From NCBI RefSeq assembly GCF_018977255.1, contig NW_024704959.1:1-64000 (forward strand): 64,000 nucleotides of DNA. The letters are read 5' to 3'. Shown here one piece after another: positions 1-64,000 of the stretch. The DNA comes from Callorhinchus milii (taxonomy: Eukaryota). Numbering within the stretch: the stretch's first letter is position 1; the number at the start of each line of letters is the position of its first letter. Position numbers and translations under genes: made by a program. The notes under the pieces are model-generated. The model saw only the letters and a list, made by a program, of their open reading frames with translations. It ran no database searches and was not told where the DNA came from.

Positions 1-56
1 TGGCTTAAAGAGATCCTAATAATTATAGACCATTTTTTTCAACAGTTACTAAAATA

Positions 57-307
57 CACTGGTTCTTTCGGTAAAGTCACGTAGGTAGAAAAAATAAATA
101 TATATATCACGACGTTTCGATCGTAACACAAGCGGTCGTCCTCAGGCGGAAAAAAATTATCCAGCAGTGGAACTGCTGAACTAGGCTGAACCAGGTTCAG
201 CAGTTCCGAGGCACACGACCGCTTGTGTTGTTCTGAGGACGACGGATCCACGTTGTATTTTATCCGTATTTACCCAAAGAGTATGGATCTGCATCACGCA
301 ACAATCA
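57..307. mobile_element. Old non-autonomous PLE-derived mini-element (inverted pLTR arm plus degraded tail)
   Basis: Starts with GGTTCTTTCGGTAAAGTCACGTAG, shared with the PLE at 7010. Has a degraded tail CCCAAAGAGTATGGATCTGCATCACG. Flanked by a 13-bp direct repeat AGTTACTAAAATA (44-56, 308-320). Confidence 0.7.
108..148 (-). ncRNA. Type I hammerhead ribozyme core (PLE type)
   Basis: Reverse complement reads CGC-CTGAGGA-CGACCGCTTGTGTTACGATC-GAAACGTC-GTG. Confidence 0.7.
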
Positions 308-665
308 AGTTACTAAAATATTCGAAAAACATACATCCAAAATAAACTGCTGTCGAAAAGCTCACAATCTCATGCAACAGCAAAGTCTGTTTTCAGAGAT
401 TACGTACCACCACAGCTATGGATGTTTTAAATGTTCTCATCATAAACTGGATAAAAGGTCACTACTGCTGTGCAATATTCATTACCTTTTCAAAGCCAGT
501 CCAGTTGAAAAATTTATATTCCACTCACAATTCTTGGTCAATTACGGTTTCAGATTACAATAAACATTATTAAGTTACTTCTCAGACCGTTCTTAATAAG
601 TACATAGTGAAAAGTTTCGTGATGAGGACCAGTCCGGATTTACCGAAAGAAAGAAGATAAAATAG

Positions 666-1000
666 TGTAAGGATTCTGACGTCCATTACAAGGTAAGTCT
701 TTATTTCATGTAGTCAGTACAACAGCTCCGTTGAACCGCAGCCCAGCTGCACTCCACCTTGGTCGTCTTTCTTCAGTCTTGTCCCAGCCCTTGCACCCCA
801 ACTGAGTTCAGGCTCCCTCTTTATAACCCTCCTTAGGCCCGCCCCCTAATCAGACCGGTGTCCTCCCACGTGGACAGACCACCTGCTCTTAATTAACTCA
901 CGTGTGCGTTCCCCTATATTTCCCCTACAGTTTCCCATCTTACGCATCCACTGTATCGCAACGCGTGCCCCAACCATACTCTGACATACAGTCCCCTACA
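666..1000 (-). mobile_element. Solo LTR
   Basis: TGTAAGGA...TCCCCTACA termini, TSD ATAG on both sides, minus-strand TATAAA and AATAAA. Confidence 0.8.
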
Positions 1001-1004
1001 ATAG

Positions 1005-2210
1005 TAATAACATCTCGTCCACAAAATTAACAAAACAATGGCATTCCACAGGGTTCCGTGCTGGGTCCAATAATTTCTTATATTTGAATGATTTGGACTA
1101 AACTTAAAATTAGTCAGAATTAAATATATATTTGCTGGTAACATTGTCATGTTCGTATCGGATAAATCTCCAAAGTCAAACAATCTCCAACACGATTTTG
1201 ACTTGATTCAACATCAATTGTCATCACTAAATTATCCGAAATCCCAAAATCACTATCATCATGTTATTTCATCAAACAAAAGTCTGTTTAATTCCCTTAA
1301 CCTATTATGGATATCAGAAAAACCATCATTGAACGAGTGCTCCAAATACTTGGTTTTATTAATTAAAAACTTACATTTACAACCCCATATTGATCACATG
1401 AAACACAAATTATGGATTTAATACAGAAACATGTTTTATCATTCGATTAGGCCTGCAAATTGCTGAAACTATCATTCTACCACGTTTTGACTCCCGTGAT
1501 GCTGCTTACAGATCAGCTACTAATGAAACACTAAACATAATAAACCGCTTTATCATTCTGCTCTTTGATCTGTACTGGATTTACCATACAGGACCCAATG
1601 CAACATTGTGACCTCTACTTATAAAGATTGGAAAATTACGCATTATACTGACCTAATCCATCTACCCCATTGGTCAAACCCACGCAACCTAAACGCTATT
1701 GAATTGAGCTTTAACTATACCAAGAACAAGAATTGGAATGGGTAACAAAGTCTTTGTCAGTGCAGCACCATCAACGTTTTGGAATAACCTTGGGTCCTCC
1801 CTTAACATCCGTAAATCTTCCTTAAAAATTATATGAAGCAGAAGCTTAGTGCTGGATAAAACCACATTTGCCAATGTAACTTCTAACTCTGATTCTTACC
1901 CATGTGTCAAAGGTTAAATTTTTACATGAAATTTCATCGAGGGACTGTGTTGTCTTGGTGTGGTCTGGGACTGCTTTTGTCCAAGCTTGCATTTAGTGTT
2001 TAAATATCGGCAGTAATTTATGTACTTGTGCCATTTGTACTTATATATTTTAGTTATTTAAATGCTATATAGTTTAGTGACTGGATTACCTTTTTTCTCT
2101 AGCTCGCACTCCTATCACTTGTTGTATTGTCTCGTGTTCTTCTGACCCTCCCCGACTCGACGTCTGTAAACAATAGCTGGATAGCTCATCGACTCCTCCA
2201 GGATAAATAA
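1005..2210 (+). mobile_element. Degraded LINE 3' region (CR1/L2-group RT C-terminus and 3' tail)
   Basis: Peptide SKYLVLLIKNLHLQPHIDHMK resembles the KYLG..ID..L.F..HI RT motif. The 3' end ATAGCTCATCG...ATAAATAAA is shared with tails near 47380-47435 and 48295-48350. Confidence 0.5.
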
Positions 2211-2484
2211 ACATGATGATTCTGAATGCTGCTTGTCAGTGGTTCATCATACCTCTGATTCAAACTCTTTTTTGAGAGTAAACATGTAATTATTATCATT
2301 ATTATTTGCCTAAATTCCAGCTCTGAGAATAAAAAAACGGGTTGGCTCGTTCGACATTCCCATAACCGAAGGCCCCCGCTTAGCATTTTAAAGATTGAAT
2401 GGCTATCAATAGGAATTGTGGGTGATGGCTCTTCCACAAACCCACCACACTTTGTGGGTCATGAAGGATTCCTAAAAACAGACC

Positions 2485-2960
2485 CATCATCACCACCCAT
2501 CACCACCATCATCACCACCACCCCATTAGCATCACCACCCATCACCATCAACACCCATCATCACCAACCATCATCACACCATCAATCGTCATCACCAAAC
2601 ATCACTACCACCCATCACCACACCACCCATCATCATCATCATCACCCCCATCATTATCACCACTCATCACACCACCCATCATCATCGCCACCACCACCCA
2701 TCACCAACACCCATCATTATCACCATACATCAGTATCACCATCCATTAACATAATTATCAACCATCAATCACCCTCATCACCAATCATCACCTATCATTA
2801 CCACCCCACCCACCTATAATAACCACCCATCATCACCACCCATCATCACCACCAATCACGCATCATCACTACCCCACATCACCACCACCCATCATCACCA
2901 CCATCCATCACATCACCACCCATTAATTATCATCGTCATCACCACCCATCACATCACCCA
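2485..2960. repeat. CAT/CAC low-complexity tract
   Basis: Degenerate CATCACCACC repeats; these produce the His-rich pseudo-ORF. Confidence 0.9.
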
Positions 2961-3267
2961 TTATAAACTAACAGACACACACAGCTACACACATAGAAAC
3001 GTAAGCTGACACAGACACACATAACAAGACGCAAAAATATACATCTTTAAAGACTGATCAACAAGAAAATAAACCCATATTAAACGTGCCAGGCTAGGTG
3101 CACACAGACAAATCCATTGCACAATAATTGACATGTAACTCAAATTACACTTGACTACTACCACCTCAGTCACCTAAACATAACTACTTAGGTTAATAAT
3201 AACACCTTGAATTTTAAAGTAAATACACCAATGAGATGTTGTTCATACGCTTCAAATTTAATGCATG

Positions 3268-3821
3268 TGAAGTACCGGTGAAGGACGCCTCTGACACCCG
3301 AGGTTGAGGCACACGTGTATTTATTTTAACAGTACACAGTGGCATATAACACTCGAGGGGGTATCGGCCCCCTCACCCGTATAACTGGGGATACACCCTA
3401 GCTATCCCTGACCTACCCCCGGAGTCCTCCACTAACGGGCTAGGGGAGGCTGTCTGGCCCGACACTGGCGAGTCGGGCTACGGTACCCGGAGTCCCAGAG
3501 TGCTGACTCTGGTTCACGGGACCACGCCGCTGGCTCGGTCCTGCCGCGGCCCTGACAAGGGCGGCGTCTCAGGGGAGTCCAGGGCTCTAGCTACCCGGGT
3601 CTTCAGTCTTCCCTTCTCGTTCTAATACTGAGCCCCGAGCTCTCTCTGTCATCCCCTTTTATATCCCCCAGGATCACAACCCCGGGCAGCCCTACCCCCA
3701 GGCTGCCCGATGCGGACGTCGTTGCGGGCACCCCCCCCCCGTGTACTCCCGGAGCTCCGCCCACTGTGTTTGTTCGCCGTTTGATCCTATGTACAAACAG
3801 CCCCTCGATAACAGCCCTACA
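3268..3821 (-). mobile_element. Solo LTR, family A
   Basis: TG...CTACA termini and TSD CATG. Homologous in reverse complement to 48590-49165. Confidence 0.8.
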
Positions 3822-3825
3822 CATG

Positions 3826-4315
3826 TGTAATAAAGGTCGTGAAAGCGCTTCTGGAATCCGGTCTTTATTTGTCTTTCTTTACAACACTCCTTCACGCTGC
3901 TGATAGACAGCGTGAGAGGGATAGAGAGAGAGAGAAACGCACGCAGCCACGTGGCAGCCTGGGACCCCCTCTCGCGTGGCCTTTCCCTCCGTTCGTTCCA
4001 GTTCTGACCACGTGTTGTTCGTCTCCACCCTATTTAATACCCGGGTCACGTGGTACCTTTCCACCAATCCTGGTTAGCCTCTATGGAATCTTCCAGACTC
4101 CATCGTAGGCTCCCGGGACCACGCCCCTGACTCGTCCCCCATTGGCTGTGGCTAAAGCCAGCAGAACCAATCCTCTACTTACAGATGTCACCTTCCCATT
4201 ACGTCAGGGCCACGCCCCTAGGCTTCCCCCCATTGGCTATGGACCAGGACCGGCAGAGCCAATCATCGTGACGAGTTGTGATCCGTCAGCGACCCGGATA
4301 TATCCTCACATTACA
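3826..4315 (-). mobile_element. Solo LTR, family B
   Basis: TGTAAT...ATTACA perfect terminal inverted repeat and TSD CATG. A second copy lies at 19235-20634. Confidence 0.9.
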
Positions 4316-4344
4316 CATGGAACACAAGTTAATAATTCCAAACT

Positions 4345-4468
4345 AGATTCGAAACTTTCGTGACTGCAGGAATTATTCTTTGCTTCTTTTGGTAAAGTCA
4401 CGTAGAAAGAAATTAAATAATAATAGAATACGACGATTCGATTGCAAAACAAACATCATCAGGTACAC
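4345..4468 (-). mobile_element. PLE pLTR 3' fragment with tail and mutated hammerhead
   Basis: Contains TTTCGTGACTGCAGG and GGTAAAGTCACGTAG. The minus strand reads CTGATGA...GAATCGTC (GAAA mutated). Confidence 0.7.
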
Positions 4469-4603
4469 ATCAATGAGAAAACAAACATAGTAAATTTGGA
4501 AATATAATGCAATACAACACAGAGAGTCGGCCAACACAACAGTCAACACCTCACCTGGTTGATTACGTCCCTCCAAAGATTGCTAAATTTGAGAGACAAA
4601 ACA

Positions 4604-5936
4604 TCTCTCTCTGCTTGTGTCTGCCTGTGTGTCTATGTTATGTCTCTCTCTCTGCTTGTGTCTGCCTGTGTGTCTATGTTATGTCTCTCTCTCTCTGCTT
4701 GTCTGCCTGTGTGTCTATGTTATGTCTCTCTCTCTCTGCTTGTGTCTGCCTGTGTCTATGTTATGTCTCTCTCTCTTTGCTTGTGTCTGCCTGTGTGTCT
4801 ATGTTACATCTCTCTCTCTGCTGTGTCTGCCTGTGTGTATATGTTATGTCTCTCTCTCTGCTTGTGTCTGCCTGTGTGTCTATGTTATGTCTCTCTCTCT
4901 GCTTGCGTCTGCCTGTGTGTCTATGTTATGTCTCTCTCTCTGCTTGTGTCTGCCTGTGTGTCTATGTTATGTCTCTCTCTTCTGCTTGTGTCTGCCTGTG
5001 TGTCTATGTTATGTCTCTCTCTCGTGCTTGTGTCTGCCTGTGTGTCTGTTATGTCTCTCTCTGCTCTTGGCTTGTTGTCTGCCCTTTGTGCTGTGGTCCT
5101 TGTTATGTCTCCTCTCCTGCTTGTGTCTGCCTTGTGTCTATGTTATGTCTCTCTGCTTGTGTCTGCCTGTGGTCTATGTTATGTCTCTCTCTCTCTGCTT
5201 GTGTCTGCCTGTGTGTCTATGTTATGTCTCTCTCTCTGTGCTTGTGTCTGGCCTGTGTGTCTTATGTTATGTCTCTCTCTCTCTGCTTGTGGTCTGCCTG
5301 TGTGTCTATGTTACGTCTCTCTCTCTGCTGTGTCTGCCTGTGTGTCTATGTTGTGTCTCCTCTCTGCTTGTGTCTGCCTGTGGTCTATGTTACGTTTCTC
5401 TCTCTGCTTGTCTGCCTGTGTGTCTATGTTTATACTCTCTCTCTGCTTGTGTCTGCCTGTGTGTCTAGTTACGTCCTCTCTCTCTGCTTGTGTCTGCCTG
5501 TGTGTCTATGTTATGTCTCTCTCTGCTTGTGTCTGCCTGTGTTCTATTTATGTCCTCTCTGCTTGTGTCTGCCTGTGTGTCTATGTTATTTCTCTCTCTG
5601 CTTGTGTCTGCCTGTGTGTCTATGTTATGTCTCTCTCTCTTGCTTGTGTCTGCCTGTGTGTCTATGTTATGTCTCTCTCTCTGCTTGTGTCTGCCTGTGT
5701 GTCTATGTTATCTCTCTCTCTGTTTGTGTCTGCCTGTTGTATATGTTATGTCTCTCTCTCTGCTTGTGTCTGCCTGTGTGTCTATGTTATGTCTCTCCTC
5801 TCCTCTTCTGCTTGTGTCTGCCTGTGTGTCTATGTTATGTCTCTCTCCTGCTTGTGTCTGCCTGTGTGTCTATGTTATGTCTCTCTCTCTTGTGTCTGCC
5901 TGTGTGTCTATGTTTTTTTGTTCTCTCTCCTCTCTG

Positions 5937-5978
<42 letters not shown>

Positions 5979-6809
5979 TGTCTGCTGTGTCTATGTTATT
6001 CTCTCTGCTTGTGTCTGCCTGTGTCTATGTTATGTTCTCTCTTGCTTGTGTCTGCTGTGTTCTATTTATGTCTCCTCTCTGTGCTTGTGTCTGCCTGTGT
6101 GTCTATGTTATGTCTCTCTCTCTGCTTGTGTCTGCCTGTGTGTCTATGTTATGTCTTCTCTCTCTGCTTGTGTCTGCTTGTGTCTATGTTGTTTCTCTCT
6201 GCTTGTGTCTGCCTGTGTGTCTATGTTGTTCTCTCTCTGCTTGTGTCTGCCTGTGTGTCTATGTTACGTCTCTCTCTCTGCTTGTGTCTGCCTGTGTGTC
6301 TATGTTATATCTCTCTCTCTCTGCTTGTGTCTGCCTGTGTGTCTATGTTACGTCTCTCTCTCTGCTTGTGTCTGCCTGTGTGTCTATGTTACGTGTCTCT
6401 CTCTGCTTGTGTCTGCCTGTGTGTCTATGTTATATCTCTCTGTCTGCTTGAGTCTGCTGTGTGTCTATGTTATGTCTCTCTCTCTGCTGTGTCTGCCTGT
6501 GTGTCTGTTATGTCTCTCTCTCTGCTGTGTCTGCTGTGTGTCTATGTTATGTCTCTCTCTCTGCTTGTGTCTGCCTGTGTGTCTATATTATGTCTCTCTC
6601 TCTCTGCTTGTGTCTGCCTGTGTGTCTATGTTATGTCTCTCTCTGCTTGTGTCTGCCTGTGTGTCTATGTTATGTCTCTCTCTCTCTGCTTGTCTCTGCC
6701 TGTGTGTCTATGTTATGTCTCTCTCTCTGCTTGTGTCTGCCTGTGTGTCTATGTTATGTCTCTCTCTCTGCTTGTGTCTGCCTGTGTGTCTATGTTATGT
6801 CTCTCTCTC
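4604..6809. repeat. ~41-bp minisatellite CTGCTTGTGTCTGCCTGTGTGTCTATGTTATG(TC)n
   Basis: Direct tandem repeat. The centre is noisy with a long poly-T near 5940-5977, probably low-quality sequence. Confidence 0.97.
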
Positions 6810-7066
6810 AAATGTATCAATCTTTGGAGGAACGAATATGAAGCCTGAGGCCTAGGTGTATACCAGGCCTGCAGAGGAGGAGGGTTCCTCATCAATTACT
6901 TTTAATAGTCATAGATTGGTAGTGATGGGAAGATGTAATGATTGAGTGTGGCAGAGAGCGTGGGTTTAGATCCGAGTTTCAGCCATCATTGCTTAAACTG
7001 GGGTCTCAATACTCTGGTTCTTTCGGTAAAGTCACGTAGCTAGAAATACATTAAAATGAAACAAAT

Positions 7067-7107
7067 CACGACGTTTCGATTGCAACACAAGCAACCATCA
7101 TCAGGTG
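7067..7107 (-). ncRNA. Type I hammerhead ribozyme core in the PLE pLTR
   Basis: Reverse complement reads CAC-CTGATGA-TGGTTGC-TTGTGTT-GCAATC-GAAACGTC-GTG. Confidence 0.85.
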
Positions 7108-7724
7108 TGAAAACCACAGCAAGAATGTTTTTTTGCTGAAGTGGGAGAGAACTGCCGTGGCAAGAGGTTTCTAGATAAGAAGGGGCAAGGGGAGAGAGAG
7201 AGAGGGGGAGGGTACAAGGAGGGGTGCGCTGCGTGAGCGCGAGGAGAGGGCACGTGAGGCTGGGGGGAGGGGGGAAGTGGGCGGGGCTGGAAGTGGGAGG
7301 CCGAGAAAGCTGGAGATGCAGGGGGGGGGGAATTAACTCTGAAAAAATTAACCCGTAAAAACAAAGTTTTTCACTATAAATCCTTTATATGCGTGGCGGC
7401 TAGAGTCCTCTCGTCCTCTGGCTTGAGATGGCTGCCACCTATGGTCAGATGATTGCTTGCCACCATTAAGCAATTGGTAATTAAATATAATTTTTTTCCT
7501 AAAAAGTGTAACATTTTGGAAAAATTTTTCACGAAAATTAATTGTCACGCACAACGAGTCTGTGTGCAAAATGTCAGCTCGATTGGATCACGGGAAGTGG
7601 GTAAAAAAACGACCAAAAGATTTGCACGGTCGTAAGCGCGCAAGCAAGTGAACTTAATATAAAGGATTTAAAAATAGACTAGTACCCGGCAGATATGATA
7701 CACACAACCATAAAGCAGTTACGG

Positions 7725-10000
7725 TTTTACCTGGTTAATGACATCCTTCCAATGATTGCTCAATTTGTATCCATATTCTCGGTTGAAGTTACGTCTGTTT
7801 ATATATCTGGATGACTTCATGAACAAACCTTTGATAGTAGCCAGAAGGTTTGCAGAGTACCTTGGTCTCGGAAAAAACAATATCATGCGTGCCCACAGCG
7901 TTATAACAATGGTCAGCCTCGGCAGAGGTATTGATTCTGTCGTGTTTCAGATCTGCCTTGTGTTCGCGGACACAGTCCGAGACATGTCGTTTCGTTTTCC
8001 AAATGTAACTGCGACCGCAGGTACAACTCATTTGTAAACTCGAGTATATTGCATGTCAGGAATGGCATCCTTCACAGATGGGATTAGATCACGGATTTTG
8101 TGTATTGTATTGAATCGGACCTGGATCTTGTATTTGTTTAAGATTTTGGAAATATTTTGGTAACACCTGCTATGTATGGTAACATGATGGTTTTTATCGG
8201 CTTCTCAGGGGTTGTTTCTCCATGGTTGGAGAAACATCTTTGCGAATAATGCGGTCCGAGTACCCATCAATATTGAGGGCCTGGTGTACGTGTTCCAGTT
8301 CACCGGCTAGGTGGTGTTAGTCGGAAATGCAGTGTGCCCTGTGGTGTAGTGTTTTGATGAGGGAATTATTCTGTGCCGGATGGTGGTGGGAATCAGGTTT
8401 CAGATAGGAATCTGTGTGGGTGGCTTTTCTGTAGACAGTGTCCCAACGAGCCATTTGGTCTCTTCTCAAACAAAACATCCAGGAATGGTAGCTTAACGTC
8501 TTTCTCCACTTCCATGGTGAATTTGATGGACGGGTGTATGGAATTGATGTGGTTGAGAAATTGGTTTAAAGCTGGCAGGCCATGTGGCCAAATGACGAAA
8601 GTGTCATCTACATATCTCTTCCACAAGGAAGGACGTAGGGTGGATGTCTGGATGGCATCTGTTTCAAATTTCTCCATGAAAACATTCACTATCACTGGTG
8701 ATAAGGGGGAACCCATGGGGGTACCTTCATTTTGTTTGTATAAAGTACCATTCCAGGTACAGTAAGTGTGGTAAGGCAGTGCCTAACCAGAGTAGGTACA
8801 TCAGGATTCAGTCCATGTTGGACAAAGTATTCAATCATTGCTAAGGTGTCAGGTACAGGAACTTAATGAACAGAGAAACTACATCAAAGCTGACGAGCAA
8901 ATCATCTGGGGACAGTGAAATGTCCTTGATTAGAGAGACCAAGTGAGCTGAGTTATGTACTGCTAAGGTAGTCTTGCCTGTGTATGGAAGCAAGGTATCA
9001 GACAAAAAACGGGCCAGTTTGTAGGTAGGTGAGTTGATAGTGGAAACGATGGGCCGAAGTGGAGTACCTTCTTTATGGATTTTTGGAAGACCATAGAATC
9101 TGGGTAATCTAGTAGCAGAAGGTTTTAGGGAGAGCCGTTTGAAAGGTTTGATTAGAAAAGTCGAACTGGTAGTGATATTGTTGTTTTTGTAGCCAGACGG
9201 TTGGTAGGATCTTTGTTTTGGTGTAACTGCCATCATTAAGGTCCTGGATTTTGTTGTTGTATGTGGTTTCATCCATGATAACAGTAGCATTGCTCTTGTC
9301 GGCTGGGTGGATGACTGTCATCTATTTTTTTCAATTTGGTGAGTTCAGAGTGCTCGTCTTTGCTGATGTTACTAATGGGTTGCTTAGCATTTTTAAGGAT
9401 GGTGGCAATTTCAGATCCTGCCACATCTGTCGGGATGTGTCCCAAGCCTTTGAGGGCTACATCTACCTGGGCAATTAAATAATGAACTGGTGTTTGGGGG
9501 TGACAGCAAAATTCAGCCCTCGAGCTAGTACCGATTTTAGGCTATCGGAGATTGTACTGCTACTCTAATTGATAAGTCTTGTTAACATCTAGCTTTTTAA
9601 TGTAGATCTGGTTTCTTTTTTGACAAGTTATTGAATTTAGCAATAAGGTTAACCTTACATTTGGAGGACATTGTTGTGGCAGAAGAAGCAGTCATGCTAT
9701 CTACAAGGTTCCAATCAAATGCGGACATTTTATGTTAATGTTAAGTGTGATTGTAGGAGACATGTCTAAATGATCAAGTTCAAGACGGAGTAGTCTTATC
9801 CTGAGATTAGAGAAAGGCTAGCTCTTGAATAAAATCCGTTTGACGTTAGAAGTGAGAGAAGCAGATGTGAGTGCAAATGTGGTAGGTATTACCTTGTCAC
9901 GGCATCTCTTCAGAAAGGTGAGAGACTCGATCATGTGAGCCTTCTGTCTCGTAGTCTGTTAAAAGCTCTCACAGATGTGTGAAAACCCTCCCCGTATAGG
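7725..10000 (-). pseudogene. Frameshifted PLE reverse transcriptase plus GIY-YIG endonuclease
   Basis: Motifs PADKSNATVIM, FYGLPKIHKEGTPLRPIVS, VSFDVVSLF, MGSPLSP, RYVDDTF, IKFTMEVE..LPFLDV and the GIY-YIG-like CTCGRSYI.KTKR, spread over several frames. Confidence 0.93.
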
Positions 10001-10263
10001 TGGTTCAATCTTGATTTAAAGTTTCGTGACTGCAGGAATCCATACTCTTTGGTTCTTTCGCTAAAGTCACGTAGTTAGAAATAAATCCAGAAACATAAAC
10101 AGACATAACTTCAACCGAGAAGATGGATACAAATTGAGCAATCATTGGAAGGATGTCATTAACCAGGTAAAACCTAACTGATTTATGGTTGTGTGTATCA
10201 TATCTGCCGGGGTACTAGTCTATTTTAAATCCTTTATATTAAGTTCACTTGCTTGCTTGCTTG

Positions 10264-10694
10264 TGTAGTGGGTTCGAATTAGGTGCACACACACGCAGCT
10301 TGGAGGCAACACTATTTATTAAACGGTAATATAACACTGTACATGAGGTGGTGACCACCTTCCTCAACTCACTAACACTCTGGAACACGACACAGACTGG
10401 ACCAGGCAGGCAACGGTCTGCCTGGCCCAGGACGACGACCCGATGATGTCTTCACTTCGGAGTACAACAGCCTCGCTCTGCGTTCATACCACGCTTATAT
10501 CTCCTCTGGCGTGGCCGGCTCCGCCCAGGCGTGGCTGGCTCTGTCCAGGCCACGCCTCCCTTCCCAGGCCACGCCTCCTTCCCCCACCTCTGGGAAGGTC
10601 CGGGTCCCTCCACCACGTGACCCCCCAGGCACCCCCTTGGGGCCCCCAGCCCTCGTACGGGCCGACACAGTAGTGACCGTTGTATGTCACTACA
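10264..10694 (-). mobile_element. Solo LTR inserted in the PLE arm
   Basis: TGTAGTG...CACTACA termini and TSD CTTG. Absent from the opposite PLE arm. Confidence 0.9.
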
Positions 10695-12105
10695 CTTGCG
10701 TGCTTGCTTGCTTGCTTACGACCGTGCAAATCTTTCGGTCGTTTTTTAACCCACTTCCCGTGATCCAATCGAGCTGACATTTTGCACCAGACTCGTTGTG
10801 CGTGACAATTAATTTTCGTGAAAAAAAATTCCTAAATTTTACACTGTTTAGGGAATTTTTTAAAATATTTAATTACCAATTGCTTAATAGTGGCAGACAA
10901 TCATCTGGCCCATAGGTGGCAGCCATCTCAAGCCAGAGGACAAGAGGACTCTAGTCGCCCGTTTCATGATGACGCAAATGTTGACTAACCACATGGCATG
11001 AAATCCCTGCCCCACGCTGTACAATGGAGACTATATAGAGCAGTTAAATTGAAGCCGCCAGGTTCTTGAAAGTGGTAAAAGGGTCAACGCTAGTGCCCTC
11101 GGGAATATACGGGGCATGTCAAGAGGTGATCTTTCATTTTTAAATCATTTATATTAACTTCACTTGCTTGCTTGCTTACTCAAGAAAAACAGAAATGAAT
11201 AATAAATTGAAACCGATGCCACGCATATGAAGGATTATAGTGAAAAACTTAGTTTTTACGGGTTAATTTTTTTCCGAGTTAATTTCCCCCTGCATCTCCA
11301 GCTTTCTCGGCCTCCCACTTCCAGCCCCGCCCACTCCCCCCCCAGCCTCACGTCCCCTCTCCTAGCGCTCACGCAGCTCTCTCCTCCCCCTCCCTCTCTC
11401 TCCCCCCATTGCTCCTCCCCTCTTCTTACCTATATAACCTCTTGCCACAGCAGCTCTCTCTCCTGCTTAAGCAAACATTGTTTTCTTGCTGTGGTTTTCA
11501 CACCTGATTTCAATGGAAATGGATTTCAATTGCTTGTGTTTCAATGGAAACGTCGTGATTTGATTTATTTTAGTTTATTTCTAACTACGTGACTTTAACG
11601 AAAGAACCAAAGAGTATGGGTTCCTGCAGTCACGAAAGCTTCAAATCAAGACTGGGATCTCAAGTTCATAGAATTTATGGTCTCACCATGCTCACAAAAA
11701 TACTGCCACGTGATGAATATTTCTCAATAGCAGCTCCTGTTGTGTGGTAAGAGCTAATTACAGGGATCTCAGAATTAGTTGCGTGAAACTCCATGTGCTT
11801 CGTTCTTTAATTTATTACTCGCCCTTTGAATACATTTTCTGTTTTCTGTAGCCCGGGAGTCGTGGCGCCAGTCGACCACGTGGGGAGACATTATGGATAA
11901 AGTGGACTCTTTCCCAGGACAAAGTTACGAGAATTGCTCCCCAGGGGTCTATGGGGGTCAAACACACCACATTATCTCCATACCATCACACCAAACTATC
12001 ACTACACCTCACATCACCACACTATCTCTCCACATCACCTTTCCCATCACACCACACTACCACCAACTCAAAACACCATCATAGAGGCTCATCATGCCTC
12101 TACAT

Positions 12106-12396
12106 CAGGGGTCCTCAAACTTTTTAAACAGGGGGCCATTTCACTGTCCCTCAGACCATTGGAGGGCCAGACTATAGTTAAAAAAAACTATGAACAAATT
12201 CCTATGCACACTGGCATATATCTTATTTGAAGTGAAGAAACAAAACGGGAAAAAATACAATATTTAAAATGAAGAACAAGTAAAGTTAAATCAACAAACG
12301 TGCCAGTATTTCAATGGGAACTATGGGCCTGCTTTTGGCTAATGAGATGGTCAATGTCCGGTTCCATATTTGTCACTGCTAGTCGTAACAAGTGAT
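12106..12396. mobile_element. hAT transposon terminal fragment, OposCharlie1 (OC1)-like
   Basis: CAGGGGTCCTCAAACTTTTTAAACAGGGGGCCA...CTATGAACAAATTCCTATGCACACTG matches my recollection of the OC1 end. Confidence 0.75.
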
Positions 12397-12661
12397 GCAA
12401 GTGTGCATCCGTTAGTCTAGATCTGGTTGGAGATTTCAAATCTTCTTGGTTCTTTCGGTAAAGTCACGTAGAAGGAAGTAATAAAATAATAAAAATAAAA
12501 CATAAAAATAAAATAATATTTAAATAAAAGAATATTTATTTTATTATGTTTTATTTTTATTATTTTATTACTTCCCTTCTACGTGACTTTACCGAAAGAA
12601 CCAAGAAGATGAATCCCTGCAGTCACGAAAGCTTTAAATCGAAATTTAATACAATAATTCT

Positions 12662-12702
12662 CACGACGTTTCGGCCACAACGCAAGCAGCCGTCCTCAGG
12701 TG
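12662..12702 (-). ncRNA. Type I hammerhead ribozyme core
   Basis: Reverse complement reads CAC-CTGAGGA-CGGCTGC-TTGCGTT-GTGGCC-GAAACGTC-GTG. Confidence 0.85.
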
Positions 12703-13103
12703 AAGAACATGTCTGTCGATAAGACAGAGTCTAAATGACACGTCTTAGGCTTGGAGTGTCTATTTAAGCTGTGAGGGAGGAGGAAGAGAGCCTTGACAAA
12801 AATAATTTGCATTTGAAGAGGAATTTAGCATATTTATGGGAAATGCAGGAATGCGAATAGTGCTAATTGTGAAATGCGTGGGAGGTGGGCGGGGGTTTTC
12901 AAAGTCATATTATGCCCCGTGCATTATGCAGGATTAGCAGCATCACAGGGAGGGGGCAGGGCAGCACCAACAAAGGGAAGGAATGTGAATAGTATGCAGC
13001 TGCAGCAACTAAACAACCACGTAAAAACTAAAGTATAAACTTCATAGCATCATCAGTATACTAAATCTTTCTGACAGAGCGTCTTTCTGACAGACCTGTT
13101 CTT

Positions 13104-13144
13104 CACCTGAGGACGGCTGCTTGCCTTGTGGCCGAAACGTCGTG
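13104..13144 (+). ncRNA. Type I hammerhead ribozyme core
   Basis: CAC-CTGAGGA-CGGCTGC-TTGCCTT-GTGGCC-GAAACGTC-GTG. Confidence 0.85.
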
Positions 13145-13379
13145 AGAATTATTTTATTATGTTTTATTTTTATTATTTTATTTCCCTTCTACGTGACTTT
13201 ACCGAAAGAACCAAGAAGAGTAAATGTAGATGTTTGCATCCGTACATAGATTTGTGAGTATGCATTTGTGTTTGGGTTTATGAGCACGTCCATGTTTACA
13301 TGCCTGTGGGTATGCATTTTTGCTTGCATGTGCATGTCTGAATGTTTATTTGCTTATCTTTGCTCGAACAGAGGAGCAT

Positions 13380-14243
13380 TGGGGAGTTGAAGCATTTAAA
13401 GCGGGGTGAAGCGTCTCTAGGAGAAACACCTTGTGAAGGAGAAATGCACCATGGAAAAGGAGCGCCTCATTGAGGTGCAGCGCCTTGCCAGGGTGAAGTA
13501 CCACACAGAGGAGAGTGCCCTCAGAAAACAATCTACTCAAGAACTACCTCATTGAAAAGCACCTCATTGAAGTGAAGTGCTTCAGGGATGAGAATCGTCT
13601 TTGCAAGGTGAAGTGTCTCGAGGAGAAGCATCAGGAGGAGAAGCGTCTTGCCAGGGTGAAGTACCTTGGAGAGATGAAGCATCTCCAGGAGGAGAAGTGT
13701 CTCAAGGAGGTGGAGTGCATCATTGAAGAGAAGCGCCTCGTTGAAGTGAAGCACCTCGCCAGGGTGAAACACCTCACACAGCAGAAGTGCCTCAGAGACA
13801 ATCTCCTCAATAATGTGAAACGCCTCATGGAAAAGCGCCTCATTGAGACCAGCTTCATGGAGGAAAAACGCCTTCGTGAGGTGAAGCGTCTCAAGGAGAA
13901 GCGTCTGGAGGAGAAGCGTTTCACCAGGGTAAATTACCTCACCGAGGTGAAGCGCTTTGCCAACATGAAGTGGGTCAAGGAGGAGAAGCGCCTCATGGAG
14001 AAGACGTGCCTTGTTGAGGTGAAACTTCAAGAGGAGGAGCCCTTCATGGAGGAAAAGCACATTGTGGATGAGCAGTGCCTCGCCAAGATGAAGCAACAGT
14101 GGCTCCGGACAGCTACCACCAGCAGCACCGCCAGCAGCCCCACCACCCCGCCGCCACTCTTGTGCAGGGCCCGATTGCTCCGAGCTTTGGAGAAGAGGAC
14201 TTCCAAGAAGAGAATGCAAACTCTGGGGGCTGAGCCACGGTAA
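13380..14243 (+). other. Degenerate 18-bp-period repeat reading as a charged EEKRL/EVKRL coiled-coil-like ORF (13515-14243)
   Basis: Repeated GAGGAGAAGCGCCTC/GAGGTGAAG units. No recognisable homologue. Confidence 0.4.
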
Positions 14244-17200
14244 ACCACTCTGCATGTGTCCTATGTGTGTTTATTTCTGTATTATGCTTCATAATCAACG
14301 TTTTTGGGTTTAGATCGCGTTATTTATAAATGTGTCGTAACCCTCCACCACCCGACACGGCCAATCAGTAAAAAAGGTGTCGCGAAAGCCTACGTGTTAA
14401 ACATTATTATGCTTGTTTTACTCAGGACGAGCCTTACGAAGTCTCATGACTTTTTTCAGGAGGGTCCTGCCAAGTTTGCTCGCAGTAGGGAATGAAGTTG
14501 CTACTTTTTTGATCCAAATTAGGCAATTTGCATTGCTTGTGTGGATCAGTTACAGGGAGAAAGCTGCAGCACCCTTCCAGAATAGGGGGCAACACACTCC
14601 AGAGAGAGAATATGGCCAAACATGGAAATCAAACCAGGTCTCTCTTGCTGTGAGGCACAGATGCTCCAGCCCTGCCACATTTACAAATACACAGACACAG
14701 CAAGCCCAACGCGTACATTCGGCTATACTATGGACAGATATATTTTCCATAATTAGTGTCTGGGTTAGACCACATAATGATGCGGCCATATCTTCACCAT
14801 GTAACCCTCCATCCATCGTGATATTTTGGCAGTCTAAGGCCTGTCTCCAGGCCAGCTTCCAAATTGCCTTGTAATGTACAGAGACAGCTACCACTGGGAG
14901 GGGTGTCCAATTTCAAATGTATTGAGACGAGAGATGCAAGATGTGAGTGGCTCATCGCGTGCAATGCACTCTGAGATGCCTTCGATGTTAAGGGAGGCGG
15001 CTCTTTCGACCACAAATCACTGTCAGATATCTTTCCGAAATCGTGGATGGGTTACGCGGCAAAGGTAGCGCACTCAACGTTCACCACTTACAGTTCAATC
15101 TTGCTTCTCGCCCTTGCTATTACTGCCACCGGCATTAACCACAAAGATACACATCCATTCCATCACAGCGGACTTTCAAAACTCCACCGATATAATTTTA
15201 AATGTGTAGGCCATTATGTTCAAGGGAATAATTAGAATATTCATATAAACAATAATTTCACGACAAATTATTCAGCTAAATTTACACAGCAACGCCACCC
15301 AGTACTTTGAAACTACAGCAGTCTGTGTGAGACAGCTGCACCTACCTCAAGGATAGCCTTGAGCTATGAGAATGACAGCGCCAATACCAGCACTCACTGG
15401 CCATGTCGTTATTGCTGTTTATATTAAGCTCAGATTAATCCGCCACACATTCCACACACGGACGATGGAGAGATGGCGATGTCTGCCATAGCAGGAAGTT
15501 GGAACGGTGCCGTGTTTTGTCTCTTCACAGATTTGAACCAGCGCAGCCCTCCTCCTCACTCATCCAGGCCTTTGAAGCAAAGACAGAGGTTATGGTGGAG
15601 ACAAAGGAGGAGGTGAAGGAGGTGGTGAAGGAAGAGATGATGGAGGATGAGGTAGAGGCAGAGAAATCGGAAGAAGAGAAGACAAAGGAGGACAAGATTG
15701 TGATGGAGACAATGGAGAACACGGAGGGAGAGGATAAAGACAATATGGAGGTGGAGGACCAGGACAAAACAAAAGATGAACAGATGGTCGTGTGGGGGAC
15801 ATGGAGGAGATGGACAAAGGGGAAACAATGGTGGTGGAGGAGGAAGAGAAGATGGTGGTGGAGATGGTGCTGCAGGAAGGTGAGGAGATTATGAAGGAAA
15901 ATGGTGGTCAAAGAAGATGGAAACGAGACAAATGTGGACAGGAAGAGATAGAGGAGATGGTTGGTGGAGGATGGAGAGGCGGATGGAGGAGGTTCAGGAG
16001 TTGTGCACGCTTTTTCCAGCGGCATCACCTCCTCCTCCCGCGTGCTGCTTTGTGGCGGCAGGTTCACCGCCCAGTAGGGGTGGTCGTGGATTGGTGCCAA
16101 CCATGACCGCTATCACCACACTACCCACCCACCCATGATACACGCCACACACACACCACACAGTTCCCCAGATAGACGGTGCCACTGGGACCACAGCTGG
16201 GGAATGAAGCTGAGCAGCAGATGCCAGGACTACAGGGGAGAATGACTGCTACCAGGACACCTCACACACACACACGGGACTATCCCAATAGCATAGCCAA
16301 CCCCACACTGGGCCCCTTCCATGCTGGTTTTCATCCAGGCAGTCCTCATGGGATGACCTTGCCATGGTTTCCAGGACATGGAAGGGGCAGCTGACCCAGG
16401 GTGAGAGAGCGGGAGGGGTCAGGTGCAGACAATGAACAAAACCTGCACGTGCCAAGTTTCAAGGCCACCCTGTTAATAATGAATATAAATACTATTGTTG
16501 TTACCATAAACTTTGTGAAATCAACCTTTGAGGACACAGCATAACGTTGCATTGCTTGTGCTTCCTGGGTTGGTTAAATGTGCCTTGGCTTGTGCGTGCG
16601 ATGTCCCGGCTGTGTGTGCGGCGGTACAAGGACACAATGAGACGTTTTGGGAAATGGTCCTTCTTCAGAGCACATACAAGCGGTGGTGGGAAAACATTCA
16701 GGCGATTTGCCTTCTTAACGACAAATCCGCCCCTCCTCTCCCCCATGAATCCACTGTTCCACTGTGCCACTGCTCCACTGCCCCATTGCTCCACTGTCCC
16801 ATTGCCCCACGGCCCCTGTGCTCCACTGCCCCACTGCTCCACCATCTGGCACAGCAGTTGAAACGAATTATTGAGTATCTTAAATCCCCTGCCTCTGTCC
16901 ACCAAGCAGTGAAATCGGGTGCGCCACAATCGTGAGGCAAGATGTTGGTGGATTAAAGAGAAAGCAATTGCAGGACTGTGCCACTGTCCACAATCCAATT
17001 TGCTTTGGCAAAATATTCAAAGAATGCTGCTGGCTCACTAAACAGGTTGCTGCTTAATGTATATAACGTGGGGGGGGGGGCATGTTTAGACGCAGCCCAG
17101 TGACCTCGTGGTCATAGCACTAAACTGGCACCACGGAGTACCTCGGTTTGAATCCAGGCAGCCGCCTGTGATCAAAGCGGATCTCAAGTCTAGCGAGTTA

Positions 17201-17371
17201 ATGGTCTCAGCCTGGTCGTCATGGACTGCACAAAATAAACCATCACCTGGCTGTAATGTGGTTCTCCATGTAATTGATCAATTCCAGCTGTAAGACGTAA
17301 CAACATTATTATAGATCATTGTCTCTGACATACACTCATCCCAGAAGCATGTTTGTACACGTACAAAAAAA

Positions 17372-17640
17372 AACCGTATATAGCCCTCACGAGACTTTTA
17401 GGGAAAGTGTTGTAGCAAGCACGCTACGAAGCGGGTGGCCAGCACAACGTTCGACCACCTTTCAATCCCTAGTGGCGATGTTTACACAGCACGCCATGTA
17501 CTCCTTTAAAGTTGAGTCGACCTAGGGGAGGCCCAAGACCAAATCAAATAATCGTCACTGCGATCAGCCATAGGTGGGATCCAAAATCGGGTCAACGGGT
17601 TCGTAGCCCAGAGCAGTAATCGCTATGCCACCACTCCCCA
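17372..17640 (-). mobile_element. tRNA-derived SINE, degenerate; further fragments at 17660-18115
   Basis: Shares TGAGTCGACCTAGGGGAGGCCCA and ATAATCGTCAC blocks with the copy at 35441. Confidence 0.75.
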
Positions 17641-18319
17641 CATACAGACACCTACAAAAACAAAGATCCCCTTTATAGCTTTAACAAACTGTTGAGGCAA
17701 GTGCCTTTAGTGAGCAACACCTATGAAGGCTGAGACGGCGCACGAAGGGGTGGGTGGACAGCACCACGCCCCAACGCCGTTGTCACCGGAGTGCTGATTG
17801 TGACACACCACACTGAGGAGAGGCCTAAGCCCAGTTCATATCAATCACCACCGAAATTAAACGTTAGCCGTGACAGCAATCAAACTTGGGCTCCCAGGTT
17901 TGTAGCTCAGCGCCCTAACCACTGCACTACCGCTCTTCACGCAGACAACCGGGTTGGTGGGTCCAACCTGACTCGGAGTAAAACAAGTACCTGATGCGGT
18001 GCGTAAACACACGTACCTTAAAGACATAGAAAATCTGGCGTGGTGCTGGCCACAGCCCTGATGCACCGTGCCGGCCTTCATGGTGCTCGCTAACAGCACT
18101 TGCCAACACAGGACTGCTGCTTGCATGCTCACCATGCCTGGGTACAGGGGGTGACATGCTTCCTCACGCGGCTCCTCCCCCGGCCCAGCCAGCGCCCTGT
18201 GGGGCCGAGACTCGCAGCGCCGGCGTCACGCGATGCTCCGCCACCACCACCACCACCAGCTGTGCCAATGTGCGATTTGCGATGGAGTGGCAGAGGACCT
18301 AGGGCTTTGTTACAAACAC

Positions 18320-18720
18320 ACGGGTTAATGTTCAGTAGCTGGTGAAATAAGTCAACTTTGCCATCATCATCTTCATCAACCATCATCTGCTGAATAAAGG
18401 TCTCCGACTCATCACCATCTCTCATTGGTCCTGTGATGCAACACAGGACCATTGAGCTCCTGTACAGCGGTTAGCACGCCACCTTGTGAACCCAGCAAAT
18501 CGACGTTGGATTCTTGGCTAAGGTCAACATCAGAGATGAGCGATGTCTAAACTGGTCCCGAGGCAGCAGCTTCCCTCCCCATCCCACACGGAGTGACATG
18601 GCAACATTCAGTCAACTAACCTCCTCGACCTGCACGGCGTGGGGAGGTCCACGTCAAAGCATGGATTTACTAGGAGGTCTGCAATGTGTACGCGAGCATT
18701 GGGGGGCCCTGCGCTTCCAA
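18320..18720 (-). pseudogene. Possible decayed calmodulin-like EF-hand sequence
   Basis: Two EF-loop-like peptides, LISDVDLSQESNVDL and QQMMVDEDDDGKVDL, with broken reading frames around them. Confidence 0.3.
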
Positions 18721-19737
18721 TGTCATAAGAGGAGTCAGATGTAAAACTTCCGGTTGAGTTTGAAGGCGTCGGGGGGCCCACACTGTGATTTGCCCCAGGC
18801 CTAACACCCTGTATGGACAGCCTTGTGTTATATTTTTTAGTCTGCCACATGCCTTTGCCACACATAATATGGATAATAAAATAAGACCATCACAGGACTG
18901 TGTAGGGCCTGGGGTTTGAGGCCGCATGTAGCTCTCCTGAAGTGCTTTCGGGTTGAACCGGCGTGTTGTTCGGAATACTTCAGTGTTGACGACGGGAGGA
19001 TGAGCCAGCAACTGTGAGACAGACCCGGATAAGTGTGGGTGGAGGTGAGTGTGACAGTAAGACAGACCAAGGTGAGCGTGGGAAGAGTGAGTGTGGACAG
19101 TGAGACAGATCCAGGTGAGTGAGTGTGGGTAGAAAGGTGAGTGTGACAGTGAGACAGACCCAGGGTGAGTGAACGTGGTAGAGAGGTGTGACAGAGACAA
19201 ATCCAGATGAGTATGGGTAAGACAGGAGTGTAATTGTAATGTGAGGATATATCCGGGTTGCTGATGGATCACACCTCGTTACGATGATTGGCTCTGCCGG
19301 TCCTGGCCCATAGCCAATGGGGGGAAGTCTAGGGGCGTGGCCCTGACGTAATGGGAAGGTGACATCTGTAAGTAGAGGATTGGTTCTGCTGGCTTTAGCC
19401 ACAGCCAATGGGGGGACGAGTCAGGGGCGTGGTCCTGGGAGCGTACGATGGAGTCTAGAAGATTCCATAGAGGTTAACCAGGATTGGTGGAAAGGTACCA
19501 CGTGACCCGGGTATTAAAAGGGGTGGAGACGACAACACGTGGTCAGATCTGGAACGGAGGGTGAGGCCACGCTGGAGCGGGGTCCAGGCTGCCACGTGGC
19601 CGCGCGGTCTCTCCTCTCCCTCTCACGCTGTCTGTCGCGCGTGAAGGAGTGATGGGAGCATCTTCTTGGTTCTTTCGGTAAAGTCACGTAGAAGGAAGTA
19701 ATAAAATAATAAAAATAAAACATAATAAAACAATTCT

Positions 19738-19778
19738 CACGACGTTTCGGCCACAACGCAAGCAGCCGTCCTCAGGTG
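19738..19778 (-). ncRNA. Type I hammerhead ribozyme core
   Basis: Exact reverse complement of 20413-20453. Confidence 0.88.
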
Positions 19779-20412
19779 AAAACCAGGTCCGTCGAGGCGA
19801 CAGAGTCTGAATGAAACAGCACACGGCTTGGAGCATATATATAAGCTGGGCGCATTGACAAAGGAATTTGCATATCAACAGGAATTTAGCATATTTATGG
19901 GAAATGCAGGAATGTGATTAGTACTGCATATGCATGTGCATTATGCAGGATTAACAGCATCAAAGGGAGCTGCAGTTACTGCTGCTGCAGCAGTTGCTGC
20001 TGCTGCTGCAGTTTCTGCTGCTGCTGCAGTTGCTGCTGCTGCTGCAGTTGCTGCGCTGCTGCACTTGCTGCTGCTGCTGCACTTGCTGCTGCTGCTGCAC
20101 TTGCTGCTGCTGCTGCAGTTGCTGCCTTATCCATTTAATATAACACATGTATATCACCACCCAAGTGCTACCCACCCAATGGACAACTGCAGCAGCAACT
20201 GCTGCAGCAGCAGTAACTGCAGCTCCCTTTGATGCTGTTAATCCTGCATAATGCACATGCATATGCAGTACTAATCACATTCCTGCATTTCCCATAAATA
20301 TGCTAAATTCCTGTTGATATGCAAATTCCTTTGTCAATGCGCCCAGCTTATATATATGCTCCAAGCCGTGTGCTGTTTCATTCAGACTCTGTCGCTCGAC
20401 GGACCTGGTTTT

Positions 20413-20453
20413 CACCTGAGGACGGCTGCTTGCGTTGTGGCCGAAACGTCGTG
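20413..20453 (+). ncRNA. Type I hammerhead ribozyme core
   Basis: Stem I TTTTCAC/GTGAGAA, CTGAGGA, stem II GGCTGC/GTGGCC, GAAACGTC. Predicted cleavage after C20450. Confidence 0.88.
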
Positions 20454-20854
20454 AGAATTGTTTATTATGTTTTATTTTATTATTTATTACTTCCCTTCTA
20501 CGTGACTTTACCGAAAGAACCAAGAAGATGAATCCCTGCAGTCACGAAAGCTTTAAATCGAAATAAATGGAGTGTTGTGAACGAAAGACAAATAAAGACC
20601 AGATTCAGAAGTCGCTTCCACGACCTTTATTACATAAGTAAAGGTGAGTGTGATAAGGAGACAGACCCAGGTGAGTAAGTTTGAGTAGAGAGGTGTGACA
20701 AGGAGACAGGTCCATCACAACAGCAACTTTCATCAGTCACCTCCAACCACCACCACCATTGCATCATCATCTCAATCACTATGTTACAGTCATCACCATC
20801 ATCACACTGGAGCACTATTAGACATCACCACCATCATGCTCATCATCATATAAA

Positions 20855-21145
20855 AAAAGATCCCCCGTATATACTTAACTAACAGACTGTTGAGGCAAGT
20901 GCTGTTAGTGATCACCTATTAATGCCGGCACAGTACACGACGTTAGGTGGCCAGCAACACGCCTGGCAGCATTTTTCTCCCCAGTGGAGATGTTTACACA
21001 CCACACCACATACTCATTGGAGGCTGAGTCGACGTCGGGGAGGCCCAGGAACAGTTAAGATAATCGTCACTCTCGTTGGCCATGAGCAGAAATCGAATTC
21101 GGATCGATACATATGTTGCACAGCGCGTTAACCTCTACACTACCG
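20855..21145 (-). mobile_element. tRNA-derived SINE
   Basis: Homologous to 35441-35747. Confidence 0.8.
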
Positions 21146-21360
21146 CTAGCACAACCATCAGCCACCACCATCAATAGTAACCATCAGTCACCACGAAGTC
21201 ACTATCACCACCAGTCATCTTCACTACCAATCACCCCCACCAGTCACCACCAATAAGAGTAACCAGCACCACCAGTCATCACCATCACCTGGGACCCTGG
21301 GAGAGACTCAAGCTTGGGACCAGGATGAGGAGCTGGGAGAGACAAAGCGAGGGAGCCAGG

Positions 21361-22336
21361 CTGCCCAATGTGGGGGTGTTCAACATGGGGCTCACGGCCC
21401 GGCTGCTCGTGTCACTGCTGCTTAACAATGGCTTCAGCGTAGAGGCGCTGTTGTGCCGCACACGCAGTGAGGCCGAGCAGCTGGCGGCCAAGATGCGCAT
21501 CCAGTTATCCAGCAGCAGCTGTGTAATGGGTTCCGGAGACACTTGTAGAGGTAACTTCTTTATTATAATACAACACTCCAACAGTCTGATACTCTGTTAC
21601 AGCCTAGTACACGGCCTAGGTACACGGCCTAGACACGGCTAGGTACACGCCAGCCTAGGTACACAGCCTAGGTACACAGCCAGCACACAGCCTAGCGACA
21701 CAGCCTAGCGACACAGCCTACTCTTAGCGTACCTGACTCTAGCTACGCTCTGGGTCCTCCGGCTACAATTACCCGAGGGGAGGCTACCTGACCCGACCCA
21801 GCCAAGGTGCGGGTCTAGACTCTGGCTTCCTCGGAACTCGCCCTTGCAAGGACGTAGAGCCGGGAGTCCCAGAGTCCCACCACTGGCCCGCACAGCGTCC
21901 CGGCCCTTACAAGGACAAGCGGGACGAGGGGGTCCAGGGTCCTAAGCTGGCTGGTCTTGGGACTTGAGCTGCGACTGGCCCCGATCGACCAGGGAGCGGC
22001 CCTTTTATGCCTCTTGCCCATCGAGGGGTGGGATTGTGTGTGCCCCTAGATACCCCACAGAGCACACACAGCCCCCCCCATTGGTGGCGCCAAGGGGCTT
22101 AGCTGTCTAGGATCCGAGAGCCCCCAGCAAGCCCCGCCCCTCTTGGGCTGGTACAGTGGCCCCTCCCCTGGGGGTTCGAGCTACCTGCAGATGGGCCCTG
22201 TCCACCACTGCTGGTAAGTGTGGCCCATCTATGGCACTACAGCTGGATGGGCGGCGTGCCGCTCCACCAGCTTGGGACCTCATGCGCATCTTCAACCCAC
22301 CCGAGCTCAGCTGTCAGATCGCGGTCAAGACCCTGG
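21361..22336 (+). pseudogene. GFOD1: GFOD1/GFOD2-like first coding exon, split by an LTR and frameshifted
   Basis: LPNVGVFNMGLTARLLVSLLLNNGFSVEALLCRTRSEAEQLAAKM before the LTR, and VPLHQ / [21 protein letters not shown] after it, match the vertebrate GFOD N-terminus as I recall it (LPGVGVFGTSLTARV...[27 protein letters not shown]). Confidence 0.85.
21522..22241 (-). mobile_element. Solo LTR inside the GFOD-like exon
   Basis: TGTAATG...CACTACA termini, TSD GCTG, internal CAGCCTAGGTACA tandem repeats. Confidence 0.88.
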
Positions 22337-22829
22337 GATGAGCTCCCACTCGAAAGAGGTCCTCCCCTGGCTGCTGTATGTGCTGCTACTGGGCTGTTGA
22401 GGACCGGTAGAGCAGACTGCTGCTGGTCTCCCACCCAGTAAATCAGCTGTCTTTTTACCCCATTGTCAGCCAACCCATCAAATCTCTGACAATGTGACCT
22501 CATTCATCAGACAACAAACCCACATACTTTCTCAAACAATGCATCTCCTATATTATGTTCATTTTGTTCTTGCAGTCTTCAATATTCTACAATTCATATT
22601 TGTTTCATACGTAACCTCCTGTTATATGAAGCTTAAATATGAATCACAAACATACCTCTCTATATGCCAGAAAACGCCATTTAGGATGGCACTCTAGTAG
22701 AAAATACATTCTAAAACAATCAATGTTTATATTGTTGATTATGTTGGGTGTTCAAACCAATCCTGGTTGCATTAGTGCCACACCTTCCCCATCACTCACC
22801 ATGTAACTCAATAGATTTAAAATACCGAC

Positions 22830-23050
22830 AGGGTGTTGGCATTGCCCACATCAATATTAGAGGCCAGAAAGCAAAATTTGAGCAATTCAAGATTAATTCA
22901 ATCATCTTTATCCAGACATCTTCTGTCTGTCTGAAACATGGCTTACCTCACGTATAATTCCCTAGCCTAATAGAAATTTAAGGATGGAATATATGTTGAT
23001 GAGACGGGCAAACAAGAGGAGGAGGTGGTGGCAGTATATTTGAAAAGTAC
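22830..23050 (+). mobile_element. LINE apurinic endonuclease remnant
   Basis: IAHINIRG, PDIFCLSETWL and an RGGG-type motif in broken frames. Confidence 0.7.
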
Positions 23051-26000
23051 AAGTAAATTGTCCCTGTGCGAGTCTATGGGTCTCTGTGTGTGTCTATGTG
23101 TCTCTGTGTGATTCTATGGACAATGTGCAAGTAAATTGTCCCTGTGTGAGTCTATGGGTCTGTGTGTATGTCTATGTGTCTGTGTGATTCAATGGGTTTT
23201 TTCTGAAAGTATATTGTTTCTGTGTGAGGCTATGGGTTTCTGTGTGAGTCAATGGGTTTTTGTGAAAGTATATTGTTTCTGTGTGAGTCTATGGGTCTTT
23301 GTGTGAGTCAATGGGTGTCTGTGTGAGGCTGTGTCTGTGTGAGATTTTATGGGTCTATTTGCAAGTATATTGTCCCAGTGAGTGATATTGGGTTTCTGTG
23401 TGAGTCAATGGGTGTCTGTGTGAGGCTGTGTGTCTGTGTGTGAGTCTGTGTCTTAGTGCAAGTATATTGTCTTTGTGTGAGTTTATGGGTCTCTGTGTGA
23501 GTCTATGGGTCTCTATATGTGATTATATGGGTCTTTGTGCAAGTATATTATCTCTGTGTGAATCTATGAGTCGATGTATGTCTGTGTCTCTGTGTGATTC
23601 AATGGGTCTTTGTGAAAGTATATTGTTTCTGTGTGAGTCTATGGGTTTCTGTGTGAGTCAATGGGTGTCTGTGTGAGGCTGTGTGTCTGTGTATGATTCT
23701 ATGGGTCTTTGTGCAAGTATATTGTCCCTTTGTGAGTCTATTGTCTCTGTGTGAGTTAATGTCTGTGCGATTCTATGGGTCTTTTTGTAAGTATATTGTC
23801 CCTGTGTGTGTCCATGGGTCTGTGTGTGTATTTGTGTCTCTGTGTTATTCAATGGGTTTTGTGAAAGTATATTTTTCTGTGTGAGTCTATGGGTCTTTGT
23901 GTGAGGTTATGGGTCTCTGTGTGAGTCTATGGGTGTCTGTGTGAGTCTATGGGTGTCTGTGTGAGGCTGTGTGTCTGTGTGATATTTTATGGGTCTATTT
24001 GCAAGTATATTGTCCCAGTGAGTATTTGGGTTTCTGTGTGAGTCAATGGGTGTCTGTGTGAGGCTGTGTGTCTGTGTGTGAGTCTATGGGTCTTAGTGCA
24101 AGTATATTGTCTTTGTGTGAGTTTATGGGTCTCTGTGAGTCTATGGGTCTCTGTGATTATATGGGTCTTTGTGCAAGTATATTGTCCCTGTGTGAATCTA
24201 TGAGTCGATGTATGTCTGTGTCTCTGTGTGATTCAATGGTCTTTGTGAAAGTATATTGTTTCTGTGTGAGTCTATGGGTCTCTGTGTGAGGCTGTGTGTC
24301 TGTGTATGATTCTATGGGTCTTTGTGCAAGTATATTGTCCCTTTGTGAGTCTATTGTCTCTGTGTGAGTTAATGTCCTGTGCGATTCTATGGGTCTTTTT
24401 GTAAGTATATTGTCCCTGTGTGTGTCCATGGGTCTGTGTGTGTATTTGTGTCTCTGTGTTATTCAATGAGTTTTTGTGAAAGTATATTGTTTCTGTGTGA
24501 GTCTATGGGTCTTTGTGTGAGTCAATGGGTGTCTGTGTGAGGCTGTGTGGTTGTGTGAGATTCTATGGGTCTATTTGCAAGTATATTGTCCTGTGTGAGT
24601 CTTTGGGTTTCTGTTGAGTCAATGGGTGTCTGTGTGAGGCTGTGTCTGTGTGTGATTCTATGGGTCTTAGTGCAAGTATATTGTCTGTGTGTTTCGATGG
24701 GTATTTGTGTGAGTCAATGGGTGTCTGTGTCTCTGTGCGAGTCTGTGTCTCTGTGTTTGCCAATGTGTCTTCCTGTGATTCTATGGGTCTTTGGGCAAGT
24801 ATAGTCTTTGTGTGAGCTATGGGTCTCTGTGTGAGTCTATGGGTCTCTGTGTGTGTCTATGGGTATGTGATGCCGCCGCCACGAAGCCGTTCGGCAGGCG
24901 CCCAATCCCCGACCTCGCCACCACCAAGCAACGGAGCCGACCCCGCGTCCCCCCACCTCACCTCACATGAACACACCCGCACGCATTTTCCCCCCCCATA
25001 GAGCTGGAAGGGGAGATCACCTGATCGGCCGGTTTTTATCCGAGAAACCCTTATCGGGATTAACTCTCACGGTTTCCGGCGATCAGGGAATTGGACGACC
25101 TCCCCCGTGCTACGTTGCGCCGCGGCGCTGCGACTGGCCTTAGTGTGGTGTGGTCGCGGCGTGGGGCATTCGGCCACCGCGGTTGAGGCGCATTTCCCCC
25201 CACACACACCCCCACGGGTCGACGAGACAAGCAGGGGAAGGACGGGATAGCATGAGTAGCAGGACCGCAGGGGCTCTTGCGCATAGTCACGGAAGGTTGG
25301 GATGGTTGCGCTTGAGCGCGCAGGCCCCATTGTTAGGGAGGGTAAGGGATTAATTGGATTTACGCCGCGCACGCCGCACACTGATTAGCATATCAAAAGC
25401 GCCGTGGAGGCGCCGCGGAGCCCCGTGCGCGTGCAAGAGGTGCGCGAGCCATTGTTTGGAGTTTGCGCCGCGGGCAGACATTGATTCGGTCAGGCGCGGA
25501 GGTGGCGGAGGAGGGCGGCGATTGTTTAGAGTTTACGCGCGCGGACAGAGGATTAATTAGCATATGCGCCGCTCATGAGCGGAGGCCTTCGGGAGTACGG
25601 GACAGAGGATAAAAGGGATCGCAGCAAGGAGAGGCTCTCACTTCTCTTCAAGAGGCACGCGTGCAAGTCGGCTCCCAGCTCTGCCCTCCGGACGTCCGCG
25701 TGACGTGTCGCGACGGCATAGAGGAAAAGCCACAGGACGCCGAATACTTCTAACAGTGAGTAAGAAGGTGAATTAGAATCATAGCAGATAAATCGGGAAT
25801 AGGTATAAAGGTATCAGCGTAGGCCAGCCTCGTCGACTCACTGATTTAACATCTAATTCGCAGGTAGCAGATAATAAATCATTAATAGCGAAGCGTGGTC
25901 TCGCGTGATCTTGTTGAGCAGTGTGTCGCGTGGGGAGCTGCGTGTGTGTGCGTGCGTCCACCCCGTGTGCGATACAGGTGCGCGATCATAACGCGAGTAG

Positions 26001-27878
26001 TCAGGGGTGAGCGTAGTGCTGCGGCTCGCTCGGGGGAGCGCTGCGCAGAGGGCGCGAGAGTGGGTGTCGCGTGTGTTCACTCCGTGTGTGATACAGGTGC
26101 GCGATCATAACGCGAGTATTCAGTGGTGAGGGAGTGCCGCGGGGAGCTGTATGCGTGAGTGCGCATACGTTCGTTACGTGTCGGATACGGATGCGCATTG
26201 GTAACGTGGTTATTCGACGTGGAGGCGAGTGCCGCACAGGGCTATAGACGGGCACACGCTCGCAGCGTGCGAGAGCTGTACGTAGCGGTGTAAAGAGGGG
26301 GAGTGTGCGTCTGATTGATGATGCTGTGCGCACGTATGCTCGCAGCGTGGGAGCGCGGCGCGAGGCTGTAACAGTAGGGGCGTCGTGTTCGAATGCCGGC
26401 GAAACCGTAGCGGGTAATAAGGAGGTGGGGTAACGTAAATGGAATAGGGGATGCAGGCGGGAGGGACCCCGGGGGCCAACGGCCCCCACAGGTATATGTT
26501 TGAGTCTATGGGTCTCTGTGTGGGTGTATGGGTCTATGTGTGGGTGTATGGGTCTATGTGTGAGGTTATGGGTCTCTGTGTGAGTCTATGGGTATCTGTG
26601 TGAGTCTATGGGTGTCTGTGTGAGGCTGTGTGTCTGTGTGATATTTTGTGGGTCTATTTGCAAGTATATTGTCCCAGTGAGTGAGTATTTGGGTTTCTGT
26701 GTGAGTCAATGGGTGTCTGTGTGAGGCTGTGTGTCTGTGTGTGAGTCTATGGGTCTCTATGTGATTATATGGGTCTTTGTGCAAGTATATTGTCCCTGTG
26801 TGAATCTATGAGTCGATGTATGTCTGTGTCTCTGTGTGATTCGATGGGTTTTTGTGAAAGTATATTGTTTCTGTGTGAGTCTATGGGTCTCTGTGTGAGT
26901 CAATGGGTGTCTGTGTGAGGCTGTGTGTCTGTGTATGATTCTATGGGTCTTTGTGCAAGTATATTGTCCCTTTGTGAGTCTATTGTCTCTGTGTGAGTTA
27001 ATGTCCCTGTGCGATTCTATGGGTCTTTTTGTAAGTATATTGTCCCTGTGTGTGTCCATGGGTCTGTGTGTGTATTTGTGTCTCTGTGTTATTCAATGGG
27101 TTTTTGTGAAAGTATATTGTTTCTGTGTGAGTCTATGGGTCTCTGTGTGAGTCAATTGGTTTTTTGTGAAAGTATATTGTTTCTGTGTGAGTCTATGGGT
27201 CTTTGATTCCATGGGTCTATTTGCAAGTATATTGTCCCTGTGTGAGTCTTTGGGTATTTGTGTGAGTCAATGGGTGTCTGTGTCTCTGTGCGAGTCTGTG
27301 TCTCTGTGTTTGCCAATGTGTCTTCCTGTGATTCTATGGGTCTTTGGGCAAGTATAGTCTTTGTGTGAGTTTATGGGTCTCTGTGTGAGTCTATGGGTCT
27401 CTGTGTGTGTCTATGGGTATATGTTTGAGTCTATAGGTCTCTGTGTGGGTGTATGGGTCTATGTGTGGGTGTATGGGTCTATGTGTGAGGTTATGGGTCT
27501 CTGTGTGAGTCTATGGGTATCTGTGTGAGTCTATGGGTCTCTGTGGGATTTTTTTCTCTGTGTGTGTCATTGGGTCTCGGTGTCTATGGGTCTGTGTGCA
27601 AGTATATTGTCCCTATGTGGGTGTATGGGTCTCTGTGTGAGTCTATGGGTCGCTGTGTTAGTCTATGGGTCTTTGTGCAAGTATATTGTTTCTGTGCGAG
27701 TCTTTGGGTTTCTGTGCGAGTCAATGGGTGTCTGTGTGAGGCTGTGTGTCTGTGTGAGATTCTATGGGTCATTGTGCAAGTATATTGTTCCTGCGTGAGT
27801 CTTTGGGTTTCTGTGTGAGTCAATGGGTGTCTGTGTGAGGCTGTGTGTCTGTGTATGATTCTATGGGTCTTAGTGCAG
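23050..27878. repeat. Complex TG-rich satellite with higher-order blocks, interrupted by a solo LTR
   Basis: Units such as TGTGTGAGTCTATGGGTC and GCAAGTATATTGTC. Blocks of several hundred bp recur near 23300, 23950 and 26600. Confidence 0.95.
24866..26490 (+). mobile_element. 1.6-kb solo LTR related to the Gypsy element at 49295-57660
   Basis: TGTGATGCC...GGCCCCCACA termini and TSD GGTA. Long blocks are homologous to the reverse complement of 56123-57660. Confidence 0.93.
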
Positions 27879-28354
27879 CCGTCCTCCCCTAATTAGCGCG
27901 AATAATCGAGAGTCTACTGTACTTGGCTCCCATTGCCACTGCTTTGCAGCACTGAGTAATGAGCGAAAGCCCACGAGCACAAGGGGACAACATTCACAGG
28001 GCCGCACAGACAAGTCACGTGCCCCAACTTTCTATACTGCCACCTTTCAGCCCCATGAGTTTACAGGCACGTGCCACCACCTCGGTCAGATCAGTAAATG
28101 CAATCACGTAAAATTGTCCATTGCAATGATTGATGTTGATTGACGTGGCTCTGCTGCTGTCCCCTTTGTGGGCCGAGTCGTCTGCGCGGGAGCAGGAAAT
28201 TGTTATCATTGAGCACGCGCATCGATCTATCGTGAGTTCTACAATTTTAGTTTAATTCATTAACCAACTCAATTTTCTTAACTTAAACATAACTTATACC
28301 ACTATACTTTAGTGGTTTTTGGCATAGAGATCCACGGAAGATGAATATTTGGGA

Positions 28355-28424
28355 TTATCCACGATTTTGAATTATCCGTGGCCATCCTCCCGGTCATTAG
28401 TGTGGAAAATGGAGAGTCTACTGT
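28355..28424. mobile_element. pogo/Tigger-like MITE end; similar ends at 27885-27921 and ~36200-36262
   Basis: Ends in GAGAGTCTACTG followed by TA. Confidence 0.5.
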
Positions 28425-29072
28425 AATCAACAATCCTTTTTTGGCCCAATATTGAATAATCCTTTGATAAACACATGCTTGGTTTTGTTTTTCCAAGCTA
28501 AGTCCCAAATAGCAATAGGATTCATACCAACCCCTCTTGTACATTTGATCACCTTTTCAAGTTGCTGCGATCCCCAGTCGGTCGCACAGAGGTGATGCGT
28601 AAAGTAAAGGCCGACCGAAATTCGGTTTCGGTGCCGAAAGTTGGCAAATGGCCGCTTTCGACATACGTTCGGTTTCGGCCGAAAGTACATTTTTTACTTT
28701 CGGTTTACTTTCGATTTCGGCCGAAACTGATATTGACTTTCGGTCAACCGAAGATCTATTTTTAGAATATAACGCTAGTGCTACGTTTATCTCTCTGCCT
28801 ATCGGCCGGTCAGTCGGCGCTAGGCAATCCTGCGATAGGCTGCAAAAACACATCAGCAGCAGCTTGGGAGCGAGGTTACAGCCGCAACGATGGTCTGTTA
28901 ATGTCAACAGACGGCAGCCTGCTTTTGCATCCGTGGGTGGAGTCTCTTTGGCGGGACGACAACAAAGTGCCGTTGTTGTCTGTTCCCAGCCGCCTGCCCG
29001 CCTTGGCTTATGTGTTGCGTTCTCTTCAGTCTACACGCGTGTTGATACCGAGATTCGAAGTCTGACAATATT

Positions 29073-29311
29073 CTTCTTGGTTCTTTCGGTAAAGTCACTT
29101 AGAAGGGAAGTAATAAAATAATAAAAATAAAACATAATAAAAAAATGAAGAATTCTTCACCTGAGGACAGCTGCTTGCGTTGTGGCCGAAACGTCGTGAG
29201 AATTATTTTATTATGTTTTATTTTTATTATTTTATTATTTCCCTTCTATGTGACTTTACCGAAAGAACCAAGAAGATGAATCCCTGCAGTCACGAAAGCT
29301 TTAAATCGAAA
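29073..29311 (+). mobile_element. ~240-bp PLE-derived mini-element with hammerhead
   Basis: Inverted short arm, hammerhead, then tail. 12-bp TSD TCTGACAATATT (29061-29072, 29312-29323). Confidence 0.9.
29158..29198 (+). ncRNA. Type I hammerhead ribozyme core (one stem II mismatch)
   Basis: CAC-CTGAGGA-CAGCTGC-TTGCGTT-GTGGCC-GAAACGTC-GTG. Confidence 0.75.
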
Positions 29312-29624
29312 TCTGACAATATTGTTATTCAGTTAGTTAATAGTTACGTAGCGAATTAGTGATAACAAAATTACGAATCTGAGTGAAGTAGAAAATTAAA
29401 CTTAATAAACGGAGCAGTTAATCACTAAAGTCGATTCTGATGCAAGAAACAGCAACCTGCTGGGCGAGAATGCGGAAAAACTGGTATTTCTTAACTACAA
29501 CATTCGTTTGTTTAGATATAATTACTAAGTAACACCTAAAGATTTGATATTTAACGACTCTTACTGCAGGCTCTGAATGATTAGTTCTAGATAGATTTTT
29601 TATTAAAGTAGCATTGCATCATGA

Positions 29625-30233
29625 CCTATATATAAAAAATGAAAATTTGTGAATGTGTCTGTTCAAAATGTTTAGCGTACTTCCCGACATGCAACAAACT
29701 TTAAATTTGCCATGTGGGTACTTTCCATACTGTACACCATGCATACACTTTGGTATTATTTTTTTGGGGGGGGGGGGGGTGCAATAATGCATATATTTTG
29801 CACGGCAAGCGAGCTGTGATGTCACATCTGTCATGTCACCCGCGCATGTGTAGAGCTTAGCGCTACGAACATGGCGTGGTGCTGGCCACCCACCCCCTCG
29901 TGTGCCATGCCGGCCTTCATAGGTACTCGCTAACAGCACTTGCCCCCTACAGTCTCACAGGCTACATGGTGGATTTTTGTCCTTATCCTGTGTGTATGTA
30001 GGGGGGGCAGCGACTGCGTAGCGATTCGCGCGCTGCGCTACGAACCCGACGACCCAAGTTCAATTCCCACTCATGGCCACCGCCGGTGACGATTATTTGA
30101 ACTGGTCCTGGGCCTCCCCTAGGTCGACTCAGCCTCAAACGAGTAAGTGGTGTGTCAACATCGCCACTGGGGAGACAAAGGCAGCCGGCCGTGGTGAATC
30201 CAAGTCCCGGGCGAAGCCGGGTAGTAAAGCTAG
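29625..30233 (+). mobile_element. Non-autonomous Helitron containing two SINE pieces
   Basis: 5' A|CCTATATATAAAAAATGAA (TC start altered). 3' hairpin CCCGG-GCGAAG-CCGGG followed by CTAG|T. Confidence 0.7.
29998..30196 (+). mobile_element. tRNA-derived SINE, 5' part; an internally deleted copy lies at 29851-29985
   Basis: B-box-like GTTCAATTCC and the GTCGACTCAGCCTCAAA core. Confidence 0.8.
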
Positions 30234-30739
30234 TATTTCATAAATCTTGTGTTCGGTAACTTTGGTTATAAACCTTTCTGTTTTGGTCTCGGTCGAAAGT
30301 GTAGTTAACTTTCGGTTTGCCGAAAGTGAAGTTCAACTTTCGGTTTCGGCCAAAAGCCAATATTTAACTTTCGGTCTGGTTTCGGTTTCGGCCGAAACCA
30401 GAAATTCAGTTTCGGTCATCCTCTAGCGTCAATGCTTCAGCCTACAACACGCCATGGCAACGTAACTGGTACTGGGCAACTATCTGAACGCTGGAATAAA
30501 AAAAACCCGTCTTTCTTGCAACCAAAAACGGCAGGATGGATATGCATGGTGTGCATGCATAATGTGAATGTATGTCTGTTGATTATCCTATGAATAACCC
30601 AACCGATATTGGATATCCATTGTAATTTATATGCATTTATAACCTCCCCCCCCCCGGCCTTCGGCCTAATTGCCCCACAAGTGAGACATCACATTTATCT
30701 CTTGAGAAATCCTCCTGCTTCGCTCTTAACAACCCTGGC

Positions 30740-30845
30740 TATCGCCTGTTGATGTGAGTTGGAATTACTGACAAAACGTCGTACTCGAATTGTAAATTTT
30801 ATTTTATACCTACGTGACTTTACCAAAAGAACCAAAGAGTATTGA
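30740..30845 (+). mobile_element. Degenerate PLE pLTR end
   Basis: CTGTTGA...AAAACGTCG (broken hammerhead), then CTACGTGACTTTACCAAAAGAACCAAAGAGTA. Confidence 0.65.
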
Positions 30846-30879
30846 ATTGTAAATGTTGGGGGTTTACTCTCGAACACAC

Positions 30880-31045
30880 CAGTGTGCTGAACTAGTAACG
30901 AATTAGCACGTTTTGATTACGTGACAAACCTCACTACAGTAATTGGCTGTGTTGGCGGTGGCGGGTTTAACGACACATTCATATTTACGTCGTCTAACCC
31001 AAAAACCTCGATTATGGATAATGGTCGTGAAAGCTTGAGGTCTTC
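30880..31045 (+). mobile_element. Terminal fragment of a second PLE-like family; second copy at ~34885-35036
   Basis: The two copies share TCTAACCCAAAAACCTCGATTATGGA..TGGTCG.GAAAGC, the same architecture as the main pLTR tail. Confidence 0.55.
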
Positions 31046-32539
31046 TTGGGGTAAACAAACTTATGAATATTTATGTTGAACTTCTTTCGCACCGTACATA
31101 GCCAACTGTGCTAATCGGAGGTGTGGAAATAGAAAAAGCCTTGGTTGGAACGCAGCTAAAAGGCCTGGTGACAGAAGTGACCTGTCTGCTATTTTACATC
31201 TCTAGGTTTCAATCAACTCATTGCCCAGCATAAATTTAAACGTGAACTCGACTACGGGAACAGACCTGAATCTGACCGTCAGAACGGAGGCTTTGGATTC
31301 GGGCCGTGGCCCAGGTGCAGTGGTTTGTGCTGTACAGAGCCCTCGACAAGATAGGTGCCAGACACCAGCGCCGCGGCCGCCCTGCGCGAGCGGCCGCTCA
31401 GGGTAGAGCGGCCGAGGCTTCCCACCAAATCGCTCCTCCAGCATTTCCTTCAGCCTGCACGCCCCGCACACACAGGCCGCAACGCGATGTCCACACACAA
31501 TAAAAAAAATGCCACACTCCAAGTGCTATGAGGCTCCATCCACACGGTGGCGCTGCTACACAAAGCAATGAAGCACGGCTGTTACGAAGACTTAGGGAGT
31601 TTAGTCATTTGTGGAATTGTTTTTTTAACTTGTCATGGGACCTTGTTGTCAGCATCGAAGTATAAAGAATAACAATAAGTTTTACCCTTTCTGGCAATAA
31701 AACATGTCTTAAGATGTTCAAACACCAAATAGATCACGTTACATTTTTCATGAATGGAAAACTTGTTTCTCTAGTCCATACCACGAGCCACTGGTCCAAC
31801 ATTCCTCGTAACATTCAGCAATTCCCTTTCGGCCACGCAACATGCTGCAGGTCAACGTTTTGGAGGGCGTTGGCTCTGCATAGGCTATTGAGGCCCAGAG
31901 TCCTGGGCTGGGCAACAGTCGAGACCGCCGCGGGTCATTGACACGGAGCGGCCCCAACGAGTCACAACGCCGCTAGAGTGAGTGGAAAGCTCGCCGCGCC
32001 ATCTGAACGAGCCACGTTCCACATGGTCAGGGCTGTCAACGTTCTTGCCCAACTCACGGCGGCTCGCTTTGACGCTGCTGAGCACGCTTCCACGCATGCT
32101 CGGAATGGAGGCGGGCCGTTAACGCTCCGTGTAGAGCAAACTCTAGCGCTTCCATGTAACTCGGCTGTCTGCGCCGCGATCTACAATGTTAGCTGGAGTG
32201 CAGACTTACTGAGGATCTGATAAAGCAATCTTGAGCAATGCCACTATGTATTGGGCCTGCCTGCATTGCACCTGTGCACGTTGCGCCCACGCGAGTGGTG
32301 CCTGTATGCTTGTGGGTAGGGGATGGGTGAGGTTTGTGGGTAGGGAGTAGGGAAGGGTGAGGATTGTGATAAGGGAGTGGTGAGGGACGAGGCTTGTGGG
32401 TAGGGAAGGGTGAGGCTTGTGGGTAGGGGGTGGACACTGGGAACTGTGGGTACTCTGTGCCCGCCCTATATAACTTTATCTGCAGCGTGTTCCGCAGGCC
32501 GCGAAGGGAATTTCTGAACCTTGTGAATGTTGGACGGTG

Positions 32540-33420
32540 GCTGGCAGTATAGTGTCATGGTGGCGTGGTATACAGGAGGGCGTGGGTTCCATCCCGACCC
32601 TGACGCCTGCTGTAAATTTGGAGTTTGCATGTTCCCTCCGCAGTCGCGTGGATTTTTCTCTGGGTCCTCTGGTTTTCCCCTCTACATTTAGATTCAAGAT
32701 GCCTTAATAGTATTTGGCTAATTAAAATTTGCACATAAGCCCCTTCGTTGAACTATTATTTGTAGTGAAATGAGAGCGTAAATGGGGTTTGCTGCTGGGC
32801 TCTGGCCCAATCACACGGCCCGGGTTATTGGGGGGCGGAGCCCGGTATGGGGGGCGTGTGGGAGGGGCCGCCGTTCACCTCGGCTCCAATTGGAAGCGAG
32901 GTGAATGGGGGTGGAGCCAGCAGGGCAGTATGGGAAGGCCGTATCTGACGATCCGGAAGGGGAGGAGTCAGGGTCACGTGGGGGAGAGGATATAAGTGGG
33001 AGCTCGGAAGAATCGGGGAGTTGCGGAGTAAAGAGGCTGAGCCACGTTGGGTGGTGAGAGGAGATCCGCGCCATCGGCCACGTGGCCGAAGGACCTTCAG
33101 CACGCCGTCGGCCAGCGGAGTGCGGGAGTGGAGGAGCTAACGGAGGAGCGTGCGTGGGCGCGCGCGAGGAGACGCTGGTCCCCTGTCAGGACTAGCGGGG
33201 TGTGAGGAAGAGTGGAGGAGCCGATGAGGTCGCGCGTGCGGGGCGCGCGCTAGACGACGCTGGTCCGCGGACAGGACCAGCGGGGTGCGGAGAAAGAAAC
33301 TAAATAAAAGGCCAAAGGAGACCAACAGTGACCAACGGAGTCTTTTATTACAGTAGCCAGGTCACTTCTGAAAAATAGCTATATAGTTCAGTAGGCACTT
33401 AAAATAAAAAAGTTTAGTTT
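32540..33420 (+). mobile_element. V-SINE-like element interrupted by a solo LTR
   Basis: TGGAGTTTGCATGTT...GGTTTTCCCCTC V-domain-like core. An uninterrupted homologue lies at 44908-45205. Confidence 0.75.
32766..33352 (+). mobile_element. Solo LTR
   Basis: TGAAAT...ATTACA termini, TSD GTAG, TATAA near 32990, AATAAA near 33303. Confidence 0.85.
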
Positions 33421-33642
33421 ATAGCAGTTAGTATAAAAAAAGAGAAATGCAATAAACATGTCACCACGCATTATCGCGCACACGGAGATGAGCCGAGCGG
33501 CCGCAGAGGCGAGGGGGAGAGCGGTGATGCTCACGTGGGTAGGAATTTCCAAGCGCTTCGTCGGGCTGCAGGTAGGAGGCCGGGGACCTGACGAAGGAGA
33601 CGAAGGTGTGAGTAGGCGTCATCGCAAAAACACCCCAATAAC

Positions 33643-34340
33643 CAGATACCCCCCTTAGCCACGGGGCTGGACACAACACAGATACCCCCCCTGCCACGGG
33701 CTGGACAAACACAGATATGCACGGCTGGACACAACACAGATACCCCCCTTGCCACGGGCTGGACACAACACAGATACCCCCCCCTTGCCACGGGCTGGAC
33801 ACAACACAGATACCCCCCTTGCCATGGGCTGGACACAACACAGATACCCCCCCTTGCCACGGGGGCTGGACACAACACAGATACCCCCCTTGCCACGGGG
33901 CTGGACACAACACAGATACCCCCCCTTTGCCACGGGGCTGGACACAACACAGATACCCCCCCCCTTGCCACGGGGCTGGACACAACACAGATACCCCCCT
34001 TGCCACGGGGCTGGACACAACACAGATTACCCCCCCCCTTGCCCACAGGGGGCTGGACACAACACAGATACCCCCCCCTTGCCATGGTGGACTGGACACA
34101 ACACAGATACCCCCCTTGCCACGGGGCTGGACACAACACAGATACCCCCCCCTTTGCCATGCGGCTGGACACAACACAGATACCCCCCTTGCCCACGGGG
34201 CTGGACACAACACAGATACCCCCCCTTGCCATGGGGCTGGACACAACACAGATACCCCCCTTGCCACGGGGGCTGGACAAAACACAGATTACCCCCCCCC
34301 CCCCTTGCCATGGGGCTGGACACAACACAGATAACCCCTT
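33643..34340. repeat. ~35-bp minisatellite GCCACGGGGCTGGACACAACACAGATACCCCCCTT
   Basis: Direct tandem repeats with a variable C-run and no unique spacers. Confidence 0.97.
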
Positions 34341-35440
34341 GATACTGGGCTGAGTGCATAAGCAACTGAAGTAGAATTGTGTTAAATAAAGTACATACAG
34401 TAAAAAACTCATGAAATAAACTTAAATGAAGAAAACTAGCAATAGAAACATGGGGAAAAACAAGCTCTCAGCATATAAAACAAGCAATGACATAATGCTA
34501 CGAAATGAAAGAATTACATAACACGACAATAAATGCCTTAACCCTCGTGGAGCTCAAGCGAGGCGTAAGGTTGCCCCTCGCCTTACGTCTCGCTCCACGG
34601 TATTCATCCGCAAACCTCACTGTGCTGCAATATTTGCGCTTACGTAATTAACGCAAGAATGTCTGAATATCGATGTTTTATTGTTACGTGATTTATGGAA
34701 GCATTCCCATTAGGTTAGATTTCCTCAAGTTAGATCTTTCGCAACCTGGGGACTGTCTGTACATGAAGGAAGATTCGCATTGCCGTTTACGACAGATGCT
34801 GGTTAGTGAAGAGCATTCCAGATTGTAGAATGCCGTATAACAATATATTTTCCTGTATTTTAATACATCTTTACTTTCCAACGATGTGCTGTACTAGTCA
34901 TGAATTGGCATGTTTTGGTTACGTGACAAACCTTACTAATTGACCGTATTGGGTGGTGCCGGGATTAACGACATTTATTATATTTACGCAATCTAACCCA
35001 AAAACCTCGATTATGGACATTGGTCGCGAAAGCCTGCTACATATTCAACTGACAGCTTGGTAGTGTACCATTAAAATGTCAAGCGGCAACATTTTCAAAA
35101 AGAGAAAGCGTACAAAAAAGATGGCATCATCGTTTGTCCCTCTCCGATTGCTTGCCAAATACAAGGAAACTATTGCAAACGTGGCAGTGAGTAAAACTCG
35201 TAACTGCAAATCACAGACAGAAGCAAGCGACATCTTGTGTCGTTGACTCGGATTCATCCATTCTGGTCCCTTGCAAAATGTTTTTGACAATGCCTGAAAA
35301 ACTTCGCTTTCACTGTTAACAAATAAATCTTTGGCTCATATTTGCAGGTTGTTTTATCCACTGCAGTAGCACCCAGTTACACCACTGGGGACTTCACACG
35401 AGACCAGCCGAGAGGCGTTTTGATAACACGTTCACATACA

Positions 35441-35747
35441 AAAGACAAAGATCCCCCGTGTAGCCTTAACAGACTGTTGGGGCAAGTGCCGATAGTGAGT
35501 AGCATCCATGAAGGCCGGCACGGCGCGAGAGGGTGTTTGGCCAACATCAAGCCCGGCCGCCTTTGTCTCCCCAGTGGCGTTGTTTACACACTGTACCAGG
35601 TACTCATTTGACGCCGAGTCAACTTTAGGGGAGGTCCAGGACTGGTTCATATAATCGTCACCAGTGTTGGCGGCCATGAGCGGGAATCGAACTCGTGTCG
35701 CCGGGTTCGTAGCGCAGCGTAGCGCTAACCGCTGCACTATTGTGCAC
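35441..35747 (-). mobile_element. Full-length tRNA-derived SINE (core resembles the Deu/Nin domain)
   Basis: Minus-strand tRNA-like head with GAGTTCGATTCC, then GACTCGGCGTCAAATGAGTACC and AAAGGCGGCCGG. Further copies at 36520-36665, 39116-39290 and 45820-45980. Confidence 0.85.
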
Positions 35748-37178
35748 ATGCAGGCAGATACAAACACCCTGACATACACACTCGTACACAACGTGGCCAT
35801 ACGACTGTCGTAGCTGTACCTTGCAGGTCGGGCACACAAACTCGCAGCCCGCGCGTGCCTTTGTCCTGCAGGCATGCTCCACACAAGACGCGTGTCCGCA
35901 CACCGGCAGCAGGTAGGGGCGGCTGCGTGACGCGTCCCAGGCTCCACTGGGAAACAGACATTTTTTAAAATCCCAACCAAGGCATGGGATCAGAACAAGT
36001 GCTAAGGCAGCACCTGACGCGCAAAGACAGCGTCGACTTTTCCCATTTGAAAGCGGCCACTCCTCGTCATCATCACAGATTAAGGGGTCTGTAATTATGA
36101 CGATAGACCTGATTTTCATTCAATCAGGTCTATAATTGAATGACAATCGTAGACCTGATTTTCATTCATTTAGGATTTTCTTTGGACGTCAGCTAATAAA
36201 GTAGATTATCGATTATTCGTGCTGACAGGGAGGACAGCCGCGGATAATTCAAAATCGCGGACATTAGATTACTTTTATTTAAACTATGAACTTCATACAT
36301 TAACAGTACATCTAGCAACTAATTTACCTGGTGGTATTGAAACAATTCTTACATGCTTGTGTTGAACCAATGCCGCTTGAAATGATACAACAGCAGGCGT
36401 TGACGATGAAAAGCGTAAAAAACTATTCTGAGTTTATTGTCCCTTATTTTATGGCCTGCTCAGATCTTCTTTCGGGGACTCAATTCGCTACTTTTAGCTC
36501 TGAACATCAAGCGTAGCGAGTGAGCCTCTATGAAGGCCAGCAGCGTGCTGTTAGTGGTCGTGTAAGCAGAATCACAGCCGTCTTTGTCTCCCGAATCTAC
36601 ACTCGCAATGAACCGAGTACTCATTTAAGGCCGAACTGACCTAAGGGAGGCTCCCAAGAATGGTTTATATTTCGAGTTGCCGCTGTTTCTCCCCGTCAGA
36701 AATTAAATTACCTTCACGCATCTTCATGTGGCGTCTCCTTGAGACGACTGTAACTGCACGAGCTAAAGGCGTGTCTTTCTGTAAGCGCCACACTGCCTTA
36801 CGCGAGACTTCAGTTTTACATTTTCCATCATCTACTCCTTTAACGGATGTAGAAATTTAAACTAACTTCTTTCGCACCGTACGTAGCCAATGGTGCTAAT
36901 CTGATGTGCGGAGCAAGAACAAACACTAAAACACAAAACGCACGCGCATGTAGGCCGTGCTATAAACAATTACCTTTGATTTCCTGTGCGGGCAAGGACG
37001 ATACAGTCCACTAAAACTACGAGCACGCGGCACACCACCAGCGGCCACGTCTCCTGCCGCGTGTGCAGGCGGTGCAACTGCACGGGCCCACACGGGCGGG
37101 GAGTTGCTGCAGTGCCATGCCACGTGGAGCAGAGGGGGGCATTGGCAGGCTTCATTCTTGTGTTTCTTGCACCAGAAC

Positions 37179-38966
37179 CAGACTCTCACACAGAGACCCA
37201 GACTACACAGAGACCTCACACAGAGACTCTCACACCAGAGACCCCAGAGACCTCACACAGAGACCCAGAGACTCTCACACAGAGACCCAGAGACCTACAC
37301 AGAGACCCAGAGACTCTCACGAACCAGAGACCCAGAGACTCTCACACAGAGACTCTCACACAGAGACCCAGAGACTCTCACACAGAGATTCTCACACAGA
37401 GACCCAGAGACTTACACAGAGACCCAGAGACTCTCACACAGAGACACTCACACAGAGACCCAGAGACTCTCACACAGAGACCCAGAGACTCTCACACAGA
37501 GACCCTCACACAGACTCTCACACAGAGACCCTCACACAGAGACCCTCACACAGAGACTCTCACACAGAGACCCTCACACAGAGACCTCCACGAGACCTCA
37601 CACAGAGACCCTCACACAGAGACCCTCACACAGAGACCCCAGAGACTCTCACACAGAGACCCTCACACAGACCTCACACAGAGACCCTCACACAGACTCT
37701 CACACAGAGACCCTCACACAGAGACTCACACAGAGACCCTCACACAGAGACCCAGAGACTCTCACACAGAGACCCAAAGACTCTCACACAGAGACCCAGA
37801 GACCCTCACACAGAGACCCAGAGACTCTCACACAGAGACCTCACACAGACTCTCACACAGAGACCTCACACAGAGACCTCACACAGAGACCCAGAGACTC
37901 TCACACAGAGACTCACACGAGACCAGAGACTCACACAGAGACTCACACAGAGACTCCACACAGAGACTCACACAGAGACTCACACAGAGACTCACCAGAG
38001 ACCTCACACAGAGACTCACACAGAGACCCAGAGACTCACACAGAGACTCACACAGAGACCCAGAGACTCACACAGAGACTCACACAGAGACCAGAGACCT
38101 CACACAGAGACTCAGAGACTCCACCAGAGACTCACAGAGACCCAGAGACTCTCACACAGAGACTCAGAGACTCTCACCCAGAGACTCAGAGACTCTCACA
38201 CAGAGACCCTCACACAGAGACTCACAGAGAGACTCTCACACAGAGACTCAGAGACTCTCACCAGAGACTCAGAGACTCTCACCCAGAGACTCTCACACAG
38301 AGACCCAGAGACTCTCACCCAGAGACTCTCACACAGAGACCAGAGACTCTCACACAGAGACCCAGAGACTCTCACCCAGAGACTCTCACACAGAGACCCA
38401 GAGACTCTCACCAGAGACCAGAGACCTCACCAGAGACTCAGAGACTCTCACACAGAGACTCACACAGACTCTCACACAGAGACTCACACAGACTCTCACA
38501 CAGAGACTCAGAGACTCTCACCCAGAGACTCTCACACAGAGACCCAGAGACTCTCACCCAGAGACTCTCACACAGAGACCCAGAGACTCAGAGACTCTCA
38601 CACAGAGACCCAGAGACTCTCACCCAGAGACTCTCACACCAGAGACTCTCACACAGAGACTCACAGACTCTCACCAGAACAGAGACCAGAGACTCTCACA
38701 CAGAGACTCCAGAGAACTCTCACACAGAGACTCAGAGACTCACAGAGAGACTCTCACACAGAGACCTCACAAGAGGACCCTCACACAGAGACTCCACACC
38801 AGAGACTCTCACACAGAGACTCAGAGACTCTCACCCAGAGACTCAGAGACTCTCACCAGAGACTCTCCACCAGAGACTCTCACCCAGAGACTCTCACCAG
38901 AGACTCTCACAGAGACTCACACAGAGACTCTCACAGAGAGACTCACACAGAGGCCCAGAGACTCAC
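37179..38966. repeat. GAGACTCTCACACAGAGACCCA-type satellite
   Basis: Mixed tandem units of about 8, 14 and 22 bp. Confidence 0.97.
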
Positions 38967-39286
38967 GCGGCAGCGACTCCGTGAGCAGTGATGGCGGCGC
39001 GAGACCGCGCGCGCTGGGTGACACCACGTGGTGCTGACACCACGTGCCGAGTGCGCACGCCGAGTCACGTGGGGGCGGGCGGCCATCTTACCTGGGGACA
39101 GTGCTGCACTGTAACAGTGGGGAGCGGCGGTGCAGCGGTTAGCGCGGCGCTTTGTGTAAACATCGTCACTAGGGAGACAAAGGCGGCCGGGCGTGGTCCT
39201 GGCTACCCACTCCCTCGTGTGCCGTGCATAGGTGCTCGCTAACAGCACTTGCCCCAACAGTCTGTTCAGGATATACGGGGGATCTT

Positions 39287-42200
39287 TGTGAATGTGTGAG
39301 TCTGCGAGTGAGTCTGTGTGAGTGTGTGAGTCTGTGTGAGTGAGTGAGTCTGTGTGAGTATGTGAGTCTGTGTGAGTGAGTGAATCTGTGTGAGTGTGTG
39401 AGTGAGTGAGTCTGTGTGTGTGAGTGAGTCTGTGTGTGAGAGTCTGTGTGTGTGACGTCTGTGTGAGTGAGTCTGTGTGTGTGAGTCTGTGTGAGTGAGT
39501 CTGTGTGTGTGAGTGAGTCTGTGAGTGAGTGAGTCTGTGTGAGTGTGTGAGTCTGTGTGAGTGGTGAGTCTGTGTGAGTGAGTCTGTGTGAGTGGTGAGT
39601 CTGTGTGAGTGAGTGAGTCTGTGTGAGTGAGTGAGTCTGTGTGAGTCTGTGTGAGTGTGTGAGTCTGTGTGAGTGAGTGAGTCTGTGTGAGTGAGTGAGT
39701 CTGTGTGAGTCTGTGTGAGTGAGTGAGTCTGTGAGTGTGTGAGTCTGTGTGAGTGAGTCTGTGTGAGTGGTGAGTCTGTGTGAGTGAGTCTGTGTGAGTG
39801 TGTGAGTCTGTGTGAGTGAGTCTGTGGTGGTGAGTCTGTGTGGTGAGTCTGTGTGAGTGTGTGAGTCTGTGTGAGTGAGTCTGTGTGTGTGAGTCTGTGT
39901 GTGTGAGTGAGTCTGTGTGAGTGAGTCTGTGTGAGTGTGTGAGTCTGTGTGAGTGAGTGAGTCTGTGTGAGTGTGTGAGTCTGTGTGAGTGTGTGAGTCT
40001 GTGAGTGTGTGAGTCTGTGTGAGTGAGTCTGTGTGAGTCTGTGTGAGTGAGTGAGTCTGTGTGAGTGAGTGAGTCTGTGTGAGTGTGTGAGTGAGTGAGT
40101 GTGTGAGTCTGTGTGAATGTGTGAGTCTGTGTGAGTGAGTCTGTGTGAGTGAGTGAGTCTGTGTGAGTGAGTGAGTCTGTGTGAGTGAGTGAGTCTGTGT
40201 GAGTGTGTGAGTCTGTGTGAGTGAGTGAGTCTGTGTGAGTGAGTGAGTCTGTGTGAGTGTGTGAGTCTGTGTGAGTGAGTGAGTCTGTGTGAGTGAGTAG
40301 TCTGTGTGAGTGAGTGAGTCTGTGTGAGTGAGTGAGTCTGTGTGAGTGTGTGAGTCTGTGTGAGTGAGTGAGTCTGTGTAAGTCTGTGAGTGAGTCTGTG
40401 TGAGTGTGTGAGTCTGTGTGAGTGAGTGAGTCTGTGTGAGTGTGTGAGTCTGTGTGAGTGAGTGAGTCTGTGTGAGTGTGTGAGTCTGTGTGAGTGTGAG
40501 TCTGTGTGAGTGATTCTGTGTGAGTGTGTGAGTCTGTGTGAGTGAGTCTGTGTGAGTGTGTGAGTCTGTGTGAGTGAGTCTGTGTGAGTGTGTGAGTGAG
40601 TGAGTCTGTGTGAGTGTGTGAGTCTGTGTGAGTGAGTGAGTCTGTGTGAGTGTGTGAGTCTGTGTGAGTGTGTGAGTCTGTGAGTGAGTCTGTGTGAGTG
40701 TGTGAGTCTGTGTGAGTGAGTGAGTCTGTGTGAGTGTGTGAGTCTGTGTGAGTGAGTGAGTCTGTGTGAGTGTGTGAGTCTGTGTGAGTGTGTGAGTCTG
40801 TGTGAGTGAGTCTGTGTGAGTGTGTGAGTCTGTGTGAGTGAGTGAGTCTGTGTGAGTGTGTGAGTCTGTGTGAGTGAGTCTGTGTGAGTGTGTGAGTGAG
40901 TGAGTCTGTGTGAGTGTGTGAGTCTGTGTGAGTGAGTGAGTCTGTGTGAGTGTGTGAGTCTGTGTGAGTGTGTGAGTCTGTGTGAGTGTGTGAGTGAGTG
41001 AGTCTGTGTGAGTGAGTGAGTCTGTGTGAGTGAGTGAGTCTGTGTGAGTGTGTGAGTCTGTGTGAGTGTGTGAGTGAGTGAGTCTGTGTGAGTGAGTGAG
41101 TCTGTGTGAGTGTGTGAGTCTGTGTGAGTGAGTGAGTCTGTGTGAGTGTGTGAGTCTGTGTGAGTGTGTGAGTCTGTGTGAGTGAGTCTGTGTGAGTGTG
41201 TGAGTCTGTGTGAGTGAGTGAGTCTGTGTGAGTGTGTGAGTCTGTGTGAGTGAGTCTGTGTGAGTGTGTGAGTCTGTGTGAGTGGTGTGAGTCTGTGTGT
41301 GTGAGTCTGTGTGAGTGAGTCTGTGTGAGTGAGTGAGTCTGTGTGAGTGAGTGAGTCTGTGTGAGTGTGTGAGTGAGTGAGTCTGTGTGAGTGTGTGAGT
41401 CTGTGTGAATGTGTGAGTCTGTGTGAGTGAGTCTGTGTGAGTGTGTGAGTCTGTGTGAGTGAGTGAGTCTGTGTGAGTGAGTGAGTCTGTGTGAGTGAGT
41501 GAGTCTGTGTGAGTGAGTGAGTCTGTGTGAGTGTGTGAGTCTGTGTGAGTGAGTCTGTGTGAGTGAGTAAGTCTGTGTGAGTGAGTCTGTGTGAGTGAGT
41601 GAGTCTGTGTGAGTGTGTGAGTCTGTGTGAGTGAGTGAGTCTGTGTGAGTGTGTGAGTCTGTGAGTGAGTCTGTGTGAGTGTGTGAGTCTGTGTGAGTGA
41701 GTGAGTCTGTGTGAGTGTGTGAGTCTGTGTGAGTGAGTGAGTCTGTGTGAGTGTGTGAGTCTGTGTGAGTGTGTGAGTCTGTGTGAGTGAGTCTGTGTGA
41801 GTGTGTGAGTCTGTGTGAGTGAGTGAGTCTGTGTGAGTGTGTGAGTCTGTGTGAGTGAGTCTGTGAGTGTGTGAGTGAGTGAGTCTGTGTGAGTGTGTGA
41901 GTCTGTGTGAGTGAGTGAGTCTGTGTGAGTGTGTGAGTCTGTGTGAGTGTGTGAGTCTGTGAGTGAGTCTGTGTGAGTGTGTGAGTCTGTGTGAGTGAGT
42001 GAGTCTGTGTGAGTGTGTGAGTCTGTGTGAGTGAGTGAGTCTGTGTGAGTGTGTGAGTCTGTGTGAGTGAGTGAGTCTGTGTGAGTGTGTGAGTCTGTGT
42101 GAGTGAGTGAGTCTGTGTGAGTGTGTGAGTCTGTGTGAGTGAGTCTGTGGTGAGTGGTGGTGAGTGAGTCTGTGTGAGTGTGTGAGTCTGTGTGAGTGAG

Positions 42201-42812
42201 TGAGTCTGTGTGAGTGGTGGTGAGTCTGTGTGAGTGTGTGAGTCTGTGTGAGTGTGTGAGTGAGTGAGTCTGTGTGAGTGTGTGAGTCTGTGTGAGTGAG
42301 TGAGTCTGTGTGAGTGTGTGAGTCTGTGTGAGTGGTGAGTGAGTGAGTCTGTGTGAGTGTGTGAGTCTGTGTGAGTGAGTGAGTCTGTGTGAGTGTGTGA
42401 GTCTGTGTGAGTGTGTGAGTCTGTGTGAGTGTGTGAGTGAGTGAGTCTGTGTGAGTGAGTGAGTCTGTGTGAGTGAGTGAGTCTGTGTGAGTGTGTGAGT
42501 CTGTGTGAGTGTGTGAGTGAGTGAGTCTGTGTGAGTGAGTGAGTCTGTGTGAGTGAGTGAGTCTGTGTGAGTGTGTGAGTCTGTGTGAGTGAGTGAGTCT
42601 GTGTGAGTGTGTGAGTCTGTGTGAGTGTGTGAGTCTGTGTGAGTGTGTGAGTGAGTGAGTCTGTGTGAGTGAGTGAGTCTGTGTGAGTGAGTGAGTCTGT
42701 GTGAGTGAGTGAGTCTGTGTCAGTGAGTGAGTCTGTGTGAGTGTGTGAGTCTGTGTGAGTGAGTGAGTCTGTGTGAGTGAGTGAGTCTGTGTGAGTGTGT
42801 GAGTCTGTGTGT
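39287..42812. repeat. ~18-bp satellite GAGTCTGTGTGAGT(GA/GT)GT
   Basis: 3.5-kb homogeneous array; source of the >1100-aa THS pseudo-ORFs. Confidence 0.98.
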
Positions 42813-43656
42813 ATGTGCACGTGTGGATCACCACACAAATGTTGTGAAACTCCCCGTGGTCGCTAAGGTCGCCATCTCCTGGCCTATCCAGGGTCTGGAA
42901 GCGCAGCAAGCGGAGACATTTCCATCTCGAGGGGATTTAATGTTTCCCCCTCGCACGCGTTGGTTCTCTCCCCTCACATGCATACTCGCTCTTGAATGGA
43001 ACTGGGCAAACATATGCCATGCAATGGGGCCCATTGCCTCAAACATCGCCCATGATATATTTTCCTCTTAAGGCAGCCGTGGTATTAACGAATGTGTTCA
43101 TTGAGTTTTATTTGTGCACCACTGCCAACGCGGTATCGACAAATTATCCCAATGTAGGACCACAGAGCTTGGGGATATTGTTGGTCGCGCCGGTTTCTGA
43201 CTGGCTGCAACACCAATGCACAACATACAGCACTAACATACAACATGTATGTTGAACTTCTATCGCACCGTACGTAGCCAACCGCGATAATCGGAGGTGC
43301 TGGCTGCTGGTGAAGAACAACAAACTAAACACAAAAAGCAGTTCTAAAGAAATGGGTTGTCAAAGACATTTAAAAGTGCAGAGCTCCAATGTCTTCCAAA
43401 TATCGGAAGGAAGAGCGATGGCCGCAGAAGCGCATCTGAAAGCGGCACGCGATGAGGTGCCCGCACCCCTCCTGACCCCCCCGGGATGCACCCCAGAGCC
43501 CCCCCCCAACCCCCCTCGGACCCCCTCGGCGAAGACAGCGCAGAGTGCCGCAGCTGCCTCGCCCGCACTGTGGCACTGCAGTTGTACCACGTGGCCACAC
43601 GGCGGCGGTGGAGATTACTGATCGGGCGTCCGTGTTGGTGAGCTCATTGAGACGAG

Positions 43657-43729
43657 CAGGGGTCCCCAACCCCCGGGCCGCTGACCAGTACCGGTCCGTG
43701 GCCTGTTAGGAACCGAGCCGCACAGCAAG
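43657..43729 (+). mobile_element. hAT Charlie3/MER1-like terminal fragment
   Basis: CAGGGGTCCCCAACCCCCGGGCCG...GTACCGGTCCGTGGCCTGTTAGGAACC, recognised from memory. Cut off by the gap. Confidence 0.75.
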
Positions 43730-43893
43730 NNNNNNNNNNNNNNNNNNNNNNNNNNNNNNNNNNNNNNNNNNNNNNNNNNNNNNNNNNNNNNNNNNNNNNN
43801 NNNNNNNNNNNNNNNNNNNNNNNNNNNNNNNNNNNNNNNNNNNNNNNNNNNNNNNNNNNNNNNNNNNNNNNNNNNNNNNNNNNNNNNNNNNNN
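43730..43893. other. Assembly gap (164 N)
   Basis: Run of N. Confidence 1.
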
Positions 43894-43942
43894 CCATGTT
43901 GGTTAGGTTATTGAGAGGACGTCCATGTTGGTTAGGTTATTT

Positions 43943-44342
43943 AGAGGACGTCCTTGAATTACGTTACGCACCTAGGGGGGGGGGGGGAGTCAGACATTTG
44001 TGACGATGTGTGACGAGGGGGGGGGGTTGAGAAATGTGACGTCACATCAAAATGCGTAACTTTAAATAAATATAGTCAACACGTTCTACTTAATTAAATA
44101 TACTTTTAATAAATGTTTTATCCTACAACATCATAGTGCAGCGGCACATTAAATACGCACTACAATGACAATACTTTAAAGCTATTTGAAGCGTGTTTTA
44201 TTTTTTGTGGGGGGATGGGGGGCAGAGCTTTGTGACGTCATATTTGAGGGGGGGGGTCTGACTTTTCGTGACGCCGTGTGACGAGGGAGGGTGGGGTCAA
44301 AAGTCGTCCAAAATCGCGTGACGTCATTTATGGACAGCCCCT
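43943..44342. mobile_element. TIR-bounded MITE, superfamily uncertain
   Basis: AGAGGACGTCCTTGAATTACGTTACGC is an imperfect inverted match to GCGTGACGTCATTTATGGACAGCCCCT. Internal GTGTGACG repeats. Confidence 0.6.
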
Positions 44343-44907
44343 TAGGTCATTTAGCTCATGAGGTTTTGGTCTCATTGCCACCTCCACCATGAGCAGAGGC
44401 CGCGGGTAGAGGCCACGCACCGACACTCGGGGCAGTCGTCCCAACTGTTGAAGTGGCGAGCTGCCGGCTTGGACAGGAAGGCCATTGTCCGTAGCGTCGC
44501 CTGTATGTGTTCTTCTTTAAAGGCCGCCGGGTTATTAACGAATGTGTTGATTTTGTTTAATTCGGGATTGTGTTCGTGCGCCACTGCCATCGCAGCCAGA
44601 GATTCACCTAGGAGAGGGTGCCGTGTATCCATGCACTCCAGTGACATCCGCAGGGCCAGGCTCGAGCCAGTGCGTGACAGAGTTATTTGCTGAACTTGAT
44701 CCATGTCTATCAGAGTGGGTCCCTGCCAAGAGGACCTGGCAATTCATCAGTGTTGGTTCAAGCAAGCCTGACTGCTGATTAGTCACCAAGTGTCCAATCC
44801 TCACCAGGATGCTGCTTGTGTTGAATCAATGATGCTGCTGAGATCTACTCTCAGAAGGCTGACGGGATGAGTAGAACCACTCGCATTGTTTTTGTGGAGA
44901 TACGGCT

Positions 44908-45205
44908 ATGAGGAGGCAGTTATTGAGAGATGTCAACTACCTCGCCTGGTATACAGGGAGACGTGGGTTCGATTCCGACCCCGATACCTGTATATTTGGA
45001 GTTTGCGTGTTTTCTCCGTGGTCGCGTAGATTCTTCTACGGCTCCTCTGGTTTTCCCCTCCACATTGAGAAACATACGTTTCTAGTATTTGACATATATT
45101 TTCAGATGATGAGCCACTTCATTGAGATATTATTTGTGACCAGGTAGCTTCTGAAAAAGAGCTATTGGACCAGTGGGCCTTACCTGGTAAATAAAAAGTT
45201 TAGTT
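44908..45205 (+). mobile_element. V-SINE-like element; partial copy at 48020-48170
   Basis: B box GGTTCGATTCC, V-domain-like core, A-rich tail. Confidence 0.8.
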
Positions 45206-46029
45206 CGGGCCACCTCCCGCACCACGCTTGTGAGCACAGGGACACCGCGTGCTCACCTCCAGACCGCATCACCAGCTTATACCTCGAGCTCACACCTTGA
45301 GCTCACGCCTTGAGCTCGAACTTTCAGTTCACACCTCCGGCTCATCACCTTCTGCTGAGCTCCACCAAGCACGCTCGGCTCAGGTTCTTTAATCACGAAT
45401 ACAGCAGCCGCGTTGTACAGACTCCACCAATATTCAGGGACATCTCCACCGCCACTCAGGGACATCACCACTGCTCAAGGACATCTCCACCACTCACAGC
45501 AGGGGCAACGGACACCACCGTTGACATTTCACAGATGTGATTGAGATGGTCAGCTGTGATTTCAGGTGCATTTTGATGACTCCATGAGAACCGTTCTTGA
45601 TCTGCTGAAGTAGCAGCGATAATCGTCGTGCCACTTTTTATTTCGTCCCAGAGCACCCTGCACCGACCGGGTCGTGACAGTGACAGCAGCAGTAGCGACA
45701 TCGTGGCGCGTCACTGACACGGCTAAACACACATGAGCGGAGATGTAGTGGCGGCTGCAGGCAAAGCGCATCCCTCACATGAACAATAAATCAAGCTACA
45801 CTCTAGCCCACAGATATGTCAAAGACAAAGATCCCCCGTAAAGATTTAACAGACTGGCATGCGAGGTAGCCTCAGCTAAATGAGTACCAGGCACTAATTT
45901 GAGACTGAGTCGATCACTGGTGTTGGCCATGAGCGGAAATTTAACTCCGGTCGCTGGCTTCGTAGCGCAGCACGCTAACATGCAAAGGGTGCAGCGATGT
46001 TGTAATGTTATTTATTTTGTATTATTTCT

Positions 46030-46940
46030 TATTTGGGGTGGTGGTGGTGTTGGTAGGGGTCAAGGTGTTTATAGAGTTGGCGTTTGTAGGATAGGTAACG
46101 TTGATAGGACTGTTGTTGGGAAGAGTGATGGTGTCGGTTGGGGTGGTCGTATTGGTAGGAGTCATTGTGTTGGTAGGATTGGTGCTGGTAGGGTTGGTGT
46201 TGGTAGGGGTAGTAGTAAGAATAATGGTGTTGGTAGGGATGGTGTTGGTAGGGTTGGTGTTGATAGGGTTGGCGTTGGTAGGGTTGGTTTTGGTAGGAGT
46301 GGTGGTGTTCGTCGGAGTAGTTGCGTTTGGTCAGGGTAGCGGTGTTGGGAGGGGTGGTAGTGTTGGTGGGTGTGCGGATTCTAAAGGTGGTGGAGTTGGT
46401 AGGAGTGGTGGAGCAGGCATTGATCCGGGCCATGAAGAGTGATCTCTTTTCCCTCATGATCATGAGGCTGGACACATACTCAGCTGGGGTGATGTGGCTG
46501 GGAGTGGTAGTGAGGGTAGAGGAGGTAATGTTGGTAGGCGTGGGATTGGTCGAGGTGGTGGAGTTGGTAGGAGCGGGGGAGTTGGTGGTTGGGCTGGTGG
46601 GATAATTGAGCTTATTGTAGTGCAGCGGGCATTGGTGCGTGCCATGATCATGAGGTGACACCACTCACGCTCAGCTGGGGTAATGGTGTCGGTCCTGGTG
46701 GTGGTGAAGGTGGAGAAGATGTTGTTGGTAGGGTTTGTAGGGTTGGAAGAGGTGGTGGTGTTAGTCAGGATAGCATTGGTAGAGGTGGTGGTATTTGAAA
46801 GTGTGATGGTGTTAGTCGAGATAGCAATGTTGGTCGGGGTGGGGTTTGTCATGGTGGTGTTGGTAGGAGTGGTGCTGTTGGTAGGAGTGCTGGTGTTGGT
46901 AGGAGTGGTGCTGTTGGTGGGTGCGCTGTTAAGTGTTGGT
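46030..46940. repeat. GGTGTTGGTAGG low-complexity blocks interleaved with a repeated short module
   Basis: GCCATGA...CATGAGG...CTCAGCTGGGGT occurs near 46430-46490 and 46640-46682. Confidence 0.75.
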
Positions 46941-48589
46941 GAGCTATTCATCATGGAGCAGCCATCCAGCCGAGTCTTGAGGGATCTGTGGGTCCTCTTG
47001 ATTTTCATGGGGTGGCGCTTGCCCCGAGCCAATTTCCACATGGATCCTCTCATGTGGCGGCTTCGGTAAATTCGTCCACGTTGCGATGACTTCTGTTTAA
47101 AACCGGAAACAAAATCAGTATGAGGCAAGAGATTGCAGTCTCCTTCTTCCCCTGTTGGTCACATCCACTCAAATATTTTTTTTCACTTGCCATCTGCCAC
47201 ACCACCACCATTGATTGAACACGGGTGTTGTACTTGCCTTTCAGTCGCAAATATCGGACAACTATTTGTAATCCACAGCATGAACAATGTGTGTGCTTGT
47301 AATAAATGTGTGCGACTTTGTCGCGGGTGTGAGTGTGATTTTTTATTGTTTGTTCTTGTAACGTTCTAACCTGCCTCTCCTGGACATCTGTGAAAAATAG
47401 CTTAATAGCTCATCGGATTCCTCCAGTATAAATATTCTGATTCTGATTTGTGTCATCTATGCATGTGAGATTATGACATTTGCCTGAGTGATCTATATCC
47501 ACGATGCCTCTCTGGGTGTGGTGTCTCTGTGTGTGTCTGTTGTGGTGTCCTGCTGATTCTCTATGTGACAGTGAAGCCAGCACACTCTCTCTCTCTTACC
47601 AATTGATTCTTCCGCCAGACTCTTAGGCTGGTAATGGTGATCCCCGTGCTCTCCACGTGGTAAGTGATGGCCACCGGCCCACTGTGCAGCATCTTCATCA
47701 AGGTCGTCCACCTTGAGGGAGACGGGTATTCTCCATCTTGCGGAACCGTCATCCAACAGCCTAAAGAAGAAGCTGCTTGAGGTACCATCTCGGCCAAGTT
47801 CGACCGAGCCTTTGTTTCGGGAGGTTGGTGGTGTGGACGGCCATTGCTGGCATGGCAGGAGGTCGCGGACGCCACTGTTGAAAACATTGCACAAGTATTT
47901 GTAATGTACAGCACGACAACAAGTATCTTTCCCTCTCTTTAGTTCAGCCTTGACTAACAGCTGGATTCTCGGCAATAAACAAAAGTCATTGGTCACGTGC
48001 CATGGCCCTGCGTAGTTTGATCCTCTGGTTTTTCCCTCCACATTTAGAAACATTTATTTCGATAATTTAGATTATTTTGCTGCTATGAATGTCCAAATTA
48101 TGTCACTTTGTTGATCTATCATTTGTGACCAGGTTCCGTCTGAAAAATAAGTTAGTACCTCAGTGGGCTTTGTATGATGGGGGTGGTTTAGTTTTATTTG
48201 TTTGTTTTTGGGTGATTTTTTAACCTTTCATGTACTTTGCACTATTATCATGTTTTTGTAGTATTTGTTGTTGTAATGTTCTTACCAGCCCCTACTGGAC
48301 ATCTGTGAAAAGAGCTTCATAGCTCATCGGATTCCTCAACCATAAATAAATATATTATTCTGACTCTACTGGCTGGGGAAATAGTTCTGTCCGCACCAGG
48401 GCAACTCACCAACGTCGCACAAGGACAGCTGAGTCCAGCACATGTCCCAAATGCCACGCTGCCAGTAACAAAAAACACCCTTAAAGTTGCAGTGGATAAT
48501 ATTTAAGCATAATTAATTGAGCAAGGTGTTTGCGACTTTGTCTAGGATGTGTGTGTGGATGTCATATATACTTGTGTGTGTGGTGTATG

Positions 48590-49165
48590 TGTAGGGGTGT
48601 TACGGGAGGGCGAACAAACACACGAGGGGTGGTTATGCCCGCACGTGGAAGGATGCTTACATCCACGTCCGCATCGGTTAGCCCTGGGGGGCTGTAACGG
48701 CGCTGTGATCTCCCACGGCCCCACCCCTCGTGGGGGAGTTGCTATATAAGGCGGTGAGCCGGTGGGCACGGGGTTCAGTATTCAGCTTAACTAGTGAAGA
48801 GTGAAGACCGGCTAGATAGGCTCTGGGACTCCCCTGGATCGCTGTCCTTCTAAGGACCGACCAGGGCAAGCCAGTGGCGTGGCCCCGAGAGCCCAGAGCC
48901 GATGCTCTGTAAGAGCCGGTCTGGTGACTAAGGGTGCCGTGATCCTAGCTTGGCCAGAGCTGGATCAGCTAGCCTCCCCTAGCTCTCGAGTGGAGGACCT
49001 GGGAGTAGGCTAGCCGGGCTAGAGTTAATGGGGTCTCCCTGTTAGACAGGTGAAGGGGCCGTTACCCCTTCGAGTGTTGTATACATTGGCCTGTGCTGAG
49101 TGAAACATTATAATAAATAAGTGTGCCTCCGACTACGTCGTCTACGTCTCATTGAACCTACTACA
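48590..49165 (+). mobile_element. Solo LTR, family A relative
   Basis: TGTAG...CTACA termini, TSD TATG, TATATAA near 48743, AATAAA near 49112. Confidence 0.88.
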
Positions 49166-49294
49166 TATGCGAGTGAGATTCTTATATCTACGCGAGTGAT
49201 CTGTATGCGTGATACATCTCTGCGTGTGGTGGCTCTGCCTGTGGTGTCTGTTGCGGTGCCATGCTATGGTCTGTGTAATCGTGAAGCTGGCACT

Positions 49295-50844
49295 TGTGGG
49301 GGCCGTCGGCCGGGCCGTCGGCCCCCGGGGTCCCTCCCGCCTGCATCCCCTATTCGTTTACGTTACCCCACCTCCCTATTACCCGCTACGGTTTCGCCGG
49401 CATTCGAACGCGACGCCCCTACGGTTACAGCCTCGCGCCGCGCTCCCACGCTGCGAGCATACGTGCGCACATCATCGTCGATCAAACGCCGTGCTCGCAG
49501 TATAGCCCTGTGCGGCACGTTCCCAATGCGCATCCGTATTATACACGTAGTGAACGTGCGCGCACACACGCATACAGCTCCACACGCGATACCCACTCTT
49601 GCGCCGCTCTGCGCAGCGCTCGCCGCCTGCTGGCCGCTCACGTTATGAGCGCGCACCTGGGGGACGCCGATTACGCACGCACGCCCACACACACGCCGCT
49701 CCGCGCACTCCAACTCAACTCACGTTATACTCGCGCACCTGTATCACACACGGAGTGAACACACGCGACACCCACTCTCGCACCGCTCTGCGCAGCGCTC
49801 CCCCGAGGCGAGCCGCAGCACCACAGAATCACTGCGTACCCACGCGCAACCCGCGCGCTCAGCTCCGCGCAGCGCTCACTCACGTGGCGAACCACTGTGC
49901 ACACAGCGCACCCACACGCTCACACTGCACGACAAGATCACGCGAGACCACGCTTCGCTATTAATGATTTATTATATGCCACCTGCGAATTGATGTGGAA
50001 TCAGTGAGTCGACGAGGCTGGCCTATTCCACTAAACCTGTACCTATTCCCTATTTATCGGCTTACGATACCCTACTTCACCTCCCCACTCACTGTTTGGT
50101 GCCCGCGGAGGTTCGCTGCTCTCTGCGCTAACAGCGTACCTCGATGCGTCGCACGGACGTCCGGGTCGCTGGCTGGAACTCCTGCTGGTCCGCTGGCCTG
50201 GAGAGAAGGGGCGATTTCCCCTCTCCGCTCCTCTATTTATCCTCCCTACCTCAAAGGGGATGCTGCGCTGAACAATGGGCTCGTGCACCCCAAGCCCGCG
50301 CACGGCGGTTCCCGGGCGCTGTTGATATGCTAATCAGTGCGCGACGTTGGCGGCGTACATCCTAATTACTCCCTTACCCTTCCTAACAATGGGGCCTGCG
50401 CGCTCAAGCGCAATTATCCCAACCCTCCATGACTATGCGCAACAGCCCCTGTGACCCCGCTATTCATGCTGTCTCGTGCCTCCCCTGCTTGCCCCGTCGA
50501 CTCGTGGGGGTGTGTGTGGGGGGAAATGCGCCTCAACCGCGGTGGCCGAATGCCCCACGCCGCGACCACACCATATTAAGGCCGGCAGCAGCGCCGCGGT
50601 ACCACGTAGCACGGGGGAGGTCATCCAATTCCCTGATCGCCGGAAACCGTGAGAATTAATCCCGATAAGGGTCTCTCGGATAAAAACCGGTCGATCAGGT
50701 AACCTTCCCTTCCAGCTCTATGGGGGGGGGGGGGGATGCGTGCGGGTGTGTGCTTATGTGGGGCGGGTGATGGGGGGCAGTGCGGTGGGGGAAGCCGGGC
50801 GGCTCCCTGGCTCGGCAGAGCGGCCCCGTCGCTGTGGCACCACA
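49295..50844 (-). repeat. 3' LTR
   Basis: Matches 56123-57660 apart from a 12-bp duplication GGGCCGTCGGCC and one substitution that I could see. Confidence 0.97.
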
Positions 50845-51076
50845 TAGCCCCCCGGGGTGCCAGTCCCCGTCCCGGGTTGACTTGAGCACCTCGCCTGGGT
50901 TGCCCCCACGAGGTATCGCCGCGGGGTCCGCGGGATTCGCCCGGCCCTTGTGGCTGGCCTCGGGGGTGGCGGCTCCGTCTCCTGGGGCTCCGGCGGTGGT
51001 CTCCTCCTCCATTCCAACGGCTCCCCTCGGCCCCTGGCACCTGCGGGCTGGGGAACAAACTCAGAGGCGGTGGGGT

Positions 51077-54000
51077 TTAAGGGTCGCCGTCCTCGTCGCC
51101 CCCGGCCCCGCCCGGGCCCCTCGGAGCCCTGGGCTCCGTGGGGCCCATATACTGCGCGAGGCCCCCGGGCACGGGGGATGCGGGTACTCCGGGATTTCGG
51201 GGCCTTCGGGTGACGGGGTTCTCTCTCGCCGGGGCCGCTTTCCACGGTTTTAAGCGGCGGACATTGACCACCGTCTCTCGACCCCTCTCCCCGCCATCAA
51301 TTAGTACCGTCCAGGGGGAGATCTGTCGCACCACGGTCCAGGGTCCCCGCCAGTAGGTCGTCAGTTTCCCCACCTGCCCGGCCCCGACGCGAGGGGTGTG
51401 TAGCCACACCTTAGCACCTGTCAGGAATAAGGGGGGTTCCATGCGGGGTCGGGTGCCCTGTTCCTGCCGCCGATGCGCGGCTTCCCCTTGCGGGTATGCT
51501 CGGCCTCGGGCTTCTCGTAGGGTCTCCAACAGGTGTTCCACGGGGCGGCTTCCCTCCTCCGGCTGGGGGGAAGGGACGCCGAATAGCAGATCTGCGGGTA
51601 AACGAGACTCACGGCCGAACATCATTAAAAACGGGGTTTGTCCCGTCGACGTGTGTACGGTGGTGGCGTAGGCGAAAAGGGCGTAGGGGAGGTGTTCATC
51701 CCAATCCCGTTGATTTGCGGCCGCCATACGTTTGAGTTTCCCCGATAAGGTCTGATTCATGCGCTCCACCATCCCGTTCGCCTGGGGGTGGTACGCTGTG
51801 GTTCGGTCCTTCTGGATTCCGAACTCTCGGCACAGTGCCTGGAACAACTCGGCCTCGAACTCGCTACCCTGGTCGGTGAGGACTCGTTCTGGGATCCCGT
51901 GCTTAAGTACGTAGTGTTCCACAAATGCCCGGGCCACCACCAAGGCCGTTTTATCAGGGATGGCCACTGCCACGGGGTAGCGGGTGAAATACTCTACTGC
52001 GACTAGGATATATCGGTTGCCTCGATGGGATCGCGGGAATGGCCCCTGTAGGTCGATCCCGACCAGCTGATTCGTGCGGCTGACGCGGAACGGCCTTAGG
52101 GGTACCTGGTATCGTGCCGGTTTCGGCCCGCACTGCTGACAGGCGCGGCAGCCCTGTACCCAGGCCGCCACGTCTTGTGCCAATTTGGGCCAGAGATACT
52201 GGCGACGCAGGGTCTCTCGAGTACGTCGTTCCCCATCGTGGCCCCCGAGTGGGTGGTCATGCACCAGCCGTAGCAGCTGGGGTCGCACCTGGGCAGGAAC
52301 ACAGATGCACCCCGGCTGGCCGGCCTCGGTTAACTCCCGTACCACTCCGTTCTGCACACACAACCGGGCATACAAACCGCTCCAGGGTCCTGGTAGGGCG
52401 CTCTTTTCCTCCCGCAGTGCCGCCTCCACTGCCGCCAGATCCGGATCTCGCTGCTGGGTCTGTCTCAGCTGCTCGTCGTTTAGGCCCGGGAAGGCGCAGC
52501 CGACGTCCTCCTGGATCCGTCCAATCGGGTCCCGAGCCGCGGGTCCCGCGCTTGCCGGGCGGTCGACGGGATCCTCAGTGCCACCTGTGAGGGTTTCCGT
52601 GGCGCACACTGCACTCTCTCTCGCTGGGGGGGGGTCAGTGGCCGCGGCCTCTCGGGGGTCCGTTGCCTGCCGGCAGCGTCCCCCCGTGAAACACGGGCAG
52701 GCCTCCTCCGCCCTCGTCTCGGCGTACACCGTGGGTCGCCTCGACAAGGCGTCCGCGTTTGCATGCGTCCGGCCAGCCCGATACTCGATTTGCAGGTTGT
52801 ACTCCTGCAACTGCGCCAACCACCGGGCCATCTGCCCCCGCGGCTCCTTGAATGTAAGAAGAAACTGCAGAGCATAATGGTCAGTGCGTACGCGACATCT
52901 CCTGCCGTACAAATACGGCCGGAACTGTTTGCATGCGAAAATCACGGCGTACAACTCTTGGCGGGTCACGCAATAGTTCAGCTCGGCCCCACTCAAGGTC
53001 CGGCTGGCGTACGCGATGACTCGTTCCGTCCCATCCTGTACCTGTGACAACACCGCGCCCAGCCCGCTGCTGCAGGCGTCGGTGTCCAAAATAAAATCGG
53101 TGGTAAAATCGGGGAAAGCGAGGGTGGGGGCGTGGGTGAGGTGATCTTTGAGAGTGGTGAAGGCCGTCTGGCAGGCCCCCGTCCACTGATAGGGGTGCTT
53201 AGGGGAGGTGAGTTGGGTGAGGGGGCGTGCAATCTCGCTGAATCCCTTTACAAATCGACGATAATAGGTGGCGAGCCCCAAAAATGATCTGATCTCCGTC
53301 AGATTCCTTGGCCGTGGCCACTCCACTACGGCGCGTACCTTCTCCGGATCGGTGTGCACGCCTGCCTCGCTGACGCGATGCCCGAGGTACCCCACCTCGC
53401 GTTGTGCGATGTAACACTTACGTGGCTTGAGCTTGAGATGAGCCGCTCGCAGTCGCTGGAACACCTCTCGAAGCCTGGACCAATGCTCAGACAAAGATCT
53501 ACTGAACACTATCACATCGTCCAAGTAAATCAGGCACTGTTCCCACTGCAAGCCCCGCATCACCAACTCCATCAACCGCTGGAACGTCGCGGGCGCGTTA
53601 GTGAGTCCGAACGGCAACACTCGAAACTCAAACAGGCCCATCGGGGTGGTGAATGCTGTTTTTGGCCGATCCTCCTCCGTCATCTCCACCTGCCAGTAAC
53701 CGGACGCCAGATCGAGGGTGGAAAAATACCGCGCTCCTGCGAGACTGTCGAAGGTGTCGTCGATGCGAGGTATGGGGAAGGCATCGCCGAGCGTGACTGC
53801 ATTTAGTTTACGGTAATCGACGCAGAACCGGGTTGACCCATCCTTTTTCGTTACTAGTACCACCGGGGCTGACCAGGGACTCGCCGAGGGCTGAATTATG
53901 TTATCGCGAAGCATGTCCCCAACTGCCTCTTTGATTTGGGCGCGTTCGGGTGCGCCCACTCGGTACGCAGGGAGTTTGATGGGTCGGGCTGCACCGGTGT

Positions 54001-56041
54001 CAATTTGATGCTTAACCAGGTCGGTCCGACCCACGTCCGAGTCGTGTTCGCTGAACACGTCGGCATACTCCCGCAGTAACTCGCGCAGCCGATCGGCCCC
54101 TCCCTTAGGTAAGTCCGCCCATGGTACATGTAACGCGTCGAGCAGGGGAACGACCTCGGCTCGGGGAGTCGGGCCGACTCGCCAGGCCAGGTCCTGCTCA
54201 CCCTCAGGACGACCGGGGTCCTCAGCCCAGAGTGCGAACACCGAGTCGTTAGAGTGGCGTGCGTGCAGGGGGTGTACTGTGGCTATCGGGGTGCGCCGTC
54301 GCAGTATCGCTGGGGTATTGTGGGGGTTAAACATCCGCATAAACAATCGGTCCCCATCTGCGTTTACCAACGTGGCGGATCCCACTATCCCATACCGTTT
54401 TGCCAACTCCGGGTGAGGAGTTAGCATTACCTCCCCTGATGGTCGGAGCGCGGGGTCGGTGGGGGATGTTGCCACCGGCACCAGCATCTCGGTGAGCGGG
54501 CCGATGGTGACTGCCGTCGCCAGGATAGCGGCCACAGGTGCAAAGCGGCGGCGCGTTGGTTCTCGTCCCAGGAACGGTATCCGCTCGCCGTTGCTCTCCA
54601 TGGTGGCGCATCGCTGGCGGGGTTGCACGTTGAGTCCCAACCGTTCTAGGAGGTCGGTGCCTGCGATACACTCGTGACACAACGCACTCGACACGTAGAA
54701 CTCCTGCGTGCACACCTGGCTGCCTATGCGGACCTCTAGGGTGGCTCTCCCCAGCAGCCCCATTCCGGCTCCGCTCGCCGTGTGCAGCGCGCGGTCCGGT
54801 ACCTGCAGGTGACGCACGTCGACCCCGATCGCGCTGCAGTGCGCTGCGCTCACGAGCGAGGCCACCGCCCCCGTGTCCAGCAGGATTCGGGTACGCACTC
54901 CGTTTACCTCCCCTTCCACCAGCGACGTGGCCCCCGTGATCCCCGCCACCAGCTCCCGCAGCCAGTCGCCAGGAGTCACCGTTTCTGTGGGCGTTGTTGC
55001 TGGAACCTGTGTGGAGATCACTCGCTCGCCATTATTCTCACAGCTTGTTTGTGTCGGGGCTACGCCGATTTCGCCCCCCGGTGGTCCCCTCTCTAGGGGG
55101 GCCTTAGTGTTTGACCTTAGCTCTTGTCTAGCTCGGGCGACCTGAGGACAGTCCCTCACTAGATGCCCTCGGCGATCGCACATATAACATGCCCGGGGAG
55201 GGGTGGCGGCTCCGTAATGGGCTCTCTGCCCACTCCCTCCTCCCCCAGTGCGCTGCTGCTCATACTCTGCTTCTAGTCGCGCTATCCTTCCAGTTAGCCC
55301 TCCTACCGTGGAGTCTAGTTCCCCCATCTCGGATCGGATGGTCTCAACGGAGGATTGCAGTTGGGTCATATTTTTATTCGTTTCCTCGCGTACCTGGGTT
55401 ACCTGGCCGGAGACATCCTTTATACCCGTTTGTATACCGGCAACCCATCCCGGGGTTGTCTCGCGGGACACTGGAGGCTCTCTTTCCCGGCCCCTTACCG
55501 TCCTCGCGAGCTCCTGTTCCTCCTCCTCGTCTTCCGAGAGCAGGCTCGCAATGGCGCGCTCTCGTCCCAGCCCCCGAAGCTGCGCGCGTTCGCTGTGAAT
55601 TCTTTCACACTTACGTGCGCGCTCGACAAGGGTGTTAAAGGGAAGACGTGGGCAGCTCATGTCTGGCTGCCACCACGCCGTGCGAGACAGGTACCGCTGG
55701 ATTTTCTCGGCGGCCAGTTCCTCAATAACATCAGTTGCGTACCCCGGGCGTGCGATCTTTGTTAACTCGCGCACATCCTCGGCGTAATCACGTAGATCTT
55801 CGCCAGGTTGGCGCCGGCGCGCCTCTAAGGCCGATTTTGCTTCCTCCTCGTCACGCGTGCCAAAACGCTGATCGAGTCGGCGCATCAGCTCCTCTAGCTG
55901 TGTCTGTGCGCTCGCGGGTAACGCTTCTACAAAATCGGCTGCCCGCCCATCAAGATTCATATTAAGTTGACGTACTGCCTGCGCGTCCGTCCATCCATTA
56001 ATTTCTTGGCCCCTAAGAGATTGCGGGTGAATGCCTTCCAC
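51077..56041 (-). CDS. Gag-Pol polyprotein; true start probably upstream
   Basis: Zinc knuckle CYMCDRRGHLVRDC, protease LLDTGA, RT RFCVDYRKLN/LPFGL/YLDD, RNase H TDAC/ADALSR, integrase HHCC plus D,D,E core. Confidence 0.97.
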   Translation of the reverse strand: MEGIHPQSLRGQEINGWTDAQAVRQLNMNLDGRAADFVEALPASAQTQLEELMRRLDQRFGTRDEEEAKSALEARRRQPGEDLRDYAEDVRELTKIARPGYATDVIEELAAEKIQRYLSRTAWWQPDMSCPRLPFNTLVERARKCERIHSERAQLRGLGRERAIASLLSEDEEEEQELARTVRGREREPPVSRETTPGWVAGIQTGIKDVSGQVTQVREETNKNMTQLQSSVETIRSEMGELDSTVGGLTGRIARLEAEYEQQRTGGGGSGQRAHYGAATPPRACYMCDRRGHLVRDCPQVARARQELRSNTKAPLERGPPGGEIGVAPTQTSCENNGERVISTQVPATTPTETVTPGDWLRELVAGITGATSLVEGEVNGVRTRILLDTGAVASLVSAAHCSAIGVDVRHLQVPDRALHTASGAGMGLLGRATLEVRIGSQVCTQEFYVSSALCHECIAGTDLLERLGLNVQPRQRCATMESNGERIPFLGREPTRRRFAPVAAILATAVTIGPLTEMLVPVATSPTDPALRPSGEVMLTPHPELAKRYGIVGSATLVNADGDRLFMRMFNPHNTPAILRRRTPIATVHPLHARHSNDSVFALWAEDPGRPEGEQDLAWRVGPTPRAEVVPLLDALHVPWADLPKGGADRLRELLREYADVFSEHDSDVGRTDLVKHQIDTGAARPIKLPAYRVGAPERAQIKEAVGDMLRDNIIQPSASPWSAPVVLVTKKDGSTRFCVDYRKLNAVTLGDAFPIPRIDDTFDSLAGARYFSTLDLASGYWQVEMTEEDRPKTAFTTPMGLFEFRVLPFGLTNAPATFQRLMELVMRGLQWEQCLIYLDDVIVFSRSLSEHWSRLREVFQRLRAAHLKLKPRKCYIAQREVGYLGHRVSEAGVHTDPEKVRAVVEWPRPRNLTEIRSFLGLATYYRRFVKGFSEIARPLTQLTSPKHPYQWTGACQTAFTTLKDHLTHAPTLAFPDFTTDFILDTDACSSGLGAVLSQVQDGTERVIAYASRTLSGAELNYCVTRQELYAVIFACKQFRPYLYGRRCRVRTDHYALQFLLTFKEPRGQMARWLAQLQEYNLQIEYRAGRTHANADALSRRPTVYAETRAEEACPCFTGGRCRQATDPREAAATDPPPARESAVCATETLTGGTEDPVDRPASAGPAARDPIGRIQEDVGCAFPGLNDEQLRQTQQRDPDLAAVEAALREEKSALPGPWSGLYARLCVQNGVVRELTEAGQPGCICVPAQVRPQLLRLVHDHPLGGHDGERRTRETLRRQYLWPKLAQDVAAWVQGCRACQQCGPKPARYQVPLRPFRVSRTNQLVGIDLQGPFPRSHRGNRYILVAVEYFTRYPVAVAIPDKTALVVARAFVEHYVLKHGIPERVLTDQGSEFEAELFQALCREFGIQKDRTTAYHPQANGMVERMNQTLSGKLKRMAAANQRDWDEHLPYALFAYATTVHTSTGQTPFLMMFGRESRLPADLLFGVPSPQPEEGSRPVEHLLETLREARGRAYPQGEAAHRRQEQGTRPRMEPPLFLTGAKVWLHTPRVGAGQVGKLTTYWRGPWTVVRQISPWTVLIDGGERGRETVVNVRRLKPWKAAPARENPVTRRPRNPGVPASPVPGGLAQYMGPTEPRAPRGPGGAGGDEDGDP

Positions 56042-56108
56042 GAAGGGGCCCCCCGGCGGTAAATATTAGTCTTATTTTAGCGTGAGGTAACGCGGGGGTC
56101 CGTACCGC

Positions 56109-56120
56109 TTCTGACACCAA
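56109..56120 (-). promoter_or_regulatory. Primer-binding site (tRNA-Leu-like)
   Basis: TGGTGTCAGAAG lies just inside the 5' LTR and is complementary to a tRNA-Leu 3' end CUUCUGACACCA. Confidence 0.8.
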
Positions 56121-56122
56121 TT

Positions 56123-57660
56123 TGTGGGGGCCGTCGGCCCCCGGGGTCCCTCCCGCCTGCATCCCCTATTCGTTTACGTTACCCCACCTCCCTATTACCC
56201 GCTACGGTTTCGCCGGCATTCGAACGCGACGCCCCTACGGTTACAGCCTCGCGCCGCGCTCCCACGCTGCGAGCATACGTGCGCACATCATCGTCGATCA
56301 AACGCCGTGCTCGCAGTATAGCCCTGTGCGGCACGTTCCCAATGCGCATCCGTATTATACACGTAGTGAACGTGCGCGCACACACGCATACAGCTCCACA
56401 CGCGATACCCACTCTTGCGCCGCTCTGCGCAGCGCTCGCCGCCTGCTGGCCGCTCACGTTATGAGCGCGCACCTGGGGGACGCCGATTACGCACGCACGC
56501 CCACACACACGCCGCTCCGCGCACTCCAACTCAACTCACGTTATACTCGCGCACCTGTATCACACACGGAGTGAACACACGCGACACCCACTCTCGCACC
56601 GCTCTGCGCAGCGCTCCCCCGAGGCGAGCCGCAGCACCACAGAATCACTGCGTACCCACGCGCAACCCGCGCGCTCAGCTCCGCGCAGCGCTCACTCACG
56701 TGGCGAACCACTGTGCACACAGCGCACCCACACGCTCACACTGCACGACAAGATCACGCGAGACCACGCTTCGCTATTAATGATTTATTATATGCCACCT
56801 GCGAATTGATGTGGAATCAGTGAGTCGACGAGGCTGGCCTATTCCACTAAACCTGTACCTATTCCCTATTTATCGGCTTACGATACCCTACTTCACCTCC
56901 CCACTCACTGTTTGGTGCCCGCGGAGGTTCGCTGCTCTCTGCGCTAACAGCGTACCTCGATGCGTCGCACGGACGTCCGGGTCGCTGGCTGGAACTCCTG
57001 CTGGTCCGCTGGCCTGGAGAGAAGGGGCGATTTCCCCTCTCCGCTCCTCTATTTATCCTCCCTACCTCCAAGGGGATGCTGCGCTGAACAATGGGCTCGT
57101 GCACCCCAAGCCCGCGCACGGCGGTTCCCGGGCGCTGTTGATATGCTAATCAGTGCGCGACGTTGGCGGCGTACATCCTAATTACTCCCTTACCCTTCCT
57201 AACAATGGGGCCTGCGCGCTCAAGCGCAATTATCCCAACCCTCCATGACTATGCGCAACAGCCCCTGTGACCCCGCTATTCATGCTGTCTCGTGCCTCCC
57301 CTGCTTGCCCCGTCGACTCGTGGGGGTGTGTGTGGGGGGAAATGCGCCTCAACCGCGGTGGCCGAATGCCCCACGCCGCGACCACACCATATTAAGGCCG
57401 GCAGCAGCGCCGCGGTACCACGTAGCACGGGGGAGGTCATCCAATTCCCTGATCGCCGGAAACCGTGAGAATTAATCCCGATAAGGGTCTCTCGGATAAA
57501 AACCGGTCGATCAGGTAACCTTCCCTTCCAGCTCTATGGGGGGGGGGGGGGATGCGTGCGGGTGTGTGCTTATGTGGGGCGGGTGATGGGGGGCAGTGCG
57601 GTGGGGGAAGCCGGGCGGCTCCCTGGCTCGGCAGAGCGGCCCCGTCGCTGTGGCACCACA
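56123..57660 (-). repeat. 5' LTR
   Basis: Reads TGTGGTGCCA...GGCCCCCACA on the minus strand; CpG-rich. Confidence 0.97.
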
Positions 57661-58585
57661 CTCTCATGTGCGTTACGGGGCCTCGTTTCTCTCGCTCCGA
57701 ATTCCCTGGAGCTGGCAAAACGCTCATTTTAGTGTCGCCAAATATCGTCCGAACGTCACGAAACTTCCACACGCTTTCCCAGCAGATTTGCTCGTGCACC
57801 AAAAAAAGTCAAAATTTTTACACATAGACCCCATCAAACGGTAGAAATTGGCCGGGATTGCTCTCATGTGCGTTACGGGGCCTCGTTTCTCTCGCTCCGA
57901 ATTCCCTGGAGCTGGCAAAACGCTCATTATAGTGTCGCCAAATATTGTCCGAACGTCACAAAACTTCCACACGCTTTTCCAGCACACATAGACCCCATCA
58001 AACGGTAGAAATTGGCCGGGATTGCTCTCATGTGCGTTACGGGGCCTCGTTTCTCTCGCTCCGAATTCCCTGGAGCTGGCAAAACGCTCATTATAGTGTC
58101 GCCAAATATCGTCCGAACGTCACGAAACTTCCACACGCTTTTCCAGCACACATAGACCCCATCAAACGGTAGAAATTGGCCGGGATTGCTCTCATGTGCG
58201 TTACGGGGCCTCGTTTCTCTCGCTCCGAATTCCCTGGAGCTGGCAAAACGCTCATTATAGTGTCGCCAAATATTGTCCGAACGTCACGAAACTTCCACAT
58301 GCTTTTCCAGCACACATAGACCCCATCAAACGGTAGAAATTGGCCGGGATTGCTCTCATGTGCGTTACGGGGCCTCGTTTCTCTCGCTCCGAATTCCCTG
58401 GAGCTGGCAAAACGCTCATTATAGTGTCGCCAAATATCGTCCGAACGTCACGAAACTTCCACACGCTTTTCCAGCACACATAGACCCCATCAAACGGTAG
58501 AAATTGGCCGGGATTGCTCTCATGTGCGTTACGGGGCCTCGTTTCTCTCGCTCCGAATTCCCTGAAGCTGGGAAATCGCAATTTT
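57661..58585. repeat. Satellite: one 200-bp unit, then 164-bp units, each with an EcoRI site
   Basis: CTCTCATGTG recurs at 57661, 57861, 58025, 58189, 58353 and 58517. Confidence 0.97.
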
Positions 58586-58615
58586 NNNNNNNNNNNNNNN
58601 NNNNNNNNNNNNNNN
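58586..58615. other. Assembly gap (30 N)
   Basis: Run of N. Confidence 1.
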
Positions 58616-61600
58616 TACTCAAAAGCTCCACCCAGCCCCGAGCACCCCCTAATGAAACACCGTTAGTCCCTGTAACTCAGGGAAACTTATGCGAACGAAT
58701 GTCTGTTGTACTATAACTGCTCATGATAAGGGGGTGTTTCTGACCTAAAGTGCTAACCTTTTATTCTAAGTAGAATCATAGCCGCTAATCCGTGAAAAGA
58801 GTCCGCATAACCAAGTATCGTATCTAACAGTGGTAGACCAAATTGCCGAGTCACTTGCTCCGCCCGTGGCCTAGCTAAACCACCTGCGTCTACCTGAGAG
58901 GCGAGTAGTAGGGCCACAACAACTATCTAAATCAAACCAGAAGTAGATGTCCTTCCCGGACCTGAGCCATAGAGATAGCTGACTACATAAAGCTCATTGA
59001 GCTGAAACCAGTTGACTAACGCGGTCCCAGCGCTATCAGGTATGGAGCGTCGCGCTAACCGATTCGGTGACAGAATACTATCCGCCCAGTTGCTGAAAGA
59101 TGCCATGTTTACCGTAACTTGCCGGGGGCCTAAGCACTCTCATGATACGATTGCAAGAGCGGTACGCTTTTAAGCGCACGTAGTATATGCATTCACTGGC
59201 AATTATATTAAGTGGCCGTTGCCACGTTCCCCGTTATCCCCCACAATTGTGCGATAACGCAGGTACAGCGTGCATGGGTAATGGATCAGGCGGTGATTTG
59301 TAGTTAGTTGTGGAGAGTTATGTCACCTTACGCTATCTTAATTTCTGGTGAATTTCAATTACGGGCCAGCGCCCATCTGGAATTCGCACGATCCCGGTCC
59401 AACAATGCATGCTTTAAACCATTTGCTCCTCTTTCGACTAGCGCCGGGCATTCAAGCGTAACACAAAGCGTTCCATTAGAGTACATCAGGTCCCAAAGAA
59501 TGCTCCATCGTTCTATCTTCAAAAGATCGATTCACGCAGACTTTACATAATGTCGCTAATATAGGTGTAAGGGTTGTATGCTGAGTGATCTACGAGAGAG
59601 AGTCGACGATGGATGGTAACCTTGGAGCTTTTGGCGCGGGACGGGGGTGCTAGAGGTAGACGTATCTGGAGACGGCTCGCGTGTATGACCGGTTGCATAG
59701 GTACTTGTAAGCCAGCCTTACCCTATAAGCGGTATTATACTGCTCGATCAGGTCATGTCAGGGGAAGATCTAGCACTTTCCTCAAGGCACTATAAGCGCT
59801 CTGTCATCTGGATACGTCTGTGTTCGCCGTAAGAGAAATATTGATGCAAACAACATATACCAAAGGCTTTCTTCTAGAAATACTGTCGACTTAATGTGGC
59901 ACAGCTTGTCAGTGGCATTGCACATGAGTGCCCGAATTCTTGTCACATGGTTAACGGATACTGGAATACCCGAGCCACAAAAATGGGAATAACTTGATGA
60001 AGAAAACTACTTCCACTGACATATTGCCAGAATTTCCACCGGTTTTCCTCTGTAGAGCCTATGCGCACCAGCGCCGATTGGCCCCAATGACCATTCACAC
60101 TTGTTCTGGGACCCGAAGACTGGTACCTAAGGTGAAAGCGTTGGGATGGCATCGTTGGTTAACACGAATTCGACAAAAGTCAGCAAGCATACACCAATCC
60201 AAAGCGCGGTCGCACGGGTACTGTCTCTCTTACAATGGAGGTGATCTCTAACCTCACGCGTGCACCCAGTATGCACACAGGCTATATACCCGAATTGTAG
60301 ACGGGTTGTGATGACAGGTCGCGTATAGATTGCATTCCACAACTCAAGCCCCGCTAGATAGGAATTAAATCACGGTCCCCACATAAGCTGAGGGGCCAAT
60401 TCTGTTCATGCGCCAAGCACTATGGGATCCACCGCACGTGGTGGCCTAGGGAGATAATACGAGCCCCATACCCATGGATGATGGCTAAGAAGCCTGTGTC
60501 TCCGTCTCCGTGGTGGACACTGCCCCTGTAAAGGATCTGGTGTATAACAATCCTGTCACAGAGCATAGCTTTAATTACGAAATCAGGCAGGATGAGGAGA
60601 CCCGTTGCACTCCCGATGGCTCCTCCTCACTGGATTGGACTTATCAATTGCCTCGCGCGAATGACGCTATTTCACACCGCTATTCTATGCTGATTACCCG
60701 GATATATGAATCCCAACGTCTAGAGTACTGCCGGCGTTTTGATGATTGGGAAAAGTGGCACGGGTTAACCTTATGACGCACTCTGCAACATTCAGAAAAA
60801 CAATTGCGTTCTGGGATTCGATCGGGTGAAATACACGGATCTTCACATCCCTCGGACTTACGGGTTACCACTTCCCGACGGCTGTAAGAGAGACTACTAA
60901 CACCCACCAGGAAATGATGTACCTCAGACCTTGCCCAAACTAGGATTAGAGCCCGTATGTCAGTTTCATGTTTTCTAGTTGTGGGCTGCCGCAGCAACGG
61001 GGGATTGTTCTGTGCATTTTATGTCTTTTTCGGTTGTTATCTCGACCGGTTAACCTTTTTGAGGACCGCTTATCTAACACCACTGGGAGTAGACGGCATC
61101 AGAGCTTCCCATTGTTCACAGACATATACCTATACGTACAGTTTTAGACATTAAGGAGTCTATCCTTACCAGACTTTGCAGGCTCGAATGACGTCAAGTC
61201 GAAATCTATAGGGGGGTGTGGTGTGACGATTTACTAGTCGTGCTTCCTGAGCTGTAAACCCGAATTTTCGAGACCGATTCCCAAATCTTGTTCACAAGCT
61301 GCCAGTACCTGGTCCTGTTCTTGGAAACCGGATAATAAACAGTTCGTATATTGAACCCTGTCGGAGATCCCTATGACGTTGGATAGGATAGCGGGGCTGG
61401 GAATCGCGGGGATTAATAGATACGGCGCGAGATAAGAATTAACGCAGTATCAGGGATAGCCCCGTCCTCGACAACCCGCTTTTACCAACCGAAGCGTAGG
61501 ACTCTCTTCGGCCACAAGAATCGTTGGCAGGAACAACTCGGAGTGTGACACCGTGCCATTATCACTTCACCCTGCTAAAGATATAGGCAAAATCGGCATT

Positions 61601-64000
61601 TAATAGCGCCGTATTATCTGGGGCAGCGTCACTTTGGAGCTACTCGTAGGTTTGATGAGTAGGGTCTCGCAGGCCGCCCAATCCCCCTTTAATTTACCTA
61701 AAAAAACTCTAGGGCTATTTCAAGATTTACTCGAGGTACGACCAACCACGTTGCTTAGGTTCGCTATAAACTTCATGTGCGTATGGTAATACACCTCATG
61801 CCCTGTTCAAGGCGTGCATTATGCGCTGACACTAATTGGGTAAGACTTAAGCCCGTTGTTTTAGAAGGATTACATGATTCCTGTTATTTTATTACGTTCA
61901 AGAGATATATCTCTCCCAGTGGATCCGGTTGGTGCTGACAATGCTTCAACTTCACGGGGAGTCCCTTTTATAGTTTGGCCATGCGTCCAAAACTAAGGGT
62001 ACTAACTATAGCGTTGGTCGTCCCAGCGCCATGCATCTTAGAAACGTGTGACCATGCTTAATGACAGTAAACTTCGCGAGGCCCGTCCTCCGAGGCACCC
62101 TTCAGCGGCCCACAGCCGTGGACTCTCAAGCGCTGCTTGGTTAGGGCCCTTCGTACACAAGAACTAGTAACAAAAATACTCCAAGCTCATGCGGTTCATA
62201 GTTAGCAGTGAACTCGACCAGCTCATCAACTCTCGGGGCGGGGAATCATGACAGAACCCACAAGGATCCCGCTGTCTCTCTACTGCACGCGGCTAGGATC
62301 TCGCCCCTGATGGAGGCGACAGACGGTGCGAGCTACACGCACGGACTAGGCGAGCCATTATATCTGCGCTAAAGGGGAGAGCTCCATGGCTTGTGTCCCC
62401 CCTTACCGGGTCCTGCCGCTGGGGAAAACTGTTGAGGTGGCGCACAGCGCAATCACACCCGTGTTCACCGCCGGGTGAAATAGTGACATTTGGGATGCGG
62501 AGAGACCGAGCTTAGTCCCAAGCACTTCAAGTTCCACTTGTTGTTCTTATACAATGGCCTCGGCTCTTTTGTAACACAAGAACAAGCTGGAGGTCTCCAA
62601 CTGTGGATGTCGCGTCAGAGCGTGCCAATTCGTTCACCATTAGGAGTCGCTCACTTTACATGGTTGCAAGAGGTATATGTAATACACGCCTGCTCGAGCA
62701 TGCCGGCCCTTCGACTTGCCCCACGAATGACCGTGCAGATTGAAGCGTCAGCGCTCTGCCGCTCCCCCGCACCCTTCGGAGAGACAACAGTGAAATAAAG
62801 TAAGAAGTAGGACCTGAGGCATGTTGAACAGCTTAATACCCACAGGATGACGAACTAAACGACAAAGTATACCGGCACTCTTCGGTTCCCACAAAAAGGT
62901 TTGACTATTGAACAAGCGCAGGGATGAAAATTACGTGCTCCAATACGCAGGCCTTCGGCAGCGTCTTCCACATGTGATCCTAAAACACAATAATCCGTCA
63001 GAACCGGATATTCGCAGAAACGGACTATCGTACCCTAAGGTAGCGCTGCTTAACGCGCCCGCATCTGCGACTTTATAAAGAACCACTGAGGGGGCCCGAT
63101 GATACGATTTTTGCGGGAAATTACAGCGTGAATGTCCCTGGGGTTATAGAAATTTGCGCAAGCGCCGCAGCCGAGATATGTCCAAGAAAGGAAGACTGAT
63201 AGGCCGGGCATCGACGACTTAACAGTCTATACTTTGCGATACCCAGAGCGACGGGTTGAGGAGGGACAAGCGCTGCTACATTGGCTCCACTAAAGTATAA
63301 TTAGCAACGTTGCGGTCAGGGGGTGACTGGATAGGCAGTCGGCTGAACCTCATGTCAAGGAAGTGACCGTCGGGGTCCATAGCGCCGAAGGCGTCAAAGG
63401 CAAGAAACGAACCAGGTAACGCAGGTCAGCATCAGCCTGGGTTAGGGGAACGAATGTATTTTAAAAGTGGCTATCTAATAGACTCTTAGAACCAGGTCAA
63501 GATATTTCCGAATCTATTACATTCTAGTTGGAGTCTGTTTTCACGATGATTATAGACCTCGTCGGAGGAGCTGTTAAGGTCCCCACGCAGTAAGGTGCCG
63601 CTATGATACGTCGGGTGTTGGCAGCGAACGCGCTTTGCCAACGAGTATTCGATGGCCCTTCGAATGTCACATCGCCTGACGCAGCCTGTACGCGTCATCA
63701 ACGGCCCACTAAGTCTCTCTTACAAGCTTATCCGCGAGGGTAGGTCAACTGGTAGCCGCGAGTAAATGTGCCCTAGAAAATCGACATTCGGATGCGAATA
63801 AAGCAGACTTCGACATAGATGTACTGGACTAATGGGTAGCAGTTTGCGAGATCGTCGTTGGCCAGCATCCGACGAATTCTTAGGACCAGAGAGGAGAGAT
63901 CTCGCGGATCCACGAAACGTCCTATGTATACTGTCAGACCGTACCAACGCTGCCTCAGAACCAAACGTGTAAGTATTGCCCAAGTTACCCAGCCTCCTAG
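58616..64000. other. Featureless, apparently random sequence
   Basis: Even base use by eye, no repeats, no long ORF, none of the families that fill the rest of the window. Confidence 0.75.

Follow-up and report, generated by a model that had tools for sequence, protein, structure and literature searches.

A stretch of 64,000 nucleotides of the Callorhinchus milii genome (RefSeq assembly GCF_018977255.1, contig NW_024704959.1, positions 1 to 64,000), hereafter called the window, contains a palindrome of about 0.9 kb with a hammerhead motif on each strand. The question raised by this locus is whether such a palindrome is a mobile unit in its own right or the product of the insertion of another element. 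The second answer is favoured, with a probability of roughly 85%: the insert would consist of two head-to-head 3' ends of an abundant repeat, laid down by one recent, 5'-truncated insertion of an endonuclease-bearing (EN+) PLE, and its hammerheads would be passengers of the pseudo-LTR, predicted to be silenced in a hairpin.

The insert interrupts a solo LTR whose termini read TGTAAT...ATTACA, with an AATAAA some 40 nt short of the 3' terminus (Table 1). An uninterrupted paralogous solo LTR is found at 3826-4315(-), matching both flanks of the insert with 90-91% identity and containing the hexamer GGAGTG only once. Thus, the two GGAGTG copies bordering the insert are a true target-site duplication (TSD), and the earlier note was right in describing an insertion of about 0.9 kb into an LTR with this hexamer duplicated. 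The two LTRs have distinct surroundings, with CATG/CATG around the paralog versus TAAT/TAAG around the insert-bearing copy. A second LTR-like stretch (3600-3825), 68% similar to 48743-49082, adjoins the paralogous solo LTR via a common CATG junction.

Table 1. Features of the insert, of its host LTR and of related PLE copies in the window
Feature	Position	Strand	Remarks
Solo LTR hosting the insert	19235-20634		two halves flank the insert
Host solo LTR, 5' part	19235-19651	+	starts TGTAAT, ends with the first TSD copy; 90% identity to 3882-4315(-)
TSD, left copy GGAGTG	19646-19651	+	single in the paralogous empty site
Insert	19652-20568		between two GGAGTG copies
Filler of 7 nt, TSD to left arm	19652-19658		absent from the empty LTR and from the right arm
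Left arm, longer 5'-truncated PLE 3' end	19659-20125	-	CAG tract, 3'-UTR-like body, pseudo-LTR
Minimal type I hammerhead, left arm	19731-19784	-	core from 19775, predicted cut after 19741
TATA-like element, left arm	19835-19843	-	outward-pointing; sequence element, putative pseudo-LTR promoter by analogy with the available text of PMC3846280
Central spacer, locus-specific filler of 58 nt	20126-20183		no second copy in the window
Right arm, the same PLE 3' end in a shorter 5'-truncated copy	20184-20530	+
TATA-like element, right arm	20349-20357	+	66 nt before the hammerhead core
Minimal type I hammerhead, right arm	20407-20460	+	core 20416-20422; features as in the available text of PMC4209133
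Right-arm helix I	20409-20415/20451-20457	+
Right-arm extra C20423 and helix II	20424-20429/20437-20442	+	6 bp
Right-arm GAAACGUC	20443-20450	+	predicted cut after C20450
One-sided tail	20531-20568	+	34 nt (20531-20564) plus 4 nt
TSD, right copy (20569-20574), and LTR remainder	20569-20634	+	91% identity to 3826-3890(-)
Decayed coding PLE, related subfamily	7009-11647	-	same fold-back layout and related tail
Compound fold-back, same subfamily	12440-13219		cores 12699(-) and 13107(+); no clear TSD
Short fold-back of 240 bp, same subfamily	29072-29311	+	12-bp TSD, one-sided tail, junction unlike that of the insert

The inverted arms of about 340 bp had been described as near-identical, and the alignment of 19659-20003 with 20189-20530 agrees, as 341 of 346 columns are identical and the remainder consists of five single-base gaps, with no substitution at all. 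The ends of the palindrome are asymmetric, a feature that the earlier note had overlooked. Indeed, 38 extra nucleotides (the 34-nt tail plus 4 nt) stand on the right only and the 7-nt filler on the left, where the arm stops at a short 3' end devoid of tail. The tail has an ATG at its start, and its homologue is the stretch located just before the ORF body of the coding PLE of the window, at 10006-10040(-). Such asymmetric ends appear diagnostic of a PLE-type insertion. The TATA-like element of the related subfamily stands 72 nt before its core, a spacing close to that of the right arm, and family contigs extend upstream of 20189 into the CAG tract.

The absence of a credible ORF from the insert is confirmed. 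Two frames of 104 amino acids over the CAG tract gave no Pfam match at cut-off and were rejected as genes. When the insert was compared by blastx with 120 PLE-type proteins, no match was obtained either. An exact search of metagenome contigs with a 24-base stretch of the tail gave 0 matches, and a scan for bacterial promoters and terminators, a method not applicable to this DNA, stayed at chance level.

Each arm bears an intact CUGAGGA...GAAACGUC motif, with C17 at 20450 (+) and 19741 (-). The features that define a minimal hammerhead are present in both arms: CUGANGA, GAAA, NUH, an extra base at 9/10.1, a G10.1-C11.1 pair and palindromic positions 15.2-16.2. The last three, together with the lack of a loop III and the 6-bp helix II, are shared with the minimal hammerheads of metazoan PLEs as characterised in the available text of PMC4209133; the motifs of the insert belong to a different sequence family. 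The earlier proposal of a PLE origin, with a minimal type I hammerhead and a palindromic ACGU, stands. So does the count of seven cores in the window, found at 145(-), 7104(-), 12699(-), 13107(+), 19775(-), 20416(+) and 29161(+), whereas 100 Markov resamples gave 0.14 on average and never more than 2. There are two further, degenerate cores, close to 4462(-) and 11505(+). The two cores of the insert stand 641 bp apart on opposite strands, and dual minimal hammerheads separated by some 100-700 bp on opposite strands have been reported and considered as probably derived from PLEs that were truncated (Cervera and de la Pena 2014, PMC4209133, in the part available).

A search with hammerhead models, suggested in the earlier note, did not add support, as the Rfam scan of the insert yielded no hammerhead family at E<=1. 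Its 14 matches (isrG, miRNA precursors and others) all fall below the gathering score, reflect hairpins or CAG repeats and were discarded. Covariation support is weak: in an alignment of helices I and II with 6 distinct sequences, 91.7% of cells are paired with two compensatory pairs, a value reached by 42 of 500 shuffles, and slid controls show 25-63% of cells paired. A conserved ACGU near 20498 was weighed as a possible in-cis partner of helix III but discarded, since a G follows it and the strand is non-complementary; it is also disfavoured by the folding, where the predicted competitor of the core is an AU-rich stretch.

The window includes one coding relative, the decayed element at 7009-11647. 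[quoted passage not shown] An inverted truncated copy, 10085-11647(+), precedes the ORF, the tail is one-sided and the TSD is of about 13 bp with one mismatch. RVT_1 was detected in one of nine scanned pieces (E 2.4e-8), and the element is collinear with the lamprey protein P0005, in which RT is followed by a GIY-YIG match just under the cut-off. It is probably of the Penelope/Poseidon-type clade, judging by this domain order and by motifs. Its RT piece shows 75-88% identity to proteins of lampreys and elephant shark and at most 64% to the other matches listed (120 proteins), a pattern that may hint at horizontal transfer between the lamprey and elephant shark lineages.

Outside this single coding copy, tblastn gave 0 matches in the window, and no ORF of the insert's own subfamily was found. 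No ORF is expected in the longer arm, because the family sequence that it retains upstream of its hammerhead amounts to about 350 nt, versus about 620 nt in the coding relative. Two further fold-back copies of the subfamily occur. The short one at 29072-29311 has a mutated closing pair in helix II, and the compound one at 12440-13219 probably includes a nested short copy at about 12518-12645. In the latter, a short tailed copy is apparently inserted in the AT-rich stretch just after the hammerhead of another copy, and similar tail-to-AT-stretch joints are seen in family reads. Arm length and junction thus vary from one copy of the window to the next, as does the TSD, of 6, 12 and about 13 bp in three of the four insertions examined. 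A one-sided tail is common to the insert, to 29072-29311 and to 7009-11647.

Other repeats of the window are of different kinds. A Gypsy-type LTR retrotransposon at 49312-57660 is judged very young: over 1533 nt its LTRs are 99.9% identical, and an open frame of 1662 codons (51077-56065(-)) contains domains of RT, RNase H and integrase. An older related LTR stands at about 24949-26490. Dispersed repeats of about 300 nt occur in both orientations (17434-18111, 20847-21142, 29873-30196, 35433-35767 and 39153-39289) and form a family that looks SINE-like by size and spread. GT-rich minisatellite arrays with units of about 20 nt, at 23046-27877 and 36966-42936, yield long spurious open frames.

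The behaviour of the family beyond this contig was examined in public sequence data. Four of 24 listed runs were aligned to 20126-20720 at 88% likeness, namely two DNA contig sets (X1 and X2) and two raw poly(A) RNA runs (X21 and X24), while X17-X20, of small word share, were left aside. With a best share of words of 0.65, the four may stem from another individual or another species. The spacer segment 20126-20165 has a depth of 0 in all four runs, a zero that taken by itself is weak evidence, some records having been filtered from the alignment. Depth rises toward the 3' end by 309-fold in X1, 75-fold in X2, 287-fold in X21 and 17-fold in X24, contig depth sums not being copy numbers. Among the 15 joints listed, beyond which 530 more rows exist, eight switch strand, all at different places and none at the junction of the insert, and no listed piece of the four runs bridges the junctions of the insert. 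Loose 3' ends of the family cluster at 20528 and at 20559-20564, which correspond to the short and the tailed ends. Other joints go back, linking the end of the tail with the AT-rich stretch that follows the hammerhead, as would fit an insertion of the element into its own pseudo-LTR. As regards RNA, 87-92% of aligned reads continue into unlike sequence, almost none of them into the LTR, in poly(A) libraries that would miss RNA circles. In X2, the LTR end with its flanking satellite (20611-20720) is found with 0 differences at a contig depth of 391 but without the insert spacer; the insertion may be polymorphic, or the flank may be multi-copy.

This organisation corresponds to what is known of PLEs. 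According to the available parts of Craig et al. (PMC8557442), PLE insertions are strongly 5'-truncated, and many of them include an inverted truncated copy as well as a tail of 30-40 bp on one side. Arkhipova et al. (PMC3846280, in the accessible part) describe the same layout, with TSDs of 8-10 bp, a pseudo-LTR TATA box and a tail overlapping the ORF start. The insert resembles the endonuclease-bearing PLE insertions of both papers by its head-to-head copies, its tail at one end, its short and variable TSD and its TATA-like element in the pseudo-LTR, and those of PMC3846280 by a tail that overlaps the ORF start region. It departs from the published insertions, as far as the available text describes them, in that both copies are truncated before the ORF and joined by 58 nt of non-family filler, and in that its arms are unusually long and free of substitutions. 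The features of EN+ PLE insertions that were found are thus a hammerhead in the pseudo-LTR, an inverted truncated copy with a one-end tail, a variable TSD and a 3'-biased abundance; RT with a C-terminal GIY-YIG was found for the related subfamily at 7009-11647, and no ORF was found in the window for the subfamily of the insert itself. The Poseidon element PAc of Anolis offers a further parallel in the accessible part of its description (Frangieh et al. 2024, PMC11167929), as it also displays two 3' ends separated by about the length of the tail and joints into the AT-rich stretch of its own pseudo-LTR. The ORF of PAc starts at helix II, whereas in the present family the candidate ATG would lie where the tail begins, some 80 nt farther downstream.

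A mechanism can be proposed on this basis. The GIY-YIG endonuclease of a PLE is the likely agent of a cut in the solo LTR with a 6-nt stagger, the TSD being observed. The PLE RT would then likely have copied the 3' end of its RNA twice, either by fold-back priming or onto both target strands. It would start at two nearby internal sites, in keeping with the two ends seen in family reads and with a chemistry demonstrated in vitro for the anole element, where RT starts at two internal sites (PMC11167929, in the part available). Such a choice between two starts would explain why one arm ends at 20530 and the other carries the 34-nt tail. Both copies would have stopped before the ORF and been joined through the locus-specific filler, and the product would be a dead-on-arrival stub rather than a self-propagating unit.

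The earlier note had instead viewed the palindrome as a non-autonomous PLE family, MITE-like or retrozyme-like. On such a reading, the whole 0.9 kb would be an amplified transposition unit, mobilised in trans by the proteins of a PLE or by a transposase. Arms without substitution, a clean TSD and the lack of an ORF speak in its favour, and non-autonomous PLE derivatives do exist (PMC8557442; bioRxiv 10.64898/2026.07.22.740005; both in their accessible parts). Nevertheless, this reading is very improbable. No amplified palindrome is seen, since the spacer has zero depth in four of four runs although the arms are extremely abundant, and since the abundant 3' end folds back at many points; the data hence argue against an amplified unit bearing the spacer. 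A constant TSD length is a feature of MITEs, whereas no uniform unit emerges here, the spacer being at depth 0, the junctions many and the TSDs of 6, 12 or about 13 bp. The ends of the insert are asymmetric, unlike the symmetric short terminal inverted repeats of MITEs (PMC5172404, in the part available). The comparison with non-LTR retrozymes goes further, as these are also non-coding and PLE-related, with type I hammerheads and TSDs above 4 bp (PMC7229834; bioRxiv 10.64898/2026.07.22.740005; available parts of both). According to the same sources, the units of retrozymes, of 150-450 bp, are repeated head-to-tail in tandem, their hammerheads are mostly canonical and the monomers released are circular, whereas the insert has its copies head-to-head and a single minimal motif on each strand. 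Because of this head-to-head layout, without two hammerheads on one strand, the insert is not a retrozyme, and since each strand carries a single sense hammerhead, cleavage could release no monomer. The alternative outcome envisaged in the earlier note, with every copy a unique truncation product of coding PLEs, largely describes what was found, as copies differ in length, junction and TSD.

Two other explanations deserve consideration. The subfamily itself could be an ORF-less, SINE-like PLE derivative made of a body and a pseudo-LTR and mobilised in trans, the insert being a one-off fold-back product of it. No coding sequence is tied to the subfamily in the window, a CAG tract and a non-coding body lie upstream of the hammerhead, and the family is very abundant, all of which would suit such a derivative; it is still unlikely, given that the arm is too short to reach an ORF (about 350 nt versus about 620 nt in the coding relative) and that the tail, with an ATG at its start, has its homologue in the stretch preceding the ORF of the coding copy. 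An assembly artefact, produced by a fold-back chimeric read, would account for a spacer unseen in both DNA contig sets and for arm differences limited to single-base gaps, of the kind expected from sequencing errors. It is hardly credible, however, for a palindrome whose flanks are continuing LTR halves with a TSD, matched by an empty paralog, whose tail asymmetry fits PLE biology, and whose family shows fold-back joints in independent reads. By the structural features tested, the insert belongs to the known inverted insertions of PLEs and is neither a MITE nor a retrozyme.

The fate of the hammerheads in such a PLE insertion depends on how its RNA folds. The predicted fold of the full insert reaches about -725 kcal/mol, with an unpaired probability of 0.0 for the core on both strands. 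In read-through transcription, the antisense arm is made first, and the RNA is predicted to form a duplex of about 345 bp burying its one sense hammerhead. Self-cleavage of transcripts from either strand, as put forward earlier, is therefore unlikely for read-through RNA, since the core is paired in the predicted fold. Transcripts starting inside the arm at the TATA-like element would escape the duplex; in their predicted fold, helix I has a probability of about 0.4, in competition with a hairpin into which the core is drawn. Cofolding of two monomers gives a duplex with helices I and II swapped, the program being unable to model the catalytic dimer. In the available text of PMC4209133, minimal PLE hammerheads show no cleavage as monomers and low cleavage as dimers, and cleavage by the PAc hammerhead needs the PAc protein (PMC11167929, accessible part). 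Cleavage at C20450 would accordingly call for a transcript start inside the arm and either a second ribozyme or a PLE protein. The two poly(A) RNA-seq runs, which are a weak test, show no pile-up of read starts or ends at C20450 or elsewhere, and PAc likewise shows no RNA-seq ends at its cleavage site (PMC11167929, in the part available). An intron starting just after the cut site was also looked for, and no such skip appears among the joints listed.

The family RNA carries a mark expected of long duplexes. Of the varying places, 139 in X24 and 105 in X21, A>G and T>C changes together account for 93 and 47, respectively; the two DNA contig sets give 7 of 35 and 9 of 46 (Fisher p 2e-8 to 1e-2), RNA and DNA being unmatched by individual. 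Among the 40 rows listed, beyond which 146 more exist, 11 of 12 A>G sites of X24 vary in one read direction only (15-81% vs 0-4%), and three of eight T>C sites are confined to the opposite direction (70-77% vs 2%). Thirteen of the 14 strand-biased sites listed stay at or below 1.4% in both DNA sets, the remaining one, 20296, being at 12% in X2. ADAR disfavours a G as 5' neighbour, and such a G precedes none of these 14 sites, a 5' U being present at nine of them. One edited-like position, A20414, belongs to helix I of the hammerhead and is read as G in 783 of 2842 sense-direction reads of X24 and in about 27% of X21 reads. This signature is observed, and its likely cause is A-to-I editing of the family RNA by ADAR. 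C20227G, a variant that is not A>G, is likewise absent from the DNA sets, so that allelic variants can escape them. The dominant RNA in X24 presents a 45-nt skip (20357-20403) just upstream of the hammerhead on one arm, with 565 versus 12 reads by direction. Since this skip is absent from the insert locus, the dominant edited RNA comes from another copy; this highly expressed and heavily edited RNA is likely a fold-back copy within a host transcript. The earlier suggestion that a fold-back dsRNA masks the ribozyme thus gains support for the family, both from a core predicted to be fully paired and from the editing-like signature.

Editing of palindromic repeats is known (PMC5625713), and Penelope and Harbinger are among the most edited repeats of Xenopus tropicalis (PMC10636886), according to the accessible parts of these papers. 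The present family resembles the ADAR-edited inverted repeats described there by its repeat-derived long duplexes and its clustered A>G changes, and differs from them in that the duplex stems from the fold-back insertion of the PLE itself and that an edited site lies in helix I of the hammerhead. In the open-access literature, no report tying a fold-back PLE duplex or hammerhead masking to ADAR was found. A broader view, which we regard as speculative and rather doubtful, is that PLE fold-back insertions might be for the host lineage the equivalent of inverted Alus: the antisense arm of each copy would mask its hammerhead and recruit ADAR to edit it, as a safety catch sparing host transcripts from thousands of ribozyme copies, and loss of ADAR or one-armed copies would unmask cleavage.

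As a locus, the insert is ordinary, being a young and unusually clean case of a published product of PLE insertion, and this makes it useful as a model for the origin of the fold-back and of the tail. The heavy editing of Penelope known from Xenopus tropicalis (PMC10636886, in the available part) limits the surprise of the RNA signature. If confirmed, editing of the family, hammerhead included, would tie the mechanics of PLE insertion to the dsRNA load of the cell, and the tolerance of a genome for thousands of ribozyme motifs in host transcripts would become testable.
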